Part shown: in pieces, positions 1 through 64,000 of the stretch
Layout: every line of letters begins with the position of its first letter
Numbering within the stretch: position 1 is the first letter of the stretch
Assembly: GCA_021613535.1 (NCBI GenBank)
Contig: CP075493.1
Span: 15,872,001 to 15,936,000 of the forward strand
Source of the DNA: Adineta vaga
Taxonomy: Eukaryota; Animalia; Rotifera
DNA: 64,000 nucleotides
Reading direction: 5' to 3'
Notes under the pieces: generated by a model
Told to the model about the DNA's origin: nothing
Database searches by the model: none
Seen by the model: the letters and a program-made list of their open reading frames with translations, nothing else
Position numbers and translations under genes: made by a program

Positions 1-615
1 TACCGTTCGATAATATTAGTTCACCAATTTATTACAATGTATTTATTGTAATGATCAACATACTTGAATGATTAATCCACTGGTTTGAAAAATGTAAGTT
101 ATGTTTTTTAATGTTGCTTGATTTCTATAGTGATGAATTTTAGGGAACAAATTGTGCCGATTTAATTCAAGGACATTACATACCAACGACTTTCATAAAA
201 AAATTTCTATTTTCATTATTTTATCAATTTTTTCTTCTTATTTGCTTTCAATTATTTTATTCTCGAACATTATATTATCCATTCGTTTTTTCTTAGTTTT
301 TAATAAAGATACCACTCGTTAACGTATATTAATTTCATAGATTTAGCAAAAGCCATTGTATATTAGATTCATCTTCAAGGTGAGTCTGGATGTAAATAAA
401 GAAGCGAGATATCCTTACATATAATAATCATTAAACCTACTTTGAAAGTTTTTCTTCATACATATGTTGAAAGAATAAATCTTCTGCAAATCACTGTTAA
501 CGGATCAAATCAAACTTCAGCCACATGTTAAGGATTTGAATCGATAATAACATATACAATCATCATGATAAAATATGAAAAATGAAGAAGCAGATATCTT
601 ATATTCGCACTCTCA

Positions 616-713
616 CTTGAGGGTGTGGGTGTGGGTGTGAGTGTGGGTGTGAGTGTGGGTCTCTTCTCCATTATCAACTCTCACCCACACCCACACCCAC
701 CCACACCCTCAAG
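616..713. repeat. Inverted pair of telomere-like (GGTGTG)n repeats with CTTGAG/CTCAAG termini
   Basis: CTTGAGGGTGTGGGTGTGGGTGTGAG..., short spacer, ...CACCCACACCCACACCCACCCACACCCTCAAG. TGTGGG is the reported Adineta vaga telomeric repeat. Confidence 0.85.
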
Positions 714-830
714 AATATTTCACATAGTCATACATGGAGAAGACTTGAAGATATTTGTTAGTTCGCAATAAATTATAATCGTCAACAATTTGACGAATCG
801 TCAAACACTCTCTATCAATGTAAAATATAG

Positions 831-1115
831 AGAGAGAAAATTGCAAAAAAATTTAGCATTAGGTGGAGAAAGTCAATTTTTAGCAGGTGACATTGGTTTG
901 GTTTATGACATTGGTCATCCATCATTTGCTTATCGAAGTCAATTAGCAATAAAACAAAAGTATTAGAACCTGATGGGTTAAATTGGAATCATGATACTGT
1001 TGGTATAAGAATACTTCACGATTGGGCACAAAATGAAAATTTATCTTCAACACTCATTGAAGATATTCCTAAAAGATTCTGGCGTTATGATCAGAACAAA
1101 CCATGTATACATTGA
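831..1115 (+). pseudogene. Frameshifted exon-like fragment of unknown family
   Basis: After an AG acceptor it reads RKLQKNLALGGESQFLAGDIGLVYDIGHPSFAYRSQLA, then in another frame KVLEPDGLNWNHDTVGIRILHDWAQNEN. No flanking exons found. Confidence 0.35.
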
Positions 1116-1370
1116 CACTACGACTAACAAACATCTCTTAAAAATGTATATGACTAACAATGCTTTCCTTTGATTTACTCCTTTTCTTTCGTCGTAGTTT
1201 CTCATGATAAAAGAAAGTTATTTTCGCCCAGTTGTAGTATATTTCAGAGTAAAAATTTTACAATTTATTCATCGTTATTAAACAGGAAAATCATTTTTGC
1301 AATACGAACACTTCAATTCTAATGACAAATATAAATTTATTTTCTCATTCTCTGTTTATTTGTTATTGTC

Positions 1371-2432
1371 ATGGATTCTTTAAAACAGTATATGTTGAGT
1401 TTAAATTTCTTTACATCATCATCACCGCAATAATAATGATCAAGAACGTCAATGGAATATTATTGGAACTCGAATTTATATTGTATTTTTCATATTAATT
1501 CTCTTTATAATTGGTCTTGGATTGATACTGATGCAGCAAACAATAGTTATTACTATTAAAAATCCAACAAAAGAACAATATGAACTTCTTCCTAGTGATA
1601 CGAAATGTTTATGTTCTCAAATTTCAATTCCTTATGGAAAATTTACATCATTTCAAGTGATTTTATAAATGAACGATGGATAAATACACTAAATATTCAT
1701 GATGATTTAATTTATTTAGGTCTTATTGATTTTCGAAAATATGGTAGTGCTCAATTCCAAGCAATTGCTGGTTTTTGTCGTTTTGCTAAAACTGCTGTCG
1801 ATCAAATTATAAGTAGTTCATATTCAAATACATTGCTTAAAACAGAAATTCTCTCACAATATACTCTTCAATATCAAATACAAGCATGGAATAATCAATT
1901 TCGACTAACATCATCGAGTATATTCAAGTCTTAATTGAGATTAATTGATCAAATGACAACTAACAATTTATTAATTAATGGTTTAGGTACAGATGCTCAA
2001 TTTCGTTTCACCGTTACACAAGATGCATGGTATATGCAATTGATTGCAAGTGGTTATTTCCAAGATGATAATGATGCATGTTTTTGTGGATTACATACAT
2101 GTACTAAGGTTACAGCGACGATTGAAAATATATTTCAATTGCTAACATTGGAGGACAGTTTTTCTAAATGTTCATTCAACAGTACAAACAATATTTGATA
2201 ATTTAATGATAGAAGATTGGGTAATTAATATTTCTTATGATAAATATTATCTTGAATGTTCACCATCATCATGCACTTATTTGAAAAAATCGCGATACAC
2301 TGCTCAATTTATTCTGAAGAAAATTATAAGTTTATTAGCTGGTTTAACTTTAATACTTGGATTGATTATTCCCTTGATGTTTTAAATTATTCAAAAATTC
2401 AATAAGAAAACACACAAACCAAAAATTCCTTG
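1371..2432 (+). pseudogene. Degraded unit of the 2-TM Cys-rich ectodomain family
   Basis: TM1 GTRIYIVFFILILFIIG, CLCSQISIPY, SSDF..W..DFR..FC, YDKYYLECSPSSCTY and TM2 IISLLAGLTLIL match the intact units. Frameshifts/deletions and an in-frame stop at 1932-1934. Confidence 0.8.
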
Positions 2433-2739
2433 TAAATATCGATTAATTTATAATAGTTTGTGAAACACGATCTACAAGAGAGTGTTAAAATAGTTGTGAT
2501 GAAAGAAATTTGCCTCCTCCTCACCCGTTGACCGATAAGTTTGATAACACTTTCATAAAGATACTCGGTATAGTGACCTATCACATCACAGATGTGATCG
2601 ACAGGCTAAAAAAATCTCCTCACAAACGCGATCGATACTCCTGACATATCCTCACACTATATAGGTAACACCAAAGAAACCAGTGGCTTAACCAAAAGTT
2701 TGAGAGTAAAGGAGCGAGGTGGTTTGGTTCGACACATAA

Positions 2740-2913
2740 AGAACCTTCTGACGGTTTAGTAGAAAACCTACAGAACTATGTATGAATTTCTGAACCTAAA
2801 AAGGTTTTCATCAGCAGCTATGGAACCTTTTTCACTCTACCGAACTTATAATAGTTCGGCGCAGAACTACTGAACCTTTGAAGTTCAGTAAGGTACCTAT
2901 TTTTTTTAGAGTG
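2740..2913. mobile_element. One end of a CACTA/EnSpm-like non-autonomous element
   Basis: Clustered GAAC(C/T) subterminal motifs ending in TTTTTTTAGAGTG (reverse complement CACTCTAAAAAAA). Partner end not found. Confidence 0.45.
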
Positions 2914-4010
2914 CAGAATATTACTAACTACGATAAATTAGAAAATGGACGACGCCAGAATTGAAAGTTTCCGATCATATTATATCTGACTGTTTTTTAT
3001 TCTTAATTTTAATGCTGCATTTGATGTATTATAGTCGATTTTCACACAAGAAAGAAATCGATAATAGTGTTTCAATTTGAATAATTCATTTTAGGTTATG
3101 ACAGTTCACGAACTGATGAATATTTGGGAAACATTAACCAGAAACTGGCATGAATTTAACAATATCTTAACTTATATACGACAATCTCATTAAAGTTCAC
3201 ATAGTATATAAATGCTGCCTAGTAATGTGAAAAAGTTTCGTCGAACTCACTTGCTTTCTGGAATACGGATCAAAAAGAGATTTGAAATATCATACAATGG
3301 AAACTTGGACTAATTCTCTTTCAAAGAAACAACTGATGTCTTAAATAATGGTCCATCTTATCTTTCAACATACACATTTGCGACGCTATCGTGTTTTTCA
3401 ACCTCTTTCCATACGTCTAAGCAAACGATTCTCTTTTAGCAACATGAGATGAAGGATGATCAAGATCAACGTAACAGCTTCTATGATTAGTCTGTAAACT
3501 CAGGTAGGCTAATGATACTTGCCATATCCATTTTTCATACATTTTGTACTAACGGTTTTTCTAAATCTCTCAGTTACATCTACTTTACGGTGCATGACTA
3601 TCTACTATGCGTAAACTGACTTGTTGAGATATGTTGTTGTTTGCAAGATTGATTTTCATTTCATGTCGAATCGTTATTCGTTTTAGGAGCTGAACAAAAC
3701 CATCATTTTGCATATCATTTTGTCGAGTTCTTTCCATTATTGTTTTACTATTTGAATCACATATTTTGTCTTTTTATCTCTAGAAAAATTTTGTTCATAC
3801 TGACTATAGGTGTATCGTGACATTTTTGTTGATTATGGTATATTATTCTATTAATAATAATAAATACTGTTCAATATGTATAGTACTTACAGTACACATA
3901 CATAAGAGGAGAAAAGAAAAAAATATGCCTTTCTGCCGTAGTGCAAAAAAAGGAATGACAAAACGAAATTATTTGAGAAGAAGATTTTATATTATAATAT
4001 GATTTTTAGC

Positions 4011-5007
4011 TTATTGATATAAGATAAAAGAAATATTATCAATGGCGCCATTGCTATATGTGCCAGTCGTGCGAATAAACTGAACAAAAACTTGAAAAGA
4101 ACGAGTACCGATTGGTACAAGACCATTTGCTTGTCGAAAAACAAGTGAAGTTATACTAGCACGATCTGAAGCCAATACTGGTCCAATAGTCGTAATATTT
4201 CCAATTATTTGATTAGATTCATCGAAAAACATCAGTGAAACTAGACCATTATCATCTTGAACATCAAGACCGCCAATCCAGGCAGAAAAATTAAACCAAA
4301 CTGTTTGATTATCGATTGAAGAATGAAGAAAACTTGTGATATTTCTTGTTTGCCACATTGTAGTCAAGTCACTAGCTTGACCATAGAAAAGACAACTACC
4401 ACGATCACTATGAAAAGAATAATATTAACTGAAACAAATTTGGAATTTTCTTCTTACTTTGGTCCTGAATCTGTCCAATGTAGAACTGAATTTGTATTAT
4501 TATAATATGTTTGAGTTATCGTTCCATTATATTTCCAAGCAGTTGGACTTTCAATACCACCATCTAATGTACATGGACCACTCTCTGCATCACCATTAAT
4601 TACCCAATTTCTTTGAAGGACTTAAAATTATATTAAATCAATGATATTTCCTTCAAAGAATCACATTTACAATACTTACTAGCTGATAAAGATCTATCAT
4701 CGATGGCAGTAATAGTCACAATATTTTGTTCATTTATCATTTGTCCATATGGTCTAATAATATCAGTAAATATTTCACATTCATTAGTTAACTCATTAAA
4801 AATAGCTGTTCGACAGTTTATATTATTTAAACAAGCTAATTGACAAGTTTTTAAATTTGATACCGAAACAATTGCCAGTGGTGAACATTGTGGATCAACA
4901 CATTGATATCGTTTATTATAAATAATTGATAATTCTATTGTACAGATATTTTGTGAAAATAATTGATTAGTAAATGTGGAAAACAATAGTAAGAATATGA
5001 ATCTCAT
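4011..5007 (-). CDS. Secreted PAN/Apple-domain protein with C-terminal beta-sandwich domain (3 exons: 5007-4680, 4620-4458, 4407-4011)
   Basis: Signal peptide MRFIFLLLFS; CQLACLNNINCRT...CEIF PAN pattern; GT-AG introns join NGDAESGPC and DRGSCLFYGQ...MWQ segments. Confidence 0.75.
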
Positions 5008-5899
5008 ATTCAAAGTAGAAGAAAATGAATTGCCTTTTCAAATGCAAGTTTTATGAAAAAAAAAGTTTTATAAGGAAAAAGGGCATTGTATTCTGCGTCA
5101 TAAAATGAATTTCGAGATGAAAATTGTATAAAAGTGGTTTAAGTGATTTAATGTATCAAAAATGTAATATCGTTCCTTTGAACATCAGTGAAAGAGGAAG
5201 TATTCATCAAAAAAACTTAATATCCTTATTATGAATGAAATTGATCGATTCAAGTATTTGATAGTTCTTCAACTAAAGTATTGTTTCATTACATTCTCTA
5301 TCATTAAAAATATACTGAAAAGGTGGGAAAAGTGGGAAAGGTATAATAAAACCTTTTCTAGTGAATACCTCTTAGTTCTGAAGAGTGAACATCTCTTTTG
5401 GTCCGAATAATGGAAAAAATCTCCGCATAGGGAACGTATACGTAATAAAGTATATACATGTAAGAAACAAATAGACAATTAAAAATGAATAGTGAATAAT
5501 TATGTGAATTTTCTATTTATAATTCTGATCTGAAGGTACGACATGTTGACATTTTTCACAAATTAGAATTAAAATATCTGCAAATGAAAATAACAGTTCA
5601 TGTTGTCTATTGACTAACGAATGCAAGATTTTGTTCGGTAATATATGTTACATGATCAAGCGCGATGCGAATTGATAAAAGAGCATTAGTAAGTGAAAGA
5701 AGTGCTTTTCTATTATATACATTAATTAAAAAGAATTCTAGTAGGAAATGTACGCATTCAGCATGCTATCACATCCATAATCCCGTATATCTGGAAGAAA
5801 ATATCAACATAACTTCATATTTTATTTCGCAAAATAGATTCCAAAACAAATGTTTGTTCACAATGAAATTAAACTAGAAAATGTTCTGTTCATTAGTTG

Positions 5900-6400
5900 A
5901 TGAATTTGATTCGACGCTTCTCCGTGCAAAAAATATCGATAATATCTTCCACATCTAAACTGTTTGCTATATCACTCAATCGATTATCACCAATACTGTT
6001 TCGAAGTATTGTTTTTATTCTCTACATGGTGGAAAATGATCTTTCTGCCTTTGCAACAGTCACTGGCAAAACTGCAAACATTTCAAATAAACGATATAAA
6101 TTAGGATAAAACGACTTAATTGGAAGAAGCGAATTTAAGGTGAAAATAATATTTGATGGTCGTTGATCTGTTGAAAGGTTTTTCCATTTATGCTGCCATA
6201 ACTCAAATTCAGCTTTAACTAAATCAGCATTTTTGCTGGTAAATCACTTTCATGAAATTTAAATATATTCTCGACGTCCACCAAAGTTTTATCAACAACA
6301 TTTGAGAGTAGTAAATCGATAATATAAATAATACTTTTTTGATGTTCACTAAATCTTGCATCTAATTCTGATAGAGTTGTATGTTGTTAGTCACTTTTAG
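5900..6400 (-). mobile_element. hAT transposase remnant (C-terminal dimerization domain)
   Basis: Minus strand reads YPNLYRLFEMFAVLPVTVAKAERSFSTM*RIKTILRNSIGDNRL, the hAT LPxxxxxxERxFS motif with a stop. Confidence 0.8.
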
Positions 6401-6416
6401 TAGTTTTTTTTACTTT

Positions 6417-6880
6417 TTGAGGGTATGGTTGAAGGTGAGATTCCTATGTGAGGTTTAAGAGTGGGTGTTGGGTGAAATCCACTGTCGTGGATGAACGTGG
6501 ATTTCAAGGGTGTAACCTAATGATGGATGACGATGAAGGTTAACGAATATTGAATGAGAAGCAATGATATTAGAGTGTGCTTGGATGAGGGCTTGTGATG
6601 GCATTGTGAGAGGGTGTAGGTGGGTGAAGAAGAGATACTTTGACCCACACCCACACCCACACCCTCAAGAGGTTTTTTTTCTTTGTTCAGATAATTAAAT
6701 GTTAAATTAGAGAAAGAGTTTTGAAAAATGGGTGAGGGCATGTGAAAAAGTTTGTAATAAGAATGAGAACATCTCTTCTTCTTCATCTCCATCTATCTCC
6801 CGTCTCCAAGGAAAACTTCATATAATCCTTAATTTACATTCATATCCAGCGTATATACTTGATTCCTACCCACACCCTTT
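6417..6880. repeat. Cluster of degenerate telomere-like inverted repeats (best pair 6610-6669)
   Basis: TTGAGGGTATGG at 6417; GAGGGTGTAGGTGGGTG...CCCACACCCACACCCACACCCTCAAG at 6610-6669; CCTACCCACACCC near 6870. Confidence 0.75.
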
Positions 6881-7031
6881 CTCTATGATATAGATTTCGC
6901 TGATTTTCGAAACATTTTCCTTTTGTAAATGTATATGATATTCTTTTATGTTTGAATTAAAACTATTTTGTATGTATGAAGAATTGAACTCTTTCTTTCG
7001 TTTATTTCAAAAAAAAATTATATGATTTAAA

Positions 7032-8817
7032 TTACCACCATACAAAAACTGAATTCCACGTGACCTGCATTGTTTTACAATGTTGAGGTAAAGTTTTAAG
7101 CTTGATTAGGTTATCCAAATGAATACGTTGTTGTTGATTTGTGTCTATCAATGAGAATAAAGCCAAATCACGTGTATTTTCATTATTTTCATTTAGTAAA
7201 AATTGTAATACTGATTCCAAAAATTCCAATTTTATATTTGTTGTAAGACATCGTAAATGAGGAAACAATTTAACAAGGAATTCAACTTCATCTAAAGTAC
7301 AACGACTTCCATAAGTAAGATTTCTAATACAATTTGTTTTCGATACCGATTTTAAGTTTTCATATTGTTCAATAGTTTTCCTACTTTCCTCGTTAATAGG
7401 TGTAAATTTAAAACTTAATGTATGAAGATTAGGTGCATAAGATAAGAGTTCAATTAATTTCAATAAAGACAAATCATAACAATTGATAATTAAAGTATTT
7501 AATTGTTGTAATGGTAAAATACGAGTAAGATTTGTTGTAATCAATTCACACGCAGCTTCAGAAAAACCATTTTCTAGAGTAAGTTTTGTTATATTTGGAA
7601 AATAATAATTACATTTTTCCATCACTTTTTCTTTTTGAATCTCAACATGATTAACTGATCTGAAGAATTTATATTCATCTTCACAAATCACGTTACTCAA
7701 CTGTTTACATATTACAAAATATTTATTTCTAGAACACAAAATAAATATTTTTTAATCTAATTAAATTAGTATAAATATAAATACCTATATGGATTTGTTG
7801 AATAAAGAATTCTATAATGATAGTATTCTATTGCACTTAGGAAACGATAATCCAAAAAGAATTGTCGGTCAATCCAAAATGAAGATCGAAATTGTTTGAT
7901 TTGCTCATCAATTAAATTCAGATCCGTATCATAACCAACAGTGATGAAGAAATATACATTAAATATGCGTAAATTTGGTAAATATAATGCAATGATTCGT
8001 TCCCATTCGTTAGCATCCAGAAATTGTATACCGAGTGAAAGATGTAAAACTTGAACAAATGGAAAATAATTTAAAAAAAGCTCTTGTAATTCAATAAATG
8101 TCATAGTGTCATATAATTGAAGAGAAACATGTGTCAAGTTCTTCATAAGGCAGGGAGACAGATTTGCCTGTTTGAACGAACGATCTTTTTTTAAAGATAC
8201 TTTTAAATAACGAAGACGAGGAATATATGATAGAAAGTTATTCAGCTGGTACCATTCTATCCTCTCGTCAAGAATTAAATGTTCAATTGGACTAGAATTA
8301 TTCATGGTACATGGTAATATATCATCGAGATCCTTAACTCCAATTGATACTTTACAGAATTTCAATGAAGGGAAGTGGAATATCTGTTGATATATCGAAG
8401 CTTTATTATTATCAACCGGCTTTATTGTACTGATAGTCAATGATGATAAGTTTGATAATAAAGTTAATTGATGAAGAAGATTTTTCAAGCAATTTGATTC
8501 GATATTTTCGATGGTTAATGTTCTAAGAAACGTTTTCTCAGATAATGCAAGTATTCGATCGTCAAACATGAAATAATTCGAAATCCGGAGAGTATCAATT
8601 CGATGTGTATTCGGTATGATTATATCATGATTGTAACGATTGAAAATCGATTGAGACATGGGAAAGAGATTGATTTTGATTGGAAGAATCGATTCCATTT
8701 GAAGAGAATGAAATCGATAGTTTAGATTAAAAAAACCTTGATAAACATGATAATAATCGAGATTTGCAAATACTTCATAAATGACTTCATTAGAAAGATC
8801 TTCAAATCGTGTAATAC
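7032..8817 (-). CDS. F-box/LRR-like protein (exons 8817-7785 and 7728-7032; first micro-exon near 8914-8878 uncertain)
   Basis: ITRFEDLSNEVIYEVFANL F-box motif in frame upstream of ORF 7766-8698; LxxLxL repeats; GT-AG intron 7784-7729. Confidence 0.8.
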
Positions 8818-10209
8818 TTTAACAAATGAAATGAGAGTTAGTAAGATATAATAAACATTTTTTTATGTTATACTCACTGATTGTTTATTGTTGTTGATTG
8901 TCTTTTTCCATCATTGACACTATGAAAATCATGAAAACTATCAGTTCGACAATGTTCGATACCTTCCATTAAAAAATCTAAAATTTACAATCGCAATAGA
9001 ACTCAGTAAAAACATGGTTTAAATAGTGTTGAAAGCACGAACATGATTTACAAGAGAAAAGAGAACAAAATCAAATTGTTTAAATTACTTAAGTGCATGA
9101 CTAATATGAAGCACGTAGAATTTGTTAAAAAATTCTGACAAAGAATAATGTTTCTGAATTCTCTGATTTCAAAATAACAAAGAAAGGGTAATACTGTCAA
9201 GATTGCTAAAACGATAAAGGACACACAGAATATTATAAACCAATGATGTCGCCACCGGTTCTATAAACTTGATTTGTGTGTATAACGTAATTCTACAGGG
9301 AAAGTTAATCTAAAAAAGAACGAGTTCTTGGTATTATTTATTTTGCAACGGTGGTATACTATTCTTACCTTTGGAAAAAAAACTGTATTCTACTTTGATG
9401 TATGTTGACGTGTAAAGAACTTATTTTCATGTTTGTTCTTACCAATCTTTCAAAATATAGAACAAAACAAAATCATCAAGTAATCATATATATGAATTCA
9501 TTTTGAAAAGATCTAGTGCGGGAGAAGATATATTTTCCTCTTCATATTCATACTCCGAAGAAAGATACATGTATATTTATAACAATAGCTTTGAATTTTC
9601 TTTTCTAAATCAAAATAAAATACTACATGATGGTGACCTCATCGAAAAGGATCGTTTTTTATTCTCACATCTGTTCCAGAATCTTTGACCTTTAAGAGTA
9701 TCGAATGACGATGTAGCTTTTATTCTAACTATTTATCCATTTCCTCTTATTCACGGTTTTGGAGACCTCTTTCACTTCATGTTTTAAAAAATATAATTTT
9801 TCTTTCATACTATTCCGTTTTGTAATTCTACTCCAATGCCCGATTATTAAAATGTAATTTTATGATGTATGTTTAGTATATTTATTTCAAATGAAAGGAA
9901 AAACTATAAAGAAACTGAATATTGCTTTGTCATTGTCTAGGAAAATAAATAGAAGATGAGTTTTCAAAAATTAAAATGTTTGTTTGAAGATAACACTATC
10001 ATCGAATCTAATTAAAAAAACACAAAATAATATTTCAAGATTGAGCAAAAATGAAAACAAGATCCACATGCATCTAAACGCTTTGGCAATTTCTTCTATG
10101 TGCACTCTTTTATATTATATGAGTATATGAGAATTTTATTTGTTAAGATCATAAAAACAAAGAAGAAAATCATGAATTTATGTTTATAATATTCAAGAAG
10201 AAATTTCAT

Positions 10210-11541
10210 TTATTGTCCAAACGAGATGCACAGATTGTCAACTATAAATTGAGTTCCATTTTGTGTTCGATTATTATTCATGAATCCATCTCCCACTGAA
10301 ATTGTTATAGTGTCAGTATTCGTATAGAAACCACAACCTATGCGCATAGCATAGCCAAACTTTGACATAAAATTTAGTACAGATGTAATCTGACCAGAAC
10401 GGTAAGTGAGTAGAGTAACACTGAGAGAATCATACCAAGCGCTATATATACTCGCACCATCAAAAGAAAAACGTGTTCCATTTGCTGTTGAAATTGTTAC
10501 ATTATTACCATTTACATTATGCATCACAAAAGTTCCACTAGGAGCAGCACTGCGATATCCACCATCGACGGGAGTTGTTGAGACATTTATATATTCAGCA
10601 TTTGTCCAATTGAGATTTTTGTAACCATTGGGAACAACATTTGATATACTTGATTGATTGTCAATATCATCGAAATTAACCAAAGTTGTACATGCTTAGA
10701 AAAAGAGAATTTTATTTTCTAAAATTGTTATCTTAAAATCTAATTCACATACTAGGAGTTGTTGTAGTTGTTGATGTTGTCGTGCTCGTTGTTGGAATTA
10801 CTATCGTAGTATATCAGTAAATATATTCTTAGACTATATAATATGTCAATCATACTGATGAATATCTTAGTTATGAAAACAATTCTCATTATAGTTATGC
10901 TGTAAAGGTAGTTATAGAATCTAATAAAATCAATGATAAGAACAACTGAAAAGATATTTCTCATAATTTTATTACATCTGAATTTCCTCTTTTTCTTTTC
11001 AAATTTTTTGAAGAAATATCTTACCTGTACATATTGACGCTATGCAACCAATGTTCAAATCATCCCGACACCAATTATTCTCAACACATGTATCACCAGC
11101 AAATCTTTGATTTAAACACATAGATCCGTTCCAAAAAGTACGAAGAGGACATTTACATCTACCAGATAAGATATCATAAGAGAGATATCGATTGTCATGA
11201 CATTGATCAGACGATGCATTATATGAACTGAACATTGATGGATCTGTTCCAATCCAACCGATTATACTTGGTAGACTAGTAGATATGATACTGCCTGTAT
11301 AAATCCATCCTTCATACAAACGACATTGTTGTGTAATAGAGTCAAAGTCGAAAGTACGGCAGAACATATTTTGTAAACAGTACATGGCACATGATGCAGT
11401 AATATCGACATTTGAAAAACTAGATAAGAGTTGAACGTTATCAGCTGGTTGAAATCGATTGCCCTGTTCACTCAGAATAAAATGCTCACCTTGAAAACTA
11501 GTCGTAGTTAACAAACAGCAGAGAAAAACGATTAATTTCAT
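10210..11541 (-). CDS. Secreted protein: PAN/Apple + EB-like Cys module + Thr-rich linker + C-terminal beta domain (exons 11541-11025, 10800-10753, 10694-10210)
   Basis: Signal peptide; CAMYCLQNMFCRTFDFD..CRLY; CKCP..FWNGSMC; phase-compatible GT-AG junctions. Confidence 0.75.
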
Positions 11542-12270
11542 CGCAAATGAAAAGTGAACATTGGAACAACAGATGGATTTATAGAGTCTTCCATGCTATA
11601 TGAAAAATATCTGCCGTTACGAAGTCATAAAATAAAAAAATTCAATTTTCAGATTAAAGTGTTCATGACTTTTTTCAACTCGTCAATGAAGTTTGAACCC
11701 CAACGATGATCATACATCTATATGTATTATTAATTACTTTCCCAAGAATAAAGAAGATTGAAAACGATAAAAGATCTCGAAATACTTTTTTAGTATACGT
11801 ATAGCAATCATCTAATGAAAAAAATTAAATGATTTCAACTATTTTTCTTCTCGTCAATCTTAGTATAACAACACAACATCGGTTTACCGAAACTTCTGAC
11901 TTTTTTTACATTTATTTAAAGAATCATATGCCATATGGTTCTTATACAGAAAAAAAAACAACTTGCTAGTTAGAAAAGTAGAAAGAATCTTAAAACTATT
12001 CCATAATGGAACATTTTGTATATTCAAGATACAAAAAATGTAGAAACTGAATGGTTGTAAAAAGTTACTTTTACTTTCGTTTCATTACACTTTTAGCTGT
12101 ATAACTTTTTTATTACTATATTTTTTTATTTCCTCATTTTAGAAATTGAATATTACAACATAAATTTTCTTTGAAGAGTATCTTAATATTTCTCATAAAT
12201 AAACTAGATATAGTAGAAGATCATTTATTTAATTTTATTCAAGTTTAAACTTCAACTTTTTTTGATGTAG

Positions 12271-12873
12271 ATGGATATTGAAATAAGAGATGCATTTGAA
12301 CTGGCCAATGAAACTTATCGTGTCCGTTTATCAAAGAAAAACGAAAATTCTAGACTAACTGGTTCATGCGGTGAAAATTTAAATCAAATCTGTTCACAAT
12401 TAACTCATTCATATTCATCAGCTTCATCTCAAACAAATAATGATAATATTTCTTTCCCGTTACCAAACGACGATGTCTTCGAGAAATTACTGAAATAAAC
12501 AATTTTAACGAATTTTCTATGTTAAGTCCAGATGGTGATACAAATGAAGCATTCGAAAAAAATGACTTACTTTGTTCTACTCAGCTTCATTCTTATACTA
12601 ATATATCTACTGGTGGTTTTTGTAGAAAACTTCTTCAAACATTTCCTCAATCTAGACTTTCGAAAAGTGAACATTACACATTTCTTCGTTTATCTCATGA
12701 TGCATTACCAATTGCAAATAGCTTACCGTCGAGTATGAACAAATTATTATTATCGTTCGAGATGAAAAAGAATTTATTTGTTAAAAAAAGGGTTTGTCTC
12801 ATATGTTCTCAAAATATAGTTGATGATATAGGTTTTTGTCCTCAGTGACCGACTTCTAATGAGATAAATATTG
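12271..12873 (+). mobile_element. Truncated N-terminal fragment of a CACTA/EnSpm-like transposase
   Basis: LPIANSLPSSMNKLL...VCLIC...FCPQ* pattern resembles animal CACTA-type N-termini. Contains stops and ends abruptly at the 12874 repeat. Confidence 0.5.
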
Positions 12874-12939
12874 CATCTTGAGGGGTGGGTGTGGATGTGG
12901 GTGAAGGAGTCGTCTCGCTATGCCCACACCCTCAAGATG
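12874..12939. repeat. Telomere-like inverted repeat pair
   Basis: CATCTTGAGGGGTGGGTGTGGATGTGGGTG...GCCCACACCCTCAAGATG; the 11-bp termini are perfectly complementary. Confidence 0.85.
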
Positions 12940-12989
12940 TGTTGATATCTTTAATTAGATTTTTATTATAAATTAGATTATTTATTAGT

Positions 12990-14720
12990 TCAAAATTGAA
13001 TCGAACATCCACTCCAGATAAACAATGTTACAAACACAATTACAAAGTATCTGAAAAGATAGTATGCACTTATTGAACAAACACTTGAACTTGACGGAGT
13101 AGTTAATTTTAGATCTTCAAATGGTTTTGATATATTCAAGTATATCATCGAATACTCTTGTTCTTTTTTACCATTTCCAACAAAATCTATTGTCGTTGGA
13201 AATTCCTGAATACAGCTTGTATCATTCCATTCAGATGGGAATAAATTTGCAAATGCCCATGAACAAATAAGTTTTAATGGACACTTATAATCAACTAATA
13301 CTGTCAGAATAGTAACGTGGCCAATCAATGGAAAAGTATAGAATGTTCGTGTTTTACTTGTCATCGTTGCAAGATGAGTAGCATAATCAAGATTTGCTGC
13401 TGGATCGAGTTGACTTGATAACATTAATACATTTGAATTCATCGCTACCTTATGATAATATTCATCTAATGGATACTTAGGCCATTCAGATCGTAGAGAT
13501 GTAAAAAGTTTTAGATTTTCTAGAGCCATTAATGTTGAATTATGCCAAGCTAATAGTGTTTCTTCATCGACTTCCTCTTCATCTTTACCCAACCAAAGTT
13601 CTGATTGAATTATGTTAAAACCGAGTACAAGAGAATCGTAAAGTGCTGGCGGAGGAGTTGAACCATTTTTGCTTAACTTTTCCGATGTTCCAAGAGTAGT
13701 TTTGAAAAAAAAATTCAATATTTTTACATCATCCGGATTACAACGATTTAAACGAAAGATAACGGCTGGTATAACAGTACGACTATAAAACGATTTACTC
13801 GATGACATCATACCACGAAATAAACCTCGAAGCTTATCAGCAGTTATATGATATTGCAAAAGATGATCATTAATACAATGTTGATTATTTTGATCTAATT
13901 CCTTAAGTATTCTAGATAACATTATTTGAGGTGGTTCATGAATAGGAAAATATCGACTACATTCTGACTGGAATTGACAGTAAGCTAAAAATCGTGAAGC
14001 CACTAATGATGTCCAAAGATCATAACGACTCATAGAAAAGAGTTGTGGATGCATGACACTGTCCATAATCGCTGATTGAATAATATTTGGATAGATCTGA
14101 AGAAAACGATCGAGCCATACTGTTCCATAACTCAAACTATAGACAGACACACGACCAGAACTAATAGATTGATAAAAACGAATTTGAACTGATAGATCAT
14201 GAGCTGCTGCAGTAATCGAAAATTGATTTAAACCTTCTATACTCCATTTTGAAGTCAGATAAGAAATACAGTCAATAGTTAGATTCTGCGATCCATGGTC
14301 ATCACAAGTCAATGGAGTTGATAGTCCAACACCACGATGATCAGGAAGTATAATAGTTATACCGTAATTTGATGGGAAAAGAGTTGGTATATATTGAAGG
14401 GCAGTCCAACCGGATGAACCTGGGCCACCTGTTAGAAAGAAAAGAGTATTCCTCATTGTATAATTCTTATTGGAAGGGATGAGACGTGACATTGATATAG
14501 AAATCTTCGTTCCATTTGCTTTTGCATAATTGAGAGGAACTTCGAGTTCACAACAATCAATTGAATAATTTTCAATAGGTGGAATAACATTACCTACATT
14601 GCAATCAGACCATAGACAACCATTCACTGGAAGGTAATTACTCGGTTCAGCTTTTGCTGATTGAAGAGTAAGAAAAATAAGAAATATAGAGAAAACTAAC
14701 ATGAATATAGAATGTATCAT
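12990..14720 (-). CDS. Secreted alpha/beta hydrolase (peptidase S33/TAP-like), probable GPI or TM anchor
   Basis: 576-aa intronless ORF; signal peptide, LEVPLNY, GGPG, DHRGVG.S, SYGT nucleophile elbow, C-terminal D and GH, hydrophobic tail. Confidence 0.9.
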   Translation of the reverse strand: MIHSIFMLVFSIFLIFLTLQSAKAEPSNYLPVNGCLWSDCNVGNVIPPIENYSIDCCELEVPLNYAKANGTKISISMSRLIPSNKNYTMRNTLFFLTGGPGSSGWTALQYIPTLFPSNYGITIILPDHRGVGLSTPLTCDDHGSQNLTIDCISYLTSKWSIEGLNQFSITAAAHDLSVQIRFYQSISSGRVSVYSLSYGTVWLDRFLQIYPNIIQSAIMDSVMHPQLFSMSRYDLWTSLVASRFLAYCQFQSECSRYFPIHEPPQIMLSRILKELDQNNQHCINDHLLQYHITADKLRGLFRGMMSSSKSFYSRTVIPAVIFRLNRCNPDDVKILNFFFKTTLGTSEKLSKNGSTPPPALYDSLVLGFNIIQSELWLGKDEEEVDEETLLAWHNSTLMALENLKLFTSLRSEWPKYPLDEYYHKVAMNSNVLMLSSQLDPAANLDYATHLATMTSKTRTFYTFPLIGHVTILTVLVDYKCPLKLICSWAFANLFPSEWNDTSCIQEFPTTIDFVGNGKKEQEYSMIYLNISKPFEDLKLTTPSSSSVCSISAYYLFRYFVIVFVTLFIWSGCSIQF

Positions 14721-14899
14721 GAGGTTGTCAATAGAAAAAGATACTATTTCTCTTGTTTTCGTTTTACTTACGCCTTTAAAGATTTATTTTTTCGTTTGCT
14801 TATCGATGACTCATATCAAACAACACAGATAAGCATATAATGCGAAAAAACAAAGTCGTATGATGTTAAGAAATAATATTTCTCACTATTTTTTATCAG

Positions 14900-15262
14900 T
14901 ATAGGGTGTATGTGTGTCAGAGAAACTATGATCGCGATTTCGTCCCATCTCAAGAGGACTCATCAAATTGATTTAGACCACTAGATAGGAGAAGCTGTTC
15001 AAATGGTTTCAATTGTAAAGATAAAGCTAATTTACAAAACTCTTAAATAATATCGTCGTTCATAATCAATAGAGTTCTCATAGAGAAAAGCTCCGAAAAT
15101 TTTCAAAGAACGTTGTCAACTCCTCACCCACTCACCCCCACTCGCACTCACACCCTTCTAGTTGACTTATTTTTTACGACTTGTTTCTACCTATATATCA
15201 TTGGGCAGAATGAGAACTATTGAGGATGTGAGTCAGGGTATATTCTTAACCCACTACCACAT
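14900..15262. repeat. Degenerate telomere-like repeat remnants
   Basis: TAGGGTGTATGTGTG (~14902), CTCACCCACTCACCCCCACTCGCACTCACACCC (~15123-15155), TTGAGGATGTGAG (~15220). Confidence 0.5.
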
Positions 15263-15686
15263 TTTGTGTGAGGAAATCTATTGAAAAGATTGAATTAAAT
15301 TTTTCTTCTCAATATGGTCTGACTGTAAACTTCAAGTATAAAAACTATTCTTTGACGTCAAAGGATTAATAATAAAAGCATCCTTTAAAATAGATGAACA
15401 GATTATATTTAGATTTGATAAATATTTTATCAAGAATAATAGTTCCATACAAAGATGCAATTGCTCTCTAAAAACATTGTTAATTATGATAGAACAGAAA
15501 AATATTCTGCGTAGGTTACTGGAGAAACATGAATAAAAGGAAAGTGTTTTTTTTGTCCTATTTTAATCAGACATCTGTTACTGTAATATTCATCTATCTA
15601 TGAGTAGAATTCTATTCTTTAAATATCCAAAAATATTGTAATCGATTAAACTTTGATCTTTTCATAATAGTTATTTTATTTTCAGA

Positions 15687-18141
15687 TCAAAATATTTATC
15701 TGTCAATTGGCTTAGTAATGAAGTTAAAAAACTTTACCTACCTGGCTTTATAAAAAAGCCTATAATTATAACCTTTTTATGCTTAATGATGATGAATATG
15801 TTGATGATGATAACAGTAATGATTTTGTTCAAGGTCTAGCTATTATTCTTGAACATCAAAAATACAAAACTTGGTTATATGTTATTCTTCTCACAGGTAT
15901 ATAACTCAAACCGAAAAGTCAAGTTCATCTATATTGACCTATTGAGATTGTAAGATATAAGTGAGAATATGAGAGAAACACTCATCCTAAACCATCAAAA
16001 TCATCATTTGTTAATTTCTTTATTTTAGTATGTTTCTATATTTTATTCGGCATAACTTTGATGGCAACCAAATCGAGAGAAGCTGTTATATACAATACAA
16101 CACCTGATACTTTCGAACAACTGTATAATAAACATGGTGAAATTCTTTCATGTCCATGTTCAAGAACATCAGTACCTTATCGAAATTTTACTTCGAATAA
16201 TGTGACAATGTATCCTATTTGTTTGAGTAATTTTACTAGTGAAGAATGGATTCAAGCATTATATTTTGAAAATGCAAGTCAATATGGAGTTTGGGATTTT
16301 CGAGCAACAGCATATTCACAAGTTAGTTAAAAACTTCTAGTTCAATTGTTTTATTTTTCTTTTTTAGTTTAAATTATTATCTAGTCTTTGTTCAATTTCA
16401 AAAGAAATCATTTTTCAAACACAAATTGATATTGATAGAAATGAACTTGTTACTTTTTATCTTGTTGATCAAAAACAAATGCAAATGGAAATAAATGAAA
16501 CAATTGAATTTTTTAAAAAGAGCGCATTTTCTCGAATAACATCTTATTTAACTTTTTTAACAAATACAATTCAAACAAGTTTTTTAGTTTCAGCTCTAAA
16601 TACAAATTTCCTGATTATAACTCTAGTTCTTGATCCTCGATATATACCAATAGAAGCACATGAAGTAACAGATGGTTTCAATAAATGTAGTACCAAAACA
16701 GTAGTAACTGCTGCTACTCTCAGTTCAATTGATTATGAATCATTTCCTTCTCGACATAGATTTGACATGAAGCCCATGCCGAATTCTAACATCGTCAATG
16801 GATTCTTTACAGGATGTACTCCAATTGAAGCTCTTCTTCAAAGTACATTAAATTGTTTATACGAAACAAAATGTCTTCAATTATTACTTGATTATTTTCT
16901 AATTCTTCAACAAGTTTGTGTAGAAGAAGAAGAAGTTAATAAATATATATGTCGCAAGGTTTGTTTCTATTTAGATAAATTTTAATCCCAATAATTCAAT
17001 TTTACCTTCGAACAATGGAAATCTTACTGTGAATGAATATTTAAATAATGTTTTCGTTCGAAATTGGTCAACTGTTATCGATTATAAAAAATATTTTTAT
17101 GAATGTTCTCCATCATTATGTACATATTCAATGATAGATCGAACAGAATTATATTATGCAATCACTCTTTTCATTAGTCTTTATGGTGGTCTCACGATTA
17201 TACTTCATCTTATTGCATCATGCTCAATTGATATTTTTATGAAATGGAAATTTTATTCAAAAAAACAAAATAAACAATCAAGTAGAGCTTTGATCAGATA
17301 AATTATAGTTCATTATAATTGATTATTTTTAGTTAAACGACAAAGATCTAGTATAAAAAAATTTATTCATAAAATGAAACAATTAAATCTGTTCAAGAAT
17401 GTCAATGACCGATTAGAAAAAAGTATTATACAACAAAAGATAATTACACTTGTCTATATAATATTATTATTCGGTAGAGTTATTATATCGTTGTATTAAA
17501 TAGTCATTTATATGTTTTCTTTTAATCTTATAATAGGTTCAATCTGTACTCTTTATTTATGCACATCATTGAATAGTGAAACTATGACAATAACTGTGAC
17601 AGATACGTCAATGGCAACTTACAATTCCTTAAATGTTTTATATTCTAAAACAGTTCGATGTCCATGTTCTAATAAAGTAATACTATATCAAAGATTTGTT
17701 ACATTATCTGCACGTTTTCATCAATTATGTTCGAGTGATTTCACCAATCTTAATTGGATTTATTTATTGAGAGATATTAACAACATGAGAATCCATAATG
17801 ATTGGCGTAATCGTGCAGCTACACAATTTCAATTATTATCTGATCTTTGTAGAATAGCTAATACAATGATTAATGATGCTGTACAACGATATCTTTCACA
17901 GTTGTTTATTGTTTCTTTTGTTATAAATGAAAATGATTTCAATAAACAAATTAAAACCAGTCTCAAACAGTTTTATCAATCAACAGGTTACAATTTCGGT
18001 CTGTTGACAAATATCTTGCAACTATTGTTGCAAGTTGATCAACTGTATACAGGAGTAATGTTAGCAGCTGGGATGCAACAGGAGATCAATTTAATACCAA
18101 ATAAAATAACAACTGACATACATACAACTAATCTATTCACG
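15687..18141 (+). CDS. Multi-exon 2-TM Cys-rich ectodomain family gene (one full unit plus part of a second); apparently truncated by the downstream transposon cluster
   Basis: KTWLYVILL TM1, CPCSRTSVPY, DFR, GFFTGCTPIEALLQSTLNCLY, ECSPSLCTY, ISLYGGL TM2, then a second LNLF...CPCS..FHQLCSSDF; several GT-AG introns. No continuation found after 18141. Confidence 0.75.
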
Positions 18142-18242
18142 GTATGTCACTGTAAGCGAAATACTTTTACGTAGATCAATAATTCGAGGTTTTGACGAAT
18201 AATAAGCGAAATTAATCAGAATAATTAATGAAACGTTAGCTT

Positions 18243-19937
18243 CCCAGGTGAATGAAAACGGCCACGTTTACGGTATGTAAACGTTCCGTAAACGTTTTAA
18301 AAACGGCATCTTTACGGTATGATACGGTATCAATTCGGACCGTTTTTGGTCCGTATCGAACCGTATTTTCAGGCACAGAATTACGGATCGTAATGTGTCC
18401 GTTCAATAAACGTTCCGTATTTGGTGGTTTTCTAGAAATTATCGGATAGCAGACGGTAGTATGTTTTACACCGTATTGAGGCCGTTTTTGACCGACAATG
18501 GGCCGATTTATATCCGTTTGCACAAATCAGTATCTGTCATCTCAACAATAACTTAATTTTAAATCATCCACCTCATTTATCAATAGCTCTTTGAGTTTGC
18601 TTCGAACTATAGTTAGATTTTATTATCACGTTCAATATAAAAAACAATATCAAGGACGAGTAATCCGGTTTTCAGATCCGACGGAATCCTGTTAGATTCT
18701 CATAGCTAAGCTAGATATCGTCTGCAACATGAACACTTCACTCGTCATTTTATTATATCTAAAATATCAATCGCCCATAGTCTGATTGGATGACCGAGTT
18801 TTATTCTCATGGTGTTCTTGTAATGTATGAGGAAACTATGATTTTTTTACCAACTATGGTACTCATATACGAGCTCGTATACGAGTACTGTAGCTGGTGA
18901 AAAAACCATATTTATCTGACACATTACAAAAACACCATCAAAACAAAAATCAGTCAGCTATAGCTAGACTAATGAGCGCCACTTACTTGATTCATCCTTA
19001 TCAATAATCTAAGTTTTTAAAAAATTTATTTAAAAAAATCTTACTTATTTTTCAACTAATGATTATACTCTAAAAGTAAACAATAAAATTCATTCGAAAA
19101 ATTCTTACTGTTCAGTTGATTATTATAAATAATCTAAAAAAGAAAAGAAAATTTATCTAAATAAAATTCTTACTTACTGTTCAATCTGATTTATTCCATC
19201 TAAAATTGCAAAACCAAAATAAATTTTGTCAGTAAGGTGACCCACCAATATACTCACTCGTCAGTCACAAATTAGACTAGAAAATAGATCTTTCGAAATT
19301 ATATGTGAACGAGAAAAACGAACTGACATAATAAAGATGCTTCCAAAAAACATCGAAAGCTGATTACATTGAATGTCTATAGCATCTTTTATTTCGTTAG
19401 GTATATCTGCCTAGACGGTTGTGGATGTACAAAAATATAAAAATATAAATATCAAAAAACCTTATGATTTACTAATATGTATTAAAATTTCTATTAATTA
19501 TTTATTATTTATATATGTATATTCGAATGTTAAGTCGTGTGTTTAACTATTTATATTTGAAGTTTTGTATAGATGGCGCCATAATTTGCACAATATATTA
19601 ATTCTATTTTTGTTTTACTTCTCACTCTCTATCTATCTATCTAGAAAATTACTTTTCATTTTATAAAAAAATAATAATATTGTACAGAATGTCATATACC
19701 GGGATCTGTGGCCTTATTAAGTAGGTTTTCAGAAAAAACGGTTTAAAAACAGGGCGTAATCTGAGTTCCGTTTTCGGATAGAATTCGGTGCTCCGTAATA
19801 CGGTCCGTAAATGGTGCGAAAAATATCCGGATTTACACCGTTAACTGCTATCGGTATACGAAAACAGTCAGAGATCCGTTTAGATGCCGTTTTTTATTGG
19901 TATACTGCCGTTTTCGGTGCGACTCGTTCGACCTGGG
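18243..19937. mobile_element. Non-autonomous CACTA/CMC-like element with CCCAGGT termini
   Basis: Starts CCCAGGTGAATGA and ends TCGTTCGACCTGGG|TA; dense ACGG/CCGT subterminal repeats at both ends; AT-rich interior. The left flank is TT, so the TSD is imperfect. Confidence 0.75.
18772..18978. repeat. ~205-bp imperfect loopless palindrome (foldback)
   Basis: Centre GTACTCATATACGAG|CTCGTATACGAGTAC at 18873/18874; arms pair out to GGTGTTCTTGTAATGT / ACATTACAAAAACACC and more weakly beyond. Confidence 0.85.
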
Positions 19938-21440
19938 TATATATGCTAAAAACAATCGATTTCAGACATCAAACTTTGTAAAACATTTAAACACCAAAAC
20001 TAAATCAATCTTACCGGTAAATGATTTAGAATTGATAAACCACATGGATTCATATGATCAATCTATGAAAAATGAAAATAACTCATCAATAAATCAAAGT
20101 AAACCAATCAGAAATGTTTCTTTCGATACTGATGATAGTGATGTGCAAGCATTAGGAAAGGAACAATTAAAAAAAGGTAAGTTTTGAAATATTTTTATAT
20201 TAATTCAAGAATTGTTTTTCGATAATTAGTTATAGTCAAAATAAGAAAGTTCGAATTGAGTCAACTAATAATGGAAATCATAGTTCAATAAATAAAATAA
20301 CGGAAAATCGATAAGTCTTTATTAATTATGATAAAAAACGATTGTTTCTCTACAAAAATACAGATATTGAACAATTAACGATTCGGATTGTACCAGAAGA
20401 AGGTGACACACAAAGTTCAATTTCGATTATTTTATCTTCGAAACCAAAAGCCGTATGTATAGTTGATGTCTTGTTTGTGAATACAGCTTTTTTCAATGCA
20501 GTCTTTCTACAAGTACCTTACAATCCATTCTCTTTTCCGAATAGTAAAAAACGATATAATAAGCTATTCTGCTGTACAAATTTCATGATAAAAGTTGCAT
20601 GCATCGTTTTGGATGGCAATGATCATATGCTGCCATTTATCACAACAAATTCTGAATTTTCTTATGATGTAAAGAGAGAAATTTTCGGGTCAGAGATCAT
20701 GATTTGTGCACGGAAGATACTTTTTTATACGTATGACTTAAACGGCATTAGAAATCGAACTTGACAATGATATATCGATTCATTTTAGCTGTCTGATCAA
20801 AACATTCGTTTTCGTATTATTGTTCTATTTTAGCAAATCGTCAATAATCAACACATGCATTCGTTGAAGGAAAAAGTACGTTAAAGAGAGTATACTATGT
20901 ATTTTTGTTGTTTTTGTTTGGTTTCTAGTTTTTTATTTCAAATAATTCGTCGCAAAGCAAAAAACGTAAATTAGATGGAAGTAATCGACAAGTTGAAGTT
21001 CATTTATCAACGAGAAATAATAAAAAAATTGCTAATAAAAATGTAAGTCAAGTTTAATCCTACTTATATCTATTATGAATATGTTCGTATTAATTTGAAA
21101 TTTTTTTACCATAAATTCAAATGTTTACTTGAAACCAAGCCATGTGCTAACTTGGTTAACGGACGCTCGATACAACCTATCGTCGATCGTAATCTTTATA
21201 TAGCACCTTTAGCATTAGTTTTGGCAGCATATGGTACCGATAATAAAGTGACTTCAATTGATGTAATTAAACGATGGTTAATGATATACCAGCAGTTTCT
21301 ATTCAGGAACATTTGTGTTCTGGGATTCTCCACGGATGGAGAACCTAAGCTTCTGCGTTCGATGCGTCTTGCATCAATTTTTTTTGTTAAAACACAAACA
21401 TTGAATATTTACAATCTCTCATTCGTGTTGATATCTGTAC
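19938..21440 (+). mobile_element. Fragmented DNA-transposon coding remnants
   Basis: NNRFQTSNFVKHL and LAAYGTDNK...RW...VLGFSTDGEPKLLRSM segments look transposase-like; discontinuous, no ends found. Confidence 0.5.
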
Positions 21441-21443
21441 TGA

Positions 21444-22148
21444 AAATTTACAAAAATTTGAAAGTGGTGCCTGGCGGCTATGTGATATAGTCACGGGAGA
21501 TGAAAGTTGGTTTTATCATCGAAAAATTAAATCAAAACAAGAGTCGAAAGTATGGTTATCAAAAGAAGAAAGTCCTCCAACAGAAGTGAGAAGACAACAA
21601 TTTGAAGAAAAAACTATGTTTGTCATTTTTTTATGACAAATGGACTCGTACTCATTCATCAGCTACCTTCTAGAACATCAATCAATGCCATATATTATCG
21701 TGATGAATGTTTAAAAAGCTTAGTAAAAAATCTACACAAAAAAAGACCATTATCAACAGCAAATCACGTCAAGCTGCATCATGATAATGCAAGACCACAT
21801 ATGAATAATATTGTTTTTAATTACCTTCAAGAAGAAAAAATTAAAGTTATGGCTCATCCACCGTATTCACCTGACCTTGCTCCTTTAGATTTTTGGTTAT
21901 TCAATTATTTGAAACGTGGCCTTGATACATGTTCAGATGCGACAAGTTTGGCTAAAATGTTATCCAAGGAGCTTAATTCAATACCTATTCAAGAATACCA
22001 AAAGACATTTCAGAAATGGATTGAAAGGATGAAACTTTGTATTGAACATCGTGGGGACTACTTCGAACATTTACTGTAAAAAGATCAACAAAATGTTTTT
22101 TCTTTGAATAGATATCTGAAAGTCCGAAAACTTATTGTCTGACCTATG
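21444..22148 (+). mobile_element. 5'-truncated, frameshifted mariner (DD34D) element with right TIR
   Basis: IVTGDESWFY, HDNARPH and HPPYSPDLAPLDF motifs; frameshift in a T-run near 21630; TIR-like end ...CGAAAACTTATTGTCTGACCTATG followed by TA. Confidence 0.9.
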
Positions 22149-22614
22149 TATATTAAGTTGTGCAAAATCCAAAATGTTGAGATGTACCATACTGAAGTTA
22201 TATTATTCAATGAAGCTGCAACTTTATCAATCTATATAACTTCAACTTTTGTTTGTTTGTTTGTTTGTATATGTATATGTATAATATAATTTATAGTAGA
22301 TTTGTAGAAAATTTGTTCTATATTTGAATGTGTTTATATCGATTGTTTGTGTTGATGCTAGTTTTGACTAGTTTCACTTTACAACATGCAATTTGTGTCT
22401 ACTTCCTTTTTATCATTTCTTTTACCTGATGAAATTATTCATTATTTGGGTTTTTTCCACGATACGTTTCATTGCTTCTAATGACGCCTATTTAATTAAA
22501 ATATTTTTCCTTTTTCTTCTTCGTCAATATAAATTGAAACGTTCGAACGAACGAACGAACACATACATTCATTTTATTCACTTGATCGTTTTTTCGCAAT
22601 TAATAATATTTACA

Positions 22615-22887
22615 ATGAGTGTTCCTACTGGAATGAATCCAAATACTGCTTCGCAATATAATCAAGTTGCTGTACAATTACACAATTATGTTCATGGCAA
22701 TAATGGACATCAACTTCATTCTGCTCATGGTCATGTTCAACAGATGCCACCAACACATGGCGTAGCATATGCAACTAATGTTACCGGCTACAATACTCAA
22801 CCTCAAATGGGTGCATATCCTGGCATGAATAACAGTAATGTCGGTGATTTTTCAAACCGTTTTCTAAGATATTTTTTTCGTCATTAA
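22615..22887 (+). CDS. Small 90-aa His/Asn/Gln/Gly-rich protein, function unknown
   Basis: ATG in ACAATG context, TATAAA ~85 bp upstream, AATAAA overlapping the stop; composition distinct from the flanks. Confidence 0.6.
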   Translation: MSVPTGMNPNTASQYNQVAVQLHNYVHGNNGHQLHSAHGHVQQMPPTHGVAYATNVTGYNTQPQMGAYPGMNNSNVGDFSNRFLRYFFRH

Positions 22888-23683
22888 TAAAACAAGACGC
22901 TATTGAATATTTTCAATTGTGACTTTTATATTCTTTTTTTGATAATCAGAAATGTTTAATAAAGAAGACATTTTGAAGAGTTGATAATGCTATATGTATA
23001 TATGTTGATTGAGTATTACCGTATTTAAAATATTTAATATCATCGTTCATATACATGAACAAGCTCCCAAGGAGAAAAATTCAGTTTTCCCCCTTACAAA
23101 CCTCTATACATTTTTTTCTCTTTAATCTTCGAAAAAAAGATTGGTTATGTATAGATTTAAACTATTTCGTATAATCAACCAAAGCATTTATCATGTGCTA
23201 GATGAGATTCTAACGGTATACCATATAGTAAAGTTACTATTTGAAAAGGGAAGTACAATAATGACATTGCAGAAAAGTAAATATAAAACGAAAAAAAACG
23301 GCGTCATTTTTTTTTCTTTCCTCACTAAATCATATCTCGTGTTTCTCCATGACATTTAAATAACTATTTTTTTCCTTGAACAAACCGATTTCACGTTAAA
23401 TACCAAAAAAGGATACATTCTTCTATAACACTGGGTTTTAATTATGACCACTTCACTACTGGAAGAAAAATAACGTAATAATTTGAAATTAGTTATTAGA
23501 ATGTCGTGTTTTCGTGTTATTCACACTTTTATTCTCAAATGATTATTGATTTTATCGAGTAAATATTGTAATTATATTGAGAAATAAAGCATTAAATTAA
23601 AAAAATAAAATGTTTTTAATTATTCTCGATCAAATATTGTTTTTTTTTTATTTTTTCTGAAATCTAAATCTAAAAGAAAACAA

Positions 23684-23792
23684 TGAAGGGTGTGTGTTAA
23701 GGGTATAGCCTGATCCATCCAACCACATCTCGCATTGAAGGCACGTGGGTGGGTGTGGGTGTGGGTTGAGAGTATAGCCCGGCCCACACCCT
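23684..23792. repeat. Telomere-like inverted repeat pair
   Basis: GAAGGGTGTGTG...GTGGGTGGGTGTGGGTGTGGGT...GCCCACACCC. Confidence 0.75.
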
Positions 23793-23849
23793 TTACGTTA
23801 ATTTAATAAATTTTTATTGAAAATCAAACAATTTTTAGATCAACAATGT

Positions 23850-24088
23850 TTAGCCATTTTGTGGAACTCGAGCGACTTTATCGTCTTCATCAAAGAATAC
23901 TCATACACGATTAGGATGTAATTCTAGCTTCATAGGAGCATGAAGCGGCAGTTTTTCCACATGATAATCTAAAGTAGTAGAATAAGTTATTAATGTTTAA
24001 CAACGCAAAAAGCAATCTTCTTGAATTACCGGGATTTTCTCATGATTTCTTCAATGGCTGCATCTATTGGTTCGCCAACTAAATGAGG
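23850..24088 (-). pseudogene. Potato inhibitor I (I13, eglin/CI-2-type) protease inhibitor pseudogene, 5'-truncated
   Basis: PHLVGEPIDAAIEEIMR[frameshift]NP, GT-AG intron 24029-23969, then DYHVEKLPLHAPMKLELHPNRV*VFFDEDDKVARVPQNG*; matches the WPELVG...NRVRxFxD...VPxxG pattern. Confidence 0.8.
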
Positions 24089-24162
24089 TTGTGGGTGTGC
24101 GTGTGCGTATGCGTGGATATGGGTGTGGAAGAAGAGGAGATACCCGTACCCCACACCCACCA
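24084..24162. repeat. Telomere-like inverted repeat pair
   Basis: TGAGGTTGTGGGTGTGCGTGTG...GGGTGTGG, spacer, CCCCACACCCACC. Confidence 0.75.
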
Positions 24163-25743
24163 ATTGCTCTGTGTTACTTATTAAATTAAGTTTCAGTTAA
24201 GAACAAAATAATAATCTATTTTTTATTGATGTATATTTGTACTTTCCTGCCAATTGTATTCAAATGTGAAAATTTTTTCGGGAAATAAACAGTTTATGAA
24301 TAGAAATATTGATATAAGCTAAACACGATTTGCGTTAGGAAAAGTTAACTTTTAATTATGTTCTAATTTTCTAAACATAAATGGGAATTTCTATTTTTTC
24401 CCATCGGAATTGAAATGGGAAAAGAATTTGTTTCCGTAAAACACTATTCATAACACACATTTGCTTTTTTATTTCACAAGTGAATATTTCTTTCTTGTAT
24501 AAACATTTATTATCAAGATTGATAATGACATAAGTTTTATCATTGAACATTTTATTTGTTTATCTCTCTCTTTTTAATTAGTTTCTTTATTATAGTTGAA
24601 GTTTATAATAAAAGATGAATAAACAACAAACATATTATTTTCTCAGAAATGATGTTTCTTTTTGTATTTGACTTACATATTCAAATACATTTTTTCATAT
24701 AGACAATTTTTCTCCTTCTGTCATTCATAAAATACGTAATAATAATTGTTGTCGTTTATTGATTTAAACGTTATATATATGTTGATATTATGAAACTCTA
24801 ATAGGAATTCATGTATCGTTTCATATACAATACTGATGAAAACAAAACAACTTCATATCAACTATTTTAAATATATGAACAACGCGATCATTTTTTATGT
24901 ATTGTAATTAGTGTAAAACGAGCTATTATTAGAAAATTTCTTACTAATTTAAAATACATACAAAATATTATCTTTTGGTATGTATAGTTTTTCTTTTGAC
25001 AAAATAGAATATTATTGCTAACAGCATATAGTAAGAGGAGAATCTTACACACCGATACCCTCCGTTTAAGTTCGTTATCTGTTTGTGAGTATAGGATTTG
25101 TAGTATAGATCAATGTCACAAAAGGGTTCTTACTATTAGTATATTGTTATTGAATTACTGTATTTCTATTACATATCTTTGCAGGACAATGATGCAAAAC
25201 AATTATAGAATAATTCAGTTTCTTCTGAGATAACAAAATGTCGATGAGTGATCTATCTTTTTAGATAGAAAAAAGAACATTTGTATATTAAGTGACATTT
25301 GCTCCATAAGTAATTTATATCTTATTCTAAGATTTTAAAATAATTTTCTTTTTGTCGCAGCAATTTCCGTAATATTTATAAGAAATAGGATAAAAGAAAA
25401 CTGTGTATATACTTTGCTGCATGTTCCTTGAAAATCATTAATAACGCCACATAAGAAATATTGTCATTGGATGTATAGGCACTTCTTCTTTTTCTTTTCT
25501 TATTTACTAAACTCTCAACATCATTTTTTCATTTAAAACGTCATCATATTGAATGTAGGCCGTATTTTACCTCGTAAGAATGTGTTTCGATAATGGAGAG
25601 TAGTATCTTTGAAATAAATAATCTTTTTTTGTGTTTATTTGTTGTGGATAAACCACAGCTAACGAAGAAAACTTGATAAATTTTCGAGAAGAAAAGAATT
25701 CTGTTAATTAGTTCTTTTTGTATGACGTTCTTAGAAAAGAAAC

Positions 25744-28700
25744 ATGCATATTGATCTTAGGCAGTTGTGGCAAAAACTGCGACTCACTATTGAGCAGTTC
25801 AATATATTTCCATCAATTCCACCAACAGAAGATCAACACAAACTTCGTAATCAACACATTTCAACAAGATTATTCATTATTCTTTTCATTCTTTCATTAA
25901 CTATTCTTCTTCTTTATACAGCATTAATTGATGTTACACAAACTGTCACAGTCAATTCACCAACAATGAAACAATATTTACAATTATATTCCACATATTC
26001 AGAATCATTATCATGTAATTGTAAACGAATATCGATGAATTATAATAAAATTCTTCATTTGGAATATAGATTTCATCAAATATGTTACAGTATCTTTATT
26101 AATCAAACGTGGATTGATTATCTTACAAGTGCGTCACCGTCAATACTACTGTACGGTAATGGATTTCAAGAGAACAGTTTCTATATGTTTCAATTTTTAC
26201 AAGCATTTTGTGATTTGAGTTTTCAAACGATCGAGAATAGTTTGAGTGAATTCTATTCAACTCAATATATCAGTCCATCTGTTCTCCCTCCAGAACTATT
26301 TCAACTTCAAATTCAATCACTCATCAATAAATTCATTTCATCAACAACCAATAATTTTTTATTGTCGCTTTCAACAACACGACAAATGATTCAAAGCAAC
26401 ACTTTGTTAACTGCAACACAAGGAAACTTTGCTCTATATGTAGATCGAACTTACTTTATAGCTGCAGGATTAAATGTGTACGGCAACTGCAGTTGTGGAA
26501 CTTCGGCTAAATGTGCAAAGCCATCTCCAATTTATCTTGGTCAGACTGGAACAGTATTATTTACTGTACCAGGTATGTATGTTGGATGTTATCCTGTTGA
26601 ATCATTATTACAATCAGATCTTCGATGTTTTTATAATCAAACATGTATAAATACATTACAGTTGTATCTGAATGCATCATCATCAATGAATGTTACAGCT
26701 CTAGATTCATCTATATTCACTGCATTCATGGTGAATTCGAGAGTAGAAGATATCGTTAACAATCTAATGGTTGAAAAATGGATTCAATCGATGATGTATG
26801 AAAATTATCATAGAGAATGTAGAACATCACAATGTATTTATATACATAAAACAAAGAATAGTTTGATTTATATCATAACAACAATCGTCGGATTAATTGG
26901 AGGTTTAGTTACAGCGTTAAAATTGATTGTGCCTCGTGTGGTGGCTTTAGTAAGAAGAAAACGACGCATGGCAACACCAGAATCAGGTAAAGTATAAAAA
27001 GACTTCGCTCTCATTTTATACATTGTGATAATCATAGCACACTAAAATTTTTTGAAAGAGCGATATTCTGACTTCGAGAACAGTTGAAAGTTATTTCGCA
27101 TGAACATTTGTCAAAAACATGTTTTTGTGATTTCTATGTAGTGATCTTTCAAGTATGTGAGTGAAAAGTAAGTTTCATGATTTTTGGGTTAACTGTTCTT
27201 TCCTAAGATGAGTATTGCCATACATCCATGAATATTGAGATGTAAGCATTTCTGTACCAAAAGATGCATATCTTTCGCGGAAGATATGAGTGTGTTTTTA
27301 AAACTGATCATAGCTAAACTATTGATTCTGTGACGAAGTTGTTCTTGGTCTGACTGGATTACTGAAAGGATACATAGCTACGCCAGTAGTACGAAGCTGT
27401 GCGAAGTAAGACAGCTTGAAATTATTATCACTTTAACTTCCCACTAAATGAATCAATATGTCGACTGCGACGTTTAAAATTTCATACCAGTTTTTTAGTG
27501 AAATTACTCTCGCAATTCGGCCACTCGTCTAATGGTTTTTTCAAGTTCGAATATGATGCTACTGTCACATATGTGCACGCACAACACATAATGGGCAACT
27601 TTCGTATGCCAGATGGACATGTAGTTTCTTTCCTTGAAAATGGGTTCCTATATCTTAGAAATGATCATATATCACTTAGAATATCATCTTAAATGAAATA
27701 AATCATGTTCGAAAAAACAAATTCTTCGTATAAAAATACCTGCAGGGGACCTCAGCTAAAACTTTCGAAAAAAATGTTTTGTTAAAAAGTACGTGTTGTT
27801 GCATATTATTTAATGCAGTTTTCTGCGCTGATTCAAAATATCACCTTGCTTTTTTGCTAAGATGCTATTTTCAGGCAAAAATAGGCGATCACTATTTTTT
27901 TAAAGTTTTTCCTGAGTACACGTCGAAAACAAAATCCGAAAGAACCCTTTTTCATTACATATGGTTAAATGCAGTTTAATGAGCTAATTTCGAATATCAC
28001 ATTAGTTTTGCGTGAAAATGTTCTCATCTTCTCAAACGTAGCCATTTCGAGGCAGAAACCTGATTTTTTGTGAGACCTCTAGCTCGGCCTGTGTCCACTA
28101 ATGTAACTTTGTGCTATGACCAACGATAAACTATACATAGGAGAATGTTTGGTAAAAATTTGAGCTCAATCGGATAAAAACTCTTTGTAACGCTGTCAAA
28201 ATACAGTATGACCTATTTTTTGACCTAGTATGGGTCCAATAATCACTTTTTTTCTATTTCATTTTTGTTTCAATCGAAATAATTTTTTATGCAATATAAC
28301 TTATGGGTCAATCGTTCGTTTCATATAGTTTTTCTTTTTATAATCTTTAGACAAGTTGAGAAAAAGACCGGTTTCCGTACCATTACCGACTTATGAGCAA
28401 TTTTTGAGGATGGGCTTTTTTCGGGGTATGCCTTGATTTCTGGAAATCTAGTTTTAGGGTGAGACAAACTAACCATAGATGTATTTATTCCATTATTTGA
28501 ACTTTGAAAAATAGAACTTTCGATCATGTCCGCCTGGTTGCCCAGTGTGCAACAGCTCTTTTTCGTTGTGATGAAAAATTTCTTTAAATTTCGTCAGAGA
28601 GCAGTGGTTGCTGGTTCGCCACGTAGCTACAACAATTCCTTCAAACGAGAAACAGCCAATGGGAAAAAGTAGGACATCTGAACTTCTGAAGTACATGAGT

Positions 28701-31700
28701 CTGCTATTTCTTCCTCTCATAAATAGTATCATTCTGATACAAAACACACGCTTATATACTGATCCATCAACAGAAGGGAACGAAAGAGAATATCATAAAG
28801 TATGTTAGAATGTACACAAATAAGGATATATGGATAATCGAAGAGGGCAAATAGCATGCGTACAGCGCATGTAAGCTAGATCGTCACAATAATGAATGCC
28901 AACGATTTCTACGCGTAATTCGTTTTTCTTTGTATTTTAAAGAATCACTTGATCATGAAACTCGACCTCGCATTAGTCAAATAATCAAAAATAACGTAAA
29001 CACATTAAATATATTTCCATCAATTCCACCAACAGAAGATCAACACAAACTTCGTAATCAACACATTTCAACAAGATTATTCATTATTCTTTTCATTCTT
29101 TCGTTAACTATTCTTCTTCTTTATACAGCATTAATTGATGTTACACAAACTGTCACAGTCAATTCACCAACAATGAAACAATATTTACAATTATATTCCA
29201 CATATTCAGAATCATTATCATGTAATTGTAAACGAATATCGATGAATTATAATAAAATTCTTCATTTGGAATATAGATTTCATCAAATATGTTACAGTAT
29301 CTTTATTAATCAAACATGGATTGATTATCTTGAACTCGCACAGGCAGCCACAGGAATATACAGTTCTGACTTTAGAGTTAGTAGTTTATATATTTTTCAA
29401 AACTTTCACACATTTTGTGACTTGAGTTTTCAAACGATCGAGAATAGTTTGAGTGAATTCTATTCAACTCAATATATCAGCCCATCTGTTCTCCCTTCAG
29501 AACTATTTCAACTTCAAATTCAATCACTCATTAACCAATTCATTTCATCAACAACCAGTACTTTTTTATTATCACTTTCAACAACAAGACAAATGATTCA
29601 CAGTAATGCTATCTTAACTGCAACTCAAACGAACTTTGATCTTCATGTGATGCTAGGCTACTATATAATTTCAGCACCAGTTGTGTATGGCAACTGCACT
29701 TGTACAGCTTCGGCTAAATGTGCAAAGCCATCTCCAATTTATCTTGGTCAGACTGGAACAGTATTATTTACTGTACCAGGTATGTATGTTGGATGTTATC
29801 CTGTTGAATCATTATTACAATCGGATCTTCGATGTTTTTATAATCAAACATGTATAAATACATTACAGTTGTATCTGAATGCATCATCACCAATGAATGT
29901 TACAGCTCTAGATTCATCTATATTCACTGCATTTATGGTGAATTCGAGAGTAGAAGATATTGTTAACAATCTAATGGTTGAAAAATGGATTCAATCGATG
30001 ATGTATGAAAATTATTATAATGAATGTAGTACAACACAATGTATTTATATACATAAAACAAAGAATAGTTTGATTTATATCATAACAACAATCGTCGGAT
30101 TAATTGGAGGTTTAGTTACAGCGTTAAAATTGATTGTGCCTCGTGTGGTGGCTTTAGTAAGAAGAAAACGACGAACGGCGACACCAGAACCAGGTAAGAG
30201 CCCAACAAGACAAATATAACTAGAAGGTGTTGTAAGGGTGTGGATAACTTCTGCGGAATTTAATCCAAAGTGGCGATTTTACTGATGATCTCTCAATTAG
30301 GGTGACAATAGAAATTTTCTTCTCATTTTATTAAGATCGAGATTATCGAAAAAGAAACATTGTTGAGCTCACTACTAAATGATATTGTTTTTTAAAATAG
30401 GCACTGCTGTTATAATATAAGCAATAAAAAGTTCGTGTTCACAAGGAATAATTTTAGTTGAACAACTAATTCTTCGCAAAAACTATAGCGAAATCCTATG
30501 ATAAGATAGCGGAAACGATTCTTTCTATACAAAATAAGATGATGAAAGTGACGAAACAATTTTTCATCTGCTCATTCTGTAAAAGTTTTGTTATCTTCGG
30601 AAAGTTTGTTCAATCAATTTCTTTTGTACACTTTCGCATTATAGACTTTCCTCTTTTCAACAACAAAATGTTGAGTCTTGCCCCATCCGTTAAAGCCTTC
30701 TTGATGGTAATCAGAGTACCTCCGCTAGTATATTTATGTAAAAAAGACTCAGGAACTTCCATCTCACTCCACAATAATGATCTCTACATTTCACTACATA
30801 AATAAAGTACTCTTGAATCATCCATATCCTCACAGTCTTCCAGCCTAATATTCTTAGTCTCAGTATCTCTTTGTTGTTCTTAGAAAGAAACATGCATATT
30901 GATCTTAGGCAGTTGTGGCAAAAACTGCGACTCACTATTGAGCAGTTCAATATATTTCCATCAATTCCACCAACAGAAGATCAACACAAACTTCGTAATC
31001 AACACATTTCAACAAGATTATTCATTATTCTTTTCATTCTTTCATTAACTATTCTTCTTCTTTATACAGCATTAATTGATGTTACACAAACTGTCACAGT
31101 CAATTCACCAACAATGAAACAATATTTACAATTATATTCCACATATTCAGAATCATTATCATGTAATTGTAAACGAATATCGATGAATTATAATAAAATT
31201 CTTCATTTGGAATATAGATTTCATCAAATATGTTACAGTATCTTTATTAATCAAACATGGATTGATTATCTTACAAGTGCTCGGCCAGCTACGGGAATGT
31301 ACAGTGATGATTTTCGAGGTATCAGTTTATATATTTTTCAAAACTTTCACACATTTTGTGACTTGAGTTTTCAAACGATCGAGAATAGTTTGAGTGAATT
31401 CTATTCAACTCAATATATCAGTCCATCTGTTGTTCGTCCAGAACTATTTCAACTTCAAATTCAATCACTCATCAATAAATTCATTTCATCAACAACCAGT
31501 ACTTTTTTATTATCTATTTCCTTAATACAACAAATGATTTACAGTAACGTTTTGTTAACCGCAACAGTAGCGAACTTTGCACTTTATGTGCTCCCAAATG
31601 GCGCTGTAATTCCATTAGCACTCGTATACGACGACTGTAGTTGTAAAACGTCCGCTAAATGTATAATGCCATCTTCGATCTTTATTGATCAGAGCCGAAC

Positions 31701-32169
31701 AGTATTATTTACTGTACCAGGTATGTATGTTGGATGTTATCCTGTTGAATCATTATTACAATCGGATCTTCGATGTTTCTATAACCAAACATGTATAAAT
31801 ACATTACAGTTGTATCTGAATGCATCATCACCAATGAATGTTACAGCTCTAGATTCATCTATATTAGCTGCATTTATGGTGAATTCGAGAGTAGAAGATA
31901 TTGTTAACAATCTAATGGTTGAAAAATGGATTCAATCGATGATGTATGAAAATTATTATAATGAATGTAGTACAACACAATGTATTTATATACATAAAAC
32001 AAAGAATATTTTGATTTATATCATAACAACAACGGTCGGATTAACTGGAGGTTTAGTTACAGCGTTAAAATTGATTGTGCCACGATTTGTTGCGTTTATT
32101 GGTTTTTGTATTAGAAAATACAAGATGAAATACAATCATAATCAAGTGTTACCCATCGTCGAAAGCTAA
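25744..32169 (+). CDS. ~1259-aa membrane protein of three tandem TM-Cys-rich ectodomain-TM units (exons 25744-26986, 28943-30193, 30884-32169)
   Basis: Phase-1 donors TCAG|GTAAAG and CCAG|GTAAGA join acceptors TTTTAAAG|AA and TTCTTAG|AA in frame; 1243+1251+1286=3780 nt. AATAAA follows unit 3. An acceptor-like site at 25734 leaves room for an upstream exon. Confidence 0.85.
27587..28549. mobile_element. Non-autonomous Transib-like element (963 bp) with asymmetric TIRs and 5-bp TSD
   Basis: TSD CAACA at 27582-27586 and 28550-28554. Left end CATAATGGGCAAC; right end (reverse complement) CACACTGGGCAAC; second shared motif CCAGRYGGACATG. Confidence 0.8.
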
Positions 32170-32392
32170 TTCTTACAATATTCATACGACAAAACAACAT
32201 AAGAATCATGAATAAACATCGGTTTGATATATTATTTGTTTGCTTTTCATTTTAATCTCTTATTCCTAGTTACTTGAAAACTAATGCCTTTGTTTTACTT
32301 CTTGCTTCAATGAATAAATTTTTATGTGATTATAGTTTTACAAAACTCTTTTAGTTTATGATGTGGGAATGTAACATCGGATATGTGATAAC

Positions 32393-32522
32393 GTGTGGGT
32401 GGGGGTGTAGATGAGAGTATAGAACCCGCACCCTCATATGCAGGATGGCCAGAAAAAAGGGTGTGGGTCAGGGTGTAAGTGTTAGATAGATGTAATACTA
32501 ACACACACACCAACACCGTCAA
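32393..32522. repeat. Two adjacent degenerate telomere-like inverted pairs
   Basis: GTGTGGGTGGGGGTGTAG...CCCGCACCCTCA, then AAGGGTGTGGGTCAGGGTGT...CACACACCAACACCGTCAA. Confidence 0.7.
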
Positions 32523-34049
32523 ATTTTTTTAATTAAGAGGAAACACTATTAGTATTAAATAGTATATCAAAGATTTTCTCTCACACTTTTTTTTGTGTTA
32601 TGTACTGAATTAGAAAAATGTTAACGAATACTATTTATACGTATTTCAAATGCATATTGTGATCCACATGATTTTATAATTTCACAACACACCTTCAAAA
32701 ACAGATATAGTTTATTAGGGTTGATAAAATTCTGAACTACTAGTACTTTAAACAGCAGCATTGTGAGCTCCACCTATAACAAGTACGTTTTCTATTTGAT
32801 AGTATCGATTGCCAGTCATATTACGAGTACTATACCATTCTTTCTTTTCTTCACCTAAAACTCAATAATTTTCAATATGTTCTATTTTTCTTTGTTTTAT
32901 TATGAGCATCTCATGCAGATGTATATTTTGATGATAGTGATAGTATGTTGGCCGATTATATGTTCATTTGCTACTACTACACCTCGTTTGGATGCACAAC
33001 GAGATGAATTTTGTCTTCGTCGTCCAACAAATGATATTTTGATAGATGTTTTTTCTTCATACTATTTATTCTTGTGTAAAAAAACATGATTTTTATTAAT
33101 ATTGTATTACGCACCAAAAATCTAAAAAATATAGGTCAATGCAGAGTAATATCATTCGCTGATGGTCCATTATTAACTCTCTTAGTTTTTCATTAAAAGA
33201 TAGTTTGTGATAGTAATCATGGAAATTAGAAATGAAATTTCAAGATATTACACAATAGCATTCACCTAATGAACTGCGTAATAAAATAAAAACAGCATTT
33301 TAAACTTCATCATTATAATAAGATATTATTGAATGATATTGAATTCAAACAACACATGCTATAAGAAGAATTGTTAGAACTTATAGAAATTTTGGTTATT
33401 AAATCATTTTATTCAACTAGAAAAACGTCAAGTTATTTATTGAATTAACCCTTTAGATTTAAGATAAAAATATTTATATTTACGGAAACTTTTCTTTTCT
33501 CTTCAAGGTATAATGAAGGTAAATTTAGGATTTATTAAAAAGAGAGTTGCAGCCGAAAATCAATTAAAGTTAAATCTGTTCTGAAGAAAAACAATATTCA
33601 GAATTTTCATATACATAAATAATTGTTTCACGTTTGTATGAAACAGGTTAAATAAAATATTAATAAAGAACTATGAATTTCATCTACTGTATAAATATTT
33701 GTCAAAGAATAAATAAATGACTAAATTTTCCGATAGATATATATTTCTATTTTTATTACTTTATTATTATGTTCTATTATAATCGGATCATATATAATTG
33801 ATATTTTAATTCTGAACAAATTATACAAAATTGCATATAGACAGTAAACAATATAATGTTAAACAAAGTTTCCATACTTTTACTAAATAAAAATCATATA
33901 AAATCTGTAAAGAACTGCATCTTTTCTAATAAAAACAAGTGATGCATTAATTCAAAATGTAATTATGTATCCGTATGATTTTTTTCTGAAGAAAAAAAAT
34001 GTTATTTCAGTTCATTTTCTTTTAAATGTACTAACGTAGACAAGAAGAG

Positions 34050-34994
34050 ATGTCAAACTTAACAGTTACATTGGATATAATTCGAGATCGAATAACATCG
34101 ATTATTCTTCCTTTATATATTGTTCTTGGTATTCTTGGAAATGCATTTTGTATTTTTTATTTCTTGCAAAGATCTCAACGTTCCAGTTCATGTGCATTTT
34201 ATCTTTTACTTGTTGCAATTACAAATATATTTACAGTCACATTTGGTATTACAGCAACTCTTGTTGATTTTTGGAATCCAATGTCATCAAAAATTCTTCT
34301 TTATTGTAAATTACGCATCTATATCAATCATACATTATTATTAATTGGAAGAATCTTTACAGTTTTGGCTTCAATTGATACATTTACAATGACTTCACAA
34401 AAACATACTTGTCGAATGTTTAGTCAACGATCGAATGCAATTAAATATTCTATCGGTGTTGTTATCTGTTGTCCTTTAATTGCTATTCATATACCAATTG
34501 TGCTTACAAGTGTTTCTGGACAATGTATAATGCCTGGTGTATATTCATTAATATTTACAATCTATCAAATGATAATTGCTGGTATTATACCACCATTAGC
34601 AATGATTATATTTAATTGTCTTGCACATGTTAATATGAAAAGATCAGCAATACAACAGAATAATATAATAAAACGAGAACAACAACGACAACATTTACGT
34701 ATGGTAACAACTCAAATTATTATTTATATTATTTCAGCTGAACTTGTACCACTTACTAAAGTTTATTCACAATTAACAACAAATATCAAAGAAAAAAGTC
34801 AAGATCGAAAAGCTATTGAAGCATTTATTACATTTATGGCAAATAGTTTTCTTTTATATCTTAACACATGGACAGCTTTTTTTATTTACTATGGAACATC
34901 TTCTAATTTTCGAAATGCTTTTCTTCGAATTTTCAAAAAGAACATCAATCAAATTCAACCAGCACATATACTAGCGATTAATCACAATACCTGA
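34050..34994 (+). CDS. Class A (rhodopsin-like) GPCR, intronless
   Basis: 314 aa, seven hydrophobic segments, GILGN in TM1, CKLR, ASIDTF (DRY variant), FFIY...FR helix 8. Confidence 0.9.
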   Translation: MSNLTVTLDIIRDRITSIILPLYIVLGILGNAFCIFYFLQRSQRSSSCAFYLLLVAITNIFTVTFGITATLVDFWNPMSSKILLYCKLRIYINHTLLLIGRIFTVLASIDTFTMTSQKHTCRMFSQRSNAIKYSIGVVICCPLIAIHIPIVLTSVSGQCIMPGVYSLIFTIYQMIIAGIIPPLAMIIFNCLAHVNMKRSAIQQNNIIKREQQRQHLRMVTTQIIIYIISAELVPLTKVYSQLTTNIKEKSQDRKAIEAFITFMANSFLLYLNTWTAFFIYYGTSSNFRNAFLRIFKKNINQIQPAHILAINHNT

Positions 34995-35207
34995 ACACTT
35001 CATAATTCCCATCGAATATTTGTGAATAAGCATTTTTTTATAAAATAAAATACAAATATAAGAAAAAAAAGTAGAATATTATCATCATTATGAGTGAGAG
35101 TGAAGATGATGTAGTTGTTTCCATATGTATTGTTCAATGAAGATTTTTATCGAGAATTAATTAATTGTATGATAAAAAGTAGAACGAAAAAGAAAACATA
35201 ATCATTA

Positions 35208-36450
35208 TTAGGTTGTCAACAAAGTTCTGTCGTTTTTTTCTAAAATCTTGTAGAACAACCAAGAAAGTTCTAGAAGTTTCCATACTAAGGGTATATATAT
35301 AGGACATGAATGTCTTTTGAATGATAAAAAAAATCGTTGATATGGACGTTGATGTCGAGTCAAAGATAAATCTTTCTCATAGAGAGGTTCGAGTGCTTTT
35401 ACTTCATGAATTTCGTTTGGGGAACAAAGCAACGGAAGCAGCCAGCAACATATGCGGCACGATGGGTCAGGGTCTAGTCTCTACTCGTACCGCGCAACGT
35501 TGGTTCAATCATTGCAAGAATCGCGATTTAGAACTCGACGACTTACCTCGATCTGGTAGACCAATGGAAGTGGATGTGGACTTTTTAAAGCAGCTTATCG
35601 AAGAAGATCCTCGACTGACTTTACGGTGTTTAGCAGAGCAGCTCGGGTGCTCTCATACTACGGTGGAAAAACATCTGAACGAATTAGGCAAGACCTGGAA
35701 ATATGGGGTATGGATACCTCATGAATTATCGGCACATCAGCTGCAACAGAGAGTTGATGCATGTATGGATTTAATCACATCTCACCGCAACTACCAATGG
35801 TTATCCAATCTGATTACTGGTGAGGAGAAGTGGGTGTTGTATGTTAACTACACGCGTCGACGTCAGTGGCTGAGCGCTGGTCAAACCGGCGTAGCAACAC
35901 CGAAGGCTGATCTCCATCCCAAGAAATTGATGCTGAGCGTCTGGTGGGGTATCAAAGGAGTTATCCACTGGGAAGTTCTACCAAATGGTTACACCATCAC
36001 TGCTGATCTGTACTGTCAACAATTGGATCGGGTTGCAGAAAAGCTCAAGGGAAAGCAGGATCGAGTTTATTTTTTACATGACAACGCTAGACCACATGTA
36101 GCAAAGTCGACCCGTGAAAAATTATTGAAGCTCGGCTGGATTACTATTCCTCATCCACCTTATTCCCCTGACTTGGCTCCAACAGACTACCATTTGTTTC
36201 GATCTCTTTCGAATGATTTACGTGATAAAAAGTTCGACGAAGAAAGCGATGTCAAAACGGAGCTTGTCAAGTTCTTTGATGAAAAATCCCAGGACTTCTA
36301 CGAGCGCGGGATCATGTCTCTGCCAGAGCGTTGGCAACAAGTGGTAGATAGTAATGGTAAATATATATCTGAAAACTAGTTGTACTTTTGAAGTGAAAAA
36401 ACAATAATAAAATTTTTGAAAAAAACGCCAAAACTTTGTTGACAACCTAA
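35208..36450 (+). mobile_element. Full-length mariner element (1243 bp) with TA TSD
   Basis: TIR TTAGGTTGTCAACAAAGTT(C/T)TG(T/G)CGTTTTTTTC at both ends; TA at 35206-35207 and 36451-36452. Confidence 0.97.
35321..36379 (+). CDS. Mariner transposase; first catalytic Asp replaced by Glu
   Basis: HTH region, WIPHEL, ITGEEKW (normally TGDEKW), HDNARPH, YSPDLAPTDY. Confidence 0.93.
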   Translation: MIKKIVDMDVDVESKINLSHREVRVLLLHEFRLGNKATEAASNICGTMGQGLVSTRTAQRWFNHCKNRDLELDDLPRSGRPMEVDVDFLKQLIEEDPRLTLRCLAEQLGCSHTTVEKHLNELGKTWKYGVWIPHELSAHQLQQRVDACMDLITSHRNYQWLSNLITGEEKWVLYVNYTRRRQWLSAGQTGVATPKADLHPKKLMLSVWWGIKGVIHWEVLPNGYTITADLYCQQLDRVAEKLKGKQDRVYFLHDNARPHVAKSTREKLLKLGWITIPHPPYSPDLAPTDYHLFRSLSNDLRDKKFDEESDVKTELVKFFDEKSQDFYERGIMSLPERWQQVVDSNGKYISEN

Positions 36451-36519
36451 TATTTAGATTGATTTATTAAAATATTCACGAATTTTCATTGTCAGAATCA
36501 TAGCAGTTTCGAAGCATAA

Positions 36520-37277
36520 TACTTTTTTTTTATTATCTATTTCCTTAATACAACAAATGATTTACAGTAATGTTTTGTTAACTGCAACAGTAGCAAACTT
36601 TGCACTTTATGTGCTCCCAAATGGCGCTGTAATTCCATTAGCACTCGTATACGACGACTGTAGTTGTAAAACGTCCGCTAAATGTATAATGCCATCTTCG
36701 ATCTTTATTGATCAGAGCCGAACAGTATTATTTACTGTACCAGGTATGTATGTTGGATGTTATCCTGTTGAATCATTATTACAATCGGATCTTCGATGTT
36801 TCTATAACCAAACATGTATAAATACATTACAGTTGTATCTGAATGCATCATCACCAATGAATGTTACAGCTCTAGATTCATCTATATTAGCTGCATTTAT
36901 GGTGAATTCGAGAGTAGAAGATATCGTTAACAATCTAATGGTTGAAAAATGGATTCAATCGATGATGTATGAAAATTATTATAATGAATGTAGTACAACA
37001 CAATGTATTTATATACATAAAACAAAGAATATTTTGATTTATATCATAACAACAACGGTCGGATTAACTGGAGGTTTAGTTACAGCGTTAAAATTGATTG
37101 TGCCACGATTTGTTGCGTTTATTGGTTTTTGTATTAGAAAATACAAGATGAAATACAATCATAATCAAGTGTTACCCATCGTCGAAAGCTAATTCTTACA
37201 ATATTCATACGACAAAACAACATAAGAATCATGAATAAACATCGGTTTGATATATTATTTGTTTGCTTTTCATTTTT
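36520..37277 (+). pseudogene. Orphan duplicate of the 3' half of unit 3 (about 31500-32253) including stop and 3' UTR
   Basis: 211 aa identical to the end of ORF 30871-32169; by eye four silent substitutions and a longer T-run; lacks TM1. Confidence 0.9.
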
Positions 37278-37301
37278 GATGTCTTATTTTCTCTGTTTAA
37301 T

Positions 37302-37320
37302 CACACCCACACCGTCAAGA
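37302..37320. repeat. Half copy of the telomere-like element
   Basis: CACACCCACACCGTCAAGA between the orphan duplicate and the GPCR stop codon. Confidence 0.6.
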
Positions 37321-37330
37321 TCATAGAATT

Positions 37331-40300
37331 CTAGTCAGTTCTAGTCGATGTAATTGCTATCGATGAAATTGATGGTTTAAATCCTACGAAATTCGATACC
37401 CATCGACCAATACTTGTTGCATACCATTCTGTTGAATAAAATGACGAAGGTAAAACATACAATAGAAAACTAGTTAATTGAGGAAGAAATGAAAAGAAAT
37501 AAGATACGATTAACAGATATCTTATCCAACTATTTTCCAAATTTTGACAATATAATGTAAATGGAATAATAAAAAGTGGTAAGGAAAATAATTGTGGAAC
37601 TAAAGTTATTCCAGGTCCAATAACTGATTCTTTATTTTCATTCAATACTTGTAAAATAAAATGAAAACGATTTTGAAATTTCATTAAAATCGATTGATTT
37701 GATTGAATAATATTTTTTCGAGCCTTAATCTTATTTCTTGCTACTATAAAACTAATAATAATTGTCGAAAGAAAAGTAATTATTAATGGTAAAATCGAAT
37801 TAATTATCGATACAATCGAATGATACAATTTCCATATTGATCGATACTGATTAGGAAATTCCATTACACACATTGCATCATTCGTATTCATTACTTCCAT
37901 TAACGATTTAACAAAAATAAATTCATGAAAATGACTACCTAAAATACCGACCATTGTAATGATCATTAAACGACGAGCAATCTGTGGTTTTCTAAGCCAT
38001 TGTTTATTAAGAAAAAGTGTCATATAAACACGTTCAATTGCAATCAATGATGAAAGCCAATATACAATTCGACTTGATGATATAAGAAAATAATTGAATA
38101 TTTTACATAAATAATGATTAATTTCAATTGAAGAATAAAATCCAATGATATTTATTGCTAAATGTAATAATCGAACAGTAAGAAATGTTAGATTTAATTG
38201 ATTAACAATACTCATAGAGAATAAATATTGTCCGATACCATTTCGAAGAGAATTTTTTCGACGAAAAGTTACAAAAGAAAAAACATTATTTAGTATTCCT
38301 AATAAAAACAATAATATCGAAATACTAATGAGAAATCGAAATATAAATATTGGATTATTTGAATTGAAATTCGTATAAAAAAGTTGATCTAATGTAAATA
38401 TAAATAAATTGGAATTAAATTGACATTTTCTTCCGAAATAACATTTTGGACATAAACAAAGAAAATTGTTCGTATCCTTTAAACATATTCCATTGGATAA
38501 ACAATAAGAACATTGATTAAGATGAAAATCATATTGAAAACATTGAATTTGCGTATGATTTTCATTACAAATACATAAATAATGTTCGTCATAGAAACAA
38601 AATAAATTTGTCGAATTTTCACATAAAAATTGATATTTTATTGGTGAAATTTGTTTTTGTCGAATAGACATACAACGAGTTTCATCATTCAATTGAGTTA
38701 TACCATCAATTGATTGAATATCAATTTGAACAGAAATAACATAAAGTTCAGGTAAAATTTTCTCGGAATATAATTTAACTACAACAATTTCTGGTATTGT
38801 ACCATGTTGATGTTCATATTCAATTGAATTCGGAAGAATTCGATAGATTTTTTGATAAACAAGATTTAAATTTAATGAAATAAAATCAATATCAAAATAT
38901 TGTACAACAGCTGCTAAATGATTCATTGTTTCATTAATGAATAATTTCGTTTCTGGTTTTCGAAATTGACATTTATTACCATGATATTTATCTGTACATA
39001 TACAAGCACTTGATTCAGGTTTTGATGTTGAAAAACATGAACCATTATTTAGACAAGGATTTGATTGACATCGATCATGTTCAATAAAACATCGTTCACC
39101 ATATCGATTAAATGAACAAATACAATAAGGTAAATGATTTCCAATTAATAAACCACGATATCCAGGTTGACATAGAGATCCATACGAACAATAACCATTC
39201 AGACATTGTTCATCTTTCAATGAACAATTTTCACCAGTAAAATTTGCTTTACAAAGACAAATGTACTGTGATTTTTCATTGAGAATTGCTTGACAAACTT
39301 GATTTTGATGACATGGATTACTTGAACATGGATTATCTTCTTGTTTAGGAAATCGTAAAATTTTCGTTAAACGTAAAACAGGTAAATAATCAAAATAAAT
39401 CGGATATTTCCATACAGCGAAGAGTTTTGGTTGATCGAAATCACTTTTTTCATACATTTCAATACGAATTGAATAAGGAGGATAATCATTTGAATAATTT
39501 AAATAACGTTCAAATTTATATTGAAGAAATTGTTTCGAATGAGAATATAAATAATGAGCGAACTTTTTTGAATAAGTCAATAATTCTGATACAACTCGAG
39601 CATGAAAAAAATAATTTGTAAGAATTTCATTTTTAAACATGAATAATATAACGATTTTAAATACAAGATTAATATCATTTGTCATCGAATAAATTGATTC
39701 AGAAAGATTAAGATGAAAAAGTAAACTTATACGATCACTATGATATTGACATTTGTCACCATAATATTGTGGAGGACAAAAACAAATGATTGATCGATTG
39801 TGAAAATAAACACCAATACCACGATTACACCAATAAGCAATTGGATCTGTATGATTTAAAGATAATGTTGATGGTTTTGTTGTTGAAATACTTGAAGTTA
39901 TCGATAATGTTAGATTTGAATCGATTGGAAATTGAATTAATTGAAATTTTTTATAGGAATTTTTCATAATAATTTCTTTTTCTTCACGATATTGAAATCT
40001 TGTTAATTGTAAAATATGTTGATATTCACACATATATTCATCTTCACCAAAATCACAATCAAATATTTGATTACATCGACCATTTCTTATACAATTTCCA
40101 TTAAAACAAACTGCATCATAAATTCGTTCACAGAATGAAATATTTAGTCGATAGTTACACCAAAAATCATCATCGGAAGAATTTTTACATCGTTCTCCAA
40201 AGCAATGATTCCAATAGGGAATACATTGTTTATTCGATTGACATTTATAATTATATCCAAGCATAGTTTGTTGATTACAATGTAAAATATTATTACGTTC

Positions 40301-42238
40301 ATCAATTGCTCCATAACAATCAATAATTTCATTACCAATTTGACTCCAATTAATACATGAAAACTTCTTTTGATTTGTAAAACAAGCAAATTCTGTTGTT
40401 TTATTACATAGTGTTGAATATGGTACTAATTGATTGAATGAATTTTTTTCATCAGATGCATCAGCACAATCCCATTGATTATCAAATAACCATTTCTTAT
40501 CAATACATTGTCCATTATCACATTGCCATTGCTCATCCAAACATTTCCACCATTGTCTACATTCAGTTACATTTTCATCTTGTCTCAAAGGTAAATTCCA
40601 AAATGTATCACAATAATATCGAAATGGAATATGTATTTGTTCAGAAACTTGATTAATTTCATTTTCAAACCATGATTTTTCAATATATTGTCGAAGAAGA
40701 TAACAATGATCTTTTTTTTGATAATTACAATTCATATCCGATAATTTTCTACTTGTACCTAACCAATATTCATCGAATGTATTATGACAATCAGAATAGG
40801 AATTACCAAGAAGAATTATACTTAAACAAGTTATCTCATCTGATGAACAACGAAAACAATATCGAGATATTTTTGAAAAGGAAATATTTGTTTGTTCATC
40901 GATTTGATCAATATTATTTAACGATTTATTTTGTGTCCATTGACAAATGAAATTTTCGATTTGATGAAGTTTAGTTAAAAATGAAATAGTCTTAGCGAGA
41001 ATATCAATTAATATACCATGACATTTGATTGTTCCATTAATAAGAAGAAAATCTGGTCGTAATTTATAATATTTTGGATAGAAAAAGAAAATATATGGAG
41101 CCATAATTCCTATTTTAGAAAATTGAATCGAATTTGAATGACAAATAGATGTTAATTGTTCAGTACAAAACGTATTTTCTTCTCCACATGGACAATCAAC
41201 ATGAACAGCTCCAGATAAATCACAAAGAAGAATAAATCGACATTGATCTTCTACTGTTAGATTACTCATTTTTGTTTGATTATATCCATATTTTTCATAA
41301 CATCGTCCATTAGGTAATGTCCACATATCATTGATATAATGTGTTTCACAAAGGAAAGCTTGTTCACGTTTACTTTGACATTCGGATTTAAATTGTGATA
41401 TGATTTGAAAATCAAATCGATCAATAATACATTGTCCATCACCACATGAATATTGATTTGGTGGACAAATTCGATCATCACATGGAATATAAATTCCATC
41501 AGTTGAACATTTGATATCATCATAAAATTGTATTTCATCACTCCAATCTAAACAATCAAATTCTCCATCGAGAAAATATTCATCAGGAATACACATTCCA
41601 TTCATACATTGATATTCATCATTTTCACATTTATTCGATTTTAATTCATTGCAATTTTCTTCATCAAATCCAAACATACATTGTTGAATACCATCACATA
41701 TATCTCGCCAATCTAAACATAATAAACCGTAATTACAGTTCAATGTTCGATAACAAATTATATCGCCATAGAATTGAACATAATGAGAATTATTTAGTTT
41801 TAAATTATTTTCAGCATAAAATGTATCGGTTAATGTTCTTCCTATTGGTAATAAATATTTGCAATTTTTACCAAATGATTGTAAATTAATACATTTACAT
41901 ATATATCCGTTGAATTCATCGATTGGATTTGTTAGAAATCGAATATAGTCTTCAACTTTTTCGATACTTGATTTCCATTGATGTAAAACAGTACTAATAC
42001 TAATATTCATTTTCTGAAGATTAGCAAATGAATAGAGCGTTCCATTATGATAACAATGTTGTGTATCATTACTTCTATTCAAAATAATGGGTTCGATTGG
42101 ACGACGACAAAATGGTAAACTTTTATGAAAAATACAATCATAAAATTCTACCGATGGACTATCGACAGTATTGTAAACATAGATTGTTAGATTAACATAT
42201 GGTAAAACGAATAGAATTAATTCTAATCGATTTCTCAT
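37331..42238 (-). CDS. LDL-receptor class A repeat + EGF-like + class A 7TM receptor, intronless, 1635 aa
   Basis: Multiple LDLa motifs (C.NG.CI....DG..DC.D.SDE), EGF motifs (CSSNPC, CLNNGSC) and a C-terminal 7TM with AIERV. Confidence 0.93.
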   Translation of the reverse strand: MRNRLELILFVLPYVNLTIYVYNTVDSPSVEFYDCIFHKSLPFCRRPIEPIILNRSNDTQHCYHNGTLYSFANLQKMNISISTVLHQWKSSIEKVEDYIRFLTNPIDEFNGYICKCINLQSFGKNCKYLLPIGRTLTDTFYAENNLKLNNSHYVQFYGDIICYRTLNCNYGLLCLDWRDICDGIQQCMFGFDEENCNELKSNKCENDEYQCMNGMCIPDEYFLDGEFDCLDWSDEIQFYDDIKCSTDGIYIPCDDRICPPNQYSCGDGQCIIDRFDFQIISQFKSECQSKREQAFLCETHYINDMWTLPNGRCYEKYGYNQTKMSNLTVEDQCRFILLCDLSGAVHVDCPCGEENTFCTEQLTSICHSNSIQFSKIGIMAPYIFFFYPKYYKLRPDFLLINGTIKCHGILIDILAKTISFLTKLHQIENFICQWTQNKSLNNIDQIDEQTNISFSKISRYCFRCSSDEITCLSIILLGNSYSDCHNTFDEYWLGTSRKLSDMNCNYQKKDHCYLLRQYIEKSWFENEINQVSEQIHIPFRYYCDTFWNLPLRQDENVTECRQWWKCLDEQWQCDNGQCIDKKWLFDNQWDCADASDEKNSFNQLVPYSTLCNKTTEFACFTNQKKFSCINWSQIGNEIIDCYGAIDERNNILHCNQQTMLGYNYKCQSNKQCIPYWNHCFGERCKNSSDDDFWCNYRLNISFCERIYDAVCFNGNCIRNGRCNQIFDCDFGEDEYMCEYQHILQLTRFQYREEKEIIMKNSYKKFQLIQFPIDSNLTLSITSSISTTKPSTLSLNHTDPIAYWCNRGIGVYFHNRSIICFCPPQYYGDKCQYHSDRISLLFHLNLSESIYSMTNDINLVFKIVILFMFKNEILTNYFFHARVVSELLTYSKKFAHYLYSHSKQFLQYKFERYLNYSNDYPPYSIRIEMYEKSDFDQPKLFAVWKYPIYFDYLPVLRLTKILRFPKQEDNPCSSNPCHQNQVCQAILNEKSQYICLCKANFTGENCSLKDEQCLNGYCSYGSLCQPGYRGLLIGNHLPYCICSFNRYGERCFIEHDRCQSNPCLNNGSCFSTSKPESSACICTDKYHGNKCQFRKPETKLFINETMNHLAAVVQYFDIDFISLNLNLVYQKIYRILPNSIEYEHQHGTIPEIVVVKLYSEKILPELYVISVQIDIQSIDGITQLNDETRCMSIRQKQISPIKYQFLCENSTNLFCFYDEHYLCICNENHTQIQCFQYDFHLNQCSYCLSNGICLKDTNNFLCLCPKCYFGRKCQFNSNLFIFTLDQLFYTNFNSNNPIFIFRFLISISILLFLLGILNNVFSFVTFRRKNSLRNGIGQYLFSMSIVNQLNLTFLTVRLLHLAINIIGFYSSIEINHYLCKIFNYFLISSSRIVYWLSSLIAIERVYMTLFLNKQWLRKPQIARRLMIITMVGILGSHFHEFIFVKSLMEVMNTNDAMCVMEFPNQYRSIWKLYHSIVSIINSILPLIITFLSTIIISFIVARNKIKARKNIIQSNQSILMKFQNRFHFILQVLNENKESVIGPGITLVPQLFSLPLFIIPFTLYCQNLENSWIRYLLIVSYFFSFLPQLTSFLLYVLPSSFYSTEWYATSIGRWVSNFVGFKPSISSIAITSTRTD

Positions 42239-42801
42239 TTATAATTATCGTATATGACAGATCGAGTAGATTAACTATGCAACAAAAAAAAACAGAAATT
42301 TTAAGAACGTGATTTATATCAGACATGACTTAAATACTATTTCATCGAACGATCACATAATTGACATTAAACATAGAGAAATAAATCACAGACGTGTCCG
42401 CGTGTGTATAATATCAATTACATTCTTCGATAGTAAAAGTCTAAGTGACGATATACTAACTGAATTTAAGATTTCATTAGATTAGATAAAAAAAAAATAA
42501 AATTCAATGATTTTATTCATATAGTTCTAACGTGAGTCCAAAATGCTTAGATTCGACAAATTCTTTTCATAGACAACAAAAGAAAAGTTATCGAATGTAA
42601 AGATGAAAATCTCGACGGTTACTGTCATTAATACTCACATTGTTATTCAATAACTGAACATATTTTGAGAAATATTTATTTGATAAAATAAAATATACAA
42701 ACTATACTATAGCAAAATTACCATGTAATTTGCTACCTAAATGTCCTGTGTAATATTTTTCAACGTAACTTAGTTGCAGTCATATAAGCTGTGAATGTTT
42801 T

Positions 42802-45800
42802 TCAGCATTTTTCCCATTTCATTCTTTGATATTCTTTTCTGTAATTTTTTACAGAACGATACCAAAGTGAAAAATTTATTCTTATTTTTCCGTGATACAA
42901 CACAATCAGGAGGCACATTCTCACCAATAACAACAGTAGAACTGTCATAATTATGGATAAGATCAATATGAGAAAATGAGTCTTGTTAATAATAATAACT
43001 TTTCTCTCATTAATTACGATAACAATAAGAAGCGAACTTTTGTCATGTTTTCCGACAACAACAGTTTTGCACATTTGATCTGAATCACGATATGTATTGC
43101 GAGGATGACACAGGCATTCGACACGTGGAATACAACAATTAGTCTTGTTTGTACATTCTTTCGTAGCACAACAACTATCTTCGATTGGAACAATGGGCGT
43201 AAATGATAATGTATTTTGGGAAGATGATTTTGTGTTAGAAGTCACTAGTGGACTATTTGTATCTGTTGATGGTGACGTCGAATCCTGCAAAGATGTAGCG
43301 TTGACTGGCTCTATTGTGGAAGTGAGTCTGGTCGGTGAATGTGATTGAGAATTGGATGATGCTTCTGTCGATGCGTGTGGTGTGGCTGAATTATTTTCTG
43401 TAGTTGTCGATGATAAAGTTGAATCACGAGGAAGCGTAGAATTCAATAATTCTGAATTAGAAGTGGATGTGGCCAGTGAACCTGACTCAGAACTTGTTGA
43501 AGGTTCAGTGGTAACTGATGTTGTATATGTACTCGTGCTGGAAGACGGCGATGTACTATTTGTATCTTCTAATGGTAAAGTTGAATTGAGGCAAGGAGTG
43601 GAAGTATGAAAAGGTAATTTTTCTGTGTGTGTGAAGTTGTTTGATGATAGTTCAGTCGAAGTATGTATATCATTTGAATATAGATCAGAGAATGGCGTCG
43701 AATTATTTATGTCTGCTGGTGGTAAAGTTAAATTCAATGAAATTGTGGAATTACTTGTTGATTCCAGGAAAGTTGTTGTATTATTAATGTTTGTCTCGGG
43801 AGAAGTTGGTTCAAATGTGATGTTTGATGATGCCGATGTAGTAGTCGTGTTAGATATGCTAGGATACATGGATGATTGATTACTGCTAGTTGGGAAGGAA
43901 GGACTGGTTGAAAAGTTGAAAAAGTTAGTTAAATCATGAAAAGAAAAAGCAGCGGTTGATGTTTTTGTTATCGTTGAATTAATGTTTTGAGGTACACACA
44001 GTTGACTAGCAGGATCATGAATGCAAACGGGAACGGGTTCTCCTGAACACTGTTCAAGTAACGAATCATAACAAACTCCTCGACAGAGTTTGATTTGATT
44101 TAGTTTGTAATTATTATATGATTTTGTAACATTACAAATCGTGTGTCCATCATCCGCACATACTTGTTTATCATTACTAATGCACTGGCTACCACATATG
44201 CGATTATTTGCGCAAACTGTACCATTCACACATTTTGCTGTCAAAGGATTATAACATTGGCGATTAAATCCACTAACACATAGCTCAGTTCCGATAGAAC
44301 AAAGGGTATCATTAATACATAAATACTGACCTTTATCGTAGCAAGTATTAGAGCAAATTGAGACACATTGTAGAACACCATTGACGCACTGTTGAAGTGG
44401 CATACTTTCAATATCATAGCATTTACCATTGCATACTTGAATCTGATTTGGTTTATAATATGTATAATCTTGATTAACTGAACAAAGTGTTCTGTTATCA
44501 TTTGCACAAACTCGGTTTCGATACGATGACGTGTTTGGTATGCATTGATCATTACAAACACGATCTTTTTCATAACAAAACGTATGATTTAAGCATCTGC
44601 GTGATTTTGGATCGTAACATTCCAATTTAGATGGTTGAAAAGAATTCTCAAAGTAATCATATTTTACTTCACAAAGATCTTGACCAATTTTACAAATACT
44701 GCTATTAATACAAACATGAATTGCTGAATCGAAGCATTGATTTCCACAAGAAGTATCAATGCATGTAACTGTTCCATTAACACATTGTTGCACTGATGTA
44801 TCAAAACATTTCCCATTACATAAATGCATTTGATAATGTTTATAAGTATTAAACGGAAGTGAAACATTACAAATTGTACGTCTGTCGTTGGCACATACTT
44901 GATAAGATACATTGACTCCTGTCATGCATTGTTTATTACAAATACGAGTATTTGGACAAAATGTGTTGTTAATGCATTTGTATCCTAAAGGATCGTAGCA
45001 TTGAAGCCTGGATGGAGAAAGAAGGTTGCCAGTCGTGGAATCATATTTGATTAGACAAGTATCTTGGTTGAAAGAACAAAGCATACCATCAATGCATCTG
45101 AAAGATGCTGGGTTGTAGCATACAAATTTGGGTGGACTAATTGCATAACCAGAGGAACTATAGTTGGTTAGACACAAGTCCTCTCCAACTTTACAAAGTT
45201 GACCATTAATACAAACATTTGTAGATGCATTATAACACTCATTAGAACAATTTGAAACACATTGTATAGAACCATTTACACAATGTCTAGATCCGTTAGA
45301 CTGCGTATCATAGCATTCACCATTGCATACTTGAATCTGATTTGGTTTATAATATGTATAATCTTGATCAACTGGACAAAGTGTTCTGTTATCATTTGCA
45401 CAAACTTGTTTTCGATTCGATAAAGTGTTTAGTATGCATTGATTATTACAAACACGATCTTTTTCATAACAAAACATATGATTTAAGCATCTGTGTGATT
45501 TTGGATCGTAACATTTCATTTCTGGTAGTGCGATAAATTCACCAGAATCAGAATATTTCAGATCACAGACATCTTCACCGACTAAACATACAGTATTATT
45601 AAGACAAATTTGGGTTGTCAAATCATAACACTGATTTCCGCATAAATTGAAACACGTAATATTATAACCAGTTTCTACACAAGCATGAGTAATCGGATTA
45701 TAACAATATTTGTTTCCGCATGGTATTTCTGTATCAAAACATGTAAGTGTAGTATTCGACGCAGTTGTACTAAATTCAACCATAATTGTCATCCAAAGAA

Positions 45801-45834
45801 TGAAAATTTTCCACTGGTACATTTTTCTATTCAT
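42802..45834 (-). CDS. Cell-surface/secreted protein: tandem Cys-rich repeats, Ser/Thr mucin stalk, small Cys cluster, hydrophobic C-terminus
   Basis: Signal peptide; many C(G)xxCY(D/N)xxxxxCxNxxxC repeats; internal duplication (about 45315-45520 vs 44415-44615); long S/T-rich region. The C-terminus could be spliced differently. Confidence 0.85.
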   Translation of the reverse strand: MNRKMYQWKIFILWMTIMVEFSTTASNTTLTCFDTEIPCGNKYCYNPITHACVETGYNITCFNLCGNQCYDLTTQICLNNTVCLVGEDVCDLKYSDSGEFIALPEMKCYDPKSHRCLNHMFCYEKDRVCNNQCILNTLSNRKQVCANDNRTLCPVDQDYTYYKPNQIQVCNGECYDTQSNGSRHCVNGSIQCVSNCSNECYNASTNVCINGQLCKVGEDLCLTNYSSSGYAISPPKFVCYNPASFRCIDGMLCSFNQDTCLIKYDSTTGNLLSPSRLQCYDPLGYKCINNTFCPNTRICNKQCMTGVNVSYQVCANDRRTICNVSLPFNTYKHYQMHLCNGKCFDTSVQQCVNGTVTCIDTSCGNQCFDSAIHVCINSSICKIGQDLCEVKYDYFENSFQPSKLECYDPKSRRCLNHTFCYEKDRVCNDQCIPNTSSYRNRVCANDNRTLCSVNQDYTYYKPNQIQVCNGKCYDIESMPLQQCVNGVLQCVSICSNTCYDKGQYLCINDTLCSIGTELCVSGFNRQCYNPLTAKCVNGTVCANNRICGSQCISNDKQVCADDGHTICNVTKSYNNYKLNQIKLCRGVCYDSLLEQCSGEPVPVCIHDPASQLCVPQNINSTITKTSTAAFSFHDLTNFFNFSTSPSFPTSSNQSSMYPSISNTTTTSASSNITFEPTSPETNINNTTTFLESTSNSTISLNLTLPPADINNSTPFSDLYSNDIHTSTELSSNNFTHTEKLPFHTSTPCLNSTLPLEDTNSTSPSSSTSTYTTSVTTEPSTSSESGSLATSTSNSELLNSTLPRDSTLSSTTTENNSATPHASTEASSNSQSHSPTRLTSTIEPVNATSLQDSTSPSTDTNSPLVTSNTKSSSQNTLSFTPIVPIEDSCCATKECTNKTNCCIPRVECLCHPRNTYRDSDQMCKTVVVGKHDKSSLLIVIVINERKVIIINKTHFLILILSIIMTVLLLLLVRMCLLIVLYHGKIRINFSLWYRSVKNYRKEYQRMKWEKC

Positions 45835-46808
45835 TTCGCTTTCTATAGTGCTTGAAGATTAACAGAGAAAATTCTTTATATAATCGCTGATCATCAAGGC
45901 CTGTCTATACCATTATATTTATGATTTGTCTTTTGTCAGGAATAAAAATATAAAATCATACAAATCTTGACTATACTCATACAAGTTTATCTCTCTGTCA
46001 ATACTTTTTAAAAAGAATATCGCTTTATCGCTTATAAACCCATAAATAGAGAAAGAGAACATAAAAGTTTTATTATATTTCTCAATCTCGAAACGATGAG
46101 TTGAAAGAACAGAAAGTGGAATGTTTGTCCGACAAAATTCAACGAATTCCGACATAAATCTTAAAATGAATATTATGAACAACTAAAAAGACGTATTAGA
46201 TAAACGTGAAACACTATATTCAAACTATTTCACGCTATTTATAAATATATATTACCTAACTCCCAGTAGAATTCATATTTTTGCACCGTTCCCATTTTAA
46301 GCAGACCGTATTTTTCTTATTTCATACCTTATAACTCCACCAGAAAGTATCATAAGCAAAAATCTACGGCATCCCCCACTTTGACAACCACAGCGACTGC
46401 AACAGCGAGGGTTCTTCAAAAAACTACATATAGCACAACAGCAGATATCCTCCTTTGTCGTATTCTATAACCACAAATTCCAATCAAAAACATCTGCTTA
46501 GCTAATATAGCTGCAAGCTTCGTGCTTTCTTCAAGGCAACATCACCTACTGATTTACAAATACTTCTTATGAAACTAGTTACTACTGTCAGGCATCCCCA
46601 ACAACTCAGAAAGACACCCAAAAGAAACGCAAACATAAACTAACATTTCCACCTATGTTCCCCGAAAAATGTTTAGACTTCACCTACACACCCGATTAAT
46701 TCTTCACAAAATAACTTTGACATTGACTTTCTTTCCTACGTTTAATCTCAAACGATTCTGACACCCACAAAAATAATTCAGATTCCTCCACCGACCCATT
46801 TCCGCCAT

Positions 46809-47554
46809 TGGTATGGACGCTAACGGCGATGACTCATCGAATCATTATCAAAAAGTGTACATTGTGGTGTCGCCACATGTCTTGCCAATTTTTTGACAGT
46901 TCTAATATATATCATTTTGATCCATTTTCTACGTAGAATTTTTCTGTGAAATTAGATTTTAGGGCCCAAGTCTTGTTTTTGAGATAATCATGAATAAATG
47001 CCTATTGGCTACTTGAATTATTATGTTCAATCAATACAGGTGTATTGCATTGATTGATATAGTATTGAAAGAATGACCGGCGACAGATAACACACATTTT
47101 GTTCGTCTGGCTATCATTCTGTTGTTGTATTTTGTCAAAATTAATGCCTGCGGAAATTATTTTATGTGTTATTTGTGGTATGTATGTAATTCATATATTT
47201 AAAGATATTATATATTTATAATAAATTATTGTCAAACATAAATTTCTCTCTTAATTGAATTACAAAAATATGAGACTAATGATATGTAATGATATATAAT
47301 GATGCCATGGTTACGATGATGAGTCATTCTACGTTGATAATGTAACGACATCCAAAGAGAGAAAAACGCTCCCTATAGCTCAATGCCAATTTTTAAAGAA
47401 AAACCAAATACATAAATCGATAGACAAGAACATGCTCTATCTACTGATGTAAAAATTATTTAGGGCCTATGTCAAAAAGTTTTCGACCAATCAGAAACGG
47501 CTTGCTATTGATGCACTTTTTTCTTTCTTATTCGTTCCGTTAGCGTCCGTACCA
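46809..47554. mobile_element. Putative MITE with ~18-bp TIR
   Basis: TGGTATGGACGCTAACGG ... CCGTTAGCGTCCGTACCA (one mismatch), flanked by CAT on both sides. Confidence 0.6.
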
Positions 47555-47912
47555 CATCACTTCCTTAAGCAACTATACCATCTAGATAATGAGCTTCCCA
47601 TTCTAAACCATAATAAACGAATCGTACTCTAATCGAGCACATACGAAATATAAGTAAAGGATTTTTAATCCAAAAGAAACACACAGAAATCCTATCCGAT
47701 AGATATGAAGTGTATAAGTAAAGGATTTTTAATCCGAGAAAAATTGAAAGGAGTTAGGTATTTGCAGATTTTTTTAATTCATCGGATATTATCGGAAGTG
47801 TATTGGATTCCGACAGTCGGATTTCTTTTCTCTATTATATTTAAATAAGCGCAATTACAACAATCATGATGAATAAGCTCTTTTATTAATGGATTGCAAA
47901 AAAAACAGTTAT

Positions 47913-50900
47913 CTATCGCCTTCGATAACTAGTAACCGATTCTTTAAATATTTTCATGTACATTTCTGAAGGCAAAACAAATGTTACAAAAATAAGCATT
48001 GCTGGAGTAAATGAAATGAAATAAGCAAAAAGATATAACCATAGATTATCTGTTGTTTTAAGACATCCTGGAAGTAATGAAATGATCAATCGTGGTAATG
48101 ATAAAATGAGAAGAATCACAGGACTAATTAATAATTGTTTTTGTTCATTGAATTGTTGATGAATATGTTGACGATAAGTTGATCGATTTTGAGAAACTGA
48201 TCGTTGTCGAGCAATTCGAAAAACAATGAATAAAGCAGAAAAAAGGTTAGCACAGAATGGAGCGATAATATGAAAAAATAGGATAGCTGTGTTATAATTT
48301 TGAATAGAATGAGTGTAACTAGTAACACACCAAATGTTTTGAACTTCGATTATATGTAGATGAGTTTGATTTGTATAGAATTGTTTTGTTTCTGTTTGAT
48401 ATTCAAATAAACTACGGTAGATAAATTCATGGGTTAAAGTACCCATGTAAACGTTTTTTGGGTCAAGACGCGTTTCGACCGCGTGCCGAACGCGTCTAAC
48501 CCGAAGCAACTGTTCGCGTCTTGGCGCGTCCCTGGTGAAACAATTGGGGCGTCTGGATGCGATTCAAACTAACTGCATCTGAATGCGATTGCGTACTAAA
48601 TGCGTATAGACGCGTTTTAACTAAATTTAAAAATTAGGCAAAAAAATCGATCAATTCATCTCAGATTCGAACAGAGTTGACATCACAGTCATGTCCTGAT
48701 GGTCTTAGCCTACTTTGGCGAATGAACTGAATTTTTAACTTACATGACGAGAAGCAGATTTGAACATGTGAACCATCGATCAGAAGTCTTGAACATATAC
48801 CACTGAGCTATACTTACTCGAAAGATATTCTTATTCAAAAGGGTATCTAGTTGATTACATACTTTCGAACTTGAATAAAAGAATATGATGATGTTCGCTT
48901 CTATCTATGAGGAAAATACAACACTTTGTTTTATTTTTTTTCTAACAATAATCAGATAATTTCAAATAAAATTGTATGTTTTGCTGTCTTCTCTTTCTCT
49001 GTAATTATATTTGAGATATTTTTATAATTATAATTATTGAATGAAATTTGTATAAGTCAGATATATTCAACTGATGAGTTTTAACTATAAATTTCGAGAG
49101 ATTTTATTTAAAAAACAGATATCAATTGATTGCTGAGAATATTTTTAAACACATATAAACGACATCATCTAATTATTCTGTATTTGACATAACATATGTT
49201 GCATTGAAACGTCTTTCGACAGAGAAAACTGTTTGAACACACTTAAAAGACAGATAATCAGTATTCTCAGAGAGAAAATCGACGTAAACTACTATAAGCA
49301 ATCGCGTTGAGACGCACTTTAGAAAACTAAACGCATTTGAAATGTTTTCGGTAGCGTCTGGATGCATTTCGGAAACGTTCTTAGACGCACCTGGCCGCTA
49401 ATTCCTTCAAAGACGCGTTGATTCGCGTTTGGTGCTTGTTTTAGCTGCGTTTAGATTCGATTTGGATATAAATCGCGTTTGGCTGCGGTTGTTTTGTGCG
49501 ATAGAAAACGCATGTAAACGCGATTCCGTTAGCAGATGCGTCTGGATGCATTTAAAAATTCTTTTGACTGCATCTGAACGCGGTCTTACAAGAAAATGCG
49601 TCTACATGCAAATAAAAATTATTTTGTTTTGCGTTTAGACGCGATTGTACACAGATACGCGTTTGAACGCGATAAAATTGAGTTTAAACCGCGTCTAGAT
49701 GCGAATCTCGAAATCATACGCGGCTGAACGCGTTTATCCTGCGTCTGGTGTTTACATGGGTAGCAAGAATACAGAATGGTAAAAGAAAGATAATCCATCG
49801 TGCTATTTGTTTACTTTTGTTTTTATTGAATTTGACTCCTTTAAAAACATTGGTTGATCTTTCGACCGGGACACAAGAACTGAGCCAACTATCCAAATAT
49901 AAGAAAAGTTTAAGAATTGGTTCAATCGAAATACAACCTCCACGAAGTATAGAGAGACTAGTCGAAACGTTGATTTGTGTAAGAATAACAAACCAGAATT
50001 TGACTGTTAACATGCTAATTGCAAAAAGAGAAGTGACAGATGATGCTAATAGATACATTCCACATCCAACTTGTTGCGATTCTTTATTTTTAAATGTGAC
50101 GAAAGAAAGAATACTATTGATTAATCCTCCAACGAATATGATGGTCGTTATACAAGCACTTAATTTAAGTTTTACGGATTGTTTATTAAAATTTTTGTCA
50201 AGTTGAAGTTCATCACGTAAAATATCATCCAAATTTAAACCAATACTTTCGGTATGAAAAGGACAACGAGTACCAATAACACAACTATTCTCTCGTAGAT
50301 CTAAAAGTATGTTATCCAGCTTTTAGCTTTATTATTTAAACCTAACTGTGAATACGTACCAAAGTCGTAGAGACGAACTCTACTTGGACCATGTATAAAA
50401 ATGTCTATGTCACCTGTTACGTTAGGCTCATATGTTGTCGTAACTAATATGTATTTTGATTTTGATGTGAAGATTAAGAATGAGTTTGAATTGTCCACCA
50501 TTGCATCTGCCACTATGTTGTACAATTAAATTTTCGAAAGGTTTAAGTGGATCAAAATCATCTTTGTAGATATAATCATACGTATTTATAGAACTTTCAC
50601 TTCGCAGAGTATACATGCCTGTTTTTCTTACTTTTATTTGCAAGGGTTCATAATAATAGTTAGGTGTCCAGCAATCTCGATAATACGTTGGGTTATCTGT
50701 TTCAAACTTTAACGAATATGTCAGTTGTAATTTCATCGAAGTATCTATTAAACATCAAAATAAGAATAAAAACAAATTTCGAAATACCGTTGTACTAGAC
50801 ATGCGTCAGCACAGTCCAACTTGGAAGCATTCATCCGGTCGGACTGGCACTAGATAGACGTCTATGTTATATAATAGCGACGACAAAAATGACTCAGTTG

Positions 50901-52814
50901 CTTTATGAGAAAACACAAAATATACTTGGAAGCATGTTTTATTTGAAAAATGCTTATAAAACAATTTAGATACGTACCGACTCGAGTAAAATCAATGGTA
51001 TTTGGACCGGATACAAAAATAGAGAAATTCCCTAATGTATTTGAACGATACGTTGTTATCACTAATATATATCTGGTATCCGTATGAAGATAGGCGGTTA
51101 GTTTTAATTGTTCTTGATTGCAACTATCATTATGCTTTATAAGTAAATTATTAAATGGTTGAAGAGGATCAAATAAATCTTGATAAATATAACCATATGT
51201 ATTGATACGGCTCTCAATCCAAAAAATGTACGAGCCCGTTGTAATCACATTGATTTGTAAAGTTTCATAATAAGTGTTTGGTGTTTCACACTCTCGATAA
51301 TACATTGGATGATTAATAGTTAGTTCTGATGACTAGGTGTCTTGAATCTTCGATGAAGCTGCTGTGTGAAAAATATATTGAAATGACAAATACATAAATA
51401 TATACTAGAAACTTATAATGTCTGTTGTTCGTGTAGCAGAAAATAAATCTTTTGTGCGAAAGTCTCTTCTTACGTAAGTCATTGTATCCCGTATAAAAAT
51501 TGAAAAATTATGTTCATCAACATCTTTTAAATTCGATAAGAACTGTTCATTAAAGAATAGATTCACTTACTGAGATGATTGATTGTAATGTTCTTTAAAC
51601 CTAATAATTTGATCTCGATCTGCCCAGTACCTTTTGGATATTTAGTAGTGACAACTAATATATATTTGATATTGACATAAAGTGGAATTTTAATTTTAAA
51701 CTGAAGATTAAGACCATCACCATCATCATTATTATTTTCAAGTAGATTCATATTTGGATTCAATGGATCAAAAGTATTTTCATACATACAAGCATAAGTA
51801 TTCATCTTGCTGCTAATTTCTATGGTATAATAACAGATTTCAGGTACTTTTATTTCGTAGGCTTCGTAGTAAGAAGCTTTTCCACTACAATTTGGGAAAT
51901 ATACATCACTAGTCGAAGTCAATGCTGATGAATATGTTAATGGAATAACTGATGATATGTCTAAAAAGTAAAAAGAAGATAAGTATATATTACTAAAACA
52001 TCCAAGATTTTTATTAAACTATCTTTCACTTACCACAAGAATTTTTGGAGATTTGAAATTTTTTGTATACGATGATTTCCTGTGTCAGCAATAAAGATAT
52101 TTCCGGACTGATCAAAACTAATAGTAGACGGAAAGAACAATTGATTGGATTCGGAACCATCTCCATAACATCCAATAATACAGTGAACATCATTTGGTCC
52201 TGAACGAATAATTCGATGATTGTTTGAATCGACAATATATAAATATTTCCATGCATCAACGATAATTCCGCTTGGGCATGAAAGCGAAATTGTCATTTCC
52301 TTAGATAAATCTTCTATGTCTGTTACACTAATTATTGCACTGATTTGATACCGTTGAATGCGATTATTTCCGCAATCTGCAATATATAAAGTGAAATCGT
52401 CATCAACGAAGATTCCTCGTGGGTGATTCAGTTCTTCCAGAGTAGATCCTTTTACGCCCGTTTCAGCTACAATTTTCGGTGACTTAAAGTTTTTATTTAA
52501 CGATCTTCTCAAAACATAATGATGATCAGGTACTGAACAATATAGTCTGTCGTGTTTATCAACAAACAAACTATAACATGATAATTAACATTCATGACAG
52601 GTACAGAAATATTTTTGTCGAAGATCCATCTGTCTGCTCGATGTTTTGATACTCCATAACTAACAAAAATATCACCATTTGATATAACAAACAGAGAAGA
52701 TGCATTATAAAAATCAGTAGAAATGACCAGTGTTGAATGATCGTTTCCTTCATAGCTAGCTAGAATTTGATTTCTTTCTTTATTAATTGTATAGATTGAA
52801 CCTTGTCCATTCAT
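47913..52814 (-). pseudogene. Disrupted receptor gene: NHL repeats + three repeated beta-sandwich (PPC-like) domains + class A 7TM
   Basis: NHL motifs (P.GI.VD, YIADCGNNRI); three YYE..I.V...G.Y...S..NTY..Y...FDP..P domains; 7TM halves at 50232-49761 and 48441-47913. In-frame TAG near 51334, frameshifts near 52570 and 50460, MITE insertion. Confidence 0.85.
48442..49760. mobile_element. Non-autonomous CACTA/CMC-like element (1319 bp), TIR CCCATGTAAAC, TA TSD
   Basis: TA|CCCATGTAAAC...GTTTACATGGG|TA with dense GACGCG/GATGCR subterminal repeats. Removing it restores the host frame ILATLTHEFIY. Confidence 0.92.
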
Positions 52815-53413
52815 AAAGATAATGCAGTTCTCTTTCTGTAAATACTGCTACCATACTATGGTTCAGATTTTCTATAGTGAAGATGAAAAACTCTTTGTTT
52901 CAAAGATGGGCTCTTCAAATCAGTTGAGAATCTGACCGGCTTTGGATTTCGATCAGAAAATATTGAATCCGATGAACTTTAATCGAAGATGAATATTCAA
53001 CGAAGACGGTGACATATACGTTTTTTTCAGATGTACATTTTTATCATAATTTACGAACTGTTCTTTGATCTGCACGAATATTAAATTACAAACCATGACC
53101 TCTATACAAAATTATGAATTTTGTTTTGCTTGAATGACATAGCAAAAAACCTATTCTCTCACTATTTCCTATTGTGAGTAAAGATCTTATAACAAATGAG
53201 CCTACCCTAGATTCAAAACGTTCCGCCGCCCCTGTTATAGAGGCGAAAACGAACGAATATATACGATCGAAAGAATCGAGGATTTAGACATGATACAATG
53301 AGATGATGGACGGTTTGCAACGACCGATGGCGAAGTCGCCATGACTTGGACCTACAAAAATTCATAGAAACATATAAATATGCAGCCATAACATCGATTC
53401 ACATGGTCATTCG

Positions 53414-53433
53414 CCCACACCTACATCCTCAGG
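53414..53433. repeat. Half copy of the telomere-like element (C-rich arm)
   Basis: CCCACACCTACATCCTCAGG ~50 bp past the F-box gene stop. Confidence 0.55.
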
Positions 53434-53484
53434 TACTCATAGCGTTCAGAATATCTCAAGATTATCTGTAGATATACATTCATT

Positions 53485-55578
53485 TTATTGAAACTTCTGT
53501 ATTACAAACTCAGAAACAATGAACCATATGACGGATAATAAAGAAAAACAAATAACGGATTTTGTGCTTCTCCAAACTTTACCAATAATAAGACAAGATA
53601 TTATATAAGACAGTAAATATACTATAAATAAGGCTAAGAAGAAATGCATTGGAAACAAAGGAAATACCAATTTATTGAGTACAGGACGGACATGAGTATT
53701 AGCTATCATTGTTACAAAAGCTGACATATTTCGAGGTTTATTGGATAATTGAAACGTATTTTTGATTTTATACCATAAATGTTCAAATCGTGGTCGTTGG
53801 TAAGTAGAAAATTTTCTTTTTCCCAGCCATATATGAATATGTTCAGGTACCGTAGTTGCCTCTCCCCAACAATCAATATAACATGTTGCAGAACAATGAA
53901 AAAATTGTTTAATATCATTAAGAATTAAATCTGAAACAAATTCTGAACATCTTGATGCATTGTTCATTGAATCATGAATATGAAATGATACACTTGTTAG
54001 TCTTGGAAATTTGTCAATACAATAAATTATATCTGATCTTGATCGAATTGGCCATGTACTCAAATGTTCAATCAATGGAAATGAATGACTTAATTTATCA
54101 ATATAATCAATACTTTCATTCCAAAATAGGTATGTTTCAAATTTTAATGTACGAATTTGTTTTAATTCTGCACTTTCTATATGTTCTTTTTCTAAAAATT
54201 TGATAGAATGAATTACATCTTGAAACTTTAAAATACGAAGATTTGGCATGTGATATTGAATATCTTTTAATAAATAATAATAACGCCAAGAAAGTTTTAA
54301 CATTTCAATTTGCTTTAAATCAATAATTGATGATAAAATTTTGAATGAATCATTCCAATCAAGATACAAATTTTTAATTGAAGTAAATCGAAATGTATTT
54401 TCAAGACAAATTCTTCTTCCAAACATGGAATATTTAGGTCGATAGAGAATTGTATTGTTTGGTAGTGTTGAATATAAAGGTTTTCCAGAGAATAACTTCA
54501 TATGTGAAAGACCATGATCAGAAATTGAAATGGTAAATAAACATTTATCATAAAATGCAATAAACCAACGTTTTTCTTCGATCCAAAATGATGTTCGAAA
54601 TGAATCAAGACTTTGTTCAGTTAGAACATCATTTACATAAAATAGAAAATGAAATGAAATTAAAGATTGGACAATCCTTTGCCAACGATATCCATCAATT
54701 ATATTCCTATCGGATAATTCATATTCATCCTTGATCTCTAAATGAGTTAAATTTGGAAAATTTTGTAAGAATTGCTCTATATTATCCATGGATATATTTG
54801 CATCTATTGATCAAATAGAAATTCATTTCTTTGATTTCAATAATTAATTATTTTTACCTGAAATTATTAAATAAAGTTGTTTTAATGAATGACATGATTG
54901 TATTTGATGAAAATTTTGAAAAGAATTGAGAAACAAGGTAACACATCGAAGCTGAGGTGAATTTTGAAAAATTTCGTCGATATGATCAAATGATGATGAA
55001 TATAATCTTAATTGATATAAATATGGAAATTGAATTGAAGTTAATTCATTTGAATAATATGTACTTAAATATTTTAATTTAGGTAAAACTTCAGGATAAT
55101 GTTTCGATAAAATAAAATCAATTTCATTGGCATATGTGATGAATATATTGTCTTCATTAGAAAGAATTCTTTTTTCACCTGAACTATTAAATGAAAGTGA
55201 ATGCAATTGATTGAGTTTATATAAATTTGATAAAATTCTATATGATGATTTATGTTGAATTCTTATTAATGAAAGAGACCGTAAATTTGTTAATTGTTCA
55301 ATTTGAAAATAGTTTAAAAATAATTCTGATTGACCGATTGTATCATTTTCATCGGAAAGTATTAGAGACAAAATTTGTTCAGGTCGAATTTGTTCACAAA
55401 TATAATCAAAATCTGATTTTTCGATCGATTGAAAATTAATTCGATAAGTTGAATAAGATTTTAGAATTAAATTAAATCGTTCATTAAGATTTGAAAATAA
55501 ATGAAGAATTTCATGAGCCCAAAAATATTCAAATAAAATATGAAATAATTCATTTGGAAATTGTTCAAATTCATTCAT
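53485..55578 (-). CDS. F-box/LRR-like protein with hydrophobic C-terminus (exons 55578-54858, 54803-53485)
   Basis: FEQFPNELFHILFEY F-box motif, LxxLxL repeats, phase-1 GT-AG intron, two C-terminal hydrophobic segments. Confidence 0.85.
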
Positions 55579-55798
55579 TTTTGTATTACAATTGTAGATA
55601 TGATGCTTATGTTTTTTCTTCGTTATTTTTATAAAAGAAAATCTATATGCCCAGTTAACATGTTAAAAGATATGCAACATTCTCTTGAATTTGATAACAC
55701 TTCTGTGATAAGAACACAGCAGCAACTTATCTATGATGATAAAGCATTTTAAAAAACTGTTCGTTTTACTTTCAGCAATAGCTTTTGGTATAGAGAAT

Positions 55799-55858
55799 CA
55801 TCTTGAGGGTGTGGGTGTAGATATTGACATCTATCCTTCCCTTATGCTTACCCACATC
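55799..55858. repeat. Telomere-like inverted repeat pair
   Basis: CATCTTGAGGGTGTGGGTGTAG...TTACCCACATC; same terminus as the 12874 copy. Confidence 0.75.
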
Positions 55859-56697
55859 TGTATGCTAAATTCTTAAAACAAAAACATTTTAATTATGCAA
55901 CACTTTTTCAAACAATACTTTCATATTTAATCAATTCATGACATTATAAGAGATTCTTTTTTCCTTATTAATTATATGATGAATACAAATACTAGGGAGT
56001 ATCACGTTTCTTTACAATGAACTACTTCAAGAAACTTCAAAAACAGATGAACGAATGGCATGTTTATAAAATGCTTTTTTTAGCGAGTTGAACAAAAATC
56101 GCTACGATTGAGATATTCTCTCTCCACTTTTATTCATTTGCTATATTAAGAATTAATTAATTGGTGGAGTTATGTCTAACGCTGACAACGATTGTGTTTT
56201 TTAATTAGAAGATTCTCATTTATTTAAAGCAAATCCATAAATAGCATTGTTTTCTTTCATCATTTTAATCTATTTATTTATACTGATACTAGTTGACCTG
56301 TTCAAATTAGGCAAAGCTAAATTTATCAATCTCTGAACATTCTACTAACAAAAAATATGCAAAATTAAATTCATTTAATATATTCTTTTTGAAATGATCT
56401 TTTGCGATGTTCTAAAATATAAGAGATGAATCTTTAAAATTAATTATATGTGTGTATGTATCAAATTCAGATACTCATTTGTGAAGATAATTAACTGTCA
56501 AGCACATAATTTTTTCTTCCGAAGGAAGTGTAGTCGAATTATTTGAGATATTTTTCTACCGGAAAATACGTCTAAGTAGAATATTGAGTATAAAATAAAA
56601 ATGAGCAGATGTCAGTCGAGAAGTATAACTCTATGTGACATTTGAAAATCATATAAGACATAATCATATAATTGTATTTAGATATATTTCTTATAGT

Positions 56698-57738
56698 ATG
56701 TCGTCATCAATTACCATTGTTATTAATCAATTAAATTCAGCAACAACAAACATTGTTCTTGTTTTGTTATGTGTTGCATTTGTATTCGGAATTATTGGTT
56801 TAATTCTCAATATCATCGTTTTTACACGGCCAAATTTACGTAATGAACCATGTTCATTTTATTTCTTATATGCAACATATTTTAATCTATTTTTCATTCT
56901 TATTATCATACCGGTACGTATTCTTTCAAATAGTTATAATATTGATTTAGCTTATTATAATCTTGGTATATGTAAAGTCGAATTTTTTGCTTTCTATTCA
57001 ATACGTACAATATCTTGTTGGTTAATTGCAATTGCATGTATTGATCGGTATTTACATAGTTCACATAATCCTAATATTCGACGAATAAGTTCATTGAAAA
57101 CAGCAAAAATAACGACTTTGATTGTTATTATTTTAATTCCTATATTATATAGTCATATGATTGTTTATATGACTATAAGATATACGGCTAATCAATTAGG
57201 AGATCGTTCACCTAATTGTAATTCAGACAATGCAATATATCGTTCATTTCTTGCTATATGGTATATGACTTTATATTCACTTAGTCCATCATTTTTAATG
57301 ATTTTTTTTGGTTTACTTACAATAAATAATATTCGACAACGTCGTCATGTAATTACAAGAATAACGAAAAATGATCGAATAAATCAACGTACAGAAAGAC
57401 AATTATTATATATGTTAGCTGCACAAGTATTTGTAATCATTTTTACTACTTTACCACAATCAATTAATCAACTTTATGTGACATTTACTGCAAATATAGT
57501 TAAAGATAAACTTCAACTTGCACAAGAAAATTTAGCTAGTAAAACTCTTGGAGGATTGACATTTTTCACTCATTCAAGTACTTTCTATTTATTTACAATG
57601 TCTGGTATTGTTTTTCGTAAAGAATTATACAAATTCTTTTCTTTTCGACGAAACCGTATTCATCAAGATGGCAATGACACACAGCATGTTTCTATTACGC
57701 TTAGAAATCGACGAACTAATAACATCTCTAAACAGTAA
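56698..57738 (+). CDS. Class A GPCR, intronless
   Basis: Seven hydrophobic segments, PCSFYF, CKV, CIDRY, LP in TM6, FYLF...FRKEL; likely ATG at 56698. Confidence 0.9.
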   Translation: MSSSITIVINQLNSATTNIVLVLLCVAFVFGIIGLILNIIVFTRPNLRNEPCSFYFLYATYFNLFFILIIIPVRILSNSYNIDLAYYNLGICKVEFFAFYSIRTISCWLIAIACIDRYLHSSHNPNIRRISSLKTAKITTLIVIILIPILYSHMIVYMTIRYTANQLGDRSPNCNSDNAIYRSFLAIWYMTLYSLSPSFLMIFFGLLTINNIRQRRHVITRITKNDRINQRTERQLLYMLAAQVFVIIFTTLPQSINQLYVTFTANIVKDKLQLAQENLASKTLGGLTFFTHSSTFYLFTMSGIVFRKELYKFFSFRRNRIHQDGNDTQHVSITLRNRRTNNISKQ

Positions 57739-57856
57739 TAACAGTACCATTAAGAAAAAAAAAACAATTTTTCAATTTATTCGAGTGTGAATGAAATGAA
57801 TATATCTCAGTAAAAAAGAAAAAAAAGTGTCATTTTTTTGCCCCGTCCATCTCCTA

Positions 57857-58020
57857 TGAGGATGAAGGGTGTGGGTGTGGATCTTGCATCTGGGCGAGAG
57901 TGTCGTGCTATTTTATGCACACTCATACTCTCCACCACACACCTACACTTACACTATCACCTCTCACCCTCCTCTTGGAGACGGGAGATGAAGATGCGGG
58001 ATATGGGTCATATCCTCAGG
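57857..58020. repeat. Degenerate telomere-like repeat cluster
   Basis: GAAGGGTGTGGGTGTGG...CACCACACACCTACAC...CACCCTC; also CTTGGAGACGGGAGAT, whose reverse complement occurs near 6795-6810. Confidence 0.65.
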
Positions 58021-58889
58021 AAGATGCTGCATCTCTCTAAGGATATGCATATCCCGCCATCCCTAGACCCCAAAAATGATTAAGAAAGATGAAATAATAT
58101 CAGGTATTGTACTCGTTTAGCGCCTCCCAGCATCCCCGGTCGGCAGGTTATGCGTCATCACTGAATAAATAAATTTTTCTCAAAAACTTCGTTATCATTG
58201 AAATTAATCATCTGTCGCCGATAAAAAAATTGAGAATATTTTTGAAGTATGATTACTCATCAAAAGCATTTTATCTACTTGAAGCTTTAATACGAAAGGA
58301 ATGATTTCTGTTTTTTATTTGTTAGAAAAACCCAGTTGATTACCATAAAAGAGCATGCTATGATTCATGCGCAAATAAATATTGTATGTCTTGAAGGAAC
58401 AATATTAATTACGTAGATGTATACAAAAATATCTTACAAAAAAGTCAATCAACTGAGATTTCATACCATCTGCACAAATAACTGATTTGCTAGTTTTTAA
58501 TACACTATTAAAGAATATATACATACATCGCGAGTTGATGCATTAGTCAATCGTCAAATAAAATAATTTTTAAGTTATGTATTATCTTTCATATGAAGAG
58601 CTGTTCTACTAAAAGCAGGACATATTTGCCAATATGTATAACTGTTGTATATCGAGTAGAATATTGTTACGGAACTAAAACCACTCGGACTTAATTCAGC
58701 ATCATAGTTACGCTTCTCAATTCCATAGATTAAAGAGATGTTTCTAGAAAATAAAAAAACACTTTTCGTAAAAAAAATCCAACTTTTTCACGTCTATAAG
58801 GAGAAGGAATGAAGTATTTCTGACAGACGTATCCAGTTGAGTTTCATTTATTTCAAAATCAAATTAACCAATTCATTGTCGCGATAAAC

Positions 58890-59630
58890 ATGTCCGCTCA
58901 ACGCAGGTCCAATGTAAATACCAATGCTGATTATGTCTATATAAATGAAGATCAAATTGATTCGGAATTAAAATGTATCATATGTCAGCAACCCTTTGTT
59001 AAGCCTATGATTGGAACAAAATGTGGACACACGTTTTGCCAGGAGTGCATCCAAAATTGGTATAGCGGAAATTCATCTTGTCCCTCGTGTCGACAAAAAA
59101 CATCATTCCAACCACTGATGACTCGAATTGTTCTTAACCAACTCGATCGTCTTCTTGTTCGCTGCTCATATTGTAATAAAAATGATATTGAACGAGGCAA
59201 CTTTCATGATCATATTAACCGTCGATGTTCTGAGGTGAGAGTTAAATGTCCAGCTGCTGATATGAAGTGTAAATGGGTTGGTAAACAGAACGAGCAAGCT
59301 CAACATTCAGTTGAATGTCCATTAGTAACAATTCGACCGATTATAGCAGAATTACAAAGTGAGATCTCGGCACTAACCTACCAAGTCCAGATTTTGATGG
59401 ATCAAATGAGCGAACAACCGAACCATAGATACCAACAAAGCCGCACAAGCCAAGATAATCAAAGAATCCCTATGCAAAGTAGATGCGAAAACCATTCGGA
59501 ACGCTATGAAAAACTCATTAGAGATATGAAACATACATGGTGTTTTCGCACCAGTAGTTGTAGGGAACGCAATTGTCTTTTCTGTCATAGTGGCCAAAAA
59601 TTATATAAATGCTCAGTGTGTTCATGTTAA
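58890..59630 (+). CDS. RING finger + TRAF-type zinc finger protein (E3 ligase-like); frame continues to 59753 past the TAA
   Basis: C3HC4 RING (CIIC...CGHTFCQEC...CPSC), TRAF zinc fingers (C..C......H....C), coiled coil, C-terminal Cys cluster. Confidence 0.88.
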   Translation: MSAQRRSNVNTNADYVYINEDQIDSELKCIICQQPFVKPMIGTKCGHTFCQECIQNWYSGNSSCPSCRQKTSFQPLMTRIVLNQLDRLLVRCSYCNKNDIERGNFHDHINRRCSEVRVKCPAADMKCKWVGKQNEQAQHSVECPLVTIRPIIAELQSEISALTYQVQILMDQMSEQPNHRYQQSRTSQDNQRIPMQSRCENHSERYEKLIRDMKHTWCFRTSSCRERNCLFCHSGQKLYKCSVCSC

Positions 59631-59959
59631 GTCGCTCACAGAAACGTTGCGGCACATGACAATAGCGCCGAAGAATATGCTGTTATCTGCAAATCCTGCG
59701 TTCAATCTTATAGAAAAACTTTCTCCGTAATGCCGGAGATAAGACTTGCATGACTAATATAACATCAGTAAATCTTGCATTTTCTATTGTTTTTTCTTAA
59801 TGTGCATACACTGAACTGCTTTCATTTCTTCTTATTCGTTCTGGCACTTCTTCATATATTCCCGAGTTATATTAAAAACAAAATCGGCAAAAGTGAACCA
59901 AAATAACAGTGTAGTTATAGTAAATATTATTCCCTCGACTGAAAAGATGTGTGCGTGTG

Positions 59960-60084
59960 GATTTCGGTGAGAGTGACGAAGATATATCCTTACCCACACC
60001 CACATCCACTCTTTAAAAATGCTGCATAAAGAGGGTGGGTGTGGGTGTGGGTAAGGATATATCTTCGTCACTCTCACCGAAATC
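59960..60084. repeat. Near-perfect hairpin (~56-bp arms) containing telomere-like repeats
   Basis: GATTTCGGTGAGAGTGACGAAGATATATCCTTACCCACACCCACATCCACTCTTTA, 11-nt loop, TAAAGAGGGTGGGTGTGGGTGTGGGTAAGGATATATCTTCGTCACTCTCACCGAAATC. Confidence 0.92.
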
Positions 60085-60565
60085 TGAGATATAATATTTC
60101 ATCATGAATCTCCGTAATGGTTATGAACATAGTAACAAATGAGTTTTCTACGTGTGTGTGATTGACACATAGTTGATTTATGAGAAAATATAGTTTTATT
60201 AACATTTCTCTCTAACTGAGGATTGCGGCGGAACAACGTTCTGGTATTTCAATACACAACACATGTTGCAACTAAACTACAGAATAACATTCAGGATAAA
60301 ATTTAAAGTAACTATTATAAGAAGGTATTGACTAACTTATATAAACTGGTAAAATCTACGATAAAAGTCTGACAAGAAAAAAGATTTTATTTTCTAATTT
60401 ACTACTGAGTATCATTGACGATAATTATTATTCTGAAAACTCTCGTTTTATATGTAAAGCTTTGGGTTTTTTTTGTTATACTATATATTTAATGGCTGCG
60501 GTTGAGAGAAAAACTCAGTTTGTTTCTTAGAAGAAGAAAATATTTCTTTGAGGAACATAATTTAG

Positions 60566-63500
60566 ATGTTATTCAACTTGATAAAACGTTTCTGGCGAGC
60601 TTTTTTACAGTTAAATCTGTATAAGAATTCATCAAATAATGATCAAACTCTTTTTAAAGAATATTTTGCAACTCGTATTTATATTTGTTCATTAATTATA
60701 ATTATTATTATTATTACGATTACAACAGCTCTTGTTATTCGTCCAGTGAATAAAACTGAATATTCACCTTCATCAAAACGATTTATAGAATTGACATCAA
60801 AATATCCAAATAATATTCATTGTCCATGTACAAAAGTTGGTATTTCTTATGATACATTTGTAACAACTCATGTTCAATTTCATCAAGTTTGTTCAAGTCA
60901 ATTTATTAAACAAAAATGGATTGATATGATGTTTTATGCACAAAATATTACTTTTATATCATCAGGTGATTTTCGTACACGACTAATTTTTTTCTGGCAA
61001 CTTATTGCAGGATTTTGTATGATTAGCAATCGAATATGGACTGAAATTGTAATCAGTTTTAATGCTACACAAACACTAAGTCAAGTAGCAATTTCAGAAG
61101 ATCTTCTTCGAATTCGAGTCGATGAAGATTTAAACAAACAAGTGTCTTTGTTTCAAATGGCACTTGCTAATAATTTACGTTCTATGCGTGAAACAATACG
61201 TGGTAATCAAATGGTATCTGGTTTAGCAACAAATTTCTATTTAAGATATTCCATTTTCAAGGAAATTTATCACTGGTTAGCTCCACAAATGTCACCACAG
61301 AAATATAATAATTGTACATGTTTAAATATTGCTGGATGTTCACATTCTGCTACTTTCAATGATAGTCATAACCATTCAATAACAATACCAGGAATGATAT
61401 CAGATTGTTTAATACTTGATGGTACACTTGCTTCTACATTTGAATGTTATTATAATCAAACATGTTTGTCTATTTTACATGAATCTTTATCAATAATACT
61501 GCAACCATTATCAAATGATTCAAATAAACATTTTTTGTTAAATACAACAATAGAAATGCTTTTAAATAAAATTATGATTGATGAAATGACAAGTACAATT
61601 CGATTTGATTCATATTATTTTCAATGTCATCCATCGTATTGTGCTTATTCATATGTTCATCGTTTAGATGTTCTTTTTATTATTACAACACTTTTTGGTA
61701 TTTTAGGTGGTTTATCATTTATATTAAAATTTATTTCACCATTCATTGTCACAATAATATTACAATGTAAAACTAAAACTCCATCGAATAATAATAATAA
61801 TGCAACACCAATACTCAACCGACTTCGATTATTACCCAAATATATTAGAAATCTATTTGTTAATTTAAATCTTTTCGAAAGTCAAACATTACGTACACCT
61901 GTTAATATTTCTCGAGAACAAATTTTAACGAGAATTTTTATTCTTTTAATCAGTATTTGTTCTCTTATAATTGGATTTTATCTATTTTTTATTGTTCAAA
62001 ATCAAATTATTACAAGTTCAAATCCATCTTATGATGTCTATCAACAATTATATGATAAATATCCAGATACATTAAAATGTCCATGTGAACAAGTGTCTAT
62101 TCCATATAGAACATTTATCAATATTACATTCGAATTGCATCAAGTATGTTCGAGTGATTTAATTTCACCAGCATGGTTAGATTATGTAACATCTCTAGAT
62201 CCTATTGATCTACCTTATGTAATAGTATTTACTGATTTTCGAGCTAGTGGTGCTTGGTATTTTCAACTTTTGGCCATTTTTTGTACTTTGACTGAACGAT
62301 ATCTCAAAGATGCACAAGATATTTTTATTAATACACGTTTTATCAATACTCACATTCTTAGTTCATCAATCTTTATGCAACAAACTGCAGCAATAATTGA
62401 ATCATATATTGATGGTATGCAGAATGATTTTCAACGTTCAATTGATTACATTAAAATTGGTTTAAGTTCTAATCAAATTTTGACTGGAACAAACACTAAT
62501 TTTCGTACCGTCATTGATGAAAATGATATGATAAGTATCAGAAATGCATATTTTCATGCGATATATAGAATAGATGGTGATGGTCTGTATGCTTATGGTG
62601 ATTGTCAATGTGGATTGAGAGATTCTGAATGCTTCGGATGGAATTTTATATTTCCAAATATGAGTAACAAACCACAAAATGAATATTATTTTCCATATAT
62701 ACCAGTTGGTTGTATACCTTTAATTGGTTTTCTTGCATCAACATTTTCTTGGTGGTATGATAAAACATATTTTGATCATATTCAAACATCATATGCAGCA
62801 ATAATTAACTCAAAATCAGTACCAAAGATAGAACAACTCGATAGATTAATAATGACTCGATTTTATAATAAAACAATGGAAGAATTACTTCGTGAAATGT
62901 TTGTAGAAAAATGGATTACTAATAATACAGATTTCAAACAATTTTATAATGCATGTGCACCAATTTTTTGTTCATATACAATTATACAACGTCGTGATAT
63001 TATTGTTCTATTACTTCTTTTAATTTCTATTGGTAGTGGATTAAATAAAATCCTACGAATATTTATACCATTTATCGGTAAAGTTGTTTTCTTCTTTATT
63101 GATTATTGCAAAAATCGAGGTACACAACATGGTAAGTAAATGAAAATCTAAGTATATCTTTATGCACTTGACTCACACTTTTCTCTACATATGATCCGTT
63201 ATAGTGATTTCCAGGAAATTGTATATATTTTGAATATCAAAATGAATCTCTGAAAATCATTAAAACGCATCAAATCCTTCTCTATTGAAATTAACTTATT
63301 GTATCAACATATAAATTCGATATTTTTAGTACCATATAATCTTGTTACTCGTCTCAAACATCTCTTCAGTGTTATTTATAATCTTATTATAAATATAAAT
63401 TTATACAAAACAGAACCTACCAATGTACAACTTCAAAAAACATATACAAGAATTTATGCACTATTATTTACGAGTTCTCTCATTATATTACTCTTTTATA

Positions 63501-64000
63501 ATGCAATTATCGAACGAAGTATTACAAAAACATATACAACACCTTCAATTATAAATTATGAATATTTATTAAGTATTTATTCTGAAAATGTTAATTGTCC
63601 ATGTACATATATTGCAATTCCTTATGATAAATTTATTACAGAATTACGTGTTAATACATTTCATCAAGTATGTTCATCCAATGTGGTATATTATGTTTTT
63701 CAATCAGGTATTTATTAAAATTAAATTTTCATATGTAATTAAGGATGAAAAGTATCGTATATCCAGTTTTAATTTTAACTTATATAATTGTAAGAAATCA
63801 ATCATTGTATATTTTTAGGTGATTCGTATCCTGCACGCAGATATTTGAGTGAAAATGATTTTCGAAATAATAAACTAATGTTTGTTAAAGTTCTCCGACA
63901 ACTTTGTACATTAGCACAAAAGACCGTTGAAGATAGTATTACAACATTTCTTATTTCGTCCATGTTTGTTAAACAAATGATCTCGTATGATCAATTTCAT
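60566..64000 (+). CDS. Divergent multi-unit 2-TM Cys-rich ectodomain protein, at least 3 units (exons 60566-63131, 63330-63707, 63819->64000); runs off the window
   Basis: Two complete units (LNL..TRI TM1, CPC, HQVCSS, DFR, C.P..C.Y, TM2) in one 857-aa ORF. The third unit follows phase-1 GT-AG introns (INLY..TRIY, CPCT, FHQVCSS, DFR). Confidence 0.88.

Follow-up and report, generated by a model that had tools for sequence, protein, structure and literature searches.

In the window, a 64,000-nucleotide stretch of the Adineta vaga genome (contig CP075493.1, positions 15,872,001 to 15,936,000), three membrane-protein modules swap sequence by gene conversion between exons, and most of their scaffold is nearly identical, silent sites included. 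Conversion is strongest in the first 100 codons and its tracts end at HV1, the first of two hypervariable patches. HV1 and the second patch, HV2, have escaped homogenization and are the most variable parts of this protein family everywhere. The three units, U1 (25744-26997), U2 (28930-30219), and U3 (30871-32169), probably form one gene of 1,259 codons rather than three genes. We consider it likely that this is a three-exon gene whose scaffold is kept alike by conversion and in which HV1 and HV2 are near-neutral islands.

U1, U2, and U3 are the open reading frames that encode the peptides quoted in the original prediction. The unit length is about 1.25 kb, and stretches of 212-302 identical bases are common to the units. 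DNA alignment of the units delimited the following segments:

25801-26106, plus strand: framework segment B in U1, codons 20-121, comprising the end of the cytoplasmic head, membrane helix 1, and the proximal outer domain
26107-26214 in U1, 29314-29421 in U2 (offset +3207), and 31255-31362 in U3 (offset +5148), plus strand: HV1
26368-26553 in U1, 29575-29760 in U2, and 31516-31701 in U3, plus strand: HV2

In the gapless DNA alignment, segment B of U1 is the same as 29008-29313 in U2 and 30949-31254 in U3 save for one silent site, and its dS among the units is 0-0.016. Identity among the three units falls to 64-83% in HV1 and 68-81% in HV2, compared with 94-100% outside the two patches, and the 5' and 3' flanks of the units bear no relation to one another. 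Sharing is patchwork. U1 equals U3 at the 5' end, where the head of U3 is identical to that of U1, including the ATG at 30892; U2 equals U3 in the second half of HV1; and U1 equals U2 at 26502-26548 and in the tail. Open reading frames and alignment thus bear out the framework, near-identical down to silent sites, and the two divergent patches that had been described from the sequence, and all of the shared blocks named there were recovered.

Which unit is the odd one out switches blockwise along the sequence, framework included. The odd-one-out labels form 56 runs, where 84.6 +/- 5.2 are expected, and the longest run is 14 (runs test, P<=5e-5). Permutations weighted by between-gene site variability gave P<=0.0002 for the longest identical runs of 212-302 nt. 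Silent differences at codons for conserved amino acids amount to 24% in the HV patches versus 3% in the framework (Fisher, 6e-17), and dS in the trio is 0.25-0.91 in the patches versus 0-0.17 in the framework. The framework has been homogenized recently and the HV patches retain older silent-site divergence, which identifies the process as gene conversion. On the strength of the dS contrast, the identical runs, the runs test, and the silent-site contrast, the mosaic is real and the predicted homogenization of the scaffold by gene conversion stands. GC-biased conversion was ruled out, since GC3 is lowest (0.14) in the segment with the most conversion.

All 10 gene arrays examined in this genome, on three chromosomes, have the same conversion profile as the trio. 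Pooled over these arrays, within-gene dS is 0.085 in segment B, 0.70 in HV1, 0.24 in segment C, 0.63 in HV2, and 0.29 in segment D, whereas between-gene dS is 0.83-1.27 across all segments (0.83-1.02 in the framework segments). A counter-case is provided by two metagenomic three-module genes, the modules of which are just 45-56% identical to each other.

For the putative gene, we assigned the following parts (a slash marks the splice junction):

25744-26986, plus strand: exon 1, module U1, with the ATG at 25744, 414 codons plus the first base of a split codon, and the donor TCAG/GTAAAG at 26986/26987
26987-28942, plus strand: proposed intron 1, 1956 nt, genome-unique save for a 185-bp dispersed repeat at 28705-28891
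28943-30193, plus strand: exon 2, module U2, with the acceptor ttttaaAG, the split codon G/AA, 416 full codons, and the donor CCAG/GTAAGA
30194-30883, plus strand: proposed intron 2, 690 nt, single copy in the genome
30884-32169, plus strand: exon 3, module U3, with the terminal-type tail of the family (...NQVLPIVES) and the stop codon

Both exon junctions are in frame, with a split codon GAA at each. Left unspliced, the frame of U1 would stop at 26995-26997, and U1 could then end at its own stop. The putative introns of 1956 and 690 nt are placed by sequence signals and homology only, and both are long compared with the short inter-unit gaps in most triplets of this family. Among the sequencing runs listed as containing the stretch, there was no RNA run. 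Searches of the introns returned no Rfam family, no tandem repeats, and no terminal inverted repeats of note, and their small open reading frames gave no Pfam match. A Transib-like reading of 27582-28554 was unsupported; this stretch is single-copy.

The original prediction had instead taken the units for three separate, tandem paralogous receptor genes, in which conversion homogenizes the scaffold and diversifying selection keeps or swaps ligand-contact loops. Each unit is indeed a complete open frame ending in a stop, U1 and U3 each have their own ATG, and annotations in Adineta species include single-unit proteins of about 420 aa. However, U2 has no in-frame ATG ahead of its first membrane helix, which leaves it without a start of its own. 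Phase-1 N/GTRA donors lie at the same tail codon in 14 of 14 first and second units from seven triplets but in none of eight third units, which carry a different, terminal tail. The genome is organized in triplets: the best 100 unit matches in it fall into 27 triplets, 5 pairs, and 9 singles, and no group is larger than three. Among the 141 top library proteins (those outside the earlier search), 55 contain exactly three full units and none contains four. Uninterrupted three-module open reading frames occur both in this genome (1260 aa) and on metagenome contigs, and in an annotated Adineta gene with three modules, an intron matches in position and phase (TPES/E), in a model that may rest on the same signals. 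Given the missing start in U2, the distribution of donors, the triplets, and the continuous frames, we consider three separate receptor genes unlikely. The ATG of U3 directly follows an acceptor-like site, which also precedes U1, and expression of U3 on its own is thus conceivable as well. Positional orthology between the modules of different genes was not detected in bodies, heads, or tails, which leaves some room for repeated independent triplication as the origin of the triplets.

A truncated fourth copy, which does not figure in the original prediction, lies further downstream:

36526-37276, plus strand: U4, the 3' part of exon 3 plus 85 nt of 3' flank, truncated

U4 shows 4 differences from the 3' part of U3 in 734 bases compared and sits just downstream of a mariner-type transposase open reading frame. 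Its upstream junction recurs in an independent run (loose end at 31503).

Separate receptor genes under diversifying selection would also be compatible with the strong conversion signal and with loops that are the most variable parts of the family, but omega is not above 1 and the genome holds no HV donors elsewhere. In the trio, HV1 has a dS of 0.44-0.91 and an omega of 0.3-0.5, with a pooled core omega of 0.8; HV2 has a dS of 0.25-0.50 and an omega of 0.77-0.85, and its cores pool to 1.0. Over whole patches omega is 0.5-0.7 and in pooled cores 0.80, 1.00, and 1.01, never clearly >1, as estimated by a crude counting method on short and saturated segments. Framework omega is 0.35-0.46, below that of the loops. 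An omega near 1 in the HV patches may fit neutrality and a mixture of positive and purifying selection alike. The claim that selection keeps the patches different is thus not borne out, as there is no excess of amino acid changes and the cores have an omega of 0.8-1.0. As to the predicted swapping of HV sequence, micro-conversion inside the gene was found, but no HV variant occurs anywhere else in the genome: the next-best matches, at 70-81% identity, are confined to the segment that separates the patches.

HV1 and HV2 are the two entropy peaks of the whole family (80 independent homologues). In the predicted model of the outer domain, HV1 forms a loop (residues 130-140, pLDDT about 58) ahead of a long helix (141-172), and HV2 forms a beta-hairpin (229-243), a loop, and a strand (258-265) after another long helix (183-218). 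Judged by the order of secondary-structure elements, the low-confidence HV1 loop and the HV2 hairpin and loop would both sit at one end of a long helical hairpin.

In a single three-exon gene with near-neutral islands, conversion between exons keeps most of the scaffold of the three modules nearly identical, and we propose that the HV loops, being weakly constrained (omega near 1), would diverge. Once diverged, the loops would lack the homology needed for conversion and would therefore persist as islands. The data allow for selection in favor of three distinct loop sets per protein but do not demand it.

It is very improbable that the pattern instead arose by a very recent triplication followed by targeted mutation confined to the two patches, with no conversion. 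Near-equal silent and replacement changes in the patches, with a core omega of 0.8-1.0, are what such a local mutator would produce if selection were absent. However, flanks and introns are wholly unrelated, which speaks against a recent triplication, and the odd-one-out blocks change across the framework too. Within-gene dS outside the patches is graded (segments B, C, and D above) rather than zero, recurrent conversion better accounts for one profile shared by ten genes that differ in age, and no repeat, template, or RNA element was found near the patches.

Even less probable is that purifying selection alone produced the contrast by acting strongly on the framework and not on the loops. The lower omega of the framework and the conservation of framework residues across the family agree with such constraint, but the silent sites of these segments match within the gene although they have diverged between genes (dS 0.83-1.02), and constraint at the protein level alone therefore cannot explain the pattern.

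That the identical stretches are collapsed or over-corrected copies is hardly credible: polishing errors are indeed typical of identical 300-bp stretches within a repeat cluster of 6 kb, but every HV variant recurs unchanged in Logan contigs of four independent studies (2013-2022), as do the unique introns and the U4 junction, the depth of framework contigs is 2.5-4x that of single-copy flanks, as for three true copies, and the same profile recurs at nine other loci. The contig loose ends at 29322 and 31110, considered as further HV variants, map to unrelated loci and have no similarity to the units. Two contig joints were likewise discarded, one from 26648 to 30004, of which one side spans just 24 letters and which derives from a different member of the family, and one from 31696 to 29756, which reflects ambiguous placement of U3 and U4.

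The family to which these modules belong is very large and mostly found in rotifers; with about 1,000 candidate module matches, it is among the largest in this genome. A module consists of a short cytoplasmic head, membrane helix 1, an outer domain of about 310 residues, membrane helix 2, and a basic tail; the outer domain has 12 conserved cysteines and several sequons for N-glycosylation, and the framework residues of the module are conserved across the family. The product is a putative cell-surface protein. With three two-helix modules on one chain, its predicted make-up is six membrane helices and three outer domains homologous to one another. The outer domain was modeled with a pLDDT of 89.5 and a pTM of 0.85. 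A Pfam search with the three units returned nothing above noise, the family profile had no relevant relative among PDB sequences, and Foldseek and VIA-align gave no credible fold for the full model or the outer domain (outer domain alone: best Z 4.3, Foldseek E>1). The ESM Atlas returned rotifer clusters only, plus a weak ciliate Y80K_N lead. The exact U1 and U3 proteins were absent from the database looked up, and literature searches found no description of the family or of its fixed three-module architecture. Penelope-mediated family expansion has been described for other families (PMC3846280).

More tentatively, several hundred bdelloid genes might each encode a single-chain pseudo-trimer of an undescribed outer-domain fold. 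Conversion would keep the assembly scaffold, helix 1 and the proximal domain, uniform and each outer domain would carry its own pair of loops, resulting in a covalently linked heterotrimeric recognition receptor or channel whose loop sets are shuffled by conversion rather than by sex. We consider this proposal doubtful. If the family does serve in recognition or as a channel, it would add a new class to the surface proteins of animals.

Bdelloid rotifers are the textbook example of anciently asexual animals, and gene conversion is regarded as one of the main forces that shape their genomes. Here, conversion is visible at the scale of exons inside what is probably one gene, alike in ten arrays and with borders at the same two loops. 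This clean natural system lends itself to estimates of tract length, of homology barriers, and of how homogenization is balanced against divergence.

Variable segments moved by segmental conversion into a constant frame, with a promoter-less partial copy nearby (here U4), recall VSG, vlsE, pilE/pilS, and the chicken pseudo-V genes. Unlike those systems, there is no archive of silent cassettes here, as U4 closely resembles U3 and the HV variants occur nowhere else in the genome, and there is no sign of programmed switching.

In topology (N-terminus inside, helix, cysteine-rich outer domain, helix, C-terminus inside), the module resembles the P2X, ASIC/ENaC/FaNaC, and PAC/TMEM206 channels, and three modules per chain would match their trimeric stoichiometry. 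Weak matches of the whole model to FaNaC1 (Z 7.8, rmsd 10.8, 78 residues) and PAC (Z 7.3, rmsd 2.9, 66 residues) involve the membrane helices only and fall within what the tool itself gives as noise. Against a relationship with P2X, ASIC/ENaC, or PAC stands the lack of any Pfam or PDB sequence match and of any outer-domain fold match, and these families are not known to include natural single-chain trimers.

Conversion with islands of divergence is known from multigene receptor families, e.g., MHC class I/II, KIR, CEACAM, and the TLR1 family. As at the present locus, converted tracts in these families are long and extend to silent sites, flanks are unrelated, shared blocks form a mosaic, and variable patches evade homogenization. 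They differ in that the copies here are apparently three exons of one gene, the patches have no dN/dS excess, the same segment borders recur in every gene examined, and the locus offers no fold match. By their titles, PMC7042247 and PMC3125219 bear on concerted evolution in multigene receptor families.

As in internally repeated genes, the repeats here, probably within one gene, are homogenized, by conversion or by unequal exchange in the known cases. Polyubiquitin, the apolipoprotein(a) kringles, and the nebulin repeats are such genes evolving in concert. In contrast to these, copy number here is fixed at three, the repeat is a two-helix membrane module of about 415 residues, and homogenization is regional, such that two loop segments per module stay distinct.

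The best protein matches of the window (G000:C1:15872001-15936000; GC ~30%) came from Adineta species, which are bdelloid rotifers; the genome searched comprised 100.8 Mb on six contigs. The peptides quoted in the original prediction are indeed encoded by three near-identical coding units of ~1.25 kb (U1, U2, and U3). A truncated fourth copy (U4), absent from that prediction, shows 4 differences in 734 bases compared with the matching part of U3 and extends 85 nt beyond the stop codon.

Copies of the unit in the window
25744-26997, + strand: U1, open frame
28930-30219, + strand: U2, open frame
30871-32169, + strand: U3, open frame
36526-37276, + strand: U4, truncated copy

The proteins encoded by U1, U2, and U3 are pairwise 82-84% identical. 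Their DNA aligns without gaps from 25801 to ~26950 (offset +3207 for U2 and +5148 for U3), and the flanks 5' and 3' of the three frames are unrelated to each other. As had been predicted, the differences pile up in two patches, HV1 (26107-26214) and HV2 (26368-26553), where identity falls to 64-83%. One silent site aside, all three units are identical at 25801-26106, and the remaining framework is 94-100% identical. The unit that deviates from the other two switches in blocks along the alignment: U1 equals U3 as far as 25800 and once more at 26125-26130, U2 equals U3 at 26134-26214, and U1 equals U2 at 26502-26548 and then from 26861 on. A runs test on these odd-one-out labels, on which rate differences among sites have no effect, bore out the suggested patchwork, with 56 runs against 84.6 +/- 5.2 expected (longest run 14; P=5e-5).

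Nei-Gojobori counts for the trio gave a dS of 0-0.17 in the framework (omega 0-0.55) versus 0.44-0.91 in HV1 (omega 0.31-0.52) and 0.25-0.50 in HV2 (omega 0.77-0.85). A second silent count, confined to codons with the same amino acid in both copies and thereby avoiding the averaging of multi-hit paths, yielded 39/161 differences in the patches versus 23/769 in the framework (Fisher 6e-17). The longest identical runs measured 212, 302, and 228 nt (P<=0.0002 when differences were re-dealt in a permutation weighted by between-gene variability). A young framework combined with old patches is the signature of gene conversion; the trio pattern is thus gene conversion homogenising the scaffold, as originally proposed, and neither constraint nor artefact. 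A search for the HV variants elsewhere in the genome found none, the next-best matches being 70-81% identical and covering the between-patch segment only, which makes the mosaic local and not a many-locus shuffle. In HV1 of U3, the first five informative sites are U1-like and the later ones U2-like, indicating that micro-conversion is still active inside the patches.

We surveyed 29 units in ten arrays of neighbouring units on three chromosomes. The identity profile was alike in all ten: the first 100 codons are ~90-100% identical within nine of them, identity drops at HV1, recovers, drops at HV2, and then recovers to a variable degree. In nine pairs, the longest identical runs stop at residues 117-127.

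Synonymous divergence (dS) by segment, in order along the unit (B, C, and D, framework)
B: pooled within-array 0.085, between-array 0.83
HV1: pooled within-array 0.70, between-array 1.27
C: pooled within-array 0.24, between-array 1.02
HV2: pooled within-array 0.63, between-array 1.15
D: pooled within-array 0.29, between-array 0.94

Regional conversion among the three modules, i.e., the protein parts encoded by one unit each, has borders that recur at HV1 and HV2, and the patches hold older sequence that evolves near-neutrally. Across all units examined, GC3 had its minimum (0.14) where homogenisation is strongest and its maximum (0.20-0.23) in the variable patches, the opposite of what GC-biased conversion predicts, so that such a bias is not evident. 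When the trio is aligned with 80 homologues (other Adineta species and metagenomes), the family's two entropy peaks coincide with the patches, at residues 128-140 and 231-270, and family entropy at trio-variable sites is twice that at trio-invariant sites (Mann-Whitney 1e-14). The modules of two divergent metagenomic three-module genes are mutually only 45-56% identical at the DNA level, which shows strong homogenisation to be a trait of this genome's subfamily rather than of all members.

Pooled omega was 0.80, 1.00, and 1.01 in the HV cores versus 0.39-0.46 in the framework, pointing to nearly neutral change in loops of conserved length, without a surplus of replacements. The idea that the loops are kept different or swapped therefore survives as far as the difference and the mosaic are concerned, but not as a replacement excess or a genome-wide shuffle. 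We propose that the weakly constrained HV loops would diverge and that this divergence would strip the homology required by conversion, rendering the islands self-maintaining. A reasonable alternative, though one that the data do not require, is that selection favours three different sets of loops in each protein. A search for positional orthology found none among the modules of different genes, which fits long-term concerted evolution; this absence is also compatible with an origin of the modules by repeated triplication, which retains a small probability. Collapse or polishing errors in the assembly, the refuting condition named in the original prediction, are contradicted at contig level: four studies made independently of each other (2013, 2015, 2021, and 2022) yielded Logan contigs that carry HV1 and HV2 of U1 and HV2 of U2 without any difference.

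The same contigs also contain unique inter-unit sequence and the upstream junction of U4, and shared-framework contigs are 2.5-4x deeper than single-copy neighbours. Loose contig ends were rejected as further HV variants, as they map to unrelated loci. Public runs of the species differ by single bases at 26170, 26354, 29358, and 31599-31623, in or beside the variable patches and in introns; these are strain or haplotype variants. No new patch combinations were seen among these runs.

Judged from sequence features, U1, U2, and U3 are very probably three exons of one gene. U2, like many other units, lacks an in-frame ATG upstream of its first membrane helix. Donors (splice site as slash) lie a few codons ahead of the stop in U1 (TCAG/GTAAAG) and U2 (CCAG/GTAAGA), pyrimidine-rich acceptors precede U2 and U3, and both proposed joins are in frame with the split codon GAA, predicting a coding length, checked exon by exon, of 414+1+416+1+427 = 1,259 codons. 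A phase-1 N/GTRA donor in the same tail codon occurs in 14/14 first and second units of seven complete triplets and in 0/8 third units; the tail of third units, including U3, differs in being longer and hydrophobic, with a P-x-I-E/Q-S/T-like end motif. In another Adineta, the annotation of a three-module gene places an intron at this same codon, in the same phase (TPES/E). Within the genome, the 100 best unit matches form 27 triplets, five pairs, and nine singles, never more than three, and many of these groups have a unit spacing of 1.26-1.35 kb, which leaves space for short introns only. A family profile search of 1.8 billion proteins matched 3,893 clusters; among the 141 top proteins new to this search, 55 contain precisely three complete units (median length 1,277 aa), and four-unit proteins are absent. 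Two of the 55 are uninterrupted three-unit ORFs on metagenome contigs, and a continuous three-unit frame of 1,260 aa is present in the Adineta vaga genome. Among the sequencing runs that contain this stretch, none is an RNA run. Both proposed introns are long, at 1956 and 690 nt, and U3 retains an ATG nine bases past its acceptor. An acceptor-like ttcttAG plus 8-9 bases stands ahead of the U1 ATG as well as the U3 ATG (25726-25743 and 30876-30891), suggesting that a conversion tract crosses the intron-exon border. The U3 ATG and the acceptor-like sequence preceding U1 make alternative products, e.g., U3 alone, possible. Bdelloids use spliced-leader trans-splicing, and the acceptor-like sequence could also be a leader-addition site.

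Each module is modelled as a head, a helix (31-61), an outer domain, a second helix (374-410), and a basic tail (pLDDT 85.8; outer domain alone 89.5, pTM 0.85). The predicted outer domain consists of beta strands and a long antiparallel helical hairpin (141-172, 183-218), and the family alignment contains twelve invariant or nearly invariant cysteines. HV1 forms a low-confidence loop directly before the first long helix, and HV2 the hairpin, loop, and strand directly after the second; from this order of elements, both should lie at one and the same end of the helical hairpin. Pfam contained no family match, the PDB sequence search no relative, and Foldseek no match (E>1). In fold comparisons, the outer domain scored at most Z 4.3; the full model did not exceed Z 7.8, and its matches ran through the membrane helices only. 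ESM Atlas neighbours are nameless rotifer clusters.

Other features of the window
34035-34991, + strand: 319-aa ORF preceding the transposase ORF, no Pfam match
35321-36376, + strand: mariner/Mos1-type transposase ORF (Transposase_1, HTH_48), directly upstream of U4
37334-42238, - strand: open frame of 1,635 aa encoding LDL-receptor class A repeats and a seven-helix domain of rhodopsin type
56629-57735, + strand: second seven-helix receptor gene
60566-64000, + strand: second, distant family member, ~25% identical to U1

The region around the units is rich in surface-receptor genes. In the second family gene, two modules are fused in an 857-aa open frame that ends ...HGK with the donor G/GTAAGT, a GK-type donor as in U1/U2-type units; the third module then runs off the window. 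Weak, fragmented family matches at 1438-2424 and 15974-18156 (+ strand; 29-38% identity, pieces in different frames) are probably decayed copies. A 185-bp element (28705-28891) lies within proposed intron 1 and has at least 40 copies (70-83% identical) spread over all six contigs; it was not found beside the other family genes examined, has no Rfam match, and could represent a small mobile element of the non-autonomous type.

Literature searches found no description of this very large unnamed family, which is mostly known from rotifers and without known fold. Receptor families offer well-known examples of mosaic conversion from which variable patches escape. The novelty here lies in the setting: unlike in those, the exchanging copies would be three exon-modules in one gene with copy number fixed at three, and the borders are identical in every gene examined.
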